Below are positions 1 to 62,604 of a stretch of DNA of 62,604 bases, one piece after another (within the stretch, counting starts at the first letter, position 1; every line of letters starts with the position of its first letter). The notes under the pieces were generated by a model. That model made no database searches and had not been told where the DNA came from. It saw nothing but the letters and a program-made list of their open reading frames with translations. This DNA is from a virus. Both the position numbers and the translations under genes were made by a program. The stretch lies in IMG/VR virus record IMGVR_UViG_3300003690_000007, positions 1 to 62,604 of that record, one strand, 5' to 3'.

Positions 1-91
1 ACGTCTCGACCTTGGAACAAAAACGCCTGTTCGTTGTCAACAGCGAGACCCACTGCGCTGTCCAGCAGGCGGTGGGGCATCCTGAGCGGGA
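1..91. repeat. 91-bp direct terminal repeat, copy 1 (identical to 62514..62604); circular-assembly overlap or terminal redundancy
   Basis: nt 1-91 (acgtctcgaccttggaacaaaaacgcc...ggggcatcctgagcggga) recur base-for-base as the last 91 nt of the window, in the same orientation. Confidence 0.95.
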
Positions 92-239
92 GGATGCAGA
101 AGAGGATCTGGGCTGCTTCCTGCAAGACCTCGACTCTACCAAGTACAAGATTACGTCAGGCAAATACGTCTGCCGCGCGATGGACGGTAGCGTGATCTGG
201 GAGACCTCCTCCAGCATTGCCTCCTACCTGAGCAACTAA
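1..239 (+). CDS. 3' part of junction-spanning hypothetical protein (full gene 62456..62513 + 1..239, 98 aa)
   Basis: The frame opened by ATG 62456 runs through the repeat and stays in frame to TAA 237-239. ORF-track entry 12..239 is the same frame from an internal TTG. Confidence 0.6.
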   Translation, partial: VSTLEQKRLFVVNSETHCAVQQAVGHPEREDAEEDLGCFLQDLDSTKYKITSGKYVCRAMDGSVIWETSSSIASYLSN

Positions 240-260
240 CCGGGGCCACGCCCCACAACC
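237..260 (+). promoter_or_regulatory. stop-codon-linked GC hairpin repeat, copy 1
   Basis: TAACCGGGGCCACGCCCCACAACC: the stop TAA, then a GGGGC/GCCCC stem with a 3-nt loop and a CA-rich tail. A second small hairpin (GCCTGAACGGGC) and an SD lie before ATG 286. Confidence 0.6.
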
Positions 261-285
261 GCCTGAACGGGCAGAGGAAGAGACG

Positions 286-678
286 ATGAACGACCTGACG
301 ATTATTCCGAGTGTGGGCGACCGGGACCGCACCCCCTTCAAACTGGTCAAGGGCGACCGAGTGGTTATTGACGATGGCTGGAATTTCCACCTCGCCACCG
401 TGGTCGGCTTCGGCAAAGAGTCGGTCAAAGTGAAACCTGACCACCACATTGAGAAGAACCCCGCCGTGAGTTTCGACAAGTACGGATGGCAATGGGGGAC
501 ACGCGGCAACTACGGGTACACGCTGAGGACGATTGAAGAGGCGATGCCCAAAGTGCTGAACTCACTGGCGACACGGAACCGCCTGATGGAAAAGGCGCAG
601 AGAGAGAACAACGATTACGCCGCTCGGCTGGAACTTCTTGACTCCCGAGTCAACGAACTCTGGAGCGAGCGAGTCTAA
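286..678 (+). CDS. hypothetical early protein (130 aa)
   Basis: ATG preceded by gaggaagagacg; bounded by hairpin repeats on both sides; no motif recognised. Confidence 0.7.
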   Translation: MNDLTIIPSVGDRDRTPFKLVKGDRVVIDDGWNFHLATVVGFGKESVKVKPDHHIEKNPAVSFDKYGWQWGTRGNYGYTLRTIEEAMPKVLNSLATRNRLMEKAQRENNDYAARLELLDSRVNELWSERV

Positions 679-699
679 CCGGGGCTTCGCCCCACAACC
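676..699 (+). promoter_or_regulatory. stop-codon-linked GC hairpin repeat, copy 2
   Basis: TAACCGGGGCTTCGCCCCACAACC: same stem as copy 1 with a different loop (TTC), followed by GCCCGAACGGGC and an SD before ATG 725. Confidence 0.6.
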
Positions 700-724
700 G
701 CCCGAACGGGCAAGGGACGAGACG

Positions 725-976
725 ATGGACCTGATCGCACGATACACCAGAAACTTCAAAATTGGACGGTCAACCCATATGGTCGATGTCTACGAAACCT
801 ACACAAAAGATGAAGGGTTAATTGGGAAGCCCATCATTCGCCGCGAGTCTGGTCGCATTAGTGAGTGCTTGCGTGGACTCCCTGTCAACAAAACGCAAAT
901 CGAAATACTTCGGAAATTGGCCCGTCTCAAGGAAGACATGATCGTCCACCCGGATGGAACAGTGACGAACTTCTAA
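725..976 (+). CDS. hypothetical early protein (83 aa)
   Basis: Internal ATG of ORF 638..976, placed just after the repeat leader (aagggacgagacgATG). The upstream 29 codons overlap the hairpin and the previous gene. Confidence 0.65.
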   Translation: MDLIARYTRNFKIGRSTHMVDVYETYTKDEGLIGKPIIRRESGRISECLRGLPVNKTQIEILRKLARLKEDMIVHPDGTVTNF

Positions 977-1007
977 CCGCCCGAACGGGCAAGGAGAGGA
1001 GTAAGCG

Positions 1008-1376
1008 ATGACCGTAATCACGAGTCCAGTGCCTTTGGAAATGCTTCCGCCGGGGACCGACTTCATGTTCTCGACCGGATCACAGGCGACGCTGCAATAC
1101 ATCGGCATGGGCGGCGCAACCATCACTTACCGAGGTCGTCCCCGAGAGGTTGAGTTCATCGACCGGCGCGGGAAGCACCGCACCTTCACCGCTGCCGGAA
1201 AACGCACGACCCGGTGCGCCCGGTGCGTCAACGTCACCGTCGAGGCGCTGCCCGATGGCTGGGCTTGGGGGTCCGCGTTGATGCGGGCGGGGACCAGCGA
1301 CAACGACAACGTGGCGACGTGGGTGTGGGCCGCTGGCGATGACGGGCCGGGCTGGTACGCCCCGCTGCCGGTGTAA
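1008..1376 (+). CDS. hypothetical early protein (122 aa)
   Basis: Strong SD (caaggagaggagtaagcgATG) after a truncated repeat (TAACCGCCCGAACGGGC). Confidence 0.65.
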   Translation: MTVITSPVPLEMLPPGTDFMFSTGSQATLQYIGMGGATITYRGRPREVEFIDRRGKHRTFTAAGKRTTRCARCVNVTVEALPDGWAWGSALMRAGTSDNDNVATWVWAAGDDGPGWYAPLPV

Positions 1377-1395
1377 AAAACACCGCGTTTGATCG

Positions 1396-1424
1396 TTGAC
1401 AGCGAGGCCAACTGCCGCCATACT
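1396..1424 (+). promoter_or_regulatory. sigma70-like promoter
   Basis: TTGACA (1396-1401), 17-nt spacer, CATACT (1419-1424), in the 1377..1463 gap. An AACACCGCGTTT box abuts the -35. Confidence 0.45.
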
Positions 1425-1463
1425 AGAGGTGTGGAGTGGAGGAAACAACGGAAGGGGGACGGG

Positions 1464-1664
1464 ATGAGTGCTGCCAAGAAGCTGCTGTTCAAAAGCATGA
1501 CGTACAGGGCCGTGTCGATTGCAACAAGCGTTGGGGTCGCCGGGGCCGTGACCGGATCAGCATCAATCGGCCTGACTGTCGGGCTGCTCGATTCAGTTTT
1601 TATGATGGCGGTGTTCGTCGTCAACGAGATTCTCTGGGAGAGGGTAGGAGGAACCACCGCATGA
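1464..1664 (+). CDS. small membrane protein, DUF2061-like (66 aa)
   Basis: Internal ATG with SD gaaggggga. Sequence KSMTYRAVSIATSVGVAGAVTGS...VNEILWERV has two hydrophobic helices and resembles the DUF2061 pattern (from recall). Confidence 0.55.
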   Translation: MSAAKKLLFKSMTYRAVSIATSVGVAGAVTGSASIGLTVGLLDSVFMMAVFVVNEILWERVGGTTA

Positions 1665-1972
1665 CGACCATCGACCTGACCAAGTGCCCGGTTGCACTGG
1701 AACACTGGACCGCCGACGAGGTTGCCGAGTGCATCCCCTACGAGGATGACGACAAGCACACCCTCGCCAAGAAGCTCTGGGGTTTCCTGCACGACGCCAA
1801 GAACAAGACCCCGAGCGGTGGCGACGGGACGGACGGAACGGTCGAGTACCCTGACGCCCGATACAACCCCGAGAACGACGACAAGGCTCCGCACTGGTGG
1901 GGCAAGCTGACCGACGACGAGAAGCTGTTGATCATCGCCGGGTGGACAAAGGACTTCGGGGACATCTACTAG
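1661..1972 (+). CDS. hypothetical early protein (103 aa)
   Basis: ATGA start/stop overlap with the previous gene (1661-1664); acidic; no motif. Confidence 0.65.
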   Translation: MTTIDLTKCPVALEHWTADEVAECIPYEDDDKHTLAKKLWGFLHDAKNKTPSGGDGTDGTVEYPDARYNPENDDKAPHWWGKLTDDEKLLIIAGWTKDFGDIY

Positions 1973-1983
1973 GAGGACGCCTG

Positions 1984-2067
1984 ATGGCTTGGCTTTGCCG
2001 AGTGTGCATGAGGTGGGTCTCGGCCCACCGGTTCACCTGCCCGTACTGCCGGGGGGTCAAGAAGTGA
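1984..2067 (+). CDS. 27-aa zinc-ribbon mini-protein (MAWLCRVCMRWVSAHRFTCPYCRGVKK)
   Basis: The perfect SD AGGAGG lies 7 nt upstream of ATG 1984. Contains CxxC-x11-CxxC. Its TGA overlaps GTG 2064 of the next gene. It is below the ORF-track cutoff. Confidence 0.5.
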   Translation: MAWLCRVCMRWVSAHRFTCPYCRGVKK

Positions 2068-2294
2068 AGACCGTGATCCACGTCAATCAGCACAAGATCA
2101 AGGCCAACGCCAAGCACGGCACGCGAGACCCGGTGCTGACGGCGAAGACCTACAAGAGCAACGACTACTGCCATGAGGTGATCATCGACGGCCCGTGCCG
2201 CGTGGTCTACTCGCCCGACAAGCCGCTTTCGTGCGGAGCGAAAGTTTGGATCGAAACCGAGTCGGGAGTCCACTGCGTCGAAAGGAACGACTGA
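2064..2294 (+). CDS. hypothetical early protein (76 aa, GTG start; alternative TTG start at 1989)
   Basis: GTGA overlap with the mini-ORF. The sequence upstream of 2064 in this frame (TTG 1989) has no SD and reads as low complexity. Confidence 0.5.
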   Translation: MKTVIHVNQHKIKANAKHGTRDPVLTAKTYKSNDYCHEVIIDGPCRVVYSPDKPLSCGAKVWIETESGVHCVERND

Positions 2295-2295
2295 C

Positions 2296-2550
2296 ATGAC
2301 TATCACACTCCAGCACCAAGAGGCCGTGCCCGGCACGATTCTGGACGGCACCACGGGGACCGTCAAACGTGACGGCACCATCGTCGGCGACTTCATCGAA
2401 CTCGAACGGGTGCCCGCCCTGTACTTCGCGAGCGCTGACGACGGGGGGGACGTGATGGGGACGCTCGACGAGGTTGTGAAGTTTTTCGGGGGGGTGGACA
2501 CCGAGAAGGGGAACACGCCGAACGATCCTGACGCGGGGGAAGCTCCATGA
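2296..2550 (+). CDS. hypothetical early protein (84 aa)
   Basis: ATG 1 nt after the previous stop; SD aaagga. Confidence 0.65.
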   Translation: MTITLQHQEAVPGTILDGTTGTVKRDGTIVGDFIELERVPALYFASADDGGDVMGTLDEVVKFFGGVDTEKGNTPNDPDAGEAP

Positions 2551-2804
2551 CATTCATGCAGCAGGAGATTGCGTACAGCCAGTGGTACGAGGTCGAAGAC
2601 ACCGACGGCGGGACGTACTGGTACGACGCCCACCTGTTCAGCAGGGACGAGGTCAAGGCGTTCGGCGTGATCAAGAGCATGACCGACGGGTGGGGTGCCC
2701 GCCTGTCGGCACCGGGTTACCTCGACTGCACCGACTGGTGCGTGTTCGAGACTGAGGCCGAGGCGACGGAGTACCTCGACGACACCTACGGGGATGACGA
2801 ATGA
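2547..2804 (+). CDS. hypothetical early protein (85 aa)
   Basis: ATGA overlap coupling at 2547-2550. Confidence 0.7.
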   Translation: MTFMQQEIAYSQWYEVEDTDGGTYWYDAHLFSRDEVKAFGVIKSMTDGWGARLSAPGYLDCTDWCVFETEAEATEYLDDTYGDDE

Positions 2805-2887
2805 CAATGTCGACCGTGCTGATTCTGGTGGTGGGCATCCTGTTCGTCGCCGGGTTCGCGAAACTGATCGGGTGGTACGACGACTAA
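2801..2887 (+). CDS. 28-aa single-pass membrane peptide (MTMSTVLILVVGILFVAGFAKLIGWYDD)
   Basis: ATGA overlap at 2801-2804. It fills the otherwise empty 2805..2900 gap and has one clear hydrophobic helix. Confidence 0.4.
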   Translation: MTMSTVLILVVGILFVAGFAKLIGWYDD

Positions 2888-2900
2888 GGGGGAGAAGAAG

Positions 2901-3263
2901 ATGACGAAGAAACGATGGCACGACAACAGGAAGCGGCGCAGGCGACCCGTGAAGGTCGAGGGGCGCAGCTTCGCGGAGAACTGCCCGCCCTTGCAGGTTG
3001 GAAAGACAGTTCTAGTTTGCCTGAGCAAACAAGACACCGAAGACCCGCGCATCGCCGAGGCGATGAAGCAAGTCTCGGACAGCGGAAACCTGACGACACT
3101 GTTCGAGGCGTTCACCGACTTGTGCGACGTGGGTCGTCTGGTCCGGCGGACCGACGACACGGTCATCATCGACACCGGCAACGGTCTGGAGGTCGAGCAC
3201 ACGCTCGACGAGATCGTCGCCTGCATGGACACCCCAAAAGGGGAAGAAGGGACACGACGATGA
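2901..3263 (+). CDS. hypothetical early protein with basic N-terminus (120 aa)
   Basis: SD aagggggagaagaagATG. Confidence 0.65.
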   Translation: MTKKRWHDNRKRRRRPVKVEGRSFAENCPPLQVGKTVLVCLSKQDTEDPRIAEAMKQVSDSGNLTTLFEAFTDLCDVGRLVRRTDDTVIIDTGNGLEVEHTLDEIVACMDTPKGEEGTRR

Positions 3264-3742
3264 AGTGCAACCTATGTGAAGCCGAGGTTACCGGGGGGAC
3301 GATCTCGTCCTACGCCGGATTTGTCTGCGAGGACGACGGCTGCAAAAACGAAGCCCGCACGCTGCGAGAGTCCGTGATGGGCAAGGCCCGCGCGTATTCG
3401 TTCGACGACATCCCCGAGACGATGGACGTGCCCGCCTTCGAGGACTTCGTTCTCGGGTACGCGGTGAGTGTTCTCGACAACGAGGACAGCCGCAAGGTGA
3501 TTCGCGAGATCAACCCGCTGCTAGTCATCCCCGAGGAACTGGCGCTGTTCTGGAAGGACCGGCTGCTGGAAGGTCTGCGAGACGAACTCGACGCATCGAA
3601 CGAGTTCCTCGACATCAACGAATCTCGTGGTCACGAGCGGTGGTTCCACGGAGGAACCTTTCGATTCATCAAGCCGATCCCGAGCGAGGCGGTTCTGGAA
3701 GTCGCCAAGCGTCTCGGGATGATGGAGACCAATGATGACTGA
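3260..3742 (+). CDS. hypothetical protein with N-terminal Cys cluster (160 aa)
   Basis: ATGA overlap at 3260-3263. Starts MKCNLCEAEV...FVCEDDGC. The long ORF 2915..3742 is this gene plus an out-of-frame shadow over 2901..3263. Confidence 0.7.
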   Translation: MKCNLCEAEVTGGTISSYAGFVCEDDGCKNEARTLRESVMGKARAYSFDDIPETMDVPAFEDFVLGYAVSVLDNEDSRKVIREINPLLVIPEELALFWKDRLLEGLRDELDASNEFLDINESRGHERWFHGGTFRFIKPIPSEAVLEVAKRLGMMETNDD

Positions 3743-4007
3743 ACGACTGCCAATCTGCGTTGCGTGCCGGGTGCAATTCAAGGTCCAGAAAAACGGGGTT
3801 ACGGTTCGCGATCCGAAGGTTTCGGGATGGTTGCCGACGTTCAACCAAGCTGACCTGATGGTATGCCCGGATTGCGGGGTCGAGATTCTGACAGGCTTCG
3901 GCGCGGACTACACAGCGCCCTCGGCCGACGACGGTGCCGAGTGGGCCGAGGGGGCGTTCCTGTGTTTCCCAGACATCCACAGCCGTGACCGGGGGGAGGA
4001 CGCCTGA
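3732..4007 (+). CDS. zinc-ribbon protein (91 aa)
   Basis: CVAC...CPDC pair. Confidence 0.65.
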   Translation: MMTERLPICVACRVQFKVQKNGVTVRDPKVSGWLPTFNQADLMVCPDCGVEILTGFGADYTAPSADDGAEWAEGAFLCFPDIHSRDRGEDA

Positions 4008-4008
4008 T

Positions 4009-4287
4009 ATGAGCCAGTTAGTTCCACTCTGTCCATCCTGCGGCCAGTTCACGCGGGGTCCGCTCGCCGACACCGACGACGGCCCGATGTGCCCGGTCTG
4101 CTTCGAGGGCTGGGAGATCGAGAACCGCTGCGACCGGTGCGACGGCGATGGACGGGCTGACTGCCCGCTGTGTCAAGGGTGCGGTCTGCCGTACTCTGGC
4201 CCGCCCGATGCGGGCTGGTGTTCGCACTGTGCCGGGTCCGGCGTGGTCGTCTGCGACTGTGTCGACGAACCGCCGGAAGACTGGTAA
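4009..4287 (+). CDS. DnaJ-type CxxCxGxG zinc-finger protein (92 aa)
   Basis: Internal ATG 1 nt after the previous stop. Contains CPSC, CPVC, CDRCDGDG, CPLCQGCG and CSHCAGSG repeats. Confidence 0.7.
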   Translation: MSQLVPLCPSCGQFTRGPLADTDDGPMCPVCFEGWEIENRCDRCDGDGRADCPLCQGCGLPYSGPPDAGWCSHCAGSGVVVCDCVDEPPEDW

Positions 4288-4319
4288 GTAAGGCGGGTCG
4301 GAAATACACAGTGTGTTGG

Positions 4320-4348
4320 TTGACAACTGCCGACATAGATGACATAAT
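4320..4348 (+). promoter_or_regulatory. sigma70-like promoter
   Basis: TTGACA (4320-4325), 17-nt spacer, CATAAT (4343-4348), in the 4288..4411 gap. The inverted repeat ACACA-g-TGTGT (4306-4316) abuts the -35. Confidence 0.5.
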
Positions 4349-4411
4349 GGTGGTGGAGGGTGGGACGGCCCCGCCCGGAACCGGGACTGACACGAGAAAG
4401 AGACAACAACA

Positions 4412-4801
4412 ATGGCCGACAAGGGGAAAACGATGACGGACAAGCTGACAACCCTTCCGATTGACCGGGTAACCTCGTTGCGATGCTGGGGCGGCTGTTG
4501 CGTCCTAGCGTCCGATCTCTATGGAACGGAAGACCGGTGCGACGGGAGTCGTGCGGAACGGTTTATCGCCGGATGGACGAACGCGGCCGACATGATCGAA
4601 GTCGACGAACTGGACGAACGCGACTGGGAAGCTGTCAAGACGGTGGTCCTGTCGGAGGTGCTGAATCACGAACCGGCGTTGTTCGCGAAGGCGACCGAGA
4701 TGGTGGAGTGCGATTGCGGTCACGAATGCGGGGCGGCGATGGTCATGTCCGCCAGCACGGGGACAGCCTGCCCGGACTGCTACGACATGATGAGCAACTA
4801 A
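4412..4801 (+). CDS. hypothetical protein with C-terminal CDCGHEC...CPDC module (129 aa; alternative start 4433)
   Basis: The C-terminal 33 aa are nearly identical to those of 4837..5232. Confidence 0.65.
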   Translation: MADKGKTMTDKLTTLPIDRVTSLRCWGGCCVLASDLYGTEDRCDGSRAERFIAGWTNAADMIEVDELDERDWEAVKTVVLSEVLNHEPALFAKATEMVECDCGHECGAAMVMSASTGTACPDCYDMMSN

Positions 4802-4822
4802 CCGGGGCCACGCCCCACAACC
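4799..4822 (+). promoter_or_regulatory. stop-codon-linked GC hairpin repeat, copy 3
   Basis: TAACCGGGGCCACGCCCCACAACC followed by CGAGGAGAGAAACGATG. Confidence 0.6.
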
Positions 4823-4836
4823 CGAGGAGAGAAACG

Positions 4837-5232
4837 ATGACGACCGAGAATGAGTACCACATGATCTATCCCGCCGACCGATGGGTGACGGGCGACTGGC
4901 TGCTGGTCAAGGCATCGGACGCAATCGCAAACAACGGTCTGGAAGACTACGACCTTGGGACGTTCGCGACTGCGACCACACCGGCAACCGGCGCGCGATG
5001 GGCTGGCACGGGCGAGACGATCACGGTCGACGAAGCTATCTCCATTCTGCTTGACACCGGAGATATCACCGTGGTGAAGCACACAGCCCATGCGAACATC
5101 GACGCCGCTCCGACCCGCGTGGTGCCCGAGATGGTGGCGTGCGATTGCGGTCACGAATGCGGGGCGGCAATGGTCATGTCCGCCAGCGTGGGGACATCCT
5201 GCCCGGACTGCTACGACATGATGAGCGACTAA
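4837..5232 (+). CDS. paralogue of 4412..4801 (131 aa)
   Basis: Internal ATG directly after the repeat leader. Shares the C-terminal module MVACDCGHECGAAMVMSASVGTSCPDCYDMMSD. Confidence 0.7.
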   Translation: MTTENEYHMIYPADRWVTGDWLLVKASDAIANNGLEDYDLGTFATATTPATGARWAGTGETITVDEAISILLDTGDITVVKHTAHANIDAAPTRVVPEMVACDCGHECGAAMVMSASVGTSCPDCYDMMSD

Positions 5233-5253
5233 TCGGGGCAACGCCCCACAACC
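5230..5253 (+). promoter_or_regulatory. stop-codon-linked GC hairpin repeat, copy 4
   Basis: TAATCGGGGCAACGCCCCACAACC followed by CGAGGAGATAAACAATG (loop AAC). Confidence 0.6.
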
Positions 5254-5267
5254 CGAGGAGATAAACA

Positions 5268-5504
5268 ATGACGACCGCGAACATTTGGATCGGACGAGCT
5301 TATGAATTCATGGACGGTTGGGTGCGGTACGGAAAACGTCACGCCTTTCACATGGTGGATGGCTACCGGACAGTTTCTATCTGCGGGACGATGGACATCA
5401 CCGACCGCCGAGATGTGGACCCGGAACCCGACGGCAGTTTCCCAACATGCAAGACCTGTATGAAGAAGATGGTTGATGTCGATACCAGTTCCCTCTTAGC
5501 GTAA
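5268..5504 (+). CDS. hypothetical early protein (78 aa)
   Basis: SD gaggag in the repeat leader; possible C...C / CxxC metal site (SICG...CKTC). Confidence 0.65.
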   Translation: MTTANIWIGRAYEFMDGWVRYGKRHAFHMVDGYRTVSICGTMDITDRRDVDPEPDGSFPTCKTCMKKMVDVDTSSLLA

Positions 5505-5505
5505 A

Positions 5506-5526
5506 CAACCACCAACCACCAACCAC
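5506..5526 (+). repeat. CAACCAC x3 tandem repeat in a 5' leader
   Basis: caaccac caaccac caaccac lies immediately upstream of gagagagaaaaccATG (5541). The same CA-rich flavour appears in the CACAACC tail of the hairpin repeats. Confidence 0.7.
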
Positions 5527-5540
5527 CGAGAGAGAAAACC

Positions 5541-5777
5541 ATGACGACAATCACTCCCACAGCCGAGGCACTTGAGATCATCGAGAACAAGATCAACCAA
5601 GAGTCGGATCGCCTTCGCTCAACAATCCGCCGCTGGCGAGAGACCGCGCAAGCACGGTTGTCGATCGGGGACGAGGCTGGTGCCGACCGGTACTTGGCAA
5701 TGTCTGCTGAGGCACGGGTGAAGATTCACACGCTCAGCGCGTCAGTCATGGCGATCAAGTCTGTTCTCGGAAACTAG
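5541..5777 (+). CDS. hypothetical early protein, helical (78 aa)
   Basis: ORF with a purine-rich leader. Confidence 0.65.
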   Translation: MTTITPTAEALEIIENKINQESDRLRSTIRRWRETAQARLSIGDEAGADRYLAMSAEARVKIHTLSASVMAIKSVLGN

Positions 5778-5837
5778 GAACCTGCCACCACCAACTAGGG
5801 GCAACCTGCTCCCCGGCCCAACCCAAGGAGATAAACG

Positions 5838-6107
5838 ATGACCAACTATCACCGTCTGACAGCCGCGCAGTTGAGAACCTTCAAGCAGGCTGCCAACCAT
5901 ATGTTTGGGGGCGGCAGATTCACCGTTGGGCGGCTGGCGCGCTGCCTTGACCGTGCTGCTGCCATACGCCTTGTCACCTTGGTTGACCGGCACGGCCTGC
6001 TTGCAGGTTGTAACCAGTTCGCAGCCATTTGCGCCGCATGGTCTGAACCTGTCTTCTGGTGGGACTGCCCATCGAGCGGGACCGCTACTGGTCCCCGACA
6101 CCACTGA
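5838..6107 (+). CDS. hypothetical early protein (89 aa)
   Basis: A degenerate hairpin repeat (GGGGCAACCTGCTCCCC) and aaggagataaacgATG lie upstream. Confidence 0.55.
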   Translation: MTNYHRLTAAQLRTFKQAANHMFGGGRFTVGRLARCLDRAAAIRLVTLVDRHGLLAGCNQFAAICAAWSEPVFWWDCPSSGTATGPRHH

Positions 6108-6143
6108 GTGAACTCCGGGGATAAGAAACACCGGTTTAGTTCC

Positions 6144-6172
6144 TTGACACGGGCCTACTATGTTGATAGTAT
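6144..6172 (+). promoter_or_regulatory. sigma70-like promoter
   Basis: TTGACA (6144-6149), 17-nt spacer, TAGTAT (6167-6172), in the 6108..6190 gap. An AACACCGGTTT box (6127-6137) lies upstream of the -35. Confidence 0.5.
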
Positions 6173-6190
6173 GTAGTTGGAGGTGAGAGG

Positions 6191-6475
6191 ATGACCAAGG
6201 CCCTGACAGGAGAACCGAGAATGGACAAGGCCCCCTACCGCTGGAAGATCACAAAGGACCACATCGGAACCGAAGCCGCCGGGGTGGAGGGTCCGAGGAA
6301 CGCCGACCGGGACGAGAAGTCGAACCCCTCGAGGTTCAGCCTCTACGACGCGGACGGCGAGTGCTACTACGAGGGAATGATCTACGGGGTCTACTCCGGC
6401 TTCGAGCCGCTGGACGACTTCGGGACGCCAAACGCCGGGGCCGTCAATGTGAAGCTCAACGGAGAGTGGCTCTAG
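6191..6475 (+). CDS. hypothetical early protein (94 aa)
   Basis: SD ggaggtgagaggATG. Confidence 0.65.
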
Positions 6476-6501
6476 GAACCCCTAACCGAGGAGACCTGAG
6501 A

Positions 6502-6759
6502 ATGAGCAAGGAACTGAAAACGGGCACGACCTACAACGGCTGGCGAAACCACGCCACTTGGAACGTGGCCCTTTGGATCGGCAACGACGAGGGGCTGTAC
6601 CACCTCGCTCTGGAAAGCGAGAACTACTCGGCCTTCGCCGAGACGATGCGGGAGCTTGGCTCGGTCGAGACCGACGACAAGGTCGCTTGGAACGACTCGG
6701 CACTCGACACCGACGCTCTGGACGAAATGATCCTCGAACTGAAAGGCGAAGCAGCATGA
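6502..6759 (+). CDS. hypothetical early protein (85 aa)
   Basis: Internal ATG with SD gaggagacctgaga. The motif [23 protein letters not shown] recalls a recurrent uncharacterised phage family. Confidence 0.7.
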
Positions 6760-6974
6760 GCTACATCACCCTCACACCGGCCTACGGGCGCGACTACAAG
6801 AGCAAGGCGGCGGTGCTTGCCGACTGGAACGCGGACAAGGACTTCGTGATCGCCAGCATCGGCCACCCCTACGACGGGAAGCCCATGAACAGGGCCGACG
6901 CCGCCAGCACGCCGAACGACAGCTACAACGTCCGGTACGACCGCCTGCGAAAGATCACCCCTGTCACCGCCTGA
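6756..6974 (+). CDS. hypothetical early protein (72 aa)
   Basis: ATGA overlap at 6756-6759. Confidence 0.7.
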
Positions 6975-6984
6975 AAGGAAAACC

Positions 6985-7302
6985 ATGAAAGTGCTCGACC
7001 TCAGAAAATCGACTCCGAAGACAGCGGCCACCCGGCTGCACGCCTTCATCACCACCGAGCTTCGGGACTGGGGCGGCGACGAAGCCCTGCTCTGGTCTCC
7101 CGAGGAATCCGACAAGCGAGGACTCGGTAAGTCGTGGCACGTCTCATGGGAAGGCGGGCCGTTCGAGTGGGCCATCAGCGTCTCGCTCGGCGGCAGCATC
7201 AGCGGGCGCTTCACCGGTGCAGCGGAGGTGCTGCTGGTTGGTGCCAAGAAGTACATCGCCGAACCGTATCACTCGTTCGACTTGAGTTTTTCCCCCGACT
7301 GA
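6985..7302 (+). CDS. hypothetical early protein (105 aa)
   Basis: SD aaaggaaaaccATG. Confidence 0.65.
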   Translation: MKVLDLRKSTPKTAATRLHAFITTELRDWGGDEALLWSPEESDKRGLGKSWHVSWEGGPFEWAISVSLGGSISGRFTGAAEVLLVGAKKYIAEPYHSFDLSFSPD

Positions 7303-7314
7303 AAGGAACCACTA

Positions 7315-7569
7315 ATGTCCATGAGCAAGAAAGACTACAAGCTGATCGCCGACGGCCTTGGCAGGCTGCTCGCGAAGAACTCGGTGGGTGCCCTTGAGTC
7401 ACGCACCGGAAACGTCGGAGTCGCCAACGGTCTGGTGGACGACGCGATCGCGATTTTCTCCGACCTTCTCGGGGCCGACAACCCCGCGTTCAGGTCCGAC
7501 TTCTTCGGGTCCGCCGTCCGCGAGGCGTTCGGCGGGTACTTCGCACGACTGCGAGGAATGATCGCATGA
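7315..7569 (+). CDS. hypothetical early protein (84 aa)
   Basis: SD aaaggaaccactaATG. Confidence 0.65.
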   Translation: MSMSKKDYKLIADGLGRLLAKNSVGALESRTGNVGVANGLVDDAIAIFSDLLGADNPAFRSDFFGSAVREAFGGYFARLRGMIA

Positions 7570-7883
7570 CCGACATCCGCTTCTTCGACAAGAGAACGCT
7601 CGCCGCCGCGAACGCCGAGGCGATCACCGCCGGGCGGAACCGATCGCTGCGGGTCGACCTCGTCGAGACGCTGCCTGTCGGTAGGCGGTTCCCGGTCGTG
7701 ATGACCATGCCGCACGACGACGGCGACGATGTCAGGGTTGGCATCACCGTTCCGTCGCCCGGCTTCGACGAGCCGATCGTCGGCGTCGAGGCCCACGGTC
7801 GCGTGACGGTGTTCCTCGACATCTCGGTCGAGACCTACAACAACCTGCCGATCGCGGTCGTGGGGGAACGTCGTGCCAACTGA
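7566..7883 (+). CDS. hypothetical early protein (105 aa)
   Basis: ATGA overlap at 7566-7569. Confidence 0.65.
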   Translation: MTDIRFFDKRTLAAANAEAITAGRNRSLRVDLVETLPVGRRFPVVMTMPHDDGDDVRVGITVPSPGFDEPIVGVEAHGRVTVFLDISVETYNNLPIAVVGERRAN

Positions 7884-8274
7884 ACGAATCAAAGTCGGGG
7901 ACGAGACCATCGAGATCGAGACGAAGCCGCTGACGCTGGTCTTCTCGGACGGATCGCTGCCGAAGATCACGGTGCCCGGAAAGGTCAGCCTCGACATCGG
8001 GGCAACGACCTACCACGCCGACCGCATGACGAAGCCGCACGCCCGGCTGGACGAGATGCTGGTGATGGTCACCGGCGCTCCGCTCGCCGAGCACGGAGAC
8101 AAGCGGGGGTGGGGGCTTGGCCTGCGGCACGTTGTCGGCCTGCTCGACCTGACGCTCAAGTTGCTGGATCAGAACATCGGGATTCACTGGGCGTACCCGG
8201 AATCTGCCCTGCACCCGAAGTGGCAGTTAGGGCTGGCCGACGTACTACTCGCACTCAAGGGAGAAGACGCATGA
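7873..8274 (+). CDS. hypothetical early protein (133 aa, GTG start)
   Basis: GTG preceded by gggggaacgtc; 11-nt overlap with the previous gene. Confidence 0.6.
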   Translation: MPTERIKVGDETIEIETKPLTLVFSDGSLPKITVPGKVSLDIGATTYHADRMTKPHARLDEMLVMVTGAPLAEHGDKRGWGLGLRHVVGLLDLTLKLLDQNIGIHWAYPESALHPKWQLGLADVLLALKGEDA

Positions 8275-8504
8275 CGATCACTACGACGTGGGAACCGACC
8301 GATCAGGACATCGCATGGCAGGCCAACGTACTGGACCTGATGGCGGACGACGGGACGTGGGGCGTGCCCGACACGCTCTCGTCCTTCACGGTCAACAAGA
8401 CCAACAAGACGTTCCGGCTCGACGGCGACCCGGAGATTGAAACCAACCAGCGCATCCTCATCGTGTTCGAGAGGTTGGGCTACACCTTGGAAGGGAGCGA
8501 CTAA
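8271..8504 (+). CDS. hypothetical early protein (77 aa)
   Basis: ATGA overlap at 8271-8274. Confidence 0.65.
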   Translation: MTITTTWEPTDQDIAWQANVLDLMADDGTWGVPDTLSSFTVNKTNKTFRLDGDPEIETNQRILIVFERLGYTLEGSD

Positions 8505-8566
8505 TGGCCGTATCGCTTCGGTCGTCTCACCCACTGACGATGTCCAACCCCGGAAGTGGGATTTAC

Positions 8567-8595
8567 TTCACATACCTACCACAAACTGGTAAACT
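8567..8595 (+). promoter_or_regulatory. sigma70-like promoter (weaker)
   Basis: TTCACA (8567-8572), 17-nt spacer, TAAACT (8590-8595), 6 nt before ATG 8602, so there is a very short or no leader. Confidence 0.4.
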
Positions 8596-8601
8596 CTAGC
8601 C

Positions 8602-8790
8602 ATGACTACAGAACCACAGCCGTGCATCAGTGTCCACGTCACCCTACCGCCGGATCTGGTCTCGGCGATTGACATCAAGGCCGGGAAGCGAGGTCGGTCG
8701 GAGTTTCTCAGGCGCGCCGCCGCGAAGGAACTTCAGAGTCCCGATCTGGCCGAGACGCTCCCACAAGGCCGGAGGAGGTCGAATGGATAA
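8602..8790 (+). CDS. ribbon-helix-helix (CopG/Arc-like) DNA-binding protein (62 aa)
   Basis: VHVTLPPDLVSAIDIKAGKRGRSEFLRRAAAKEL fits a beta-strand/helix/helix RHH layout. Confidence 0.65.
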   Translation: MTTEPQPCISVHVTLPPDLVSAIDIKAGKRGRSEFLRRAAAKELQSPDLAETLPQGRRRSNG

Positions 8791-9109
8791 GGATGACGCC
8801 AAGGGTCCGGGTCCGCCTTTCATCCGCCAGCCATATGACTGGATCAGCACCGACACCGGAATCGGTCGGTGCAACTGGCCGATGGTGGTGTGGACGGAAC
8901 TCTACAACCCGAGCCGTTGTCGGTGGTTTCTGTACCTCGACCGGGACGGGTCGTTTGGCACCGAAACGAATCTGATAACCGAGGAAGAGGCCCGCGAGGT
9001 GGCGGGAGATCACCTGATGGACCCTCGCGGTCTATCGCGGGAGATCACCCCCGAGCAACGCGCGGAGTACCATGCCCGCTATCTGGATATGATGAACGCC
9101 ACTGACTAG
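8783..9109 (+). CDS. hypothetical protein, partner of the RHH gene (108 aa)
   Basis: Internal ATG with SD ggaggaggtcga; overlaps the RHH gene by 8 nt; last gene of the plus arm. Confidence 0.6.
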   Translation: MDKDDAKGPGPPFIRQPYDWISTDTGIGRCNWPMVVWTELYNPSRCRWFLYLDRDGSFGTETNLITEEEAREVAGDHLMDPRGLSREITPEQRAEYHARYLDMMNATD

Positions 9110-9243
9110 CCAGCCTGCGTTCGGTCGCTGTGTAGCTGACACATCGTACACGCCCCCGCCACGCCGGGTGCTGTCATCCCGATCACGCACTCGCCGATCT
9201 CAGGCTCGGAGCAGGCGAAGACCTTCGCCTTGATCCGGCCCGG

Positions 9244-9534
9244 TCACCCGCTACAGATTCCGATGAAATCCCCGCGCTTCGTGCAACCGGCGGGATGGAC
9301 GTTGTGGGGCACCGGCCTGCGGGGTGGGTCGGTGACACTGGAGTCGGGGTTGGATGCGACGTAGTCCCACATCCGAACATACTTCACCCGCGTCTCATCA
9401 CTCATGCCCTCGGCAGTGCCACGGCAGATGTCGAGCAGACGACCAACCTTGTGACACTGAGGGTGACGCTTGCACTGCCCGAGATCGACGCAGCGCGCAC
9501 AGTCTTCGGGCGTCGGCAGGGAAAGCTCCATCAC
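9244..9534 (-). CDS. Cys-rich small protein downstream of the fibre gene (96 aa; the frame stays open past its TGA to 9106)
   Basis: 9 Cys. The frame continues 45 codons beyond TGA 9244-9246 with 5 more Cys. Confidence 0.5.
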   Translation of the reverse strand: MMELSLPTPEDCARCVDLGQCKRHPQCHKVGRLLDICRGTAEGMSDETRVKYVRMWDYVASNPDSSVTDPPRRPVPHNVHPAGCTKRGDFIGICSG

Positions 9535-9543
9535 TTCGGATTC

Positions 9544-11991
9544 CTAACTCGTCAGTACGATCGTCACTGACCCGCTGGGCGAATCGGTCGCGTTGCAGCA
9601 CGTCCCGCCTGCTTCGACAGTCTCGAAGGTTAGGCTGAACGGGTCACAACTGCAAGCGGGTGACGTAGTGGGGGCGTAGGTCGCGTTGCTCCCGCAATTG
9701 TCCAGCCATTCCACGTCCAGACGATAATCGTTGCAATCACCGGTCCCGGCGGTAGTCTCCGAAAAACCGCACCGGATTGTCAACTGGATCCCGTGAGTAC
9801 AGAAAGTACCCTGCCCCCTCCACCAATTGTTCACCGAGTCCCAAATCAGGGTCATCACCAGACCGTCCGCGCACGGACAGTTGTCTTGTTCGGTGAAGGT
9901 CGCAGTCATACGGTCGATCTGAATCGGACAACACGCCGCGCCGGGGCTTAGGCAGATCCAGCAGGGAATGTCGATACAGTCCGTCGGGAGGGCGTCCGGG
10001 CAGACGAGCCTCAGTTCGTTCTGGCAATTGCAGCAGAACGGGTAGGGGTTCTTGTAGACGATCGACTTTGTATCTTCCAGCGTGATCGACAGGGAGACAT
10101 CGTAGGGATCCAATCCCCCGATATTTAGTTCCCAATTCGGTTCTGTCGTATCGAATGCGCATTGGTCTAGTGCTGGACCCGACCATACGCACCCGGAGTC
10201 GTGCAGCAACACTTGGGGCCACTTCAGTTGCTGGCAGCACGTCTCAGCATTGGCTTCCTTTTGGTTGCGGGACTCGAACATGAATGCCCAACTGTTCGGC
10301 GCGCCATTGAGATTACAGACTTCACACTCAGTTATCGATCCTCCGTCTGATCCACACAAGCCGCAGCAATTATCGACATGACCACCATCCGGCCTGCTGG
10401 AGTCGACGCTGCACTCGCCGAGCCAATGGAACATCTCCTCGACACCGAAGTTGTAGGTCGGACCAGCAACCCTCGTCTCCGCTTCGTATTGCCCACCATG
10501 CCGCCGACGGTGTCCGAAGTTGTATTCAACATGATCGTCGTATCCCGTCTCTGACCAGAATTGAACCGACGCAAACTTGTAGTCGTGCTTGATCAGGAGT
10601 GACTCAAAATACTGATCAGCCAATTGTTGGCCTAGCGCGTTCACGTCTGTCGCGTTGCTCGGAGTCCCATCGGCCGTGGACGGGAAACTGGCAATCGCCT
10701 GCGTTCGGATGATCTTCTCGGTGCCCCAGTAGACGTAGGGCGGTTCATTCATGTTTACCGATGTAAAATCGACGGCGTTGTAAGTCTTGACAAAGTGATC
10801 GGGCGGGTCGGTCATCAGTCCACCGTTGCAGCGGCGAAACACGATCCGCAGATGTTGTGGAACAACTGCGCCGGGATAGTCCCGATGGCTGGACGAAAAA
10901 TCGTCACCGGCAACCATCGCTCCACGAAAGGTCGCCACGCCTCTGTGAGCGGATGGCTGTCCAATGATCGTCGATTGGCGAGTCAGGTTCTCCTGCTCAC
11001 GATCCCGAGATTGATCGTGCGTCAGGAGTTCAAATTCCCGGCTGACCCATTGGGATTGGGGAGTCGATGTTCCCGATGGCCTAGTCGATTCTTCCATCCC
11101 CATGTCCCGCCACTGGTGAACGAGACGACGGTCGAGGCACCATGCGAGTCCGTCTAGGATGTAGGCGGCGTTGTGGAACTCGGTGCCCTTGGCGAACTGG
11201 GTGTCCACTTCTCCATAAGCAGTTTCGATATCGGTGTGTCCGATGATCACCGAGAGCTTATCGGCAATCCGCCTGATTGCATCGGTCCAGTTCTGGGCAC
11301 CGCTACTTGGGGGTCGCCAGTCTTCGCCGACACTGAAAAACTGCCAGTAGTATCGAACATCGACGATCGGCATGATCCAGAGTCCGTCGCCGACGACGTT
11401 CGGATCATCGGGTGGTGGTGGCGTCGGCGGCGGGGTGGTATCACCGCCGGGATCTACCCACCTCGGCCTGCGGGGATTCCACTTGTCCCAGTCACCCGGC
11501 GCTCGACCGCTGGCATCGTCGTCTCCCGGTGCCGTAGGGGCACGATACTCCGGCTCACTCAGCATCCGCACCGTGATCGGACGAGGTGGCAACAGGAACA
11601 TCTTGACCATGACGCGGGGACTTCCGTAGCCGGGTTCCCCGAATTCCAACCAGCCGCTTCTCTCGACGTTGAGCCACGACAGAGTTGTCGCACTCGTTTC
11701 ACCCCAGTCGAGGTTCGACACGATCTGGTTTTTCTGGCTGGTCGAGGCCAGAAAATGACCAACGGACCATCGGCTCGCACCGGTCGGCCAGTAGAGAGAG
11801 TTGAGCTTGACCCGCCGGACACGTTCGTAGTTCGGCAACGGGAAGCCGACTGGCTTGTGAACCGCTTGGTATACCGTCGATGACCCGAGTGCGACGAGGT
11901 CTTCGAGAGTAAGGTGGTCGTCCAGCCACCTCTGGAGGACGCCGCCGGGGTCATCCATCGACAGGTCTACGCCCGCGTACCGTACCGACAT
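9544..11991 (-). CDS. tail fibre / receptor-binding protein with very Cys-rich C-terminal third (815 aa)
   Basis: Last large gene of the tail module. The C-terminal ~300 aa carry more than 40 Cys (CCGLCG, CEVC, CCQQ, FCCNCQ, CWIC, ACCP, CPC, TCCN). Confidence 0.5.
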   Translation of the reverse strand: MSVRYAGVDLSMDDPGGVLQRWLDDHLTLEDLVALGSSTVYQAVHKPVGFPLPNYERVRRVKLNSLYWPTGASRWSVGHFLASTSQKNQIVSNLDWGETSATTLSWLNVERSGWLEFGEPGYGSPRVMVKMFLLPPRPITVRMLSEPEYRAPTAPGDDDASGRAPGDWDKWNPRRPRWVDPGGDTTPPPTPPPPDDPNVVGDGLWIMPIVDVRYYWQFFSVGEDWRPPSSGAQNWTDAIRRIADKLSVIIGHTDIETAYGEVDTQFAKGTEFHNAAYILDGLAWCLDRRLVHQWRDMGMEESTRPSGTSTPQSQWVSREFELLTHDQSRDREQENLTRQSTIIGQPSAHRGVATFRGAMVAGDDFSSSHRDYPGAVVPQHLRIVFRRCNGGLMTDPPDHFVKTYNAVDFTSVNMNEPPYVYWGTEKIIRTQAIASFPSTADGTPSNATDVNALGQQLADQYFESLLIKHDYKFASVQFWSETGYDDHVEYNFGHRRRHGGQYEAETRVAGPTYNFGVEEMFHWLGECSVDSSRPDGGHVDNCCGLCGSDGGSITECEVCNLNGAPNSWAFMFESRNQKEANAETCCQQLKWPQVLLHDSGCVWSGPALDQCAFDTTEPNWELNIGGLDPYDVSLSITLEDTKSIVYKNPYPFCCNCQNELRLVCPDALPTDCIDIPCWICLSPGAACCPIQIDRMTATFTEQDNCPCADGLVMTLIWDSVNNWWRGQGTFCTHGIQLTIRCGFSETTAGTGDCNDYRLDVEWLDNCGSNATYAPTTSPACSCDPFSLTFETVEAGGTCCNATDSPSGSVTIVLTS

Positions 11992-12486
11992 TCAGTCTTC
12001 CAGTTCCCAATGAATATCAGTTGAGAATGTTATCATCAGGCTGACGTGCCGACCATCCGCCGAGAGTTCCGGGCGACCGGACTGTAGCGGTTCCAGAAGC
12101 GTCGTCAGCGGTTCATCGCGACCAGCCCCGAGATCGTGACCGGCGAGTGCCCGGAGAATTCTCCGCTTCCATTCGAGCAGTCCCCGACGAGGGTCCAGAA
12201 GATCTCCATCGTGAACCCCGGCCCGACCCTTATATGTCAGGTAGGTCGTCACGACAATTCCGGTTTGCTCGATGACGACGTGCTGTGCGCTGCCGGTGAA
12301 GACCTCGCTGTCAAACGTGCCCTCCATCGGAGAGATGAGCAGGAACACGCCCTTCGAGATCCCCGGTGGAGGCTCGGGATCGAAGGTGACCATGCACATC
12401 GCTGTCGTCAGTTCCTCGATGGACTCGAGCAACCGGCTGACAACGGCATTCAGGACATCGGCTTGGCTGCTCGGTGCCCGCGCCAT
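11992..12486 (-). CDS. virion/tail-associated protein (164 aa)
   Basis: Its stop abuts the next start; it lies in the tail module. Confidence 0.6.
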   Translation of the reverse strand: MARAPSSQADVLNAVVSRLLESIEELTTAMCMVTFDPEPPPGISKGVFLLISPMEGTFDSEVFTGSAQHVVIEQTGIVVTTYLTYKGRAGVHDGDLLDPRRGLLEWKRRILRALAGHDLGAGRDEPLTTLLEPLQSGRPELSADGRHVSLMITFSTDIHWELED

Positions 12487-12492
12487 CGATCA

Positions 12493-12771
12493 CTATTCCT
12501 CGTCGCCGCCGCTGTCAACTTCTTCGTCATCCGAGTCGGATTCCTCGACGACCTCCTCGACGACTTCCGTCTCGGCGTCTCGATCCGCCGCAAGCTCTTT
12601 GCCGATGTTCTCGGCAAGCAGATGGATATTGTCTGTCAGGACAGACAGCACGGTCGATCCCAGCGCATCGGGGCAGGCCAATTCCACCGCTTTCACCAGT
12701 CCATCAGCCGCGTCGGCGATCGCATCCTTGTAGTGACTACGACAGCCACTCATTCGATCATGTGCGGACAT
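12493..12771 (-). CDS. small protein with acidic tail (92 aa)
   Basis: C-terminal sequence EEVVEESDSDDEEVDSGGDEE. Confidence 0.6.
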   Translation of the reverse strand: MSAHDRMSGCRSHYKDAIADAADGLVKAVELACPDALGSTVLSVLTDNIHLLAENIGKELAADRDAETEVVEEVVEESDSDDEEVDSGGDEE

Positions 12772-12787
12772 CTCACTCTCCCAAGAC

Positions 12788-14458
12788 TTAGGACACTACC
12801 GTGTCAGGAATCGTTTCTGAGCCAGCCGCATTGCTGGGCAGCAACAGGCCGAGTCTCGCCATGTTGAAGTTTCGATTGTACCACTCCTGAACCTCTCCTG
12901 CCCGGTCGTTCGTCACCGTTATCGTGATCTTGTCATCGACCTCGAAATTACTCGATCCCGAGAACGCGGCTGCGAGCGGCCCGCCGGGGTACAGTTGAGT
13001 CATTGTCGAAACTGCCCAGTGGTCGAAGAACACTGCGGCAGAGGCATCGATTGGAGTGGATTGACGAATTCTCAGGTATACAAGAGTCGGCACGACCGCC
13101 GGGATGCGAAACACGGTCTCCCCCGTCACGAGTTCGTTGAGACTCTTGAACGTCGTCGTCAGGGACGAGGCGTTGAACGTGAAGCTGTTAGCGGTTCCCT
13201 CGGCATCGTTGATAACGCTTCCCCCAAATCCTTCAACCAGATCAACGGTGATCACCCCGCTGGTGATCGCACCCGACGACCGGTTGACCCACCCACTGAC
13301 CGCGTATGCAGCCTTTGGTCTCAGGCTGACTAGCTTCTGTTGGATCGTCGTACTGGTCGACGCATCACCGACCATTTTCAAGGACTTCCCGCCGACGTAT
13401 ACCTCGGCATCTCCAGAGGTCGGTGTCGAGTGCGTGACCACCGGACTGCCGCCGGTCATGCTGCTGATGCTCGTGAACTGGTTCAGGTTTCCGCCCGCGC
13501 CGCCGAAGGTGATGTCGTGGGTATAGTTGGGACTGGTCCCCGTCGTAGCCACGCTGACGTTGTTCAAGTTCTGGAACGGCCTCAACGCGGTCTGAAGGTC
13601 AGCGGACGAGGCGTTGTAGTCGAGAACGACACTCTGCTCGGTATCTCCAGCGACGTTGACCCACTGCACCTTGTAAGTGCCTCCGGTCGGCGTGCCTGAA
13701 ATTACGATCCGCTGGACTTCTACATTGGTCATCAGGATGTCGGTCCCCACCGTGCCGGTCGGAATGTCCCAATCATCAGGAGCGTTCGCGAGATCGTCCT
13801 CGTCCTCGAAATCTCCGTTAGCCAACAGGCTGCTCGCTGCATCCGTCGTGCTGATGGCCGTGGCACAATTGCTCCCCTTCGGCCAGAGAACGTCCATCAG
13901 GGGAACCGACAGATCCCCGGTCAGGCTGAAGCTGGACGTTGTGGTCCCGCCGGAGATGCACAGTGCTTCAATCGTTTCACCATAAGCATACTCGACCACG
14001 CGACCGTCACCGCTCTTTGCTGACAGGACCAGAACTCCGTTGCCCGAGTTTCCACCTGCGGCTGACACGGCCACCGTCACCGCCGAGGCGTCCACGCTGT
14101 TCGTCGTCTCCGTCATCTGATCGACGAGTTCGGAAAGTGCCGCCCCGAGGCTTTTCTGGATCTTCGAATTGTCATCATGGATCAACTCGATCAAAATCTG
14201 CTGCGAGTATCTTCCGAGTTGCGCCTTCAGTGTTGCCCCGGCTCCAAGCACGCCGTCATTGGCTGACGTGACTCCGATGATGGTCTGTTGGAGTTCCATT
14301 TCCACTGATCGTTTCCGAAACTGCGTCACGACATCAACGATCTCGGCGGGAATCGTAGTCCCGATGTGCGTATCGGTAATCTTCTGGGCGTAGAACACCT
14401 TGCCATGAAGGTCGAACAACCCATCACCGTTCAGCGCATCGTAGAATTCAACTGTCAT
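12788..14458 (-). CDS. baseplate/tail-tip structural protein (556 aa)
   Basis: Large ORF downstream of the tape measure, tightly packed. Function is inferred from position only. Confidence 0.55.
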   Translation of the reverse strand: MTVEFYDALNGDGLFDLHGKVFYAQKITDTHIGTTIPAEIVDVVTQFRKRSVEMELQQTIIGVTSANDGVLGAGATLKAQLGRYSQQILIELIHDDNSKIQKSLGAALSELVDQMTETTNSVDASAVTVAVSAAGGNSGNGVLVLSAKSGDGRVVEYAYGETIEALCISGGTTTSSFSLTGDLSVPLMDVLWPKGSNCATAISTTDAASSLLANGDFEDEDDLANAPDDWDIPTGTVGTDILMTNVEVQRIVISGTPTGGTYKVQWVNVAGDTEQSVVLDYNASSADLQTALRPFQNLNNVSVATTGTSPNYTHDITFGGAGGNLNQFTSISSMTGGSPVVTHSTPTSGDAEVYVGGKSLKMVGDASTSTTIQQKLVSLRPKAAYAVSGWVNRSSGAITSGVITVDLVEGFGGSVINDAEGTANSFTFNASSLTTTFKSLNELVTGETVFRIPAVVPTLVYLRIRQSTPIDASAAVFFDHWAVSTMTQLYPGGPLAAAFSGSSNFEVDDKITITVTNDRAGEVQEWYNRNFNMARLGLLLPSNAAGSETIPDTVVS

Positions 14459-14460
14459 GT

Positions 14461-16623
14461 CTATTGCTCAAGTGTGAATATTTTGCCTGCGTCGATGGAT
14501 GTTCTTGCCTGCTCATGCGGCATGTCGTTGATTCGTTCCAGCCACGGGATAGGAGGCGTGCGAATTGACTCCTTGCTCAGATCAATCGGTCGGCTCATCG
14601 CGTAGACGTAGTTGCAGTCGAATCGATAGATTGTCAGGAGGTGCGGCCCGATGACTGGAGGCAGAAGCTCGAACGACGAGTCTATAAGGGTGTAGACGAT
14701 ACCGTTCAGATCGGTGAATTGATCCTTCATCTCTGGAACCTGTGGATGCTCGCCCAATCTCTGCGAGGTCACCCGCACGTTGTAGCTGGATTGCGGGTTG
14801 CTCAGGAGCGAGATCGTGCAGACAGCCGCTCCGATTGGGGATAAGAAGAACCCGGCGGCAGGAACCTGTAGCCTCATCTGGGGAGTGTCATAGAATGCGG
14901 TCGCGTGGTTGAACCGGTACAGGTTGTCCAGATGCTCAGTGGTATATTTGTAGTGTTCCGTACTGCTAGTGCTGTCGGAATCCGCCATGTCTGACCATGT
15001 CGGAAGCACATCAACTTCGCGCGCGCTCGCCTCCCCAGAGGGACCGTCTCCGACCCCTGTATCCGTGGAGGCGTGGCTGTTGATCCACCACGCCCCTCGA
15101 TGATTATATGAGTCTCCCTCAAGGCTATCGCACTGGAGCTTTACCGCGCAACTGAATGCCATCGCCAGAGTCAAGACACCCTGCGTCGGGTGTCCGACGA
15201 ACTGCGGCCCACCTGTCGGTGCAGCTGGAGGCGAAGTGCCCGCGTTCCACTGAGATCCTAAAGCACCTCTCGAGTAGTTCTTATTGTAGCCGCTGATAAA
15301 TGCGCCGATGTCGTTGTCGCTGATCGGAATTCCCATGATCTGAAAGGCATGTTGCGCCGGTAGCGGTATGGGAAAGTTAGCATTTCCTGCTATCCGCTGT
15401 GCGTGATCGCCGCCCGTTAGCTTCACCCTCGCCGAGATTCTGACTTCGCTGCCGCTCGATCCATAACTGTCAGTGATTGACAGGTGTTCTATCAAATGTC
15501 GGATCCTTCCGGGTGCGTTTGCAGAATCCCACCGGAGACGGCTTTCCAGAATCGTCAGGCCGAGTTGAATCAAGACACCCTTCGAGACCGTGCGGTCGCC
15601 CTTGAGCCGAACGCTGCCCTCGGCCTCCCCGAGCATTCCGTCCCCGGTCGTCAGCGTCCACTCGAAGTCCCACGTCGTAGCCGGGTATGGAGCGGAGTAT
15701 TCGATTTCCTTGTGAACGATCGTGTAGTTGAGAGTCATTCCGTCCGGACTGGTCTCGAAGGTCATCGAGAAGATTCGGTAGCCATAACTCAGGACCGGGA
15801 CGACCCACCGTCTGAATGCGTTGGGGTTGATGTTGGCCGTGGCTGCCCGCAGGATTCCGGTGAAGGTCCGCGTCGTCTGCATATCCCCGTCAACCGTGTC
15901 GATCACGGACCACCGGTTGCTCAGGACTTGGTTCCCCCTTCGCGGGCCGCCAGCCTTTCCCACGTCGGAGTCTATAGCCCCGTAATTCGTAGAACCGGGA
16001 AAGCAGTGGAGGAGGCACAACTCCACGGTCCACTGAACTCGAAAGATCGCCGGTCCCTGAATGCTCTCGATCTCGCACCGGGTAATCTTGGGTCCGTTGC
16101 ACAGATCGTGCTGGTCGATGTCATCGGTAGACCGGTTGAGTTGTTTGGCAGCATTCGCTGTCTGGCTCGACCCCCATGCCGGGGCACCGCGAAGAATCTG
16201 GTTGTCGCCAACCCACATCTGAAACGGCTGGCGTGGTTGACCGAGGGCTGCGCGCAGGGTTCGGTAGTTCCACACGGCGTGCTGAGTTGACAGTGTTGCG
16301 CCAGACGCCGCTCCGACGGCGGGTGCAAACGAGTCCCCGGTAGTCAGGCCCACTCCCGAGATGTAGTTAGTTCCACCATCGATTCCATTGTTGATAATCG
16401 CTGGTCCGTCGTTGGACACCGACGGAGGCTGTGCGCCGTAGCTCGAGATGTTTCCCGTGCTGGTGTCACCATGAACGTAACAGGTGACCGCGACGACGTA
16501 CTTGTAGTAGAGGAGGTCCGTGCCGGATTCGTCGTAGACTGGCTCCTGCGAGAAGCTGTCTGTCAGGCAGTTGACCAGATCAACATCGCCGTAGCGAATG
16601 TGAGTTCTGACGAGGGTTGGCAT
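14461..16623 (-). CDS. distal tail / tail-tip structural protein (720 aa)
   Basis: First large ORF after the tape measure. Function is inferred from position only. Confidence 0.55.
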   Translation of the reverse strand: MPTLVRTHIRYGDVDLVNCLTDSFSQEPVYDESGTDLLYYKYVVAVTCYVHGDTSTGNISSYGAQPPSVSNDGPAIINNGIDGGTNYISGVGLTTGDSFAPAVGAASGATLSTQHAVWNYRTLRAALGQPRQPFQMWVGDNQILRGAPAWGSSQTANAAKQLNRSTDDIDQHDLCNGPKITRCEIESIQGPAIFRVQWTVELCLLHCFPGSTNYGAIDSDVGKAGGPRRGNQVLSNRWSVIDTVDGDMQTTRTFTGILRAATANINPNAFRRWVVPVLSYGYRIFSMTFETSPDGMTLNYTIVHKEIEYSAPYPATTWDFEWTLTTGDGMLGEAEGSVRLKGDRTVSKGVLIQLGLTILESRLRWDSANAPGRIRHLIEHLSITDSYGSSGSEVRISARVKLTGGDHAQRIAGNANFPIPLPAQHAFQIMGIPISDNDIGAFISGYNKNYSRGALGSQWNAGTSPPAAPTGGPQFVGHPTQGVLTLAMAFSCAVKLQCDSLEGDSYNHRGAWWINSHASTDTGVGDGPSGEASAREVDVLPTWSDMADSDSTSSTEHYKYTTEHLDNLYRFNHATAFYDTPQMRLQVPAAGFFLSPIGAAVCTISLLSNPQSSYNVRVTSQRLGEHPQVPEMKDQFTDLNGIVYTLIDSSFELLPPVIGPHLLTIYRFDCNYVYAMSRPIDLSKESIRTPPIPWLERINDMPHEQARTSIDAGKIFTLEQ

Positions 16624-16629
16624 GATCTT

Positions 16630-18441
16630 CTATGGGAATTGTTGATTGCCCGGTGCTGGTTGATGTAGATCGGGTCGGAACCCCATATTCGGGTCTGTTG
16701 GATCTATAACCGCACCTTGCTGGAACTGTCTGAGTAAAGCCCGGTACTCAGTGCTGGACTTCTTCTTGTCGTCGATGGCGATGTCTAGGAACTTGCTGAG
16801 ATACTCCGTGATGATCTTGAGAGGTTGAACAATAACATTTGCTAGCGTGAGCAGTCCCGTGCTGAGAAGGTTCTTGATGTTGTTGGAGAGTTGCTGGATC
16901 GGTTGCGTGTTTTCCCGCAATTCCATCAACTCGTCGGTCATCATCTGAAATGACGCCTCCGTCCCGCGAGCCTGTTGCAAATTCAACAGGATGGCCTGAC
17001 GTTCTAGGTCTCCGAACGCGGCGGCGATCCGACCGCTGTAATTCTTGAGGTGTTCCTGTGACGCTGCGAGAGACTCAGCCCATTTCTTTGAAATAATCGG
17101 CAGCATCACCGCAAACGTGATGATGTCTCTAGTAGCGTTCTTCATTTCCCCGCCGAGTTTTGCGAGCGATGAATTGGCGCGCAGTCTCGTGCGCTCCTCG
17201 TCTTCGCCAAGTTCGATCGACTCGAACTGCTGCTCCTTCTTCTTGCGATTCAGTTCCTCGAACTCGGTGGATGTTGCCAAGGGCGGACGTTCATCGGGAG
17301 CGAGTCCGGGCATCGATTCAATTTTCGATTCCCGTTGCTCGGTGGTTAGCGTCGGGGCTTCGCCGGGTCCAAGCATCCGATCCATGAAGCCCGGCTTCTG
17401 CTGCTTGATGCGTGCCCGCTGTTCCTTGCCAGCCCTCAGTGACGCCATCATGCGTTGAATCAGACCTTGCGGTGGAGCCGGGGCTGGCGGGGGCTTTGGC
17501 TCGACCTTGGGGCCACCTGTCGGAGCCGGGGCTGATGGGCGCGCGGCGGGGGCAACTGTCGGCTTCGGGGCTGATGGGATCAGCGGAGGCAGCGGAGGCA
17601 GCGGAGGCAGCGGAGGCAGCGGGGGCTGAACACCGGGGCCGGGGGTCGGCGTCGTGTCCATCCTCTCGGCTTGCATCACGGCGGCGTCTGCGGCCTCGTC
17701 AATTCGCCTTCCGGCTTCCACTGTCGGAGCCGGGTATCGATGCGCCGTTGGCTCCGTTACCTCTGGACGCTTGAGGGCATAACCCGCTCTGCCGGGATCA
17801 ATAACTCGTTCTGTCCGAGTGGCCCGAACACCTGTGGGCCTGCGGGCTGCACTGCCCATCGGAAGTCTGGGAATCGCCTGCGAAGGTCGCGCAGCAGCAG
17901 CGGCCCCGCCAAAGCCTCGATGCTCCATCCCCGTCGCAAGGTACATCTCCTCGCCGCCACGGTTCTTCTCGCTAGAAACACCGCTGCGTGCCCCAGCGGC
18001 AGCGCCCGATAATCGACCCATCTCCATCGTGATCGTTTGCGAGACGGTGTCTTCAAGACCCTGCTTGGCCTTGGACATCATTCGTTGCCAGAATGCGCCC
18101 GCTTGTGATCCCGCACTCTCCTGCCCTGCTGCGGCCGCTGCACCACGGGATGCTGCTCCTCTGGTCGCAACGGCTGCCGGTGCTGCTCTTGTTGCGCCGG
18201 TCGATCCGGCTGCTCCTGCCGCTCGACCCCCTGCGCCACCACGCGCCGCACGAGTGAGCTTTCCACCCCTCGAGGCAAGTCGGCCACCGGCCCTCGCCGT
18301 GCCGCGAGCGGCGGCGCGCGCCCCCCCGCGCGAGACCGCGCGCCCGCCAGCCTGCGCGGCGGCTCGGGATGCGACCCGACTGCCACCTCTCGCAGCGAAC
18401 TTAGCTGCGAATTGAGCGAGCAGTCTTCCGATCGACCCCAT
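16630..18441 (-). CDS. tape measure protein (603 aa)
   Basis: Follows the frameshifted chaperone pair. Has an Ala/Arg/Gly-rich N-terminus, a PPLPPLPPLPPLPPL run and a long helical C-terminal half. Confidence 0.6.
   Translation of the reverse strand: MGSIGRLLAQFAAKFAARGGSRVASRAAAQAGGRAVSRGGARAAARGTARAGGRLASRGGKLTRAARGGAGGRAAGAAGSTGATRAAPAAVATRGAASRGAAAAAGQESAGSQAGAFWQRMMSKAKQGLEDTVSQTITMEMGRLSGAAAGARSGVSSEKNRGGEEMYLATGMEHRGFGGAAAAARPSQAIPRLPMGSAARRPTGVRATRTERVIDPGRAGYALKRPEVTEPTAHRYPAPTVEAGRRIDEAADAAVMQAERMDTTPTPGPGVQPPLPPLPPLPPLPPLIPSAPKPTVAPAARPSAPAPTGGPKVEPKPPPAPAPPQGLIQRMMASLRAGKEQRARIKQQKPGFMDRMLGPGEAPTLTTEQRESKIESMPGLAPDERPPLATSTEFEELNRKKKEQQFESIELGEDEERTRLRANSSLAKLGGEMKNATRDIITFAVMLPIISKKWAESLAASQEHLKNYSGRIAAAFGDLERQAILLNLQQARGTEASFQMMTDELMELRENTQPIQQLSNNIKNLLSTGLLTLANVIVQPLKIITEYLSKFLDIAIDDKKKSSTEYRALLRQFQQGAVIDPTDPNMGFRPDLHQPAPGNQQFP
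17581..17625. repeat. 9-bp tandem repeat x5 (cagcggagg) inside the tape measure gene
   Basis: Encodes (PPL)n on the minus strand. Confidence 0.9.
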
Positions 18442-18443
18442 TA

Positions 18444-18773
18444 TCAGAGTCCTTCCCTGTTGTCGAACGGGTGCGGAAATCCATTCCCGCGTGTCTGCTG
18501 CATTCTCTGCCGAGCTTCCGCCGACTGAAACTCTGCATCACCACTCAGGTCGTTTTCGGCGAATGCAGCGTACCATTCCTTACTCAATTTCCCGTCAGAG
18601 AGGACTCCGTTGATGGCGATGAGGATTCCACGAGCGTTTCTGACGGCGGCTCGGTTGGTGTTGAGCCAGAGTCCAATGAAGCACTCGTAGGGAATTCGCC
18701 CGTCGAAGAAGTGGGAGAGGGCTGCGGCACCATATGCTCCGGCGAAATCGGCGTGGGGTTGCCATTTTTTTTT
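18444..18773 (-). CDS. -1 frame extension of the tail assembly chaperone (GT-like product, about 225 aa after a shift at the A9 tract)
   Basis: The -1 frame is open from the A9 tract to TGA 18444-18446. It reads as ordinary protein (ADFAGAYGAAALSHFFDGRIPYECFIGLWLNTNRAAVRNARGILIAINGVLSDGKLSKEWYAAFAEND...) and ends 2 nt before the tape measure ATG. Confidence 0.5.
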   Translation of the reverse strand, partial: KKKWQPHADFAGAYGAAALSHFFDGRIPYECFIGLWLNTNRAAVRNARGILIAINGVLSDGKLSKEWYAAFAENDLSGDAEFQSAEARQRMQQTRGNGFPHPFDNREGL

Positions 18774-19120
18774 ACACCAACAAGGAACTCCACAAACGAT
18801 ACCAGCAAGGCAATCGTTTCCGCCTCGGTCAGTCCCCGGCTTTTATTCGACCACGCACGGATTCCGAATACATCGCGGATTGCCCGAATGGTGACCTCGG
18901 ATGCCGCAATCGCGATGTTCCTCTGACCGGCGTTGTCGGAGTCCATCTGGTCGATCAGCGTCGGGTGAAGCTCCCAGTCGAATTCCGGGTGGGCGAGCAT
19001 CGCGCGGTATGCGCGCAGCGGGTCGACACCTCGCACCTTGTGGCCGTCCCAGAACCGGAAGATGTCTCGGTTTGCTTCACGCCGCGAGAACCACCGGCTT
19101 GCCGATGCCAGCCATCCCAT
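18584..19120 (-). CDS. tail assembly chaperone, frame-0 (G-like) product (178 aa)
   Basis: Lies between the tube-like gene and the tape measure. Downstream of the A9 tract, frame 0 becomes an S/T/P-rich low-complexity sequence. Confidence 0.55.
   Translation of the reverse strand: MGWLASASRWFSRREANRDIFRFWDGHKVRGVDPLRAYRAMLAHPEFDWELHPTLIDQMDSDNAGQRNIAIAASEVTIRAIRDVFGIRAWSNKSRGLTEAETIALLVSFVEFLVGVKKNGNPTPISPEHMVPQPSPTSSTGEFPTSASLDSGSTPTEPPSETLVESSSPSTESSLTGN
18765..18773 (-). other. A9 slippery tract (GGT GTA AAA AAA AAT in frame 0)
   Basis: A run of 9 T on the plus strand, equal to the A AAA AAA heptamer in the chaperone frame. Confidence 0.6.
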
Positions 19121-19138
19121 GTCTTACCCCGATCAGTT

Positions 19139-19681
19139 CTAGGCGTGTGTCGCGAGTCCGGAGACATCCTCGTTGAACAGGATGCCGTCGCTCTGGTGAC
19201 ACTCGAATTCAAACATGAGTCTAGCGAACTTTGTCCCCTTGTTGAACTCAACAGGGGATCGGGGTACGGCGAACAGGAAGTTGATCGATCCGGTGAGAGG
19301 CGCGTCCACGCCGAGTGTCTCAGCCTTCAGGTGCAACCTAAAGCCCTTGCTGTTCGCGGACAACAGCGTGCCGACGGTGTGAGTTGTGGCAGCATTCTGG
19401 TAGTCCCCACCTTGGAACCGGGACAGCAGCACCGACGCGACGAGCTTGTCCCATGACGACAGTTCGAGGCGCACACGGGCGGTCTGGCCGAAATACTGGA
19501 TGTCGATCGGTGGTCCTTCATCCCCGCCGTTCTGGTCGCCGGGAACGTCTGACATCAACACGTCGTGCGTGATGTCTGCACCGTTGATGGTGTATCCGAG
19601 AATCTCCATCGCGCCGGGCGTGCCGGATCCGGTACTAACCTGTATTTGTACCGCGCCGGGAACATGAATGGCGTGCGCCAT
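19139..19681 (-). CDS. major tail tube-like protein (180 aa)
   Basis: Size and position immediately upstream of the chaperone/tape-measure pair. Confidence 0.5.
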   Translation of the reverse strand: MAHAIHVPGAVQIQVSTGSGTPGAMEILGYTINGADITHDVLMSDVPGDQNGGDEGPPIDIQYFGQTARVRLELSSWDKLVASVLLSRFQGGDYQNAATTHTVGTLLSANSKGFRLHLKAETLGVDAPLTGSINFLFAVPRSPVEFNKGTKFARLMFEFECHQSDGILFNEDVSGLATHA

Positions 19682-19698
19682 GTGTTACTCTCCTTGTG

Positions 19699-20205
19699 TT
19701 ACCTATTACCCGGCAATCGTCTGCCCGGATAATAATGCCTCACTCGGTCTCGCATCAGGTTGAGATGAGTCTGAAAACGTATCAGCGTCGGCCCATCGAC
19801 CGTCGGGTTTCCCGCGTTTCGGTTGCCAACGATGTTGAGTACGTTCTGTCCGTTGCGCAGACGCTCGAGGTGGGACTCGGCCAAGTCCTGTTGCGCACTC
19901 ATCCGATCGGGGTCGAATCCCGGTCGCCGTGCCAGCAGGAACGCCATCGCGATGTCGCAGGTGATCCTCTCCAGAAAATTTGCGCTGTTTCCGGTCAGTG
20001 ATTCCAGATCGGATGGCTCGTACCGGTTGCCCACCAGTAGTGCCCCTTCTATCGACCCGGACGCATCCTCCAGCGCAGTCGTCACCATCGGGTGCGTCAC
20101 AAGGTCGATCGGCGAGGCTTGGTCGTCGGTATCGCTCACTAGGTCGCCAAGATCGCGAGCATCGTACCGCTCCAACAACTGCGCGGACGTGGCATACGTC
20201 GCCAT
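19699..20205 (-). CDS. head-tail connector, Mu gp36/DUF1320-like (168 aa)
   Basis: MATYATSAQLLERYDARDLGDLVSD matches the recalled DUF1320 N-terminal pattern. It directly follows the capsid gene. Confidence 0.55.
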   Translation of the reverse strand: MATYATSAQLLERYDARDLGDLVSDTDDQASPIDLVTHPMVTTALEDASGSIEGALLVGNRYEPSDLESLTGNSANFLERITCDIAMAFLLARRPGFDPDRMSAQQDLAESHLERLRNGQNVLNIVGNRNAGNPTVDGPTLIRFQTHLNLMRDRVRHYYPGRRLPGNR

Positions 20206-20217
20206 CCGGTACGACTC

Positions 20218-21264
20218 CTATGCGAGTGTATCGGTGAACAGGAATCCCGAGACCGGCGCGGTCATCACCACGTCGTAATTCTCGACCACCCGCAGAAGAG
20301 TCCGTCGATCCTTCTCGTCACGCAGAGTTTCAACCGTCATTTCCTCGTGCATGAAAACGGTGCAGGTGGCGAAGCTCGGACTTCCAAACACCCCGATCAA
20401 CCCGCCGGGTCGGGCCGTCATGAACGCCTTGTCGTCGGAGAGAACGAACGCGCGACTGACCGAGGCGGCACCCTTGCGGCTGCTGACCTTGACGGTCTTC
20501 TCGATCACGACCGGGAAGCCGTACAGCTTGTCGGGCAACCCGTAGATCGCGTTGTTGCCGGGAAGCTCGCCGCGAATCTGAGCGAGCGCGTCGGGCGACC
20601 CCTTGATGTGTTCAACGATTTCCGCTGTCGCCGAGAGTTCCTTGGCGAGACCGGGACTCATCACCAACACCAGATCGTTGATGTCGATCCCGGCGAGCGT
20701 GTCCTTCAGGATCACGTTCGCCGCGTAATTCAACGACTGCTTGATGGCCTGATTGCCCACTGTCGCAGCGTCCCAGTACGCATTGCCGACATCGGCATGG
20801 TTGACGGCCATCGCGTGGGTGGAATCGTAGTTCGACGCCGTGGTCAGCACGGTGATCGCCTTGACAGTCCTGCCGGTCATGGCCTGCTGCGCCTTCTTGG
20901 CGGAGTACTCCTGACGAATGTCCCACGACGCCTGATCGATCGTCAGGTCACCGAGAGTCACCGGGAAGGCGAACCGCTCACAGCGGAATTCCTTCCACTC
21001 GTGCGATTCCGTCCCCTCGAATCCCTCGGGGGCGGCGGCACCGTCGGCCCACGAGAAGTTCGACAGGTCGGTGTTGAGAATCCGCCCGGCTTCTTCGAGC
21101 GTGACCTCCCGGTAGTATCCGGCCACCTTGTCGGCGGGCTGGATCTGGGCATAACTGTTGATCGCGAAATCCTTCACGTTCCTCGAGAAGTCAACAGTCA
21201 TCTTGCCGCTCGATTCGTGATCCTTCACGAACACGTTTTGATGACTTGGGTATTGGGCGACCAT
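20218..21264 (-). CDS. major capsid protein (348 aa)
   Basis: Size and position after the scaffold and decoration genes and before the connector. The upstream leader has SD gaaggag. Confidence 0.7.
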   Translation of the reverse strand: MVAQYPSHQNVFVKDHESSGKMTVDFSRNVKDFAINSYAQIQPADKVAGYYREVTLEEAGRILNTDLSNFSWADGAAAPEGFEGTESHEWKEFRCERFAFPVTLGDLTIDQASWDIRQEYSAKKAQQAMTGRTVKAITVLTTASNYDSTHAMAVNHADVGNAYWDAATVGNQAIKQSLNYAANVILKDTLAGIDINDLVLVMSPGLAKELSATAEIVEHIKGSPDALAQIRGELPGNNAIYGLPDKLYGFPVVIEKTVKVSSRKGAASVSRAFVLSDDKAFMTARPGGLIGVFGSPSFATCTVFMHEEMTVETLRDEKDRRTLLRVVENYDVVMTAPVSGFLFTDTLA

Positions 21265-21329
21265 GCCGGTTACTCCTTCTGTTTGTAGGTAGTCTGACTT
21301 CTGTCAGTCGAGGGCGTACACCAGAGAGA

Positions 21330-21719
21330 TCAGATTCCGCTTCCAAGTACGACCTGAACGAGAACGAGTTCACCGGCAACCCCCGCTTCGAGAGCGATCG
21401 CGCCGTGGTACTTTCCAGCGGTGACCGCAATCCCGTCACCGTCGGAGTCCGACATGAGCAACTGACCAGCCGTGACCGTGGCACCCGCTCGCAGCAGGCA
21501 TTCCTCGGCGAGACTGAAGACGTTCAACTGCTCACCAGACTGGGCAGCTTCCACCGGATCCGCGATCACGTCGGGGATCGGGGGAGTCCGTCCACCAGCT
21601 TGTGAGATTCCGATCGGCATCGCATCGCCGGTCGTGGCTTCCTGAACCGTGCTGTTGCCACTGATGTTGACGAAGCGGCTGACCCGGATCGTCCCACCTG
21701 ATTTGTAGATTTTTGGCAT
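21330..21719 (-). CDS. head decoration protein, DUF2190-like (129 aa)
   Basis: Size, Gly/Ala-rich beta-type sequence ending GELVLVQVVLGSG, and position before the capsid gene. Confidence 0.5.
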   Translation of the reverse strand: MPKIYKSGGTIRVSRFVNISGNSTVQEATTGDAMPIGISQAGGRTPPIPDVIADPVEAAQSGEQLNVFSLAEECLLRAGATVTAGQLLMSDSDGDGIAVTAGKYHGAIALEAGVAGELVLVQVVLGSGI

Positions 21720-21764
21720 CTGAGCCTACTCCAATTTCGTGTTCTCGTTGTCGGGTGACGATCG

Positions 21765-23003
21765 TTACCCCGCGCGGACAGCCTCGAGGGCTTCGACGTA
21801 GGTGATGGTGTTGCCCTTGTCGCGCTCCCTCATGCAGTGGGCGACGGCCGCGTCGGCAGTGTCCTTCGCGTACCGATCCGACTGAACCGTGTCAGCACTG
21901 AGGTCCGGTGTGAACAGTTGCGGAGTCCGCTCGGCCAGCGGGATGCGAGAGTAGTTCTCGGCGATCACGTCGAGATGATCCTCGAACTGCGGCGAAGACA
22001 TCATCGAGCATCTCTCGGATTCCTTCGCCAGATCGAGGACGTACTCGAACGAGAGTTGCTGGATTTTCGCGTACCGCTGGGCAGCGACCTTCTCGATTTC
22101 GATTCCGTCGAGTCGGGACTTCAGCTTGTTGTGAGCGTTCGCCAACCGAGAATATCGGGTTCGCTCGCTTCGCAAACTGCTGCGCAGCTTGGAGAACTTC
22201 ATCAGGCCGGGGTCGGCGACATCGGAGTCCTTGGTTGCTTCACCGAGGTTGTCTGCGGACACCGACGCTTCTTCGAGTGCTTGGTAGAGGCGAGCCTGAT
22301 ACTCCTCGGATTCCTCGTCTTCCTCGTCCTCGTCCTCGTCCTCGAGGTCGATGTCGATCTGGACGCTGTCATCGTCGTCGGCGTTGTATTCGTCGGCGAG
22401 TTCCTCGTCCTCCTCGTCCATATCAACGTCGATCTGGACTTCATCATCATCGTCGTGATCGGCTTGGAACAGGACTTTCCCAGCAAGACCATGAGCGGCC
22501 CCGGCGACTTTCCCTCCCCCACCAATGAGTCCGTACCGTCGTTTTCTGTTGTGTCTTCGCATTTGTTCCTGTTCCTGTTCAGGCGGTGGTTCGGCTGGCG
22601 CGAATGGCGCGGGGATCTGTGCTTCCGGGGCCGGGGTGGCGACCGGCGCGCCTCCGGGGACCGGAGGTGGTGCAGCACCATCCGGGGCGGCGGGGAAAGG
22701 CGACACCGGCGCACCCTCTTGTGGCGGCGGTTCCAACTCGGCGAGATCCGGCTGCGGCACGGTGGGCTGTGGCTCGCTGTTCATCTGGTTCTTGACCCAT
22801 TCGACCCAATCGAGTTGCTCGACGGCATCAACGATGGCCTGTACGTCTTCGGGGCTGAGAGCCATGTTGGTCGCTCCTCCATTGCCGTTCCCGTCGGCTT
22901 GGTTTTTATCTGGTTTCTGGGCTAGTTTCGATCCGATGTAGGTTGCACCGCCTGCCAGCGCTGCTCCGGCGAGGGGACCGAGGTATCTGTCTTGTTCAGT
23001 CAT
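21765..23003 (-). CDS. scaffolding protein (412 aa)
   Basis: Pro/Ala-rich region, long acidic runs (DDDDEVQIDVDMDEEDEE..., DEDEDEEDEE) and a helical C-terminus; immediately upstream of the decoration and capsid genes. Confidence 0.55.
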   Translation of the reverse strand: MTEQDRYLGPLAGAALAGGATYIGSKLAQKPDKNQADGNGNGGATNMALSPEDVQAIVDAVEQLDWVEWVKNQMNSEPQPTVPQPDLAELEPPPQEGAPVSPFPAAPDGAAPPPVPGGAPVATPAPEAQIPAPFAPAEPPPEQEQEQMRRHNRKRRYGLIGGGGKVAGAAHGLAGKVLFQADHDDDDEVQIDVDMDEEDEELADEYNADDDDSVQIDIDLEDEDEDEEDEESEEYQARLYQALEEASVSADNLGEATKDSDVADPGLMKFSKLRSSLRSERTRYSRLANAHNKLKSRLDGIEIEKVAAQRYAKIQQLSFEYVLDLAKESERCSMMSSPQFEDHLDVIAENYSRIPLAERTPQLFTPDLSADTVQSDRYAKDTADAAVAHCMRERDKGNTITYVEALEAVRAG

Positions 23004-23008
23004 TGGGG

Positions 23009-24259
23009 TTATCTCACGAGTGATCCAAGTTTTCGTGCCGCCCCGGAGACCTTCTTGACCCCCGACCGGGCTAGCGCCTTGCCAGCACCCACGGCGGCGC
23101 GCCCGGCGTGCTGACCAGCCCTCTGCGCCGCCGCGCCTGCTACGTCAGTTGCAGCTTTCTTGAATCCTGTCGCAGCTTTCTTGACTCCTTCGGAGGCGTA
23201 GTCCTCGGAATGCTCGTGGTCTTCACCGCAGTCGTACTTGCGAGGTCCAAGCTCTAGGTCTTTTCTGACCTCGGCGATTGACTGGGGAACCAAAGCCGTC
23301 GGCACACCCTGAGACGACAGCAGTCTTCCCAGACCCGCATCGCTCGGGTGCTTGTTGGGCAGATGCCGCCTGACCCAATCAGACACGTTGAGAACTCCGA
23401 TCGCCGAACCTTCGGAGATGTCCGCCCCAGCTTCGTATGAGGTTCTGAATCGTCCTTGTCCGGGGCAGGGTGGGCAGGACTTGAGTGCCGAACCAGCAAG
23501 TGCCCCGAGTCCGGCGGCTACCCAAGGGTTGACGCCGTACTTCTTTTTCTTGTTCAGGTCGTCGCTCTTGGGACTGACCGTCATCGCGCCGGGGAAGGTC
23601 GCCGTGTATTTCTCGACCACCTGTCCATCGAATCGTCTGGCGAACCGCGTCATGCCCATGTCAAGCCGGGGTGTTTCAGCACCGAGCGCGGCGATCGGAT
23701 CGAAGAACCGATCTTCCATGCGCTCTTCCAGCCAGACCTCGGGTGACCGCCGCCTGAGCTTTCGCAGGCGATCGGCATCTTCGCGATGCCACCACTCGTC
23801 CGTGAAGATCGCCCAGCGCGGCGTCTTGTTTCCGATCTTCCCTAGACGGTATGGGCCGGAGTACCCGAGAACGTCGGGCATCGCGGCACCAGCAGCCGCT
23901 TGTGCTTTGTCCGGCGTGTGCCCGTCGGTGATGGGTGAGAAGTCTCCGGTATCGTGGATGCGATCGTTGCAGCGTTGCGCGATCGCAGCCAGTGCATTGC
24001 GGTCGTAGACCACCACGTCGCCGTCTCGATCTCTGGTCGTATGCTCGGCAAAGATCGGAACGTCACGGACCCGCATAAACTGGTCGTTCGAGAATCTCTG
24101 GATCGCCTTGCGTTCGATCGGCGTCTCGCCTCGAACAGATCGCCACTGCTGGAAACACTGCGCTTGCTTGTCGTCGGTTTCCATCCCGGTCCCGAGGTCA
24201 GCATGGCACCGTTCGGTGAAACTGACCTCGGTTTCGTTTGGCAACGGGTTTGTCATCAT
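23009..24259 (-). CDS. putative prohead protease / head maturation protein (416 aa)
   Basis: Occupies the position of Mu gpI (between the portal block and the scaffold). There is no clear catalytic motif, and the start codon has no SD. Confidence 0.35.
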   Translation of the reverse strand: MMTNPLPNETEVSFTERCHADLGTGMETDDKQAQCFQQWRSVRGETPIERKAIQRFSNDQFMRVRDVPIFAEHTTRDRDGDVVVYDRNALAAIAQRCNDRIHDTGDFSPITDGHTPDKAQAAAGAAMPDVLGYSGPYRLGKIGNKTPRWAIFTDEWWHREDADRLRKLRRRSPEVWLEERMEDRFFDPIAALGAETPRLDMGMTRFARRFDGQVVEKYTATFPGAMTVSPKSDDLNKKKKYGVNPWVAAGLGALAGSALKSCPPCPGQGRFRTSYEAGADISEGSAIGVLNVSDWVRRHLPNKHPSDAGLGRLLSSQGVPTALVPQSIAEVRKDLELGPRKYDCGEDHEHSEDYASEGVKKAATGFKKAATDVAGAAAQRAGQHAGRAAVGAGKALARSGVKKVSGAARKLGSLVR

Positions 24260-24265
24260 GGCAAT

Positions 24266-24303
24266 AAAAAAAGCCCGCAGCCCCCCGGCGAGGGGATGCG
24301 GGC
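24266..24303 (-). terminator. intrinsic terminator-like hairpin with U7 tract
   Basis: Minus strand: GCCCGCAtCCCCtcgccGGGGggcTGCGGGC followed by TTTTTTT. The T tract ends 6 nt before ATG 24259. Confidence 0.65.
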
Positions 24304-24326
24304 GCGGTTGTTCCGTGGACCCGATT

Positions 24327-24551
24327 CTAGTGTCGAATTGTCTGCTTCAGGTCGGCGTTGATGCCGATGATGAAGTTGTCTCTAAGTAGGATAGTAACTT
24401 CGACATGACCGTGGAAGCCCTTTTTCACGATTGCGTCGTCGAGCAGCGCATCCAGTTGCAGATGCGCCCTCTCTCGCCACCTCCGGTTTCGATCACCCTT
24501 GGTTGACGACGAGGCATTTTTGTTGTCCACCTGTGTTGCTGTCAAGGTCAT
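24327..24551 (-). CDS. hypothetical protein (74 aa)
   Basis: 4-nt overlap with the upstream gene. Confidence 0.55.
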   Translation of the reverse strand: MTLTATQVDNKNASSSTKGDRNRRWRERAHLQLDALLDDAIVKKGFHGHVEVTILLRDNFIIGINADLKQTIRH

Positions 24552-24775
24552 CTGTTGTCGAGGGGGATGATCGGATCGACGCCGAATAGCTCACCGGCTT
24601 TCAGCAGCGCCGCACGCCCCACGCCTCCCTGCCACTCGCGTTCCTCGACCGGGATCACCTTGTTCAATGCCTCGGCGAAATCCGGGTCATCGTCGCAAAC
24701 CCACTCCTGCTCGTCGCCGTCCACGGCGATGCGACCGATGCCGTCGAGGTTGATCCATCCGATTGCTGGCATCAC
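24548..24775 (-). CDS. hypothetical protein (75 aa)
   Basis: 4-nt overlap with the upstream gene. Confidence 0.6.
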   Translation of the reverse strand: MMPAIGWINLDGIGRIAVDGDEQEWVCDDDPDFAEALNKVIPVEEREWQGGVGRAALLKAGELFGVDPIIPLDNR

Positions 24776-26793
24776 AGACCTCGCAACGTGGCGATGACAA
24801 AGCGGAAGTATTCCGGGTCGGACTTGGCGAATCCCGTCGGGTCTTCGAACAGGCGCTCGACACCCATCGAAATCACCTCGGTGGCGGTGATTCCGAATCC
24901 AAACGACCCCATCGTTGCCTTGGGGTCATCGCCGTAGGACGAAGTCTTGTAGAGCTTCCCGGCGTAGGCCGCACGTTGCTGCGAGTCGCCCCGCTGCTTG
25001 CCACCGAAGGCGTCTCGCATCCTGTCGGGGTTGCCGTACTCGTCGAGATCGTACCAGTCGCCGTATCTATACAGCGGCCCATCGTCGTCCTCGTTCATCC
25101 GCGACATGAGGAACCCGAGCGACTTGAGCGCGTAGGTCTTCGTGGCACCGTATTCGATGTGGTGCCCGAACTCATGGGCGACGGTGACGGCGGTGACACC
25201 CGGCGTCAGACGAAGTTCCTGATCGCTGTCCGAGTAGCTCGACCGGTACTTGTGTCTCCCGCTGCTCGGTCCGATGTTGACGTGCCTGACCTTGTACGCC
25301 AGTCTCCCCGAAGGAATCCACCCGGCCACCTTCTCGACGGCCTTGGTGATCATCTGTTTCTTGTCGTCAGAGAAGTGCCCCTTGGAGAACGTCAGTTCGA
25401 CCTGTTGGCTGGTCCCCTCGGGAAGCGTGAGCGCGTCGTGGACCGCGCCGTTACGCTTCTTGCGTAGGTCGTCCCGGTCATCCCTGACCTTCTCCATCAG
25501 ACGCTCCGAGTCGCCAAGCTCTTTCAAGTACCGCTTCCGCTCTTTCGAGAGGTCGTTGGCGGACAGTCCCTTGCGTCGCTTCTGGTGCTCGCTGATGATC
25601 TCCAAGGCGATGTCGTTTGCGTCATTGATCCCCTTGTCGAGCGCCTCGATCTGTTCGTCCCACACGTCGCTGGTGAGCACTTCCTGACGAATCGACTCGG
25701 ACGTTTCGTGGAATCGCTCCTTGGCGGTCTCGTAGTCATGCGAGATCGCCTTCTTGTTTTTGAACAGTTCAGACCGCCAGTTCCGCATCTCACGACCGCT
25801 GATGTGAGCGGCGAGCAGCCGCGACGCCCGGCCTTTGCGGCCCCACTGGAAACAGCGCGCGTGTGACTTGAGTATCTCGCTCGGGATGTCCTTGACCAGT
25901 TCAACGAACCGGCGCTTCTCGTCGGCGCTGCCCTTGTCGTGGGGTTTGAGCTTGCTGCCCAACCGCGCGTAGAACGACCTGACGCTGTTGATATAGACCT
26001 CGTCGGAGCGCGGGCGAAGTTCGCGATCCCAGAGGTCGCTGTGTTCGAGCGCCCTGAGCACCTTGGAGTCTTGTGACGTTTCGGACAGCATCGCCGCCCC
26101 GATCAGCTTTTGCCGACGCTCGACCATCTTCCCAAGTGCCCGCTCTGCACCTCCCGGCGAGTAGTACTTCTCTCCCCACGGAGTCGTGAACTCCACATCC
26201 GCAGCCGCGTGGTACGCGGCGTACGTATCCTTCCACGCTGCCCGGTCTTCTTCGCTCTGCGGGTGTTGGTTGACGTGAAGCTCCTCGTTCAGCCTGACGA
26301 CCTCGTCGGCCTTGGCCTTCGCCGCCTCGTAGGCTGGCTCGATCTGGTCCCAGACCCAGAGCTTCCACTCATCCCGGAAGTCCTCGATCGTTCCTTTGAA
26401 GACCGCGCGGGGTTTCTTCCTGTTCGCCTTGGACTTCTTCTTGGGCTTCTTCTTGGCAGGCTTCTTTGGTGCAGACTTCCTTTCGCTCTTGGGTCGGTGG
26501 TCGTCCCAATCCTCTGGTTGTCCTCCGCTGCCCGAGGTGGTGGAGAACTTGCCGCCCTCGTCACGCGGGCAGTCGTCCAGTGCCGCTTCGGGTCCGCATC
26601 GATGACGGCGATCGTAGAACCCCCTCTGCAACAGTTCGCGGAAGCTGCGGACCTTGCTCGCGCGCGAGAACCGCCGAGAGAACTGGGCCACGGTGTCCTC
26701 GGGTTCCGACGGGTCGAGCATATCGAGCACGTCGGGGTGGACGCCCGGCTGGTGCTCGGACATCTCCACGAACAGGGTCGGCTTGTCACTCAC
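24772..26793 (-). CDS. polyvalent effector protein with C-terminal HExxH zinc metallopeptidase (673 aa)
   Basis: AHEFGHH (nt ~25160-25180) plus a downstream Glu (ATEVISMGVE). Also has a Lys-rich stretch (KKPAKKKPKKKSK) and one linker motif (GFYDRRHRCGPEAALDDCPRDEGGKFSTTSGSGG). Confidence 0.7.
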   Translation of the reverse strand: MSDKPTLFVEMSEHQPGVHPDVLDMLDPSEPEDTVAQFSRRFSRASKVRSFRELLQRGFYDRRHRCGPEAALDDCPRDEGGKFSTTSGSGGQPEDWDDHRPKSERKSAPKKPAKKKPKKKSKANRKKPRAVFKGTIEDFRDEWKLWVWDQIEPAYEAAKAKADEVVRLNEELHVNQHPQSEEDRAAWKDTYAAYHAAADVEFTTPWGEKYYSPGGAERALGKMVERRQKLIGAAMLSETSQDSKVLRALEHSDLWDRELRPRSDEVYINSVRSFYARLGSKLKPHDKGSADEKRRFVELVKDIPSEILKSHARCFQWGRKGRASRLLAAHISGREMRNWRSELFKNKKAISHDYETAKERFHETSESIRQEVLTSDVWDEQIEALDKGINDANDIALEIISEHQKRRKGLSANDLSKERKRYLKELGDSERLMEKVRDDRDDLRKKRNGAVHDALTLPEGTSQQVELTFSKGHFSDDKKQMITKAVEKVAGWIPSGRLAYKVRHVNIGPSSGRHKYRSSYSDSDQELRLTPGVTAVTVAHEFGHHIEYGATKTYALKSLGFLMSRMNEDDDGPLYRYGDWYDLDEYGNPDRMRDAFGGKQRGDSQQRAAYAGKLYKTSSYGDDPKATMGSFGFGITATEVISMGVERLFEDPTGFAKSDPEYFRFVIATLRGL

Positions 26794-29700
26794 TCGTCAC
26801 GCCCTCGGTGTCTTCCCACGGCCCCCAATGCTCCGTCTGCGACATCCATCCCGCCATCTCCGCGTCGTCGTAGGTGTGCTCGACAGACACATCGCAGAAC
26901 TGGTAGTAGCTGGCCTTGTCGTAGAACTGCGTATGTGTTCCATCATAGACAACGTCGCCGATCTCGACCCACGCATGAGCGATTGGGATGTTACCCATCG
27001 TCACCGTACCGTGGACGAGACGCATCTCTCGGAAGTCGTCGTTGCCTGCCGAGAACATATTATCCAGCATCAGCCGCCCGGCTTCCGGGTAGCAGTCGCC
27101 GGGCATCGGGGTGCCCAACGGCCTGTCGATCAGGTTCTTCGCTCCTTCGGGTGCGTCCGCGATCGTGGGATGCGAGAACAGGTGCGGACTGTGCTTCTCG
27201 GCGTAGGCCGTCGCTTCGGCGTGGATCTTCTGACCCTCCTTGGCCGAGACGACTTTCCCGCCGCCCGAGGTCTTCCCCCCGCCAGCCTTGGTCGCGAAGC
27301 GCCCGCCCTTGTCCCGCTTGATCTTCGACTCGTCGAACTTCCTGCCGTAGAATCCTCGGCGGTAGAACTCCTTGTCGAGCTTCTCCGCGTCATCGTCGTC
27401 AAGTCCGAGCGCCTCGCTGCTGTCGTCGGTGCGCTTCGGCCAGTCGGCGTTGTGAACCAACTCGTCGAAGTCCAGTACGAGCACGTCCGGGTCGCGGTCC
27501 TTCGCGTACCACGCCGGGCTGTCGTATCCGGGAGTGCCAACCAACCGGCCACTGGTGAGCAGATCGTCACCCCGACCCTCGAACAGTGCGCCCGTCGGCC
27601 CCTTCCACTTGCTCTTGAGGTGCTCGCGGTACGCCAAGCCAGCAAACTGTTCGGGGTCCACAACGAGATGCTGCTCCTCTGGTCGCAACGCAGGGTCTTC
27701 GCCCACACGATCAATCCAGAAGTGCGTGTCTCCGTCGTGCGGCATCACGACGACTTCGGATTCAGTCAGGCAGCCCACCCCCGTGGTCGGCATACTGAGG
27801 ATCGCCTCGATGGGAACGTGCGACGCTGCCACGACAGAGGCGGTTCCCCGCGCGAAGCTGTTCGGCCCCCCGCTCGCGAAACTGGTGGCCGTCGAGAGGG
27901 TCATCGAGTACGAACTCATCGGCTGGAACAGCGCCTCGGCGTGAAGGTGCTTCGAAGGGACGAACTTGCGCAGGTCGTCTCTTGAAATATCGAAGATACC
28001 CTCCGGCGGCTTGCGGCCATCCTCTACCCAGTTCATCCCTCTGAACAGGGTGATCGTGTCGCCCGGCTTGAAGCCCATTTCCTTGAGTTTGTCCTGCGTG
28101 TTCTCGTACTGAGACCTCACGAAGTTGCGCATATCCTTGGCGATATGCCCTTGGTAGAACTCTCGCGCCTGAGTCCTCGGCTCGTTGCCGTCCTTGATGC
28201 GCTGCCACTCTTGGCTGGTCTTCTCCCATTCGAGATAGGGTTCGTGGTCGGTCGCAGACTTGTAGAGCGCGTCGTAGAAGTGCCGCACGTTCGTGTCGTA
28301 GTCCGCCTCGGGGTCGAAGCCGACGTGATCTCTCACGAAACCGGGGTCGCGATAGTTGCCGCCCGGCTTCTCGCCGCGTGCCTGAACATTGAGATACTCC
28401 ATCTGGCGCAAGTGGCCGGACCACAATTCCTCGGTGACGTTCACCGTCCGAGTTCCGGCGGTCAACTCTCCAGCCTCGTCGCGCCCGTACCACCCCTCTT
28501 GGGCAACCTTGAACGTCACCCCCTGATCATCGCGAGGGTCGTAGTCCGTCAGCGTGTCATCATCGACGGCCTTCCTCATGCGAAGATTGTCATCGACCAA
28601 CTTCGCAAACTCGTCGGCGTTCGCGATCGGTGGCCGTCCGCTCGGTGACCACGGGCCGGACGTGACTGCGCGTTGAACATTACGCGCCGCCATGACGTGC
28701 GTGGGAAAGCTGGTCGACGGCATCTTTCTGTCGTATGCCTGCGGAGACGTTTTCGACAGCACCCGATACAGGTCTTCGAGTTCAGGAATGTCCGGCAACG
28801 GTTCTGGTTCGAAACGAGGGTCCGGGTCCATGCCGAACTCCTCGGCAGCGGCCAACTGCATCGCGATCGCTTCGAGGTGTTCGTCGGCGGAAGTCGTCGC
28901 CCACAGATCCACCCACATCCTGACTGCGCGTTCGGCAGTATGCCGACCACGGGGGTGGGCTGCCTGTGACCGCCCGCCGAGGGATGGGTCACGCTTCACC
29001 ATCCGCTCGGTCAGGGACTTGTTGAGCGCAGCCTTCGATGCGTTTCGCGCCTCTTTGCTGAACAGTGACGGGTGAGGCACATCCCCCTCGTCGGGGCTGT
29101 GGGTGCTCCCATACCAGAACGCCGCCGCGCGCGCGTCGGCCTCGTCTCCTCCCTTTCCTAGCGAGTCCTTGAGTATCTCGATCACCGAGTTCGTGAGGCC
29201 GTCCTGAAACTTCTCAAGGTTTCGCATCGACCCGACGGTGTCGGTCTTCACCTTCCCGGTGCCCGCCTTGGTCGAGAACCGCCCGCCTTCGTCACGCTTG
29301 ATCTTCGATTCGTCGAAGGGCCGCTTGTAGAACCCTCTCCGGCAGAACTCCCTGTCGAGCGGACTACGGTCAGTGAAAACCTGCAACTGCTTGCGATAGA
29401 TGTCTACGATGTCAACAGCATCACCGGACCACGTTCTCCACTCGCCGAGCGCGGACATCTGATGACCCTGAGCACCGTCGACCGGGGACACCTCAACCGT
29501 CTTGATCTGAGACTCGTCGATGTTCGCCAACGCCTCGGGGTCGGACAGGAAGAAGCCGGGGTTCATCGGACCGCCCGCGTACTCGCGGAAGGTGAGGTAG
29601 TTCTTGTACATCTGGAAGCGGTCGTACAGTGCGTCCTCTGGAGGTTGGGCGCGTTCCCACGCAGCAAACTTTCCCGGTGCCGTCTCGTGTGCTCCCTCAA

Positions 29701-30625
29701 TCACACGCCACTCACCCGCACCATCCTTGGGTTTCTCGTCCTTCATCTCCTCGGCAGTCTTCGGCCACCCGTGACGGTACTCGGTGCCATCCATTGCGCG
29801 CTTCATGCCCGGAGGAAATTCGTCTCCCTCTTCCCAGTTCCGATCCCACATCGAGATCAGGTCTTTCAGGAACGGCTTACCGTTGGTGGATCCTCCAGTG
29901 CGAGCATCCTCGACCAGATCCTGTGGAGTGATCTCTCCCCTCGCGAACTTGCGACCCTCCTTGAGCAAGCTGACGATAGCGTCGGCCACCTCCTTGTCCT
30001 CAGTGAAGCTGACCGTGTCGTCGTCTCCTCCACCAAGCCCCAGCCCGGCCTCCTGACCCAACTCGACCCTGCTCTTGAGTCCGGTCTCCCTCACGGCATC
30101 GGAAGCGGTCGTCGCGTGGTACATCTTCTCGGGTAACTCGACCACCCCCTGAATCCCATCCGGAACACCGACGGCGAAGAATCCCATCTTGTCGGCTACC
30201 TTGGCATCAATCGCCCCGGTAGCGATTGCCAGACGTACCTGTTCCTTCCACTCACTCTCCCGGATTCTGTCGTGTCCGAACGCCCGGCGCACGACCTCCT
30301 TGCCGAACTTCTCATACAAGTCGTCGAGTCCGAGATCTGATTCAAACACCTCGGGGTGGGGATTGTCGAGTCGTGCGAACTCCTTCACCGGCATCCTCAG
30401 CGCGGGGAACTCGGACAGCTTGTGTCGCTTGGCCCGCCTCGACTTCTTCTGGTCGGCAGGCGACGACCCGCCCCCAGCAGACTCCGAGAACTTCCCATCG
30501 TCGGCGCGCGGGTGCTCGTCCTCCTTCCAGCGCGCATAAAACTCGCGAGCGAGCAAAGTTCGCACACTGCGAACCCTGCTCGCTCGCTGCACGGCGTGTC
30601 GGATGGTCTGGCTACTTCTTGCCAT
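26786..30625 (-). CDS. polyvalent effector protein: R-S-ExE ADP-ribosyltransferase + C-terminal transglutaminase/papain-like Cys-His-Asp domain (1279 aa)
   Basis: LFRG ... LSTATSF ... TESEVVV (nt ~27740-28060). GDCYPEAG ... IAHAWVEIGDVVYDG (nt ~26940-27100). Three linker motifs lie at nt ~30468-30545, 29255-29335 and 27275-27355. Confidence 0.75.
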   Translation of the reverse strand: MARSSQTIRHAVQRASRVRSVRTLLAREFYARWKEDEHPRADDGKFSESAGGGSSPADQKKSRRAKRHKLSEFPALRMPVKEFARLDNPHPEVFESDLGLDDLYEKFGKEVVRRAFGHDRIRESEWKEQVRLAIATGAIDAKVADKMGFFAVGVPDGIQGVVELPEKMYHATTASDAVRETGLKSRVELGQEAGLGLGGGDDDTVSFTEDKEVADAIVSLLKEGRKFARGEITPQDLVEDARTGGSTNGKPFLKDLISMWDRNWEEGDEFPPGMKRAMDGTEYRHGWPKTAEEMKDEKPKDGAGEWRVIEGAHETAPGKFAAWERAQPPEDALYDRFQMYKNYLTFREYAGGPMNPGFFLSDPEALANIDESQIKTVEVSPVDGAQGHQMSALGEWRTWSGDAVDIVDIYRKQLQVFTDRSPLDREFCRRGFYKRPFDESKIKRDEGGRFSTKAGTGKVKTDTVGSMRNLEKFQDGLTNSVIEILKDSLGKGGDEADARAAAFWYGSTHSPDEGDVPHPSLFSKEARNASKAALNKSLTERMVKRDPSLGGRSQAAHPRGRHTAERAVRMWVDLWATTSADEHLEAIAMQLAAAEEFGMDPDPRFEPEPLPDIPELEDLYRVLSKTSPQAYDRKMPSTSFPTHVMAARNVQRAVTSGPWSPSGRPPIANADEFAKLVDDNLRMRKAVDDDTLTDYDPRDDQGVTFKVAQEGWYGRDEAGELTAGTRTVNVTEELWSGHLRQMEYLNVQARGEKPGGNYRDPGFVRDHVGFDPEADYDTNVRHFYDALYKSATDHEPYLEWEKTSQEWQRIKDGNEPRTQAREFYQGHIAKDMRNFVRSQYENTQDKLKEMGFKPGDTITLFRGMNWVEDGRKPPEGIFDISRDDLRKFVPSKHLHAEALFQPMSSYSMTLSTATSFASGGPNSFARGTASVVAASHVPIEAILSMPTTGVGCLTESEVVVMPHDGDTHFWIDRVGEDPALRPEEQHLVVDPEQFAGLAYREHLKSKWKGPTGALFEGRGDDLLTSGRLVGTPGYDSPAWYAKDRDPDVLVLDFDELVHNADWPKRTDDSSEALGLDDDDAEKLDKEFYRRGFYGRKFDESKIKRDKGGRFATKAGGGKTSGGGKVVSAKEGQKIHAEATAYAEKHSPHLFSHPTIADAPEGAKNLIDRPLGTPMPGDCYPEAGRLMLDNMFSAGNDDFREMRLVHGTVTMGNIPIAHAWVEIGDVVYDGTHTQFYDKASYYQFCDVSVEHTYDDAEMAGWMSQTEHWGPWEDTEGVTSE

Positions 30626-31550
30626 CGTCCTTGAGTTGGATCAGGTACGGGAAGCGCTTGCCCTTGGGTACATCGTCCGACGGAAACTCGACACCGCTGT
30701 CGTCAATCGGCAACCGCCTCAGTTCCTCGTCGCTCGGCATCTTCACCTTGCGGTCCATCGCCCATTCGATCTTCGCCCGTTTGGCCCACGTTCTCATTCT
30801 GCGAACGGGTACGATCAGGTTGAAGCTCTCCCCGGCACCGCGCACGAGCATACCGATCAGACGCCCGTCTGTCTTGTAGACACCGCCGCCACTCGAACCG
30901 GGAAACGCCGGGCACGTCGTTTGATCGAAAACCGTCTTGCCGATCAGTCGACCATGTTGGGACATGATGCCGCTCGTCATCGAGTTCGACCCCAGACGAC
31001 CTCCGAGCAGGCTCCCGACGTGGTACAACCGGGTTCCCAACGGCGGGATCGGTTTGTCGAGGTAGAACTCCACGCTGCTCTTGATGAAGCCGCGCTTGCG
31101 CACGCGCAGGAGCGCGAGATCCTCTCCGTGGTCGGCGTCGGAATAGCGGATGACGGCCGCTGACATCTCAAGAACGCCGACGGTGCGTCCATCTTCGATG
31201 AGCGTCTTCACAACCTTCGCGTCCTTGAACTCGATCACCGTCCGCTTCGATCCAGTCTTCGCGTCAACCACCTGTCTTGTGCTGCGAAGGTCATCAATCA
31301 CATGGGCTGCCGTCCACACGAACGTCTGGTCTCCTCGGACGAACGCCACGCCGGAACCCTCCGACGAGGACGCGCGTATCGTCACCGAGATGTCTTGAAG
31401 GTGTTGGGGAACGCCAGCCTCCGGCGTGCAGTCCTTCTCGGCGTCTGCGGCGGCGATCATGGAGGTCGTCACCGGGTAGCCGCCGGGTGAAATCGGGATC
31501 AGGCCGAGCGTGGCAATCGACAGTGCTGCTAGAACGAGGAACGGTTTCAT
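30612..31550 (-). CDS. trypsin-fold (S1/DegP-like) serine protease with N-terminal signal-peptide-like helix (312 aa)
   Basis: MKPFLVLAALSIATLGL. Catalytic triad: His in WTAAHV, Asp in DLALLRV, Ser in PGSSGGGVY. Confidence 0.8.
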   Translation of the reverse strand: MKPFLVLAALSIATLGLIPISPGGYPVTTSMIAAADAEKDCTPEAGVPQHLQDISVTIRASSSEGSGVAFVRGDQTFVWTAAHVIDDLRSTRQVVDAKTGSKRTVIEFKDAKVVKTLIEDGRTVGVLEMSAAVIRYSDADHGEDLALLRVRKRGFIKSSVEFYLDKPIPPLGTRLYHVGSLLGGRLGSNSMTSGIMSQHGRLIGKTVFDQTTCPAFPGSSGGGVYKTDGRLIGMLVRGAGESFNLIVPVRRMRTWAKRAKIEWAMDRKVKMPSDEELRRLPIDDSGVEFPSDDVPKGKRFPYLIQLKDDGKK

Positions 31551-31576
31551 CGGTCACTCCTTTGACCAGAGGGTTG

Positions 31577-33202
31577 TCAGTCGTCTTGACTGTCTGTCGT
31601 GGTGTATTCGTCATTCTCCATTTCATCCCACATCGCGTCGAGGTCAGCCAGTTCCTCGGGCGACAGGTCCGGCTCCTCGACCAGAGCGGTGGCCTGTTGT
31701 GGGGGCGTGTCCTTGTCTTTCTGGTACTGGTCGGGGAGCTTCCGCGCTGCCACCTTGCGGCGGATGTACTTGTCGAGAATCTTGCTGCTCTGAGAGCCTT
31801 CGCTCGTGTCAAACACGAGATGGACGATTCTGCCGAACTTTGTCCACCACGCACGGCCCTCCTTATGCTTGAGCAGTTCGAGAATGTCGACGCTGCATTC
31901 ATCCTCGAGTCTGAATGCAGCGTCAGGACAGTCGCCTGACAGTCCCAACTTCTCCAGCAGGTCCGGGGAAACTTCGCTACCGTCGACTGTTTCGAGCAGG
32001 TCGAAGATGTCAACGCTGGCCCCGCCGTATCCCATCTTCGGCCAGACATCGTAACCGACCACTGGAGATAGTCCCTCCCCACCCTCCCCAAGTCCCGGTC
32101 CCTGCCCCGCCGCCGATACTTTGATTTCAGCAATTCCTTCTTCGCGACAGAACTGAACCTGCTTACTCAACATTCGCGACCCGATACCTTGTCCCTGATA
32201 TTCAGGTTTCACCCTAAGCGTCTGGTTTGTAACCGTTCGGGTTCCATCTCCCTGAAAGTAAAACATTCGATTCGCATGCACCTTTTCATGTTGGACCGTC
32301 ACATCGGCGACCCAAGTTCCCGTTCTGGTGTCACTGGACAGCAAGACCCACACCTTCGCGTCATCGGGGGCACCGACCAGACTCGCCATACGGGAAATGG
32401 GAATTCCCGTAGCCTTCGTGAACAGCTTCGAATTCACCCCCGGAGTGCGCGACCCCACGGGGATGGGGATCCGACCGAAGCTCCTGTGCCCGTAGCGCAC
32501 GCCTCCGCTGGCGACCTTGGCCTTGGATGGCTGGATGTTCGGGCTGGATACCGGATCCTTGTCCTTCACGCCCGCGTACTGGACTTCATCGAAATCGTGA
32601 GCCGCGTCGAGCAGATCGTGGATGTTGGCCTGAACTTGTAGCAACAGCATCTTCGAGTTCGGGTCGATAAGACGCTGTGCCGCCCACCTGTGGTGTCCGT
32701 CGAGGATGTGCCCGTCCGCGCTCGCGAGGACGCGGCTGTCGGACTTGGACGGATCGAACTTTCCATCGCGCATCGCCTGTGCCATCCCGTGAACCTTGTC
32801 CCAGTTCAGTTCCTCTTGAGTCCCCTTCAGATCTTGGACCGACACCGACGCTTCCTTGATCTCGATACCCTTTGCTTGTAGCTGTTCGACGAACGGCTCG
32901 ATGTTGTCGGCGGTGATCTGTGGCATATCGTGTCTCTTCAGGCCGATGTTATCCTCGAGGATCTGGGCCTCCCGTGACTCCTGATCAGAATCGGGTTCCG
33001 CTTGGCCGGGCGCGGTGGACGTGCCCCCGGCACTGGAGAAGCGACCGGGATGCTTGGCATCACCGCCACGGTTCACCGTGGACTCATCCCACGTCTTCTT
33101 GTATATCTCTCGTCCCTGCTCCTCGCTCGCGAGCGGAACCAACGGGAGATCGGCAATCACGCCGTCTATCTCGACACTCCCCCGGAAGATTTCAGGAATC
33201 AT
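31577..33202 (-). CDS. polyvalent effector protein: ParB/Srx-like nuclease domain + GNAT acetyltransferase (541 aa)
   Basis: LKGTQEEL...ILDGHHRWAAQRL (nt ~32678-32708). RVKPEYQGQGIGSRMLSKQ (nt ~32170-32196). One linker motif, YKKTWDESTVNRGGDAKHPGRFSSAGG. Acidic C-terminus. Confidence 0.75.
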   Translation of the reverse strand: MIPEIFRGSVEIDGVIADLPLVPLASEEQGREIYKKTWDESTVNRGGDAKHPGRFSSAGGTSTAPGQAEPDSDQESREAQILEDNIGLKRHDMPQITADNIEPFVEQLQAKGIEIKEASVSVQDLKGTQEELNWDKVHGMAQAMRDGKFDPSKSDSRVLASADGHILDGHHRWAAQRLIDPNSKMLLLQVQANIHDLLDAAHDFDEVQYAGVKDKDPVSSPNIQPSKAKVASGGVRYGHRSFGRIPIPVGSRTPGVNSKLFTKATGIPISRMASLVGAPDDAKVWVLLSSDTRTGTWVADVTVQHEKVHANRMFYFQGDGTRTVTNQTLRVKPEYQGQGIGSRMLSKQVQFCREEGIAEIKVSAAGQGPGLGEGGEGLSPVVGYDVWPKMGYGGASVDIFDLLETVDGSEVSPDLLEKLGLSGDCPDAAFRLEDECSVDILELLKHKEGRAWWTKFGRIVHLVFDTSEGSQSSKILDKYIRRKVAARKLPDQYQKDKDTPPQQATALVEEPDLSPEELADLDAMWDEMENDEYTTTDSQDD

Positions 33203-36200
33203 ACCAACTCCCTGTCTTTCCAGAATGCGTAGACGTTCGGGTATTCCTCCCGAATCTTATTGCGGTCCTTGCGGGTCAGGATCAGTCGACCGAACTCCGC
33301 GAATCCTTCACGGGCATCTTGGCTCGCGTGGTTTGTGAGTTCGCCATTTGAAAGGTCCACCTTCCACGCCTGTTTCCAGTCCTCCTCGCTGGACAGGTGT
33401 CCGCTGAACCGACCATCGATGGCGTGTGTCATCGCGTGAGCAAAAATGTGTACCATCCGCGCACCCTTCGGAAGCCCGCCTCCCCCGTGGTCCGTGTAAC
33501 CGTGGGGGTCGATCATGTGCAAGCTGGCCGTGTGCGGATCATAGGCCGCGATCGGGTGACCATCCCTCCCCCAGCCTATGCTGCCCATCAGGCCGATCGA
33601 TTCGTCCATCGCCTCCCGGCTCCCGTGGAACAACATCTGCTTGACTGATCGGGACATCCGGCGGCGACCGCGTTGGGACATCTTGTTGGTAAGGTCTGTC
33701 ACCGCTCGACCCATGACCTTCCGGCGAGCGGCAGTGCTGACCCCACCTGATTTGATGGCCGAGTGTTCGAGACCTTGCTTGCGTCTCTCGCCGAGTTCGG
33801 CCCTCACCGTTGCCGCGCCTTTCTCCATGCGCCACAGCCTCTGGGGTACTCCCGGCGCATCGGGGTCTTCAGGAAGCTCTGCCATGATAAGCCATGTATC
33901 ACCGCCGGGCATCTTGATTTTATCATTCGCCTTCTTGCGGCTGCGCGTCGTCGCGGGTGCGTCCTTGCCGGGAGCCGCTGCGCCGCCCTTTGTGGCAAAC
34001 TGTCCCTTGTCGTCGCGCTTGATGTTCGATTCTTCAAACTGCTTCCGGTACTGCGCAGCTTCGGTCGATCCGAAATTGAAGTTGAGCATGAACTTGGAAC
34101 ACGGCTTGCCGCCTTCCTCGCAGAACTCGGTGTAGAAATCGCTGGCGTCCTGCCGGTAGTCGAACCCGGACCCCTTGTGGGCCTGCCCCTTGTTATCGCC
34201 CGTCGTGTAGACAAAGTGGTTCTGCCCAGCATCGGACCAGATCACCGAATCCTGATTGTACTTCTCGCCCATCTCGACCATCTCGCCGCGTGACGCCTCG
34301 GGGATCATCACCAGAATCGCCGCTTCGTCGTGACCCTCGTATCGCCCGTTGCCTTCCGAGAACACGAAGCCGCGAGCTACGAGGTCGTCCTTCAGCTTGT
34401 CGTGGCGGGCTGCCGCCTGCTCGGGCGACATATCCGGCTCGTAGTTCGGGTTCTTGCCCGCGCTGATCAGGCCGACGATGCCGTGCTTCAGCAGGTCGTC
34501 GACTTCCTCAAGCGTGAAGTGGACGTGCTCGCCCTTGCCCGGTTCGCGGCGTGCGATCTTCTCGGCCAGCCCGCCGACCTTCAGCCGCTTCCCCGCCTCG
34601 GCGGCGTGCTGTCGCCACACGTCGGGAACCTGCGGCTTGATCGGCAACTTGTCGGGCGCGGTCGTTGTTGCCGATCCACCGCCTGAGCCGAACTTCCCAT
34701 CAGCAGCACGCGGGTGATCGGCTTCCCGGAACTTCGCGTAGTCCTCGGTCAACTCGTCGTAGGTATCCTGTTCTGCCTCGGTCCACTTGCTGAAGAAATC
34801 CTCGCCGTACTTCTCGTCCATCTCGAACGTGAAGTCGGACACATCGTCATACGTCTTCTTTGGTTCGGGCTTCTTCTCTGCCGACCAGACCTCTACCTCA
34901 TAGCCCCATCCGGGGAGCGGCTCACGATAGCTTTCGCCCACACCTCTCCTCAGATTCACGTCGTCGAAATCCCCCTCAAGACCAATGTAGGCGATTCTGT
35001 TTCCGGGGGTTGATCGCTCGCCAGCCCATTTTCCAGTTTCGAGAATCTCCTTGAACTCCTTGATAGACCCTCGCCACCTCTCAACGGCGGTGTTCTCGTT
35101 TTCCCACGCGACCCTGACCATGACACCCGACGACCGAACCGTTCCCGTCAGGCCCATGTTGCGAGCCTGCTGTTTCAGTTCCCAGATCGCGTCGTCTCTC
35201 AGCTTGCGAACCTGAGCTTTGAGTTCCTTGACCTTTCCGACCTTCCATCCTGTCTTGATGTCCTCGGAAGACCAGAGACCCTCGTCGGTCTCGTCGGCGG
35301 CACTCCCGCCGCCTGCCTTGTCCGAGAACTGGCCGCCCTCGTCGCGATCGTGCTGCGACTCATCGAACTGCTTGGCGTATGTGATGCGAGGGTCTTCTGG
35401 ATCGAAGTCGCCCTTGTTGCCGATCGCCGACTTGATCTGTGTCGGCTCGAACGCGATGAACGTCGTGGCCCGAAGATTGTCGGAGTAGTAGTCGTTGAAC
35501 TTGATCCCGTCGAACCCGGCACTCACAGCCTGCGCTCGCAGAACCTTCACAATCTCGTACTGGTTGAGAATCTGGTAGAGGTCGCGGCCCGCAACCGGGA
35601 AGTCCCGCATCGACACGTCCAGACCGTTGTCTTTCAACAGCGACACCAGCTTCTTGGTGCTGACCCGGCGCGCTGGCAACGAGGTCAGGTCGAGCGGGTT
35701 CTCCATCTTCGCGAAGACAGGCTTGATCTGTGAGCCGACCCCGAGACCTTTCTTGCCCTTGTATCCGAATAGGTAGTCTGGCTCGTTTCTGTCCTCGTGA
35801 ACCTCCCGCATGAGTTCCCGTGCTGACTTGATCGCACCCTTGACCTCGGACTTTATCCCCTTTTGCTTCATGAGACCCTTGGGGTCTTCGATGCTCCAAT
35901 CGAACTTGCCACCGATCTCGTCGGCCAAGTACATGGCGTGCTCAAGGTCCAGCCCGGTTGCGATAGCCATCCCGCTGGGCTTGTGTGTCACGCTGTAGTA
36001 AGTCTCGTCTGGATCGTGGACGGGAAACATCCCGCTCCCTTTCTCAAACGGGGTGTGCGACCCACTAGCCAAGACGAGATCGTGGTGTGGGGTGATGTAT
36101 CCGGACCGGTCCTCCATGCCGTCCTGAGTCCCAATCTGGACCGTGGCCTTCTTGTAGTCGAACAGTTCCACCGTCGGTTTATTGAGTGGCTTTCCAGACA

Positions 36201-39108
36201 CAGCGAACTCGGACGCGAACTTGGGGTCGTCGCTCAGGTAGTGCCAACCGAGACCGGCCAGCCCCTCGTCGTCGCCACGCCAGAACTTACCGAACGTCTC
36301 GAAGCTCTGGTCGGTCCCGTGGTAGAGACGCAGCGGCTCGCCCTGATCGTCAATGACCTTCGAAGCGCCAAACCACTCCGTGAACTTCGGCGTGTCGGTC
36401 TGCTTCCCCTTCGACTTCTGCTCCGACGAGCCGTCTCCTGATTTCTCAGAGAACCGACCGGGGTGCTCGGAGTCACCGCCACGACTCACCTTCGACTCGT
36501 CGAACTTAGCGTGCCGCTTGGCGTACTTGTCGTCGGTTTCGGCCCCCTGAACAAACCCAGAATCATGCACACCCAAGTACCAGTCGGCTTCCGGGAAAAA
36601 CCCGTCGAGCCTTCCGCCGTTGGTGATCTTGACCGTGGACACGCCTCGCTGCAAAAACGCGCCTTTCCGAAACGCCTCTACGTCAATGCCCCGTTCTACC
36701 GACCTCGGGAACTTGTCCCCAAACTCCCACCCGCTGATCGCAGCACCAAACTCCTCGGCTTCTTTCCGGGACTCCTGTTTTGTGATGGGGCCAATCCCGT
36801 CCATGAACTCATCGACCTGACCTTGCCAGTCTCTCGCGGCAACGGACACCCCGTACTTGTTGTATTTCACCGCAGACTGAATCAGGAACTCTTGCCACTC
36901 CAAGTGGCTGTCGAATGTTCGCATCCCGCCGCTTTTGATCAGCACCGGCGTCTTGGTCTTCTTGTCGCCAGCGGGTGTCCTTGCATAAATGTCCGCTTCT
37001 GACGGAACACTGGTGAAGAAGACTCCGAGTGTGTCGAGTATCGGCTTGCCTGTTCGCAAGACCTTGCCGGTTGTAAGTTTTCCGTGTGCATCCGCGTCGT
37101 AGCTCTGGCTTCCGTGCCACACGACCCGTGGGTCACCGTTGTCGTCACGAAGAATGTCGTCTCTCCCCTTTGCCATCTTCAGCAAAGACTCCGAGGCTGA
37201 CTTCTCGCGGGGAGACAACGCTGTCGGGTCGCCGCCCGACTTCTCGGAAAATCGCCCCGGATGGTCGGGGTCACCGCCGCGAGAAACCTTGCTCTCGTCG
37301 AACTTGGCGTGCCGCTCGACGATGTGACGGTCAGCCCGCTGGCGCTCCCCCGTGTCAAAAGGGATGTCCCGCTGCTGCCACTTCCCGTCGGTCGAGACGT
37401 AGGTAACGGTCTGCCCGTCCACACTGGCCTCACCAAAAAGTTCCCGCAGGACAGAGTCGGTGTCCCGGTCGACATCGGGCGGGGGGGGCACGTCGTCCAT
37501 CCGGTCCATCTGTTCGACCCCATCCTGCGGGGTTGGTGGCTGCCCAACTCCACCCGGTCCCATACCGGGAAACATCCCGCCACCGCCGCCGGGTGGCGCG
37601 CCGCCCATCTGGTCCTCTGGCATCTCAAGCACGCGGTCCTCCTCGGTCGGCACCGCCGCACCGATGAGTTCCATCACGTCGCTTTCCTTCAATTTAGCGC
37701 CCATCTGGAACGCCATCTGCCACGCGCTGAGCTTCTCGGACGGGTCTTGCTCCTCCACATCGATCTTGAAGGAGATATGGATTCCCTTGGCCGATGGGAA
37801 GTTCCAGTCCTTGATGTATTTGACGAGTTGGTGGGTGATCGTCTCCTCCAAGTTCGTCGCGTCGTACTTGATGATTTGCAAGAACGTGTCGAGATGTAAC
37901 TCGGCCAGCCCGCTGCCAAGCCCTGTTGCTTGGGCCTCGGACGAGAGGGTCTGGCCGAGTATGTATCGTTTGATCCTGTGACCGTAGTAGTCGTTCAGGA
38001 TGTTCTGGAGCGCGTCGATGCCACCCATTCCCGGTTCGATGATCTCGACTCCGAAGGCGTGCGCGTCGTCGCCCATCGGTTTCGGGACGAGGACGATGTT
38101 CCGCTGGTTGGCGACCCGCTCCTCGGCTGCGATTCGCGCCTTCTTTTCAGCTTCCTCGTTGCCCTGCGGGTAATACCAGATCTCGATTCCACCCGCCGAC
38201 CGCTCGAGGTACTCCATCAGGAACGCGAGGCACTCCTGCTTCTGAAACCAGTCCCAGTAGATTCTCGATCGCAGGCCGACGCCGTGAACCATCCCGGCGT
38301 CGATGAAGTTGTGCCAGTCTCCGTCCTCGATCGTGTGCTTGTGAATCGCCAGCAGAGGACGTTCCCAGTCTTTTAGAAAGTAGGCCAGCCCGCTCTCGGT
38401 CGGCTCCACGTCCCATCGACCCGAGATCTTGTCGTCAGACATGAACCGGGATCCGATCTTGATCCCGACCTGATCGGGCTTGTTGTCGGCGCTTCCGTCG
38501 TCATACCGAAAGACGAGCTTGTCCCCGTTGACCGGAATCCATCCGGGGTTGTCGCGGTAGGCGGCGGGCATCACCCGCATCCTGCCGTTGACATCGCTCC
38601 AGCGGTATCGGTGCTGCACTGCGTAGCGTCCGTACCACACCGCGTGCAGTAGATTGAACCGATACTCGGTGAACCGATGTATCCGGTTCAGGATCTTCGT
38701 CAGTTCCTCGACGAGTGCCACTTGCTCGGTCGAGTTCTCGTCCTCGGGTTCGAGATGCCAGCCAAGCATCGCGGTGCAGCGCTGCCTCGCCTCGACGCAC
38801 TCCATGATCCCGCAGTCGTTCCGCATGAAGCGCGCGTTCTCGCGCGAGTCGCGCAGGGCTTCGTCATTTGCCTGATAGACCTTCGAGAATGAACCGGAGA
38901 TCCCGGCGAACGACAGGACGTGCGGGATGGGGAACTTGCCGAAGTTCGGCGCGGAGCCGGGAATTCCCGTGGCCGGGTCTGTCGCTGCCTCGTTCCGCTC
39001 TTGGACAATCTTCTCGATAAAGCTCGCGGGCCTGCGATCCTCCCCGTTGCCGTTGCCGTTGCCGCTGGCTGCTTGCAACGCATCGGTCAAATCGCGAACC
39101 TTCGCCAT
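33199..39108 (-). CDS. portal protein (Mu gp29/DUF935-like, about the first 500 aa) fused to ~1,450 aa of polyvalent effector domains (1969 aa)
   Basis: Portal hallmark GQTLSSEAQATGLGSGLAELHLDTFLQIIKYDATNLEE, then a Gly/Pro linker (GGAPPGGGGGMFPGMGPGGVGQPP). Two ART-like modules follow (VVWHGS...FFTS; WFGASKVIDDQGEPLRLYHGT...QIKSAIGNKGDFD). Then a DUF3293-like LISAGKNP module and a degenerate metallopeptidase end (FAHAMTHAIDG...EGFAEFG). Five linker motifs. Confidence 0.75.
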   Translation of the reverse strand: MAKVRDLTDALQAASGNGNGNGEDRRPASFIEKIVQERNEAATDPATGIPGSAPNFGKFPIPHVLSFAGISGSFSKVYQANDEALRDSRENARFMRNDCGIMECVEARQRCTAMLGWHLEPEDENSTEQVALVEELTKILNRIHRFTEYRFNLLHAVWYGRYAVQHRYRWSDVNGRMRVMPAAYRDNPGWIPVNGDKLVFRYDDGSADNKPDQVGIKIGSRFMSDDKISGRWDVEPTESGLAYFLKDWERPLLAIHKHTIEDGDWHNFIDAGMVHGVGLRSRIYWDWFQKQECLAFLMEYLERSAGGIEIWYYPQGNEEAEKKARIAAEERVANQRNIVLVPKPMGDDAHAFGVEIIEPGMGGIDALQNILNDYYGHRIKRYILGQTLSSEAQATGLGSGLAELHLDTFLQIIKYDATNLEETITHQLVKYIKDWNFPSAKGIHISFKIDVEEQDPSEKLSAWQMAFQMGAKLKESDVMELIGAAVPTEEDRVLEMPEDQMGGAPPGGGGGMFPGMGPGGVGQPPTPQDGVEQMDRMDDVPPPPDVDRDTDSVLRELFGEASVDGQTVTYVSTDGKWQQRDIPFDTGERQRADRHIVERHAKFDESKVSRGGDPDHPGRFSEKSGGDPTALSPREKSASESLLKMAKGRDDILRDDNGDPRVVWHGSQSYDADAHGKLTTGKVLRTGKPILDTLGVFFTSVPSEADIYARTPAGDKKTKTPVLIKSGGMRTFDSHLEWQEFLIQSAVKYNKYGVSVAARDWQGQVDEFMDGIGPITKQESRKEAEEFGAAISGWEFGDKFPRSVERGIDVEAFRKGAFLQRGVSTVKITNGGRLDGFFPEADWYLGVHDSGFVQGAETDDKYAKRHAKFDESKVSRGGDSEHPGRFSEKSGDGSSEQKSKGKQTDTPKFTEWFGASKVIDDQGEPLRLYHGTDQSFETFGKFWRGDDEGLAGLGWHYLSDDPKFASEFAVSGKPLNKPTVELFDYKKATVQIGTQDGMEDRSGYITPHHDLVLASGSHTPFEKGSGMFPVHDPDETYYSVTHKPSGMAIATGLDLEHAMYLADEIGGKFDWSIEDPKGLMKQKGIKSEVKGAIKSARELMREVHEDRNEPDYLFGYKGKKGLGVGSQIKPVFAKMENPLDLTSLPARRVSTKKLVSLLKDNGLDVSMRDFPVAGRDLYQILNQYEIVKVLRAQAVSAGFDGIKFNDYYSDNLRATTFIAFEPTQIKSAIGNKGDFDPEDPRITYAKQFDESQHDRDEGGQFSDKAGGGSAADETDEGLWSSEDIKTGWKVGKVKELKAQVRKLRDDAIWELKQQARNMGLTGTVRSSGVMVRVAWENENTAVERWRGSIKEFKEILETGKWAGERSTPGNRIAYIGLEGDFDDVNLRRGVGESYREPLPGWGYEVEVWSAEKKPEPKKTYDDVSDFTFEMDEKYGEDFFSKWTEAEQDTYDELTEDYAKFREADHPRAADGKFGSGGGSATTTAPDKLPIKPQVPDVWRQHAAEAGKRLKVGGLAEKIARREPGKGEHVHFTLEEVDDLLKHGIVGLISAGKNPNYEPDMSPEQAAARHDKLKDDLVARGFVFSEGNGRYEGHDEAAILVMIPEASRGEMVEMGEKYNQDSVIWSDAGQNHFVYTTGDNKGQAHKGSGFDYRQDASDFYTEFCEEGGKPCSKFMLNFNFGSTEAAQYRKQFEESNIKRDDKGQFATKGGAAAPGKDAPATTRSRKKANDKIKMPGGDTWLIMAELPEDPDAPGVPQRLWRMEKGAATVRAELGERRKQGLEHSAIKSGGVSTAARRKVMGRAVTDLTNKMSQRGRRRMSRSVKQMLFHGSREAMDESIGLMGSIGWGRDGHPIAAYDPHTASLHMIDPHGYTDHGGGGLPKGARMVHIFAHAMTHAIDGRFSGHLSSEEDWKQAWKVDLSNGELTNHASQDAREGFAEFGRLILTRKDRNKIREEYPNVYAFWKDRELV

Positions 39109-39125
39109 GCCTCACCCCTTTTCTG

Positions 39126-39518
39126 CTAGTCGAGCGCCGTGTCGAGCGAGATCATCCACCCTCGCGACACGACGCGGAAGACCGATCCGCTCGCCGGAGT
39201 GAAACTGTAGACGACGGTGTATTCGTCCTCGGCAGGAAACGCGGACGCGGGCACCGTGTGAGAGAAGTTGTAGCCCGTGTTGTCCTTCTCCCACCGGGCA
39301 TCAGTTTGTAGCGCGTCCGAGACAGCGTCAGACACCGTGACGGTCGGCGTGGACGTGGTCGATACGCTCCCGTCCGATCGATTGTAGCGCAGCACCTTGC
39401 ACGCGATCGACGAGATGTCAGACTGCGTGACCGCCACTCCGTTGTGCAGGACACGAGCAAGAATCGGCAGGTCCGTCTGCTCGTAGCCCTTGATCGGCCA
39501 TATTCTAGCTTTGGGCAT
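39126..39518 (-). CDS. hypothetical virion-module protein (130 aa)
   Basis: Beta-rich; between TerL and the portal. Confidence 0.65.
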   Translation of the reverse strand: MPKARIWPIKGYEQTDLPILARVLHNGVAVTQSDISSIACKVLRYNRSDGSVSTTSTPTVTVSDAVSDALQTDARWEKDNTGYNFSHTVPASAFPAEDEYTVVYSFTPASGSVFRVVSRGWMISLDTALD

Positions 39519-39541
39519 CTTTGTGGATCATCCGTGACCAG

Positions 39542-40135
39542 CTAGTCGATACTCACCACGTCGGGTTCCGTGATTTCGAGCAGTCCGGGTGGCGACTCGT
39601 CACCCCAGTCGTCGGGCTTCTCGTCCGGGCCGGGACGAGTCAGATCGGGAGGCGGGTTTCCGTCCTCGTCTTCCGTCGGCGGTCCCTCGGGAACTTCCAG
39701 CGGAGGCGGGGTCAGGCTCGGCAGCGGTTCGCTGTCGTCGGGCGCTACGGGCACAGGAGCTTCCTCGACATCTTCGTCCGCTTCCCCTTCCGCTTCTTCG
39801 TCTTCTTCATCGCCTTCGTCGTCTTCCTCGGATTCCTCGGCATCGTCGGCATCGTCGGTGTCCTCGCTGTCGTCGGAGGCGCGCGACTCTCGAAAGATCT
39901 GCACGGGTGAGTCAGGAGATCCGTACCATTTGTTGTCCTCCGTCGAGTTGATTGTCGACGGGTCGATGACCTCGCGCGAGCAAGTAATCGAACTGGTGAC
40001 ACCCTCCAGAGCGACCGCCAGCTTCTCGTCGATGTATCCCGTCAGCGCGTCGGCCACATCGATCAGGTCACCGACCGTCAGGCTGCTACGTCGATCCTTG
40101 CTGTACAACGGATGCAGTCCTCTGAGTTCTGCCAT
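39542..40135 (-). CDS. highly acidic protein (197 aa)
   Basis: DDSEDTDDADDAEESEEDDEGDEEDEEAEGEADEDVEE. Confidence 0.65.
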   Translation of the reverse strand: MAELRGLHPLYSKDRRSSLTVGDLIDVADALTGYIDEKLAVALEGVTSSITCSREVIDPSTINSTEDNKWYGSPDSPVQIFRESRASDDSEDTDDADDAEESEEDDEGDEEDEEAEGEADEDVEEAPVPVAPDDSEPLPSLTPPPLEVPEGPPTEDEDGNPPPDLTRPGPDEKPDDWGDESPPGLLEITEPDVVSID

Positions 40136-40162
40136 GTCGCGTCTCCCCTTCTGGTTTACTCG

Positions 40163-41284
40163 CTACCCCCTGTTGGGGGGTGCCCGATTCGGATCTCCAC
40201 CGTTCGCTCTCCCCCGGTTTGGAAGACCACGGCGCACCATCATATCACCGCCGCTCTCGAAAATACGCTCCTCGCCTGTCTTTGTCGAACGACCGCTGAA
40301 CTGTCGTCTGACGAACCATTCCTCGCGCCCCATCATGGTCGCCTTCCGAGGCACATAGCCGCGCGTGATCCCGGCGAGACGGTAGTCGTAGCGGTGACCC
40401 GAAACACTGCCACGATACCTGACGTTATCCCAGACCCACGCGCCCTTCGAGCCTGCCTTTCGGAATGCCTCGAATACGGTCGTTGGAACGTGGTAGTAGT
40501 AATACAAAGACCCCGGCGCACCAAACCCCTTTCGAGTTTTATGGACGAAGCGGATCTTGAGAGTTCCCAGCGTGGCGTTTGCCGGGTCCATGTCGAATCC
40601 GATCGAGTGGACGCTGTCCGAGGTCACAAGAATCATCTCTCCCGTGACGATCGGGTCTGTGATCCTAAACCGTCGCTTGGCACCTCCCACCTCGACATCG
40701 ATTGTCGTTCGACGCTTCCCCCTCGTGGTCGGGGGGATCACGCGGGGGGGCGTGGTGGGCATCTGCCCGCGCTGCCGCACGGGCTTCGTGATCGTATACC
40801 CCTGATCCTCGAGGTACTTGATCATCTGCTTGTTGGCCTTCCGGTCACCCGGAAGAGTTGCGAAGCCGCCGAAGGCACGGATCAGAGACGAGGCCGCGCC
40901 AAGCTCCTGATCGATCGTCTTGGCAACTGGCTTGCCCCTCGGACGCAGTAGACCTTGCATCAGTTCCCCGAGCGGTCCCAGCGATCCGAACAGTTCCCCG
41001 AGAAGCTGGCCCTTCAGAGACTCGGCCATGCCGTACCGCTGGATGCCTCCCGCGATCTGGCCGACTTCTGATCGACGCGCGAGTTGCTGGAGAGTGCCAG
41101 ACTTCGACAACTTGTTGAGACTTCGGTAGAACTTGTCGTTGTCGGACTTCTTGGCACGCCCACCAGTGACCTTTCTGACCTCTTTGACCAGCTTGCCGAT
41201 GTCCGAGTTGTTGAACTCCTGCCGCGCCGCCTTGCGAATGGCCTTGCTTGAGCGCTTGAACAGGGGTGAGAACGGCGTCGCCAC
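40163..41284 (-). CDS. KTSC-domain protein (373 aa)
   Basis: SVHSIGFDMDPANATLGTLKIRFVHKTRKGFGAPGSLYYYYHVPTTVFEAFRKAGSKGAWVWDNVR matches the recalled KTSC pattern. Confidence 0.6.
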   Translation of the reverse strand: MATPFSPLFKRSSKAIRKAARQEFNNSDIGKLVKEVRKVTGGRAKKSDNDKFYRSLNKLSKSGTLQQLARRSEVGQIAGGIQRYGMAESLKGQLLGELFGSLGPLGELMQGLLRPRGKPVAKTIDQELGAASSLIRAFGGFATLPGDRKANKQMIKYLEDQGYTITKPVRQRGQMPTTPPRVIPPTTRGKRRTTIDVEVGGAKRRFRITDPIVTGEMILVTSDSVHSIGFDMDPANATLGTLKIRFVHKTRKGFGAPGSLYYYYHVPTTVFEAFRKAGSKGAWVWDNVRYRGSVSGHRYDYRLAGITRGYVPRKATMMGREEWFVRRQFSGRSTKTGEERIFESGGDMMVRRGLPNRGRANGGDPNRAPPNRG

Positions 41285-41286
41285 TA

Positions 41287-42864
41287 CTATCTCCCGAACA
41301 ACGATCCGTTGCGCCCGTTGCGCACATTGCTCCGAGTGTCTGTTGTAATCCTATCCCTGTCTGCGAACAAGATTGATCGTTTTCCGCCGTCCCGCTGAAG
41401 ATGAACGCCGTACCTTCGATCGTCCCGCTCGCGCTTGGTCGGCTGTGGCACGATCCCGTCGATCTGCGCTTCGGAGAACAGCAGGTATCTCAGGGCGTCT
41501 ACCGCGTGATCGTCCTTCTTCAACGGCTCCGGTCGAGCGTCGCGAGGGTTCATACCCTTGTCGCTGGGTTGAATCCAACGGTACGTCCGCATCTCGCGCG
41601 ACAAGTTCGGGCAGTTGTTCTTGTGAACGAACAGGCGAGGCTCGCCGAGACCGGGAACCGTCTTGAGTGCCTGACGAACGTAGTCGATCCCCTCGAGGAC
41701 AGCGTTCGCCGCCCCCGACATCTGGAAGCCCGCACGCTGCGCGATGCGAATGCTGTCGAGTCCCGACGGGTCGGCCCACGTCGTCCCGTAGTTGGGGTGG
41801 TCCTTCGGCCACGACTCCATATCCTCGATCGCATCGAGGTGGTCTAGCACAGTCCGGTTCTGATCGGTTGACCAGTATTCGTTGTAAATGAACCACTGCC
41901 CCACGCCGTTGCGATAAGCCCACAGGCAATAGAAGGCGTTGCTGGGTCCAGCCCCCCAGTCGATCGCGCGTCGGTAGAAGCAGCCGTCCGGGTGGTCGAT
42001 CTTGTCATCTTCGACGAGGTGAATGTGCGGGTTGAACCCCTGATAGATCGCGCCTTCGTATGAGGCGAACGCGCCGATCAGGCGAGTCAGCAACATCTCG
42101 TCAGGGATCATCCCGTAGAATTCGTCGAACCACGCCGCGCTGATGTGTCCCTTCTCTTTCGCGCACTCGGTGTTGCACCGGTACACTTCCCACCCCTCCG
42201 GCAGCCGGTCATTCTCGATCATCTCCTCGATGGGTGCCGAGAGACCGGGATCGACAGGCGTGAACTCGCAGAACTTCGATCCGGGGAAGTTGTACTCGCG
42301 ACAACCTCGCAGCACCTCGGTCAGCAGGGCGTATGGGAATTGCTCGCTGAAACAGAAGCCGCCGATCGACCGCGCCTGCAATCGTTGGCGTCCTTGCTCA
42401 TAGCTCTTGAACTCCAGCACCCAGTTCTTTCGAGGACGACCCGGCCACGAGAGGAGCGGCACCCGGAAAGGCCAGTTCTGGTTTGGCTTGTACCAACTGA
42501 TCCTGTCCCAGTCGATCTCGCTCGACGGCAGGTGTCCGTGGCCGTAGAGCTTCTCCTTCCATAACGTCTCCATCACCTGTTCGTAGGTGTCGCCGATAAG
42601 CCAGAACGGCGTGTCGAACCGGGGCGGCGGCGTGTTCATCACGAACCGCGCGACCTTGTTCATCGCGCACTCTGTCGTCCCGCTGCCGTTGCCACCGATT
42701 AGCCAGATGACTCCGCTGCTGTCTGCCTCGATGAACCCCGTCTGCTGGTCGTACCGCTCGAGATCGTCCTCGCGCGGCGTGAAGACAAAATATGCCTGCT
42801 CGGCCTGTTCGGTCAACAGGGCCAGATCTTCGATCGGGTCAGTCAGGCTCATCATCACTCGCAT
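41287..42864 (-). CDS. terL: terminase large subunit (525 aa)
   Basis: Walker A-like IGGNGSGTTE (nt ~42673-42696), Walker B-like GGFCFSE, and nuclease motifs AIDWG and KKDDHAVDALRYLLF. Confidence 0.85.
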   Translation of the reverse strand: MRVMMSLTDPIEDLALLTEQAEQAYFVFTPREDDLERYDQQTGFIEADSSGVIWLIGGNGSGTTECAMNKVARFVMNTPPPRFDTPFWLIGDTYEQVMETLWKEKLYGHGHLPSSEIDWDRISWYKPNQNWPFRVPLLSWPGRPRKNWVLEFKSYEQGRQRLQARSIGGFCFSEQFPYALLTEVLRGCREYNFPGSKFCEFTPVDPGLSAPIEEMIENDRLPEGWEVYRCNTECAKEKGHISAAWFDEFYGMIPDEMLLTRLIGAFASYEGAIYQGFNPHIHLVEDDKIDHPDGCFYRRAIDWGAGPSNAFYCLWAYRNGVGQWFIYNEYWSTDQNRTVLDHLDAIEDMESWPKDHPNYGTTWADPSGLDSIRIAQRAGFQMSGAANAVLEGIDYVRQALKTVPGLGEPRLFVHKNNCPNLSREMRTYRWIQPSDKGMNPRDARPEPLKKDDHAVDALRYLLFSEAQIDGIVPQPTKRERDDRRYGVHLQRDGGKRSILFADRDRITTDTRSNVRNGRNGSLFGR

Positions 42865-43012
42865 CCGTGCGGTTCAATTGCCGCGCGATCCATGACTCAA
42901 GCTCATCAAGTTGATATGGACTCAGGTCGCCTATCTCATCCAGCGATATCTCGATGTCGATCCTCAACAACGCTCGCCGCAAGTAGACCACCCTGTCCAA
43001 CCACGCATCCAT
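42839..43012 (-). CDS. small acidic ORF upstream of terL (57 aa)
   Basis: ATG 43012 preceded by aaggagccgacgc; overlaps the terL start by 26 nt; below the ORF-track cutoff. Confidence 0.4.
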   Translation of the reverse strand: MDAWLDRVVYLRRALLRIDIEISLDEIGDLSPYQLDELESWIARQLNRTDASDDEPD

Positions 43013-43051
43013 GCGTCGGCTCCTTGATCAATCCCGTTACTCCCCCATGTC

Positions 43052-43096
43052 CTGAGTTCTCTGTGTCCTCTGTGTCCTCTGCGCCCTCTGTGTTTC
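43052..43096. repeat. five tandem 9-mers (CTGNGYYCT) in the terS-terL intergenic region
   Basis: ctgagttct ctgtgtcct ctgtgtcct ctgcgccct ctgtgtttc. Confidence 0.85.
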
Positions 43097-43188
43097 AAGA
43101 GTTACCACGTCGGACGAACCGACAGTCGGGACACCACTGGTCTCGAACACTTGCTCATCACCTGTTCATCGACAACGGATAAAGCGCC

Positions 43189-43767
43189 CTAGCCCCCCGT
43201 CACATCGATGATCCGCTTCCGCGCTATCTCCATCTGGTTCAGCACATCTTTCGCCGCGTCCTCCATGTCCCGACCGGCGACGCGGATTTCCAAACCGTGC
43301 CGGACCTCGATCGGAGCGTCGGCTCCCCAGATTCCCCTGATCTCGGCGAGAGCCTGACGAGCTTGCGTCAGGAATGCCGGGTTGCCGACGTGCGACTGCT
43401 GCGTCGTGGTGGTCATGTACTGGCCGTCACCCTCGGAGACAGCCACCTTGGTGTCGACACACTTCGAGCAATCCCACGCATTCATGGCCTCTCGGAAGAT
43501 GACCATGAGGTGCTGCGTGTGCCGCGCCTTGATGACGCGGATCGACTCCATCAATTGCGGCGCGAGCCAGTCGTCAATCTTTCTGCCGACCTTGCTGACC
43601 GTTTGTCGACCGATCCCCTTGAACTCCTCGGAGATCTCGGTGTGCGTCTTCCTGCCGTCGCAGATCATCCTGTAGATTTCGAGGTCGCGGGTCGATGGCT
43701 CCCACGGCTTCACTCGGCGAGTGCCGCCCTTCTTTGGACTTCGTCTCGACTTGCTCGCTACCGTCAT
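43189..43767 (-). CDS. terS: terminase small subunit candidate with HTH (192 aa)
   Basis: Basic N-terminus, HTH-like THTEISEEFKGIGRQTVSKVGRKI, and position just upstream of terL. Confidence 0.5.
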   Translation of the reverse strand: MTVASKSRRSPKKGGTRRVKPWEPSTRDLEIYRMICDGRKTHTEISEEFKGIGRQTVSKVGRKIDDWLAPQLMESIRVIKARHTQHLMVIFREAMNAWDCSKCVDTKVAVSEGDGQYMTTTTQQSHVGNPAFLTQARQALAEIRGIWGADAPIEVRHGLEIRVAGRDMEDAAKDVLNQMEIARKRIIDVTGG

Positions 43768-43774
43768 GGGCTAC

Positions 43775-44806
43775 CTACACGTCGGACACGATCCGTTCCT
43801 TGTGCCTCCGAATGATCTGCGCCGCCTTCTGCACCGTGATTCCCATCGTCTTCGCAATTGTTGTCGACGTTCCGCCGTCGGTGAACTGCATCACCACCTC
43901 GTCAGAGATCTGATCGTCGGACATATCCCCCGGCTCGATGTCCTCGGTTGTCTCGTCAACTTCCGGATCGGCGTCAGCATCCGGCTTTGGATCCGCTAGC
44001 TGTGAATCCATCATCGCGTGGTCGGCTTTGGATATCTGCGGTTCCGCCGGTGCCCTGACGGCTCCCGTCGGGGTTTCGTACTTTTTGATCGGGATGCCGA
44101 GAATCTCGGCCATCTGCCGAATTTGATCCTCCTCCCGCTTTGTGATCTTGGTGATCTGCTCGATGTACGCGCCGTCGTTGAGCATTTCTTCGACGGTCGG
44201 GACCGGCTTGTCCTTGTTCTCGAGGTCGGCCACCGCCTGAATCCTCGTCCTCTCCCGATCCTCTCGGTTTGCCTGTTGTTGTTGTATGCTCGGATGAATC
44301 CATCCGACGGGAACGACCGATCCCGGCTCCTCGGCCTCCTTGCGAATGAGTACCTCACTCATGTGTCCGTTCTCATCGATGAACGGTCCACCCAAGCTGC
44401 GAGACCCATAGATTGCGTAGGCGATTTGCTGGTAGCCCACACCCTCATCGATCAGCGCTTGCACGCTGGGCGGCGACGCCTGTGGAACGACGACGGCTGT
44501 GGCACGTTCGTTCAGCATTCCCCTGAAAGAATTCCAGAACGACGGGTACGGTCTGCCCGCTCGATCCCAGTTTCCGTTGCGGTACGACTCCCACTCAACA
44601 GACAGCCTCCCGACGGAGGTCACGAGGCTTCGGCAGTCCTCCGGCACGGATCCGGTGTCGCAGACCTCGATCACAGCCTCCATCAGACGCTCCATCTCCT
44701 GCGTCGGGACATCGGGTGCCTGATCGTCCTCGGACCACCGGTCGTGACAATCGACCAGCCTGTCCACCGATGCCAGAATCTCATCTCGTCTCTGATCGCT
44801 CGCCAT
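43775..44806 (-). CDS. multi-HTH DNA-binding protein (343 aa)
   Basis: Three HTH-like segments, including C-terminal GGTSTTIAKTMGITVQKAAQIIRRH; adjacent to terS. Confidence 0.5.
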   Translation of the reverse strand: MASDQRRDEILASVDRLVDCHDRWSEDDQAPDVPTQEMERLMEAVIEVCDTGSVPEDCRSLVTSVGRLSVEWESYRNGNWDRAGRPYPSFWNSFRGMLNERATAVVVPQASPPSVQALIDEGVGYQQIAYAIYGSRSLGGPFIDENGHMSEVLIRKEAEEPGSVVPVGWIHPSIQQQQANREDRERTRIQAVADLENKDKPVPTVEEMLNDGAYIEQITKITKREEDQIRQMAEILGIPIKKYETPTGAVRAPAEPQISKADHAMMDSQLADPKPDADADPEVDETTEDIEPGDMSDDQISDEVVMQFTDGGTSTTIAKTMGITVQKAAQIIRRHKERIVSDV

Positions 44807-44808
44807 GA

Positions 44809-46221
44809 TTATACCTGCACCACTACTAGCCCTGAAACCGGGGTGCCAACCGCCTCGGCACCGCTCGATTCAGATTGTATCTCGATTGCACCTTTCATCA
44901 ACACGCTGCTCAACACAACTGCACCCGACAGGTGACCCGCAGACACAACTGCACCAGACAGGGCCGGTTGTATCTCGGCTACCCGTCCCGACGATACACT
45001 GACATATGTCAAGATGACCTCGGGTGCTATCGCCGCTGCGTCGGCATTGGCCGATAACACCCCGCCAATCGACAAGTCAACCTGTTCCACCGTAGCGTTG
45101 GCGTTGGCAACACCGACAGACAAGACAACAGCACTCAACACCACCGACGGATCGCCACCAGATGCCTCGGAGTGTGCGACACCGGGAGACTCGGAAACCG
45201 CGCCCAGCGTGACGGCGGGTGCAGCACCTTCCGCATCGGCATTCGCCACCAGACCCGACAAGCCGATGCCCGCGTCCTCGCCGATCGCCGTGGCGTTTGC
45301 CACACCGACCGTCACCGTCACCTCGCCGATCACCACCGACGGGTTGACGGCAGCCGCTTCAGCACTGGCTACCCCGACCGTGACGGTAACCGACCCCAGA
45401 ACAACCGACGGCTCGGTGGCCGATGCCTCCGCATTCGCCACGCCCGCTGAAGCGCTCTGCCCCGAGATCACAGACGGGGTGATGCACTCGGCGTCAGCAT
45501 TGGCTACGCCGACCACCACCGTAACCGCGCCCAGAACGACCGAAGGGTCGACACCCGTCGCGTCAGCATTGGCAACACCGGCTGTGACAGTAACCGCGCC
45601 GAGAACGACCGACGGGTCTGCCCCCGTCGCGTTGGCATTCGCCACGGAAACCCCGAGCGTCACGCCCGGTGTCACTGCCGTCGCGTCGGAGTTCGCGACC
45701 CCCGGAGCAACGCTGATCCCGGCATCGATCGATGGGTTGTCCGCTGTCGCGTTGGCATTCGCCACGCCCACGGATACGGTGACCGCCCCGACCGTGACCG
45801 CCGGGGTGATCGCCACGGCATTTGCGTTTGCGACGCCCGGCGTAACCGTGACCGATCCAACCGTGACCGCCGGGGTGATCGCGGACGCATTTGCGTTTGC
45901 CACCCCCGCGCCGAGCGCGCTGCCGGGATAGGGCGCTTGTGCGTCTGCGTTGGCAACGCCGGGAGAAACAGTGACCGCGCCGACCGTAACAGTCGGATCG
46001 ACTACCGTGGCGTCGGCGTTTGCCGCGCCGGGAGTGACTGTCACCGCACTTAGTGTGACCGACGGGGCCACCACCGAGGCGTTGGCGCTGGCTACGCCAA
46101 CAGATACCGTGACCGCGCCAAGAGATACTGACGGAGCAACGGCCTGCCCGTTAGCGTTGGATGCGCCGGGAGTTACCTCAACCGCCGCAACCTGAGCCGG
46201 TGCAAGAAATAGCTGGAGCAT
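44809..46221 (-). CDS. repeat protein: about 17 tandem 18-23-aa units (consensus xxDPSVVLGAVTVTVGVANADAT), fibre/decoration-like (470 aa)
   Basis: The periodicity is visible in the protein and as ~66-69-nt DNA repeats. Confidence 0.7.
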   Translation of the reverse strand: MLQLFLAPAQVAAVEVTPGASNANGQAVAPSVSLGAVTVSVGVASANASVVAPSVTLSAVTVTPGAANADATVVDPTVTVGAVTVSPGVANADAQAPYPGSALGAGVANANASAITPAVTVGSVTVTPGVANANAVAITPAVTVGAVTVSVGVANANATADNPSIDAGISVAPGVANSDATAVTPGVTLGVSVANANATGADPSVVLGAVTVTAGVANADATGVDPSVVLGAVTVVVGVANADAECITPSVISGQSASAGVANAEASATEPSVVLGSVTVTVGVASAEAAAVNPSVVIGEVTVTVGVANATAIGEDAGIGLSGLVANADAEGAAPAVTLGAVSESPGVAHSEASGGDPSVVLSAVVLSVGVANANATVEQVDLSIGGVLSANADAAAIAPEVILTYVSVSSGRVAEIQPALSGAVVSAGHLSGAVVLSSVLMKGAIEIQSESSGAEAVGTPVSGLVVVQV

Positions 46222-46234
46222 TTACCGCTCCAGC

Positions 46235-46681
46235 TTAGGCTCTAACCAGCTTCAGGTTTCCGGGCGACGCGGTCGCAAAGTCTAGCGTGATGTCAGACCC
46301 GTTCGTCGTCGTGTTGGCGATGTCCAAGAACGCGATCAGAGGACAGTCGCCATCCGTGCCGCTGACGTGGTGGTACAAGATCGCCGCACCCCAAGTCTCC
46401 CCGGCAGGCATGGCCGAGAACGTGATGTCTGCGTCGCTCGTGTTTTGGATTTGCACCCACGCGCCGTCGATTGAGTCGTCTTGCGTCACTGTCACATTGG
46501 TCTGCTGGCGAGCGTAACCGGACAACCCCGACTCGTTTGCGACCACGTCGGCAACATCTACATCCGCCTCGGCAAAAGTCTCGGTGCTTGTGACGATCAT
46601 GATCCGCAGGTCGTCCGTGTCCATGTGCAGGTCGCCCAGAAGCAAAAGCTCCAGCGCGTTGTTGTACCAATGACTGGCCAT
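46235..46681 (-). CDS. hypothetical structural-module protein (148 aa)
   Basis: Tightly packed ORF. Confidence 0.65.
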   Translation of the reverse strand: MASHWYNNALELLLLGDLHMDTDDLRIMIVTSTETFAEADVDVADVVANESGLSGYARQQTNVTVTQDDSIDGAWVQIQNTSDADITFSAMPAGETWGAAILYHHVSGTDGDCPLIAFLDIANTTTNGSDITLDFATASPGNLKLVRA

Positions 46682-46693
46682 GTTCTCGTCTCC

Positions 46694-47389
46694 TTACGAT
46701 CCCTTGGTCCCCACGATCTCGAACGGATCGTCATCCGCCGGAGCGTTGGGCATGGTTTGTACTGTCAGCTTCACCTTGTTGTTGCTGTTGGCTGTGGTGC
46801 CCTGACTGTCCGTGACGAAGAAGGTGAGTCCGGCGTTCGCTGCACCGGCTCCCCATATCAGGGCTTGGTCATTGTAATGGTCGTCGCTCGCCTCGGTAAG
46901 ATCGGTTTCAAACACCGTCGTGGTCGGCGTGAATGTCGCGCTGTCTGACGTGCCGATCTGGACCCCTTCGAGCATCCGTTCGAGGTTGTCCGCTGCCCCG
47001 GCGTCACCGCTGATCTTGCCCACGTCCACCGTGTCCGTGCCCGAGACGAAGACGCTCGGCTCCTCGACAGCGCTGCCGCTCCAGTGGATCGTTCCCGATC
47101 CGATCATCGTGTCGCTCTCGGCAGGGCTGCCACCCGCCCTATCGCGGACCACCACGGAGAACAGGCCCGCACTGATCGACGACGGGAATGTGCCGACATA
47201 CACGCCCGACGCCGTGCCCTGCTCGGACATCGACGTGTCGTAGTTGCTGAAGTCCGTGGTCGAGTATGCCACAAACGCCACGGCAACCGTCGACCAGATT
47301 TCTCCCGGCGTGCCGCTGCTGAGTTCGCGCACCGTGAAGTACGGCGTCTTGCCGGTCAGGCCGTAGGCTATCTGGACTTCACCGGCCAT
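46694..47389 (-). CDS. hypothetical structural-module protein (231 aa)
   Basis: Tightly packed ORF; Ser/Thr/Gly-rich and beta-like. Confidence 0.65.
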   Translation of the reverse strand: MAGEVQIAYGLTGKTPYFTVRELSSGTPGEIWSTVAVAFVAYSTTDFSNYDTSMSEQGTASGVYVGTFPSSISAGLFSVVVRDRAGGSPAESDTMIGSGTIHWSGSAVEEPSVFVSGTDTVDVGKISGDAGAADNLERMLEGVQIGTSDSATFTPTTTVFETDLTEASDDHYNDQALIWGAGAANAGLTFFVTDSQGTTANSNNKVKLTVQTMPNAPADDDPFEIVGTKGS

Positions 47390-47392
47390 GAG

Positions 47393-47650
47393 TCACTCGA
47401 TCGTGATCGCGTTGACTTCATCCGCGATCTCCTGTTCTCGTGTATCGCGGTCAGACTGCTGCTCGCACTTGATCACCTGACTCCTGATCCATTTCGACAG
47501 CAGGCCGTGAACGAACTGGAGTTTCGTTTCGGGGTTCGGGGCAGACCCCTCGTCGGTGGCGATCGTGTCCCGGTATCCGAACCGCTTGCAAATTGAATCG
47601 AGAACTCTGTCGATGTCGCCGTCGGGAATCGTCAGGTTGATCGATGCCAT
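47393..47650 (-). CDS. hypothetical protein (85 aa)
   Basis: Tightly packed ORF. Confidence 0.6.
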   Translation of the reverse strand: MASINLTIPDGDIDRVLDSICKRFGYRDTIATDEGSAPNPETKLQFVHGLLSKWIRSQVIKCEQQSDRDTREQEIADEVNAITIE

Positions 47651-47713
47651 GCTATGCCGCCCTGAAGTCCGTTGCGTCGGTAACGCTAATCGTGAGTTCT
47701 GACATCTTCCCGC

Positions 47714-48724
47714 CTACGGCGCTCCTCCCCCGGACGCTGCGCCAAAGTCGGTCGCGATCCACCCGTCTGTCGAGTCGATCGCGATCAGCCGAAGACCGTC
47801 GAACTGGTTTGCTATTGTGAGGGCGGAAGTCGAACCGTTGATCTGCACCGATGACGGAGCCGCCACCGACAGGTCATTCATCCCCCCCGAGTCCGCCCGG
47901 TAGACCTCATACACTCGACCTTTCGTCCACGTCGGCAGCGTGATCGTTACATCGCTGGAGCTAGCATCCCCGTAGATGACGTGGTCCGCATCCGTCAGCG
48001 TGTAATCGGATGTTCGACTCAGGACCGGGTAGCCGAGTGAACCCCGCACGTCCAGCGTGTGCCGGGCCGAACCTGTGCCAACCGAGATTCCCACCCGGTC
48101 AGCCGAGGCGTCGACCGTGAACAGGTCCGCGTCGGTCTCGCCCCTGAACTGTACGTCCCCGGTGCTGGTGTCCCCGGTGTTGTGAACCAACACACCATTC
48201 TGATCCCACGTCGTTCTGGTCGTCCCCGATGAACCGTCGTGGGATCGAATTTCTAGGTAGCCGCTCGAACCGGTCGGGTAGTCGATCTTGAATTTCTTGT
48301 CGGTCTGGTCGTTTCGCACGATCAGGTTGTTCCCGCCCGTAGCCACACGAATCGTCACCGACACGCTCGTGTCGCCAAGGTTGTACGTCGCCCCCTTGGC
48401 AGTGATTCCCGAGTCTAGCGAGAGAAGGCCGTTGTCGTTGACGCTCGCCACGTCGGTGAGCGTCCCGTCCCGCATCAGCAGGATGTGCAGCTTGCCGTCC
48501 TCGGAGCCGTTGCTCACGTCAACGCCGGAGATCACGAGGCGACCGTACTCGACCTTGCTTCCAGTATCGCTCTCCCCGGTGAATTTCACCGCGCCCAGCT
48601 TGTCGTCATCGGCGGGGCTGGCCGAGTTGCGGTAGACCTCGATGAACGGCTCGGCGGCAGAACCGGCGTCTCCGCTCTCGATGAGTATCTCGTCGACAAA
48701 CGTCCTGCGGATCACCGGGATCAA
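47714..48724 (-). CDS. tail fibre/spike-like protein (~336 aa, TTG start overlapping the upstream stop; alternative GTG at 48713)
   Basis: The first ~67 codons of ORF 47714..48925 are Arg-rich and overlap the nuclease gene. TTGA start/stop overlap at 48721-48724. The body is beta-rich. Confidence 0.5.
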   Translation of the reverse strand: MIPVIRRTFVDEILIESGDAGSAAEPFIEVYRNSASPADDDKLGAVKFTGESDTGSKVEYGRLVISGVDVSNGSEDGKLHILLMRDGTLTDVASVNDNGLLSLDSGITAKGATYNLGDTSVSVTIRVATGGNNLIVRNDQTDKKFKIDYPTGSSGYLEIRSHDGSSGTTRTTWDQNGVLVHNTGDTSTGDVQFRGETDADLFTVDASADRVGISVGTGSARHTLDVRGSLGYPVLSRTSDYTLTDADHVIYGDASSSDVTITLPTWTKGRVYEVYRADSGGMNDLSVAAPSSVQINGSTSALTIANQFDGLRLIAIDSTDGWIATDFGAASGGGAP

Positions 48725-49203
48725 TTGTTTCGGTCCAGTCCGGGGAAAAAGTCTGTTAGTTCGGTGAACAAGTGCTGCGGGATCATCGCGCAAATCTCGA
48801 TGTCGTCGGGATCGTTCCTGTCTCGTCGACCCGCCATCGCGAAATCGATGATATCCAAGTGGCTCTTCTGGAAGACGTACTGTTTGATCGACGGCTCCGG
48901 CGGGTTGTCGCCGCGCCCCAGCCATTCCACCATCAGGACAAACGGAACGTGCATCACCCGGCTGTAGACTATCCCGGTCCTGAACTTCTGGAGACTGAGC
49001 AGGTAGGTCGGGAAGTCACCAAAGTTGTACCGTCTGCACTTGAGTTCGGCCAGACCAACCACGCGGTCGTTCTTGGTCACGCCGCAGTCTATCTCGTAGG
49101 AGATCTTTAGCTTCTCTAGCGTGACTCCCCAGATATTCTCAAGGTGCTGTCTGAAACTTGTCTCCAGCCGGAGGCTCTCGGCGTTTTCGTATCGTGGTCT
49201 CAA
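48721..49203 (-). CDS. PD-(D/E)xK-fold nuclease candidate (160 aa)
   Basis: EIDCGV...VVGLAELKCRRY gives a D...ExK arrangement. Confidence 0.45.
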   Translation of the reverse strand: MRPRYENAESLRLETSFRQHLENIWGVTLEKLKISYEIDCGVTKNDRVVGLAELKCRRYNFGDFPTYLLSLQKFRTGIVYSRVMHVPFVLMVEWLGRGDNPPEPSIKQYVFQKSHLDIIDFAMAGRRDRNDPDDIEICAMIPQHLFTELTDFFPGLDRNN

Positions 49204-49643
49204 TAGTTCTTCTCCACCGCGTGACCGCCATCGACGAGCAACCGGCAGATGTTCACGTCGTCTAGACCGTGGACGGTCGCCAAGTATCTACCGTACTTAC
49301 CCCGACGCTTGGCCGTGCGGACGACGAGCGTGATCGGGCCGTACCCCTTGGAGTAGGAATGCCGCCACAGGAGAGCCGTCAGGGCTTCCTTGGCGACGAG
49401 TCCGGCCTCCCGCTCGGGTCCACGAACCTCTGGAGCATTCAGGCCGATGACTTTCGGCCTCACTTCCAGTGCCAAGCGGAGGCGCTGATGGCTCCACTGC
49501 CCGAAACCCGTGTCGCATAACACGTCAATCGTGTCAGCGTCGACAATCCTGACCAGCACAGCCCGGAACCACCACGGATCAACTTCATCGGGCCAACACC
49601 CCCTGAGCGCCAACCCCGCCGGGCCACTGTGGTCTGCGTCCAT
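49200..49643 (-). CDS. staphylococcal-nuclease-like (SNase/thermonuclease fold) protein (147 aa)
   Basis: VDADTIDV...RLRLALEV...GLNAPEVRGPEREAGLVAKEALTALL...KYGRYLATV follows the SNase consensus (DGDT...GIDAPE...YGR.LA). Confidence 0.65.
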   Translation of the reverse strand: MDADHSGPAGLALRGCWPDEVDPWWFRAVLVRIVDADTIDVLCDTGFGQWSHQRLRLALEVRPKVIGLNAPEVRGPEREAGLVAKEALTALLWRHSYSKGYGPITLVVRTAKRRGKYGRYLATVHGLDDVNICRLLVDGGHAVEKNY

Positions 49644-49649
49644 GCGTAT

Positions 49650-50054
49650 CTATTCCTGCGGCAGCGGGTCCGCCAGATCGAGACCGTAGCGGGTGTCCGC
49701 GTCGGGTGGCGGGTCAGCCTGCACCGGGGGCGTCCTGTCCATCAGTCCCATCGCGATCGGCACCGCCGCACCCAGACCTCCAGCGACCAGAACTCCCGCC
49801 ACCGCGAGCGGGATCAGCCTGCTCGCTCTTGGGCGGGATGCGTTCGGGTGGTGGTGATGGGTACTCATGTCGATGTTGCCCATCTGGTCACCGGGGTCGT
49901 CGAAATTATCGTTGTTATTACGGTGGTGCGCCCGCACCGCTTCCCGATCCGTCCTCTGGACCTCCTGCAAGTCCAGCAGCCCGTTCGCCTCGTTCGCCAG
50001 ATTCAGCTTCCCCAGATTGTGAAGCAGACCCTCCAACCAGTGACCGTGAGTCAT
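49650..50054 (-). CDS. membrane protein, lysis-cassette candidate (134 aa)
   Basis: His-rich stretch, then the TM helix LIPLAVAGVLVAGGLGAAVPIAMGL. Confidence 0.5.
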   Translation of the reverse strand: MTHGHWLEGLLHNLGKLNLANEANGLLDLQEVQRTDREAVRAHHRNNNDNFDDPGDQMGNIDMSTHHHHPNASRPRASRLIPLAVAGVLVAGGLGAAVPIAMGLMDRTPPVQADPPPDADTRYGLDLADPLPQE

Positions 50055-50186
50055 CGTCCCTCGCCTTCGCGTCTGCGATGATGAACGCGGACAGTTCGCC
50101 GCGCAAAAACGCCCTCCGCATCGAAAGGACGCGGTCGGACGAGATCGTGAACTCGGTGGTCAGCGGGTGCGGACCAGATGCCACGA

Positions 50187-50423
50187 CTACGAGTCGGGCT
50201 GGTTCGATGCCGCCCGCGCTTGAAGTACCTCGCGGGCCTGCGCCGAAGTCCGCACCTCCTGCATCGCGACCGCCTCGCGTGTCCCCATCTGGTCCTTGCC
50301 TTCGAGGTACTGGAGGCGAGATTGCTCGGCGATGAATGCCGCGCCGTCGGCCTGACGCTGTGCGGCGTCGGAGGCGTGCTGGTGCAGCAGGCTCGAAGTC
50401 GTGGGTCCAAACGGTTCTTCCAT
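50187..50423 (-). CDS. hypothetical helical protein (78 aa)
   Basis: The ORF competes with the Arg-rich alternative frame 50051..50410; this frame is chosen on composition. Confidence 0.45.
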   Translation of the reverse strand: MEEPFGPTTSSLLHQHASDAAQRQADGAAFIAEQSRLQYLEGKDQMGTREAVAMQEVRTSAQAREVLQARAASNQPDS

Positions 50424-50439
50424 CTTCGTCTCTCCTGTG

Positions 50440-50799
50440 TCAGTTCGGTTGTTCTGGGAGCATCAAACGTATCGCCGACCCGTATGGGTAGGACTTTTGA
50501 ACCAGAATGGCATTCGTCTGCGGATCGACAATCTGGACGGTGATCGGCGTCGCGCGGATCAACTCCAATTGATCGTCCAGTTCCGTTATCCGGTCGAGTA
50601 ACTCATCGACATCCGGGGACGTGGTCGACAACTTTTCAATCGCCTCCCACAACATCACGATCTGATCAGTGCGATCGCGATCTCCCCACCTTGCGGTGTC
50701 CTTGACCGGTGGAGTGTCATCCGCCGTCGCCGTCACCACTACCAACGCGAGACCTACGGCGAGCAGAATAGCGACGACGGAGCGAGAAAGAGACAGCAT
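50440..50799 (-). CDS. secreted/anchored protein (119 aa)
   Basis: N-terminal signal-like helix SVVAILLAVGLALVVVTATA. Confidence 0.55.
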   Translation of the reverse strand: MLSLSRSVVAILLAVGLALVVVTATADDTPPVKDTARWGDRDRTDQIVMLWEAIEKLSTTSPDVDELLDRITELDDQLELIRATPITVQIVDPQTNAILVQKSYPYGSAIRLMLPEQPN

Positions 50800-50828
50800 G
50801 ACCAGATTCTACGCCCACAGTTTGCGTG

Positions 50829-51053
50829 TTAGCAATAGCCCGGTCCCATTTTTTGTCCACATCGGTAACACCAGTCCGCACCCGCCGTTCCGTAGTGTTC
50901 CGGTTTCAGATACATGAGCGGTCGTGACACCGGTCGGTTGCACAGCGTGAAGTCCTCGTTCGGATCACAGCGGATGTGCAGCATCTCGAGCGATCCGGTC
51001 GAGGCTTCACAGACCTGACCCGGTCTTACATGGTAGAAGCGACTTGTTCGCAC
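50829..51053 (-). CDS. small Cys-containing protein (74 aa)
   Basis: ORF overlapping the upstream gene by 28 nt; 6 Cys, including C-terminal CYRC. Confidence 0.45.
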   Translation of the reverse strand: MRTSRFYHVRPGQVCEASTGSLEMLHIRCDPNEDFTLCNRPVSRPLMYLKPEHYGTAGADWCYRCGQKMGPGYC

Positions 51054-51532
51054 TGGCGATGGAACTCCGGGTGATCATCCATGTAGGAGTGCCGTATCGT
51101 CAAGGTCGTCGGGCGATGAATTCGTGTCGCGTCCCTGTCCTTGGCGACCACGTCGTGACCCCTCAGAACTTCTTCCTTCTGCCGGAACCACCTCACCGTT
51201 CGGACGTTGTCGGGAACCACGATGACAGGTTTCCACAACGGACTCCACAACGCCCTCCACGGGAACCAGCCCGAGTGGTACACGCCGTCCGACAGCACGG
51301 CACTGGCGATCTTCATGCCGCGATCCCTGAGTTCGTGTGCCAGCGTGATAAATCCGTTGCCAACTCCCCACGAGTAGGCGAAGACCCCGACCTCCAACGT
51401 AGTAAAGTCGTCCTCCGGTCCCGTGCGGAGAAAATGTTCAGCGATACCGGACCACGGCGCGTCCCACGGAAAATAGCTCACCCGCGTCGTCGGTGATTCG
51501 TGCCGCCTGAGCTTGAGCCAGAGCTTCTCCAT
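51026..51532 (-). CDS. alpha/beta-hydrolase-like protein (168 aa), possible lysis esterase
   Basis: FAYSWGVGNG resembles a nucleophile elbow (A-x-S-x-G), with downstream Asp/His candidates. It lies in the lysis-like cassette. Confidence 0.4.
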   Translation of the reverse strand: MEKLWLKLRRHESPTTRVSYFPWDAPWSGIAEHFLRTGPEDDFTTLEVGVFAYSWGVGNGFITLAHELRDRGMKIASAVLSDGVYHSGWFPWRALWSPLWKPVIVVPDNVRTVRWFRQKEEVLRGHDVVAKDRDATRIHRPTTLTIRHSYMDDHPEFHRQCEQVASTM

Positions 51533-51610
51533 CCCGAGCGGTTGGGCGATGGTCTGGGTGAACCCGCTGATGCAGACGAGTCGCTTCAGGATATGCGGGG
51601 CGGTCAGGTC

Positions 51611-51838
51611 TCACTTCCTCTTGTTGAGACTGGCTACCAGAGAGTCGAGTAGACTCTGGATGCGCTGGATGTCCTCGGCGTGTGCCTTGCTCCGTTCCTC
51701 CAGCCGCGCGACCATCGCCGTGATCCTGCGCAGTTCCCCGTTTCCGTTGGATCGATCAGGAACCATCTTCGCAATCGATATCGATGCCGGTATTCCGATT
51801 CCCAGTACCATCAGCCCGTAGCCCAACACGTCTGTCAT
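51611..51838 (-). CDS. holin-like small membrane protein (75 aa)
   Basis: N-terminal TM (LGYGLMVLGIGIPASISIA) and a charged coiled-coil tail; first gene of the cassette. Confidence 0.45.
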   Translation of the reverse strand: MTDVLGYGLMVLGIGIPASISIAKMVPDRSNGNGELRRITAMVARLEERSKAHAEDIQRIQSLLDSLVASLNKRK

Positions 51839-51937
51839 CCTTATCCTCGTCGATGTCGTGATCGATTTTCGCGGTTCGCGCCGGGCTGGTCAAGGTGGGC
51901 TTGATTCGACCGCAGGGCTGTCGGCTACACTGATGGT

Positions 51938-52249
51938 ATGAGTTTGGACACCATGCCCCAGTTGGAGCCAAGGATGGCGAGTGTCCCGGTGGCGGTGCGT
52001 GGCACCGCGTCACTGGTGACGAACCTCTGCGCCGTCCTTCGTCTCTGGCTAAGTAGCGCCCCGGAGACCGGCGTGACTCAGTCCATTGAGTGCGGGGTCG
52101 TCTTCGACGACACCCCCTACTGCGGACTGAGAGTCATCACGGATGAGGGCCGAGTCTTCGAGGTCGCCGTGCGAGAGGTGGATCGAAGATGGCTGGAAGA
52201 AGATACCAGTTCTGGAGTCCCGAGGACGAGGAGACACTGCTCAGGCTAA
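51938..52249 (+). CDS. possible small ORF upstream of the phosphatase gene (103 aa)
   Basis: Open frame overlapping the start at 52189 by 61 nt; no clear SD. Confidence 0.25.
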   Translation: MSLDTMPQLEPRMASVPVAVRGTASLVTNLCAVLRLWLSSAPETGVTQSIECGVVFDDTPYCGLRVITDEGRVFEVAVREVDRRWLEEDTSSGVPRTRRHCSG

Positions 52250-53325
52250 ACTCGGAAGGCCACACCGATCGGCAGATCGGTCGGGTAATGAATCGGACCA
52301 AGGCGTCGGTTCACTCAAAACGGACCAACCTCTTGGCCGATCCCATATACACCGACCCCGAGGTGGCACCGCAGCTAGTCGATATGGAGAACTCCGCGCT
52401 CGAAACCGAGATCGGACAACTCAAACAACATATCGAATCTCTCGAGGATCCACCGGACAGTCGTCCGGCAGTCGAACCTGAACTCGATGATGACTGGGAC
52501 GGCGGATCCGAGTGGGGTGCCGCCGAGCATAAGTCAGGCAAAGACCTCCAGCGCCACATCCTCCTCGGTCGCTTCAAGGTCAAGTTCGACACCGGACCCA
52601 TCGCCATCTGTGCGATCAGCGATCAGCACATCGCACCCGGATCCCCGGTCGACCTCAAGCGGATGCGCGAGGACGCCGAACTGATACGGGACACGCCGGG
52701 ATTCTATGCGCTCCTCGGCGGTGATGCCGTCGACAACCACATGAAGCACCGCTCGGCGATGCTGGATGCCGGGGGAAGGATCGATGACCAGTGGCGGCTG
52801 TTTGATCACTACCTGACCATTTTCGCCGAGAAGATTCTGGTACTCATCAGCGGCAACCACGATGCGTGGACCGTCCAGACCGCCGGGGTCGATGTCCTGC
52901 GACGGATCGCCGAGAGCCACCGCATCTGCTACGCCCCGGCAGAGGCCCGGATTGCTGTCACAGTCGGTGATGTCAAGTACGACATCTGCCTGCGGCACCA
53001 GTACCGCTACAATTCCAGCTTCAATCTCAACCACGCCGTGAAGCGTATGTTCGATATGTCGTCCGAACCCTTCGACATCGGGATCATCTGCCACCATCAC
53101 GAGGCCAACTTGGAGTCGTTCCAGAAGCACGGCAAGAAGCGATACGGTGCGCGGCCCGGCAGCTATCAGTTGACGAGCAACTATTCCCGCCAGTATGGAT
53201 TCAACAACGCTTACCCGACGTGTCCGACTTTCATCCTGTTCCCCGACGGTCGCCGGATCATCGGGTTCGATGATATTCGAGATGCGCTGTGGGCGTGGAA
53301 ACGAGAGGGAGCAGATCAAGGATGA
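52189..53325 (+). CDS. calcineurin-like metallophosphoesterase with N-terminal GcrA/Myb-like HTH (378 aa)
   Basis: WSPEDEETLLRLNSEGHTDRQIGRVMNRTKASVHSKR. Phosphoesterase motifs ISDQH, GGDAVDNH, ISGNHD and CHHHE. SD gagaggtgga. Confidence 0.75.
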   Translation: MAGRRYQFWSPEDEETLLRLNSEGHTDRQIGRVMNRTKASVHSKRTNLLADPIYTDPEVAPQLVDMENSALETEIGQLKQHIESLEDPPDSRPAVEPELDDDWDGGSEWGAAEHKSGKDLQRHILLGRFKVKFDTGPIAICAISDQHIAPGSPVDLKRMREDAELIRDTPGFYALLGGDAVDNHMKHRSAMLDAGGRIDDQWRLFDHYLTIFAEKILVLISGNHDAWTVQTAGVDVLRRIAESHRICYAPAEARIAVTVGDVKYDICLRHQYRYNSSFNLNHAVKRMFDMSSEPFDIGIICHHHEANLESFQKHGKKRYGARPGSYQLTSNYSRQYGFNNAYPTCPTFILFPDGRRIIGFDDIRDALWAWKREGADQG

Positions 53326-53630
53326 TCAGTAAACACTTGTGGTTTATTGTCGGACTCGTGTTCGTCAGCGCGGTCGCCTCGTTCGACACATACCGTTGCA
53401 TCTCCGACCGGCTGGTCCTGTCCGAGATCGAACTCAATCCGATCGCCCGACGGCTGATTGAATTGGATCACGGAGATGTCCGACTGCTCGTCGCTGGCAA
53501 GACGCTCGGGCTGGCTCTGGTGATCGGGTGCGTCGTCCACCTAGCCCACAGGTGGCCGAGGATGTCCCACTGGTCGCTCGCTGCACTGGTAGTGGTGCAG
53601 GCCGTGACGCTCTGGTCGCTCGTCCGCTAG
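53322..53630 (+). CDS. integral membrane protein (102 aa)
   Basis: ATGA overlap with the phosphatase stop; three or four hydrophobic helices. Confidence 0.6.
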   Translation: MISKHLWFIVGLVFVSAVASFDTYRCISDRLVLSEIELNPIARRLIELDHGDVRLLVAGKTLGLALVIGCVVHLAHRWPRMSHWSLAALVVVQAVTLWSLVR

Positions 53631-53741
53631 GGCGTGAACCCTTCGTCCGCTCCCAACTGTTTACCCGTCCACAGGTCTTGCCCGGATTCGTACCGACCGG
53701 CCATCACCGCAACCCTGTCGGCCATCAGTCCGCATGACACC

Positions 53742-54062
53742 TCACGGGGTCGGCTCTCTGGACTCGTTCGACCCTTGCTCCCCATCCGGGTCACTTGCTC
53801 CGGCAGGACGTTGCGGACCACCTTGTGCCTGACATCCATTTTGAACCCTCTCGATCAGACGCTCCAGATACCATCTCGCCTTTTTCAGATCCTCGATGCC
53901 CGCCTTGAATCGATAGCGGGACAGGTATTTTAAAACCTGTCCCGAGTGATAGTCGAGTCCAAGCCCCTCGATCGCGCAGATCGTCTCCATATCTCCCTGC
54001 CGGTAGTGCCTCGGACGATCGATTGATTCTCTAGGTTCCGGCTGTGATTGTGATCTGGACAC
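53742..54062 (-). CDS. DUF3310-like phage protein (~106 aa, GTG start)
   Basis: PRHYRQGDMETICAIEGLGLDYHSGQVLKYLSRYRFKAGIEDLKKARWYLERL matches the recalled DUF3310 pattern. The upstream part of ORF 53742..54146 overlaps rusA. Confidence 0.55.
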   Translation of the reverse strand: MSRSQSQPEPRESIDRPRHYRQGDMETICAIEGLGLDYHSGQVLKYLSRYRFKAGIEDLKKARWYLERLIERVQNGCQAQGGPQRPAGASDPDGEQGSNESREPTP

Positions 54063-54402
54063 GCGGGTGTTCCTTGTCGTACTTGACCGAAGACATGCCG
54101 AAGCTGAAGTGCTGGTCGTCGACCTCGAGGGCGTCGGCGATGCCATCCACGCCGGACTTCATCCACGCCAGACAGTTCGTCAGGTCGCGTCGGTGGCGTG
54201 TTGGAAAATAGAAGATCATCGATAGTTGAGACTTCGACCAGTCTAGGTCTTCGTGGAAGGTGCTGCCCGTGATAACGTCAGTCGTCGCCACTTGGGCTGC
54301 CAGCCGGTAACGCTTTGTGTCCCGTGCCCGTCGACCCCAATGCTCGCGGCTGTTGGGGGACAGAGATCGTGGAGGGAGAGGAAGTCGTATCGTCAAGGAC
54401 AT
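54031..54402 (-). CDS. rusA: RusA-family Holliday junction resolvase (123 aa)
   Basis: LPLPPRSLSPNSREHW...RRDLTNCLAWMKSGVDGIADALEVDDQHF follows the RusA consensus. Confidence 0.7.
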   Translation of the reverse strand: MSLTIRLPLPPRSLSPNSREHWGRRARDTKRYRLAAQVATTDVITGSTFHEDLDWSKSQLSMIFYFPTRHRRDLTNCLAWMKSGVDGIADALEVDDQHFSFGMSSVKYDKEHPRVQITITAGT

Positions 54403-54898
54403 CCGTGGCCCTCAGTCGTTTCATGTCGTCGATGACGTGCGGCGGAAGCAGTCTCGTCTCCCGGTCGACATCGACTGCGTCTCGGTAGGCGTGGATGAAG
54501 GCCGTGCGTGTCGATTCCTGCCTTCCCTCCCGAATGAAAGGCCATCCTACCTGACCAGCCACCTCGGACACCAGCCGAGGCAGCAGGGCGCGTGCCGTCT
54601 TGAACTCCGGGTGTCCCCCGCCGACACGAACAACAGCACGGACCTTCGCCCACGCCTCGGACGGTGTGAGGTAGCCCCCGGCCATCGACTCCACAGCGAG
54701 GCGACGGATAGCCGCGATCGTCGGGATGGTTGGATACTCGTTTTCAAGAAGTGACCGGGTCACGGCTACCTTCAGAACTTCTGCTGGCAGGTCTCCGAGA
54801 AGTCGCCAGTACACGGTGGCCTGCTCCATCGTCAAATCTTTGCCAATCGCGGCCACGGCTACCGCCATGATCGCGGAGAACTCGGTCTTGTCGATCAT
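54278..54898 (-). CDS. replication accessory protein, G39P-type helicase-loader-like N-terminal domain (206 aa)
   Basis: FSAIMAVAVAAIGKDLTMEQATVYWRLLGDLPAEVLKVAVTRSLLENEYPTIPTIAAI. The last ~40 aa are low complexity and overlap rusA by 125 nt. Confidence 0.45.
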   Translation of the reverse strand: MIDKTEFSAIMAVAVAAIGKDLTMEQATVYWRLLGDLPAEVLKVAVTRSLLENEYPTIPTIAAIRRLAVESMAGGYLTPSEAWAKVRAVVRVGGGHPEFKTARALLPRLVSEVAGQVGWPFIREGRQESTRTAFIHAYRDAVDVDRETRLLPPHVIDDMKRLRATDVLDDTTSSPSTISVPQQPRALGSTGTGHKALPAGSPSGDD

Positions 54899-54899
54899 A

Positions 54900-55103
54900 T
54901 CAGTCTCGGCTCCCGAACCTGTTGCGCATCATGTTGACCACGGCGTACAACACGGCCGTGGCCGACCCGGTGCAGACGATCGTCTGGTGTTCGGTGTGGT
55001 CGAACTGCGTGGCTGTGATCCACAGGATCGTGGTCAGGGCCAGCAGTCCGCTCGCCCAGTAGGCGAAGAACCAGAATCCGCTGTCTCGTCGTGGTGGTCG
55101 CAC
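54900..55103 (-). CDS. small membrane protein (67 aa)
   Basis: Two hydrophobic helices. Confidence 0.5.
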   Translation of the reverse strand: MRPPRRDSGFWFFAYWASGLLALTTILWITATQFDHTEHQTIVCTGSATAVLYAVVNMMRNRFGSRD

Positions 55104-55112
55104 CGTATCCCC

Positions 55113-55895
55113 TTAGCTGTCGCTGAACTCCCGAAGACCGTCGTAGTTCGGACCACGCCTTCCGGGTGACTGAGCCGATTCAGGTTCTCGGATTCCTATC
55201 CACCCCATCAGGATCGTGTATTCGATCGCCGCCACCGATCGCCCGACGCCCCACTGATCAAATCGATGAAGCAGATTGCGGAGCGAGAGAGGTTTCAACG
55301 ACTTGCCGATCGTCTTGCGATACTGGATCCAGTCCGACCACGCCGTGGTGAACGAGTCGTCGTGGAGTGAGTCTGGAATTACAATGTCGACCGACCGCAG
55401 CAGCCCCCCCTCGACCTCGACGAATCCGGGGCTGTTTTTCTCTGAAGCAGAAGTAGCAGTAGAAGTAGCAGTAGAAGTAGCAGTAGAAGTGTTCAACACT
55501 TGTTCACCCTTAGATTGAACATGCGATGAACACTTGTTCGCTATCGAAGCTCTTGCCAGACCTGACTTTATGCCAGCAGCGACGCGCTGCTCCCTGATCT
55601 CATCCATCCGATTACGCTCGGCCAGCAGCCTCAAATTTGTAAGACGACCATCCATCGTCGGGTGTGGAACGAACACACGGCGAAGTGTCGTTGAGGATTT
55701 GTTGAACACTTGTTCGCCGAGACGGGACAGGACAGCAAGCTCGCGGTCATCGTCGGGCAGGGAGCAATCCTTGTCGCTCCAGCAGTAGCACAGCAATCGG
55801 ATATAGGCACCCTCCTGCTCAGGAGTCATAAGCAGAATCGTTGGAGAACTCAGCCAGTCGTTCGGGTAGAACTGAAATGCCGGTGGCTTTCCCAT
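55113..55895 (-). CDS. DUF1376 (YdaU-like) replication initiation-associated protein (~260 aa)
   Basis: MGKPPAFQFYPNDWLSSPTILLMTPEQEGAYIRLLCYCW. Start moved to the internal ATG with SD gggag. Contains a (TSTA)n linker. Confidence 0.6.
   Translation of the reverse strand: MGKPPAFQFYPNDWLSSPTILLMTPEQEGAYIRLLCYCWSDKDCSLPDDDRELAVLSRLGEQVFNKSSTTLRRVFVPHPTMDGRLTNLRLLAERNRMDEIREQRVAAGIKSGLARASIANKCSSHVQSKGEQVLNTSTATSTATSTATSASEKNSPGFVEVEGGLLRSVDIVIPDSLHDDSFTTAWSDWIQYRKTIGKSLKPLSLRNLLHRFDQWGVGRSVAAIEYTILMGWIGIREPESAQSPGRRGPNYDGLREFSDS
55447..55490. repeat. 12-bp tandem repeat x3.7 (gtagaagtagca)
   Basis: Encodes TSTATSTATSTATS within the DUF1376 gene. Confidence 0.9.
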
Positions 55896-56017
55896 TAGAA
55901 AAATCTCCCGCGACGAGTACCACCCGACCCGTTCGATAGCAGGTGGCAAGCCTTGCCACTTCTCACCCTTTTACTCGTAGGCTTTGACTGGTCTGCTATC
56001 TATCGAGTCGGCAGTCG

Positions 56018-56986
56018 TCAGATCAAGGTCGGCTTCGACTTCGGGACACGAACGAACTTCACCGATGTACCCTCGCGCCAGTGGTTCCACATCAGTCGGC
56101 AGGCCCAGTTTATGTCAAGAATCGCGACGGCCCGTCTCCCGTTCGCACCACCAGCCCCGCGAGCGTGGTCGACCGAAATGTTCAGCAGCCAGTTACGCAG
56201 GACGAGCCTCGGGTCTGTCGGTGACGTGAATCCCACGCCGTTCGCCACCCGAGACCAGAACTCGTTGCTGAGATTCGGTCGGTGGGCAAACGTCGCGTAC
56301 ATCACCGCGATGACCGACGCCCGTCTGAGGTGCATGAAGTCCGAGTGTTCCACCGAGTGGAGGAATTTCCCCACCTTGATGCTCAGGTCACGGTACTCGC
56401 CACGCATCAGCGCCCCGATCTCGTCACCGTCCCGGCGGCGACCGCCATCGTAGCCCCAGCGATACTGAGTGAATCCGTGCGCGAGGACTGTTCGGATGCC
56501 CTTCGGGAGATCGGAGAACTCGGGATCACCGCCGAGGTAACCCGCCACCACGAACTGCTTGCTCCGCTCCTTGCCCCGGTCGATCGACGTGTAGAGCTTC
56601 GCCATCTCGTCCATCGACGAGGCTTCATATTTCAGCACATGCACGTCACCGACCGGCTTGTCGTGCAGGATCGTTGCCCACGCCGTGTGCTGCCCGTTCA
56701 TGCGGTACTCGACATCGCCGACCACACATATGATGATCTGCACTAATTCTGGAACGAACGTGCCACGTTCCATCGTGCGCACGAGGTAGTCGACGTGGAT
56801 CGAGTTCAGCGTCCGGTCATCTCGAAACTCGACCAACCCTTCCAGAATATGCGTCGCGAAATCCGGCGTGAGCGGGACAACGTCTCGCTTCACCAGCTTC
56901 GCCGCCCGCGCGGCAAATCCCTTGACCGCCTTGACCTCGCTAGAGTTCGTGGGGGCGTCTTCCTTGGCCTTGTATTCTCCTGTCAT
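56018..56986 (-). CDS. ParB/Srx-superfamily-like protein (322 aa)
   Basis: SIHVDYLVRTMERGTFVPELVQIIICVVGDVEYRMNGQHTAWA resembles the ParB N-terminal / DGQHR-type core. Confidence 0.4.
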   Translation of the reverse strand: MTGEYKAKEDAPTNSSEVKAVKGFAARAAKLVKRDVVPLTPDFATHILEGLVEFRDDRTLNSIHVDYLVRTMERGTFVPELVQIIICVVGDVEYRMNGQHTAWATILHDKPVGDVHVLKYEASSMDEMAKLYTSIDRGKERSKQFVVAGYLGGDPEFSDLPKGIRTVLAHGFTQYRWGYDGGRRRDGDEIGALMRGEYRDLSIKVGKFLHSVEHSDFMHLRRASVIAVMYATFAHRPNLSNEFWSRVANGVGFTSPTDPRLVLRNWLLNISVDHARGAGGANGRRAVAILDINWACRLMWNHWREGTSVKFVRVPKSKPTLI

Positions 56987-57013
56987 GTCGTCAGTCTCCT
57001 TCTCGGGGAGTGG

Positions 57014-58180
57014 TCAAAACAACGACTCGTCATCGCCGAACTTCTCATACTTCTGGTCGGTGGACAGGGACGCCTCGCGTGTGGCATATCGATCCATCAC
57101 TGTCTCGGTGTGACTCTTGCCCAGCGATCCGGTCTCCAGCATATCCTGAATCACCTCGCTGACGGCTCGGAGTCCTTTGAGGGAATTCGCGCCGTCGATC
57201 AGCCTCAGTGCCTTCTCACGTTCTTCGTCGGCGCTGGCCTGCTTGCCGTTTCCCTTGCCTTTCGCTCGCCGCTTCGTGCTTTTGGTGACGCTCTTGGACT
57301 TCGCCTTCTTCGGCTCGTCGCCGGATGTTCCGGTGAGGTCATCGGCGGTCACGCCTTCCTGATCGGCCACCGGCTCGACCCGTTGGATCATCACGTCGCC
57401 GAACACTTCGGTCACCGTGGACTCGCCGTCGGCGACCGCATTCCAGATTCCTAACAGGTCCACGCGGTCCTGCTTTGTCCACCCGGCCTCGCGGGTGCGG
57501 CCAACGTATCTCTCCAGCGTCTCTAAGTCGACGCCCTTGCTGGAGAACTGGCCGACGATCTTCTCGACCGTCGAATCGTCGAGCAGTTCGTCGATTTTGC
57601 GCTCGGCCATCGACATCAATTCAGCCCGCAGGCCCGGCGGGACCGATCGCAGTATCACCTCCCTGATGCGACGCGACTCCTCGGCCTTGACGGTTACCGA
57701 ATAGAATCGGTCGTCGGCGATGCGGGTCATCGAACCGCCGCGTGATCGGTAGAACTTAGAGACGAGTCCCGCCGAACTCCAGATTCGGCCTTTCTGGAAA
57801 TCCGTAAACGTGGCCTCGACCCGAACGGTGTCATCGTCGACCGGGGTCACATCCGAGCGAACCCGGCAGTAGCCGTAAGCCTCGGCCACCGCTTCGGCGG
57901 CTCGGATCGACAGACCGCGAGCGTACTTCATCTGCCCACCCTGATCACGCCCTACCGGTTTGCTGTAGATTGCCTCTGCGGCAAACGCCGGGTACGCTTC
58001 CATCTGCGCCGCCAGATCGGCCTTGATAGATTCATGGTCCCGAGGACGCGCGAGCGCGAGTGCCTGCATCGTGTCGTTTTCCATCCGCATCACAGCGAGG
58101 TGCGGAGGAATATCTACAATCTGCCCGATCTCGGCCATCTGCCCGATCTCGGTCTGCACCTCTTTGTTGACCGTCGTCAT
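57014..58180 (-). CDS. single-strand annealing protein candidate (RecT/Red-beta-like) with Lys-rich linker (388 aa)
   Basis: Immediately downstream of, and 4-nt overlapped with, the exonuclease gene. Motif KYARGLSIRAAEAVAEAYGY. The family assignment comes from context and recall only. Confidence 0.4.
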   Translation of the reverse strand: MTTVNKEVQTEIGQMAEIGQIVDIPPHLAVMRMENDTMQALALARPRDHESIKADLAAQMEAYPAFAAEAIYSKPVGRDQGGQMKYARGLSIRAAEAVAEAYGYCRVRSDVTPVDDDTVRVEATFTDFQKGRIWSSAGLVSKFYRSRGGSMTRIADDRFYSVTVKAEESRRIREVILRSVPPGLRAELMSMAERKIDELLDDSTVEKIVGQFSSKGVDLETLERYVGRTREAGWTKQDRVDLLGIWNAVADGESTVTEVFGDVMIQRVEPVADQEGVTADDLTGTSGDEPKKAKSKSVTKSTKRRAKGKGNGKQASADEEREKALRLIDGANSLKGLRAVSEVIQDMLETGSLGKSHTETVMDRYATREASLSTDQKYEKFGDDESLF

Positions 58181-58989
58181 TGTGCCATCTCCTCGCGTTC
58201 AGAGTTTACGAACGGGCAGGTTGCCCAGTAACCGCACCACCTTGAACCGCACCACCACGCGCCCGGCATCGCCGGGGCGAAGTTCCCCGCCTGAATCGCC
58301 GACGTGATGACGTTCAGACGATTTGCCAGTGCCGTGAAATCGACCGGGCCTCTGGTGGACGACACCACGTCCCGACTTGTCTTGGTCTTTGTCTTCACGA
58401 TCGTGTCCAACCTCACCTCGCTCGCATCCTCTCCGGTCTCCCGCTTGTGAGCGGCGGCGTAAATCGTAAGCTGCGTGGAGTGATCGGCGTCGGATTGACT
58501 TTTCTTACGACCACTCGTCTTGAAATCGACGACCCGGTTCTCGTCGTCGGTGAGGTCGATGATCCCGACGAGGTCGTGCGAGTGCTTCGGTAACTCGATG
58601 CGAACCCACTGCTCGCACGTCACCGGCTGGTAGTCCGGTGCCTGCTCGGTCGCGTGGCACGTCGCCATGTCGACCACGGCGTCGAGATTCTCACCGATCA
58701 CATCCTTGACGTTTCTGCCCTCGTCGGCGACTTCCAGCGTGTAGCCCCCGGCAACAGCCGACTCGAATCCTTCAGCAGCGGCAGAGACAATATCGTCCAC
58801 CGGCAAATCCTCGTGCGATTCGATCTTCTGCTTGAAGTTCGTCTCGGCTCCCCGGTGGACCCCGGTGCCCCGGAGCATCGCGAACCCCGGCGGGATGATC
58901 TCTCCCTCGATGTACCGGCGGCGGTAAGCCTCGGGACAGCGGGAGAACATATCAAGCTGTGTCGCGCTCAGGTGTTGTTTCTTCTTCAT
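58177..58989 (-). CDS. PD-(D/E)xK exonuclease, Cas4/RecB-like with C-terminal Cys cluster (270 aa)
   Basis: FSRCPEAY...GIIDLTDDENRVVDFKTSG...WWCGSRWCGYWATCPF: a D...D/ExK core plus 1+3 Cys, as in Fe-S Cas4/AddB nucleases. Confidence 0.7.
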   Translation of the reverse strand: MKKKQHLSATQLDMFSRCPEAYRRRYIEGEIIPPGFAMLRGTGVHRGAETNFKQKIESHEDLPVDDIVSAAAEGFESAVAGGYTLEVADEGRNVKDVIGENLDAVVDMATCHATEQAPDYQPVTCEQWVRIELPKHSHDLVGIIDLTDDENRVVDFKTSGRKKSQSDADHSTQLTIYAAAHKRETGEDASEVRLDTIVKTKTKTSRDVVSSTRGPVDFTALANRLNVITSAIQAGNFAPAMPGAWWCGSRWCGYWATCPFVNSEREEMAQ

Positions 58990-59140
58990 GGTTCCTCGTC
59001 AGTTCTTCTCGGACGATGATCACGGATCGGGGTGCATCGATCCCGATCCTAGCCTGACCGGATTGTGACTTGATCAGGGTCACTCGAATGTCGTCGCCAA
59101 TCAGGATCGCTTCAGTATCTTTCCTCGACAGCACCAGCAT
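58952..59140 (-). CDS. csrA: CsrA/RsmA-family RNA-binding translational regulator (62 aa)
   Basis: MLVLSRKDTEAILIGDDIRVTLIKSQSGQARIGIDAPRSVIIVREEL aligns along its length with E. coli CsrA ([48 protein letters not shown]). Confidence 0.85.
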   Translation of the reverse strand: MLVLSRKDTEAILIGDDIRVTLIKSQSGQARIGIDAPRSVIIVREELTRNHEEETTPERDTA

Positions 59141-59343
59141 CAGTCGGCCTCCTTCGGTCTCCCGATCGGGCGTGGCTCCGACAACGGGTCTCGTCGGGGC
59201 GTGTTGTCGATCCCCCGCCGGATCAGGTCACGCAAAAACTCTGGTCGGCCCGCGTCTTGGCGAGATCGGTCGATCCGTTCCCACCAATCTCGCGGCAGGT
59301 ACAGGCTGTACGGGACCATCGGCTCACTCATCGGTTCGTTCAT
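59140..59343 (-). CDS. ribbon-helix-helix protein (67 aa)
   Basis: YSLYLPRDWWERIDRSRQDAGRPEFLRDLIRRGI. Its TGA overlaps the csrA ATG by 1 nt (TGATG). First gene of the minus arm. Confidence 0.6.
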   Translation of the reverse strand: MNEPMSEPMVPYSLYLPRDWWERIDRSRQDAGRPEFLRDLIRRGIDNTPRRDPLSEPRPIGRPKEAD

Positions 59344-59449
59344 CGCTATTGCTCCTGCTGGATGATCTTACGAAAATGGTTCTGACCGTCTCTGCCGGTC
59401 GGCCAGTGGTTCCCCGTCCCGGCGGGCGGGGTCCACTTGGATGTTGACG

Positions 59450-59478
59450 ATTGTACGGGGTGTTTGTTTAGGTGTCAA
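59450..59478 (-). promoter_or_regulatory. sigma70-like promoter of the minus arm
   Basis: Minus strand: TTGACA (59478-59473), 17-nt spacer, TACAAT (59455-59450). A ~100-nt leader with a GC-rich hairpin (CCCCGCCCGCCGGGACGGGG) precedes the RHH gene. Confidence 0.6.
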
Positions 59479-59501
59479 GAATCAAATCACAGTAAATTAT
59501 C

Positions 59502-59813
59502 ATGCGACCCGACGAATTCGAGCTTGGCGTCTGCTGGTCATGCCAGACCGAACTGAGCCACGACAGCGTGGTCCTTCTGGATTCACAGACCGCGATCCAG
59601 TGCTGCCGGGAGTGTTGGGGTAAGATCGACGTGGCCGACCGCGTCCAGACGGCCCTGCTGTTCCACGACCGAACCGATGCCGGGCTTGGGATCGCCGACG
59701 CCACCCACGCGATCGTCGGAGTTGTCGAGACGATCATCCGACACTACATTCACCAGTCCCGGTTCAGCAACGGAAAATCGGATGGCGGACAGGACTGGAG
59801 TGGTCTGAACTGA
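59502..59813 (+). CDS. zinc-ribbon-like protein (103 aa)
   Basis: CWSC...CCRECW; first gene of the plus arm. Confidence 0.6.
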   Translation: MRPDEFELGVCWSCQTELSHDSVVLLDSQTAIQCCRECWGKIDVADRVQTALLFHDRTDAGLGIADATHAIVGVVETIIRHYIHQSRFSNGKSDGGQDWSGLN

Positions 59814-59821
59814 GGCACGCC

Positions 59822-61798
59822 ATGACACGCAAACAGGAAACCTACGCGGCATACCGCCAATCGCGACGCCGACTCCTGTACGCTCGCTGCGAGAAGGGCG
59901 CGAGCAAGAGTGACTGTCCGCGCGACGGTGGAAAGTTCTCGTCAACCTCGAAGTCGAAGACACTCCCGGTCGTGGTTGGAATCCCCGGACCTCTCGGGGT
60001 GATCGCCTCCATCGTCGCAACCAAGATCGCCGCCGCCCGGAAGCAGACCCCCGAGGCCAAGCGCATCACGGTCAAGATCAAGAGCGGGAAGAAGTGGCTC
60101 GGAAAGGAGGCAGAGAAAGCGGTGGCGAAGCAGGGGTTCGGGAGCGTCACCGACGCCCTGAGTTCTCAGTGGATGATCGACAGTGACCAGCGGGAGTACG
60201 TCGGACAGTCTCCTCCTCGCAATGCCGGGGAGAATGACAAGAGCTATGCCCGGCGGGCCGTCGACAGCCTGCCCAAGCCCAAGAACTTGCCAGAGGACCA
60301 CATCCAGTATTTTGACATCCGCAAGGCGACCGATACGGTTGCGCTGTCGAATCTGAAACCGACTCGGGCGCGACCGGGCGGCATCGAGCGTGCCGCTAAG
60401 TTCATGCGGATGACATACGAAAGACTCTTGTCACCCAAGACGAGACGAGACCCGATCGATGTCGAGGACAATGGAGACGGAACCTACACCATCCTCGACG
60501 GCAACTCTACGTTCGCCACCGCTAAGGAGTACGGGTGGGAGTCGATCCCGGTGCGCGTGATCGCCAAGGACCGGCACGGAAGAACATACCGCTGCGGGCC
60601 GGGTGCGACCACAACGGCCTGTCCCCGAGACGGGGGAAGGTTCGCTTCCGGCAGAAAAGGGAAAGCCGTCGCCGGGAAGCGCACACGCTCGACGACAACA
60701 TCTATCGGAGGGAAACTCCAACACGACAAAACATCTACTCGCCAGCGCCGGGACTTTCTCAAAGACCAAATACAAAAAATATATACACATTTGCCCCCCG
60801 CATGGTCTGGAGTTCCGGCCGTACCCGACGCTATTGTCGCCGCCGAACTCAACCGAACAAACAAGCCGGAACTCGCGTGTTGTCCAAAGCTCGACAACCT
60901 CCTCGACTCCATGAAGGTCACAACCCAGAAGCCTGACCAGCCCGATAGGTGGCGCTTCGACGACGAGTGCTGTGTGCTAGACCACGAAGGCACTCCACAG
61001 GTCGTTGACGGACAACTGGTTCTCCGGGATGAGTTTCTGGAACAGGGACGCAAGATGATCGCCGAGGCCAACGATATCCAGCCGCACTTCGCGGCCGCAC
61101 TCAGTGGACCGGTCAGGGACTCTCTCGCGGGAGTCACGGCGCGTCCGGGTTATCATATCTTCGACAGCGCTGAAAACTTCGAGAAGGGCAAGGCTGCGAT
61201 TCGTAAACATCCCGAACGGCCTCATGTCATCGTCGGCGGGGTCAAGGGTCTGAAGCGTGCAGCAGAGAAGGCAGCGATGCGAACGGATGGTAGCTGGATT
61301 CACATTCGCGACTTGGTGCGAGCCACCGTGCTTTCCCCGAGCGTCGCGGACCTCGCGACGACCGTGGAGCGGACATCGCAATCACTTGATCGATCGGGCT
61401 TCAAGCTGGTCAGCCTGAACGACCGTGTGAACAAACCGACGAATACTGGATACCGAGACGTGCAGATGAGCTTTCGCCACGAGGAGACGGGACACATTTG
61501 CGAGTTGCTGATCACGACCTCGGATATGTGGATGACGAAAGAGTCCGCTCCGACCTCTCACGGTGATGGTGCGCACAAGTTGTACGAGGTCCGGCGCAGC
61601 ATCATGGAGGTGGTAGAAGCCGAGGGAGGAAAGCATTCCCACTCTAACGCGAACAAGGTGCTCGGTAGTGCCACCGAGGAGAAGGACTTGTACGTCCGGG
61701 CGTGGGATGCGTCACACAGAGACAGCGTCTATGGTGGTTCCGGCTCGTCCGTGGTGGCTGGAACACGGGCGGCGAACACTCCTCGCGTCGGCGCATAA
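59822..61798 (+). CDS. ParB-like domain + RelA/SpoT-like nucleotidyltransferase (small alarmone synthetase-like) fusion (658 aa)
   Basis: VALSNLKPTR...TYTILDGNSTFATAKEYGWESIPVRVI (ParB-like). GGVKGLKRAAEK...IRDLVRATVL...NTGYRDVQMSFRHEETGHICELLITTSDMW...HKLYEVRR (RSH synthetase-like). Two copies of the linker motif in its CPRDGG[KR]F form. Confidence 0.7.
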   Translation: MTRKQETYAAYRQSRRRLLYARCEKGASKSDCPRDGGKFSSTSKSKTLPVVVGIPGPLGVIASIVATKIAAARKQTPEAKRITVKIKSGKKWLGKEAEKAVAKQGFGSVTDALSSQWMIDSDQREYVGQSPPRNAGENDKSYARRAVDSLPKPKNLPEDHIQYFDIRKATDTVALSNLKPTRARPGGIERAAKFMRMTYERLLSPKTRRDPIDVEDNGDGTYTILDGNSTFATAKEYGWESIPVRVIAKDRHGRTYRCGPGATTTACPRDGGRFASGRKGKAVAGKRTRSTTTSIGGKLQHDKTSTRQRRDFLKDQIQKIYTHLPPAWSGVPAVPDAIVAAELNRTNKPELACCPKLDNLLDSMKVTTQKPDQPDRWRFDDECCVLDHEGTPQVVDGQLVLRDEFLEQGRKMIAEANDIQPHFAAALSGPVRDSLAGVTARPGYHIFDSAENFEKGKAAIRKHPERPHVIVGGVKGLKRAAEKAAMRTDGSWIHIRDLVRATVLSPSVADLATTVERTSQSLDRSGFKLVSLNDRVNKPTNTGYRDVQMSFRHEETGHICELLITTSDMWMTKESAPTSHGDGAHKLYEVRRSIMEVVEAEGGKHSHSNANKVLGSATEEKDLYVRAWDASHRDSVYGGSGSSVVAGTRAANTPRVGA

Positions 61799-61920
61799 TA
61801 ACGCCCCGGCGTCCCTGCCGAGGCGACCGCGCGCCGGAATCCATTCCAGCGGCCCGGCGAAGACCATTCTACGGCAGCGACTTTTCTCGTTCCACATTAG
61901 AAATAACACGACGTTTGTTG

Positions 61921-61948
61921 TTGACATCTTCTCAACTATGGCTATAAT
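61921..61948 (+). promoter_or_regulatory. consensus sigma70 promoter
   Basis: TTGACA (61921-61926), 16-nt spacer, TATAAT (61943-61948). An AACACGACGTTT box (61905-61916) abuts the -35. Confidence 0.65.
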
Positions 61949-62000
61949 GGTAATGGAGGAGGAGAGAGAGGAACACGGCAACGAACACGGGAACGAAACC

Positions 62001-62237
62001 ATGACGACCACGACACGACGACCTACAGCCACGCGACTCGGGCCGGGCCATTATCGGGTGACCGTCCACGGTCGGACCTACGAGATCGAGGGCGACCGCG
62101 CGGCGACCGGTTACGGACTGAGCGGTACGCGCCCGGTTTGGGATTTGTTCGAGACCAGCAACGGGCGTCGAGTTTACGTCAACGACTTCGATTCTAAGAG
62201 AGACGCGGTCGACCACGCTATGTGTGCGGGTCCATAA
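62001..62237 (+). CDS. hypothetical early protein (78 aa)
   Basis: First ATG downstream of the promoter's predicted start site. The upstream part of ORF 61668..62237 overlaps the promoter and the previous gene. Confidence 0.5.
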   Translation: MTTTTRRPTATRLGPGHYRVTVHGRTYEIEGDRAATGYGLSGTRPVWDLFETSNGRRVYVNDFDSKRDAVDHAMCAGP

Positions 62238-62255
62238 GGATGAGGAGGGCAACTG

Positions 62256-62420
62256 ATGAGCCGCAAGTGCAAAATCCCAGCCTGCAAGCAGCGGTCGACC
62301 AAGCCGTGCGACGGCTGCGGCAAGCCGATCTGCCCCCACCACAGCAGCGGCTGGATGGCGGGCACGCCGTGGTGCCGCAAGTGCCGGAACGAGCAGGAAG
62401 CACGACACGCCAGATCCTAA
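62256..62420 (+). CDS. zinc-ribbon protein (54 aa: MSRKCKIPACKQRSTKPCDGCGKPICPHH...CRKCRNE)
   Basis: SD gaggaggg 6 nt upstream. It ends in the TAA of hairpin repeat copy 5. It is below the ORF-track cutoff. Confidence 0.55.
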   Translation: MSRKCKIPACKQRSTKPCDGCGKPICPHHSSGWMAGTPWCRKCRNEQEARHARS

Positions 62421-62442
62421 CCGGGCCAGCGCCCCACAACCC
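62418..62442 (+). promoter_or_regulatory. stop-codon-linked GC hairpin repeat, copy 5 (variant stem)
   Basis: TAACCGGGCCAGCGCCCCACAACC followed by CGAGGAGAGAATTGATG. Confidence 0.55.
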
Positions 62443-62455
62443 GAGGAGAGAATTG

Positions 62456-62604
62456 ATGACCGACCTGACCACGACCCAGCAGACCACACCGGACTTCGTA
62501 CACCCACTGACCAACGTCTCGACCTTGGAACAAAAACGCCTGTTCGTTGTCAACAGCGAGACCCACTGCGCTGTCCAGCAGGCGGTGGGGCATCCTGAGC
62601 GGGA
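62456..62604 (+). CDS. 5' part of the junction-spanning hypothetical gene (continues at 1..239)
   Basis: ATG 62456 sits directly after the repeat leader. The frame is open to the window end and in phase with 12..239. Confidence 0.6.
   Translation, partial: MTDLTTTQQTTPDFVHPLTNVSTLEQKRLFVVNSETHCAVQQAVGHPER
62514..62604. repeat. 91-bp direct terminal repeat, copy 2
   Basis: Identical to nt 1-91. Confidence 0.95.

Follow-up and report, generated by a model that had tools for sequence, protein, structure and literature searches.

A phage polyvalent-type protein that pairs a ParB/Srx-fold module with a Tas1-like RSH domain and probably pyrophosphorylates adenine nucleotides

The genome of an uncultured phage (IMG/VR virus record IMGVR_UViG_3300003690_000007; the window analysed is the whole stretch from 1 to 62,604, 62,604 nt) encodes on its plus strand a 658-aa protein (59822..61798) in which a linker motif, a ParB/Srx module, a second linker motif, a basic linker, a helical middle region, and a Tas1-like RSH domain follow one another. 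We consider it probable, from homology and predicted structure, that this protein is a polyvalent-type host-takeover effector with two nucleotide-handling modules that pyrophosphorylates adenine nucleotides. An earlier note, made from the sequence alone, had proposed a nucleotide-pyrophosphorylating phage effector, and this is still the best reading of what the protein would do. The same note did not recognize the fusion as described, which was too strong a statement, as Iyer et al., 2017 (PMC5512222) reported polyvalent proteins of phages in which ParB-superfamily and RelA/SpoT domains occur together, and phage MuF-fused Tas1 homologues (Apk2) were characterized in 2023 (PMC10083569). The protein is a variant within an effector type already described, not a separate kind of system.

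The existence of the ORF was confirmed. A GAGG lies 8 nt 5' of the ATG, and an ortholog, P0044, shares 39% identity with the protein along its whole length; this full-length ortholog and the confident AlphaFold models of both domains indicate that the ORF is a real gene. No close relative of the whole protein was found in IMG/VR. All motifs that the earlier note had quoted are present: TYTILDGNSTFATAKEYGWESIPVRVI at aa 221-247 (nt 60482-60562, a somewhat wider span than the ~60491-60540 given before), GGVKGLKRAAEK at aa 472-483, IRDLVRATVL at aa 495-504, NTGYRDVQMSF at aa 541-551 (nt 61442-61474), ICELLITTSDMW at aa 559-570, including the box that reads E-L-L-I-T-T, and HKLYEVRR at aa 585-592. 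A hydrophobic stretch occurs at aa 47-72, the hydrophobicity of which is not kept in P0044; a membrane anchor considered for this stretch was dropped for that reason.

The C-terminal domain (aa 441-632; 61142..61717, plus strand) belongs, according to family profile and model, to a large divergent branch of the RSH synthetase superfamily with Tas1/Apk1 as its closest solved relative. Direct comparison with PF04607 gives only a weak match (13.8 bits, E 0.073, against a gathering score of 27). However, aa 469-645 share 33% identity with ATI15652.1 of Bordetella phage PHB04, the matching region of which passes that gathering score (30.6 > 27 bits), and PF04607 is matched by 47 of 91 scanned RSH-domain homologues (E<=1e-3) and by the L011 protein (29.4 bits), so that the membership of our protein is transitive. 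An exhaustive HMMER search with the C-terminal half recovered 549 homologues, counted as representatives at 50% clustering, and the resulting family profile, when run against the PDB, matched Tas1 best (6ox6_A, E 1.2e-20), followed by SAS/RelP/RelA at 1.9e-7 or weaker. The AF2 model of the domain (pLDDT 94, pTM 0.88) has the central mixed beta-sheet framed by helices of the SYNTH fold, and in a Foldseek search of the PDB it matched Tas1 at rank 1, with RSH synthetases making up all of the best 50. Single-sequence searches were less informative: a word-indexed search of 5.8 billion proteins with the C-terminal half gave no match, phmmer against the PDB with the whole protein gave noise only and no significant Tas1 match, and direct BLASTP to the Tas1 toxin domain was marginal and partly misaligned (E 3e-4), so the link to Tas1 rests on the family profile and on structure. 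The alignment with Tas1 yields several derived motifs in common, namely PxK...R...K without the first Arg, DxxRxT, ExQxN, and aKE...GHxxYE..R.

The earlier claim of a RelA/SpoT-type nucleotidyltransferase in this half of the protein is thus borne out, and the conserved acidic and basic residues, the loss of which would have spoken against it, are in place. Retained are K475, R479, K483, D497, R500, G543, Y544, R545, D546, E561, K573, H585, Y588, E589, and R592, with roles mapped from FaRel2 (PMC11782079). The triphosphate-binding helix motif, K475-x3-R479-x3-K483 (61244..61270, plus strand), was identified from the family alignment, in which K475 and K483 are found in all 150 sequences and R479 in 140; the Tas1 helix motif, PIKSRERAMQK, has the same form. 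The Mg2+-binding Asp lies in D497-L-V-R500-A-T502 (61310..61327, plus strand), a DxxRxT and not the canonical DxxGxR (D497 in 150/150, R500 in 148/150); the Tas1 counterpart of DLVRAT is KDLARNT, and DxxRxT is the form of the Tas1 clade. The acceptor-base loop (G-loop), G543-Y544-R545-D546 (61448..61459, plus strand), carries the Tyr to which a stacking role is assigned by FaRel2 Y128 (PMC11782079), and both Y544 and D546 are present in 149 of the 150 family sequences.

The earlier note had pointed to small alarmone synthetases that can act as toxins (toxSAS) and to Phrann gp29, but neither a (p)ppGpp SAS nor a toxSAS of the Phrann gp29 type is the closest characterized relative: that is Tas1/Apk1, an ATP-consuming (p)ppApp synthetase. 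A (p)ppGpp synthetase, or a mixed ppGpp/ppApp synthetase that reprogrammes host transcription and translation through a stringent-like response, is rather improbable. Iyer et al., 2017 predicted such an activity for polyvalent RelA/SpoT domains (PMC5512222), bifunctional and (p)ppGpp-specific members are known among the exported enzymes related to Apk1 (PMC12691689), and the GYRD loop retains the Arg of the canonical GYRSxH; the closest characterized relatives make (p)ppApp, however, and the His of GY+SxH is not conserved across the RSH family of our protein. The loop reads GYSG in Tas1, and this difference suggests that acceptor specificity may differ between the two.

A translation-targeting enzyme of the toxSAS type, like FaRel2, PhRel2, or CapRel, is improbable as well. 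These enzymes have the catalytic core in common with our domain, their acceptor is likewise an adenosine 3'-OH (PMC11782079), and the ordered helical extension N-terminal to the RSH core (aa ~408-470, within the homologous region) recalls that of tRNA-binding toxSAS; specificity, moreover, is not given by sequence alone. Against this, the family profile that matches Tas1 at 1e-20 matched no CapRel or FaRel2 chain in the PDB at E<1, FaRel comes only at rank 50 of the Foldseek matches, and the clade-specific motifs are those of Tas1. The toxSAS (FaRel, FaRel2, PhRel/Phrann gp29, CapRel) have the same RSH synthetase fold, take the pyrophosphate from ATP, and arrest growth under the control of small partner proteins, but they are far more distant from our protein than Tas1 is, and the phage gene is not a chromosomal toxin-antitoxin module and has no pseudo-zinc-finger antitoxin domain.

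The one catalytic position at which our protein departs from nearly the whole family is the E-x-Q box, here E561-L-L563 (61502..61510, plus strand). The Glu is invariant (150/150), and the Gln is found in 144 family sequences and replaced by Leu in three, ours included. Since the Gln counterpart touches the donor adenine in FaRel2 (PMC11782079), Leu at this position could, by analogy, weaken ATP binding, and one might suppose that Q563L and N565T have left a weakened or dead enzyme, a nucleotide-binding scaffold or a decoy that sequesters alarmones or defence nucleotides. P0044 keeps the Gln, which fits such a loss. We nevertheless hold it to be quite improbable, because the other invariant residues are all retained and because the five further family members that lack the Gln (the six together have Leu, Arg, or Ile) also retain the rest, which looks like tolerated variation and not decay. 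A pyrophosphokinase of the Tas1 branch is the reading that we retain.

The N-terminal module (aa ~140-249, HMM envelope aa 113-260; 60239..60568, plus strand) carries the motifs LPxDPxxYF, TRARPxGI, PIxV, and DGNST. Its assignment to the ParB/Srx fold, made already in the earlier note, is supported by the AF2 model, the core of which reaches a pLDDT of ~95 and which is low in confidence beyond aa ~255, and by Foldseek: the best 50 PDB matches are all Noc, ParB, KorB, SerK, SbnI, Srx, or PadC (best match E 2e-4, probability 1.00), the alignments span only 80-100 columns of the N-domain, and the BFVD matches that have names are nearly all ParB/Srx-type proteins. Sequence matches are fainter, with phrog_8071 at E 3e-4 and SbnI the only, and weak, match besides. 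A profile search with the module gave 40 homologues, most of them solo proteins of 93-170 aa, and ParB_N was weakly matched by 11 of 37 of the homologues in Pfam. Membership of the DdrB-like ParB family (Iyer 2017) was rejected, since Pfam gave weak ParB_N only and the DdrB-ParB profile matched neither our protein (E<=10) nor any of 37 module homologues (E<=1). The module was found on viral contigs only, and no close relatives turned up in 185,579 reference genomes.

Across the module family the arginine box (GERR, DGHHR, GGCHR) is replaced by D-G-N-S-T, which is invariant or nearly so. Sulfiredoxin, SerK (free serine kinase), and SbnI are likewise stand-alone nucleotide pockets of the ParB N-domain type without DNA-binding domains, but their catalytic box is GGCHR or of the DGHHR type. 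We therefore predict a bare Srx-type nucleotide-pocket domain and not a DNA- or CTP-clamp targeting device. That the module binds DNA or CTP and directs an alarmone-synthetase-type enzyme to a DNA or nucleoprotein site, as the earlier note had it, is very improbable: the module does have the fold of the N-domain through which ParB, Noc, and KorB bind CTP, and KPTRARP appears from motif order to correspond in position to the ParB QPR segment, but the module comprises only ~110 residues followed by a basic linker of low model confidence, no HTH or dimerization domain was matched by Pfam after it in our protein or in 37 homologues, the CTP-binding GERR box is DGNST family-wide, and most homologues are solo proteins. 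The note had also counted three ParB/Srx-type domains in this genome. The one in the main ORF stands, whereas the other two, a classical ParB-nuclease motif LDGHHRWAAQR in 31577..33202 and NGQHT in 56018..56986, were seen by eye only, with no ParB match in Pfam, PHROGs, or PDB sequence searches.

The pairing of the two domains recurs. The same ParB module is present in 30 of 150 RSH family representatives. Conversely, of the 13 IMG/VR loci found to carry the module, 8 have an RSH domain in the same or an adjacent ORF. In the L011 protein both domains are matched in Pfam, and in P0003 the module is fused to a RelA_SpoT domain of the canonical type. This is in keeping with the polyvalent proteins of Iyer, Burroughs, Anand, de Souza, and Aravind (2017), which include RelA/SpoT and ParB-superfamily domains, some within the same Helicobacter prophage proteins (PMC5512222). 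Like these multi-effector phage polypeptides, which carry at least two effector-type domains, our protein holds two, ParB/Srx and RSH, in one ORF; unlike them, it has no metallopeptidase domain and is encoded away from the virion block. Other members of the RSH family are fused to portals, InPase, Zeta toxin, or ART-PolyVal domains, and the largest of these proteins has 4,399 aa.

Two linker motifs flank the ParB module, in agreement with the earlier note: CPRDGGKF (aa 32-39; 59915..59938, plus strand; extended form RCEKGASKSDCPRDGGKFSS), which aligns with FDESKVNRSSDGTF of P0044, and CPRDGGRF (aa 267-274; 60620..60643, plus strand), which aligns with WDESKVKRGQPDNPGQF of P0044 and is followed by the basic low-complexity linker (aa ~275-312). 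Related motifs are found in ORFs 24772..26793, 26786..30625 (twice), and 33199..39108, and linkers of the form [RK]D-GG-[KR]-F are common to the main ORF and the portal-linked polyvalent proteins; a literature search found no description of the KHPRD-type motif. The same genome encodes a Mu-type portal fused to ART-PolyVal, and a trypsin-like protease gene lies at 30612..31550. Linkers shared with portal-block proteins indirectly suggest that the protein is handled as virion cargo, is cut into separate modules, or both. The earlier note had the effector act early in infection; the shared linkers hint at packaging into the virion instead. No PAAR or MuF delivery domain was matched in it in Pfam, PHROGs, or NCBIfam. 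Recombination genes and csrA are the neighbours of the gene, which is not part of the structural module, and this position, taken alone, gives no hint of packaging.

Upstream, a 103-aa ORF (59502..59813, plus strand) ends 8 nt short of the main ORF's start codon. Its product has four Cys in a zinc-ribbon-like CxxC...CxxC arrangement and shares 55-57% identity with the product of a 100-aa ORF that abuts P0044 in L004, and it has no match in Pfam, PHROG, or NCBIfam; it is a candidate regulator or neutralizer of the enzyme. The main ORF had been described as the first operon of the plus arm, a description that needs correction, as it is 59502..59813 that opens the two-gene unit. The plus strand upstream of 59502 showed no sigma-70-type promoter. 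A GC-rich hairpin (61802..61825) lies just past the stop codon of the main ORF and lacks a T-run on the plus strand, and a perfect sigma-70 consensus promoter, TTGACA-16-TATAAT (61921..61948, plus strand), opens the next transcription unit, so that the effector unit ends before 61921.

A second candidate partner is encoded far from the main gene. Among the ORFs of the window, an HMM built from four small RSH-adjacent ORFs matches a 108-aa protein (8783..9109, plus strand; E 1e-4), which thus has relatives among the small ORFs that directly adjoin Tas1-like RSH genes at other loci; its L004 homologue abuts P0044 in convergent orientation. We regard the 108-aa protein as a candidate cognate partner or immunity protein that an inversion has displaced in this genome. 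Tis1 showed no sequence match to this small-partner family, and the window was found to encode neither an SAH/Aph1 hydrolase or HD homologue nor a metallophosphatase like those of PHB04. Pfam matched none of ten ORFs scanned at the 1-12 kb end (seven of the plus arm and three on the minus strand). Among cultured phages the terminase has no close relative, with identities of 27% or less.

Tas1/Apk1 of Pseudomonas aeruginosa (PDB 6OX6), a T6SS toxin, is both the best profile match and the best structural match to the C-terminal domain, and (p)ppApp synthesis with depletion of ATP is known both for Tas1/Apk1 and for the MuF-fused Apk2 of phages (PMC10083569). The two proteins also differ. Tas1 is bacterial, carries a PAAR domain, is followed by the gene for its immunity protein Tis1, and has a GYSG loop and a Gln in ExQ, whereas the protein studied here is from a phage, has a ParB/Srx module and no PAAR, and carries GYRD and Leu at these positions. 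Apk2 (BcTas1) is, like our protein, a phage-encoded Tas1-like RSH effector, but it is MuF-fused, with Tis1-like and Aph1 (SAH) immunity (PMC10083569), and an Apk2-like layout of portal gene, RSH homologue, small ORF, and HD_4 hydrolase is seen in Bordetella phage PHB04. Our protein has no MuF, does not lie beside the portal, and has no SAH encoded in the window; its candidate partners are instead the four-Cys protein and the displaced 108-aa protein.

Taken as a pyrophosphokinase of the Tas1 branch, the RSH domain would most likely bind ATP-Mg2+ as donor through K475, R479, K483, D497, and E561 and transfer the beta,gamma-pyrophosphate to an adenine nucleotide, held by stacking on Y544, at its 3'-OH. 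This would yield pApp, ppApp, and pppApp at the expense of ATP and ADP, a loss that would bring host energy and purine metabolism to a halt during takeover or would disable ATP-dependent defences. Most likely the ParB/Srx module works on this nucleotide pool, senses it, or restrains the enzyme, a role in targeting the protein to DNA being unlikely, and the co-encoded four-Cys protein may also restrain it. A bolder proposal, which we think unlikely, is that the DGNST module is an obligate enzymatic or regulatory partner of phage RSH pyrophosphokinases in a nucleotide cassette that works in two steps. The Srx-fold domain would, in one version, phosphorylate, hydrolyse, or sense the 3'-pyrophosphorylated product, leading to a nucleotide other than (p)ppApp; in the other it would gate the toxin until the protein is injected and cleaved at the R|D linkers. 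If true, this would give the ParB fold a new function and alarmone-type toxins a new control logic.

Phage-borne Tas1-like enzymes have been described as MuF fusions of temperate phages. The Tas1-like branch is far larger than this, with its 549 representatives mostly within polyvalent-type phage proteins, and about a fifth of the RSH proteins are coupled to a ParB/Srx module that has weak ParB_N matches in Pfam and matches no other ParB-type model. If (p)ppApp is made, phages would turn ATP-draining alarmone chemistry on their own hosts, which raises the question of how the phage itself survives, with timing, packaging, and a small partner protein as conceivable answers. The recurrent pairing of the two domains also offers a handle on the role of a ParB fold that has neither the DNA-binding part nor the arginine box.

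The window ends in an exact direct repeat of 91 bp (1-91 and 62514-62604) and is therefore a circular assembly of a complete genome of ~62.5 kb, with a G+C content of ~60%. The phage is tailed and has no close cultured relative, as no phage record shares more than 27% identity with its terminase. The effector ORF (59822..61798, plus strand) encodes 658 aa in the plus arm, which runs from ~59.5 kb through the junction to ~9.1 kb; all motifs that the earlier note quoted were found in it, displaced by a few bases at most. The gene is considered real because a full-length ortholog exists, namely P0044 (691 aa, 39% identity to the effector, residue 8 to 641), encoded on the metagenomic contig L004. 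This contig is syntenic with the window: both have, on one side of the RSH gene and divergent from it, a PD-(D/E)XK nuclease gene, csrA, and a small ORF.

The C-terminal half was proposed to be a RelA/SpoT-like nucleotidyltransferase, and this proposal holds. Taken alone, the effector scores below the cut-off for Pfam RelA_SpoT (E 0.073, 13.8 bits against 27), and neither a single-sequence search of the PDB nor a word-indexed protein search with residues 400-658 gave a match. Residues 469-645 share 33% identity with a 493-aa protein of Bordetella phage PHB04, whose matching region exceeds the RelA_SpoT gathering score, which provides a transitive Pfam link. When 1.84 billion representatives were searched exhaustively with HMMER, 549 homologues were obtained (E<=1e-3), and RelA_SpoT matched 47 of the 91 scanned. 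A profile of 37 RSH-domain sequences matched the toxin domain of Tas1 (PDB 6OX6), the (p)ppApp-making toxin of Pseudomonas aeruginosa, at E 1.2e-20, with SAS, RelP, RelQ, RelA, and Rel at 1.9e-7 or weaker in the same search. Tas1 also ranked first when the AlphaFold model of residues 441-640 (pLDDT 94) was searched with Foldseek, the best 50 matches all being RSH synthetase domains. With the transitive link, the large family, and profile and structure both pointing to Tas1, the question can be regarded as settled: RSH homology and fold are virtually certain, and membership of the Tas1 branch is highly probable.

The classical motifs take derived forms that the family and Tas1 have in common: both have [AG]-P-x-K-x3-R-A-x2-K in place of the classical R-x-K-x3-S-x3-K and D-x-x-R-x-T in place of D-x-x-G-x-R, and E-x-Q-x-N and A-K-E...G-H-x-x-Y-E-x-x-R are likewise common to the two. 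According to column counts over 150 homologues, the effector keeps K475, R479, K483, D497, R500, G543, Y544, R545, and D546, as well as E561, K573, H585, Y588, E589, and R592, and of the invariant or near-invariant positions it has lost just one, the E-x-Q Gln, which is L563 here. Roles for the equivalent residues come from the FaRel2-APCPP structure, where the triphosphate is bound by the basic helix and Mg2+ by the Asp, the adenine amino group is recognised by the Glu, the donor adenine is touched by the Gln, and a loop Tyr stacks on the acceptor base (PMC11782079). On these roles, the residues kept indicate that the enzyme machinery is intact except for one donor-adenine contact. The same Gln is missing in five other family members that keep the remaining catalytic residues, and P0044 retains it; we read L563 as a probably tolerated variation, with a modest chance that it weakens activity. 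Overall, the effector is likely to be catalytically active. Because the acceptor loop is GYSG in Tas1 but invariantly GYRD in the effector sub-branch, adenine acceptors are a best guess only, and adenine-nucleotide products are predicted with confidence slightly better than even.

The N-terminal assignment of a ParB-type fold also proved right. In a 5.8-billion-protein index, residues ~118-253 matched only two proteins: P0003, in which the same module is followed by a canonical RelA_SpoT domain, and P0002, a fragment comprising an RSH C-terminus, the module, and ART-PolyVal. Combined into a profile, the three module sequences (the effector's and these two) retrieved 40 further proteins, nearly all solo, of 93-170 aa and lacking Pfam annotation. 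AlphaFold modeling of residues 100-293 with the module homologues gave a confident core at ~140-250 (block means 83-98, mostly ~95) with disordered flanks on both sides. The best 50 PDB matches of this model were all N-domains of the ParB/Srx superfamily (Noc, ParB, KorB, PadC, free serine kinase, SbnI, and sulfiredoxin), and ParB/Srx proteins were matched in a viral structure library as well. In the module alignment, LPxDPxxYF and T-R-A-R-P-x-G-I occupy the position of the 'QPR' peptide at the ParB N-terminus, the central strand contains P-I-x-V, and an invariant D-G-N-S-T coincides with ParB GERR, DGHHR of ParB-type nucleases, and sulfiredoxin GGCHR. The ParB/Srx fold is accordingly assigned with high confidence. 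No Pfam match to the DdrB-like ParB family was found. The suggestion that the module provides DNA- or CTP-dependent targeting finds no support, as the effector module has no HTH, dimerisation domain, or arginine box. Its closest analogies are small-molecule Srx-fold enzymes; confidence in any specific role is low.

Related modules occur in other settings. Two jumbo-phage-like ENA contigs of ~220 kb (L002 and L003) encode a solo module protein of 131 aa (gene 6001-6396) directly upstream of a staphylococcal-nuclease-domain gene, with AcrVA2-like, MT-A70, and dCTP-deaminase genes nearby, and an IMG/VR polyvalent protein (L009, 2..5065, plus strand) joins the module to the catalytic core of a topoisomerase IB of eukaryotic type (PF01028, E 1.5e-14). 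As for the two further ParB/Srx ORFs indicated in the window, a box is present by motif in each, and neither ParB assignment has a profile match behind it: 31577..33202 (minus strand, 541 aa) has a linker motif (WDESTVNRGGDAKHPGRF), the classical ParB-nuclease box 'LDGHHRWAAQR', and a GNAT domain, and 56018..56986 (minus strand) has 'NGQHT', recalling DGQHR/DndB-type ParB relatives.

Pairing of the module with RSH is recurrent. The module occurs in 30 of the 150 best RSH-family representatives, usually preceding the RSH domain by 50-200 residues and following it in three, in proteins of 268 to 4,399 aa. Its most conserved peptides served to scan IMG/VR and 185,579 reference genomes of bacteria and archaea; 13 IMG/VR contigs and no reference genome contained the module. 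A Tas1-like RSH domain is encoded in eight of the 13, where it shares the ORF with the module six times and sits in the adjacent ORF twice. In one 607-aa IMG/VR protein (L011), both domains are direct Pfam matches (RelA_SpoT 29.4 bits, ParB_N E 1.4e-4). That the module joins two RSH clades, the Tas1-like and the canonical, argues for a functional link between module and RSH domain rather than chance fusion.

Two CPRDGG[KR]F motifs (59915-59938 and 60620-60643) lie on either side of the effector module, with FDESKVNR..G.F and WDESKVKR..G.F as counterparts in the ortholog. The general form, [FWY][DNE][EPD]...[RK]...G-x-[FW] (e.g., WDESKHPRDEGGKF), lies between domains in ~30 of 150 RSH-family proteins and also at the N-terminus of some solo module proteins. 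Genome-wide it reads [FW]DEsK(H/I/V)(P/K)RDxxGG[KR]F and recurs in 24772..26793 (673 aa), 26786..30625 (1,279 aa, twice), the DGHHR/GNAT ORF, and 33199..39108 (minus strand, 1,969 aa). The last is a portal-anchored polyvalent protein in which ART-PolyVal (E 1e-23) and a region resembling SAM lyase are fused to a Mu-type portal (PF06074, E 7e-41). The 673-aa and 1,279-aa proteins belong to the same block as this fusion, whose gene is followed there by the GNAT gene and a trypsin-like protease gene (30612..31550). The conserved Arg-Asp of the linker could be a protease site, with the cut following the Arg, or a packaging signal common to these proteins; no published literature on it was found. 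A hydrophobic stretch C-terminal to the first motif (LPVVVGIPGPLGVIASIVATKIAAA, aa 47-72, 59960-60037) is probably no conserved membrane anchor, because the ortholog lacks hydrophobic character there.

Immediately upstream of the effector gene, a 103-aa CxxC...CxxC ORF (59502..59813, plus strand) stops 8 nt before the effector start codon, and its counterpart (55% identity) adjoins P0044 in L004. The unit ends in a GC-rich hairpin (61802..61825), and the next begins 123 nt past the effector gene with a perfect sigma-70 promoter (TTGACA-16-TATAAT, 61921..61948, plus strand), a purine-rich leader, a 78-aa ORF (62001..62237), and a 54-aa Cys-rich ORF (62256..62420). No consensus promoter was found upstream of the effector unit on the plus strand; a near-consensus sigma-70 promoter lies on the minus strand (59478..59450). 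A CsrA homologue (58952..59140, minus strand; PF02599, E 2e-20) heads a divergent operon with the PD-(D/E)XK nuclease, an arrangement kept in L004.

Tas1 (Apk1) uses ATP as pyrophosphate donor and the 3'-OH of AMP, ADP, or ATP as acceptor, and it kills through the resulting loss of ATP; its phage-encoded, MuF-fused homologues, Apk2, characterised in 2023, also make (p)ppApp and are followed by a gene for Tis1-like immunity and sometimes by one for the (p)ppApp hydrolase Aph1 (PMC10083569). The PHB04 homologue has exactly the Apk2 layout (portal gene, RSH protein, 69-aa ORF, and HD_4 hydrolase). No MuF or PAAR was detected in the effector (Pfam, PHROGs, NCBIfam). No SAH-type hydrolase is encoded in the window. 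Weakly similar proteins of 62-108 aa are encoded beside Tas1-like RSH genes in PHB04, L004, L007, and L008; such RSH-adjacent small ORFs lie at 5909..6130 (minus strand) in L004, 6567..6776 in L001, 2009..2239 in L007, and 1867..2055 in L008. They have no sequence similarity to Tis1. An HMM from the PHB04, L004, L007, and L008 ORFs picked out 8783..9109 (plus strand, E 1e-4) among window ORFs. Its L004 homologue is convergent with the RSH gene and touches it, and the window member is displaced by ~9.4 kb from its RSH gene; the small-gene block past the effector, which starts at 61.9 kb and continues over the junction as far as 9.1 kb, is inverted relative to L004 5.9-15.9 kb, with order and homology kept and the strand opposite. 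The product of 8783..9109 is a possible cognate partner of the effector.

The earlier note did not recognise the fusion as described, but RelA/SpoT and ParB-superfamily domains had already been found within the same protein in some Helicobacter prophages, in the 2017 description of polyvalent phage proteins with many effector domains, including these two (PMC5512222). Our literature search found no paper joining ParB, RelA-SpoT, phage, and ppApp. Given the polyvalent ParB and RelA/SpoT proteins (2017) and the phage Tas1 homologues (2023), this kind of effector is already known. What is new here is a Tas1-branch RSH effector with an unannotated ParB/Srx module, lacking MuF and PAAR, encoded away from the virion block as part of a small unit, and with an unusual Q-to-L replacement.
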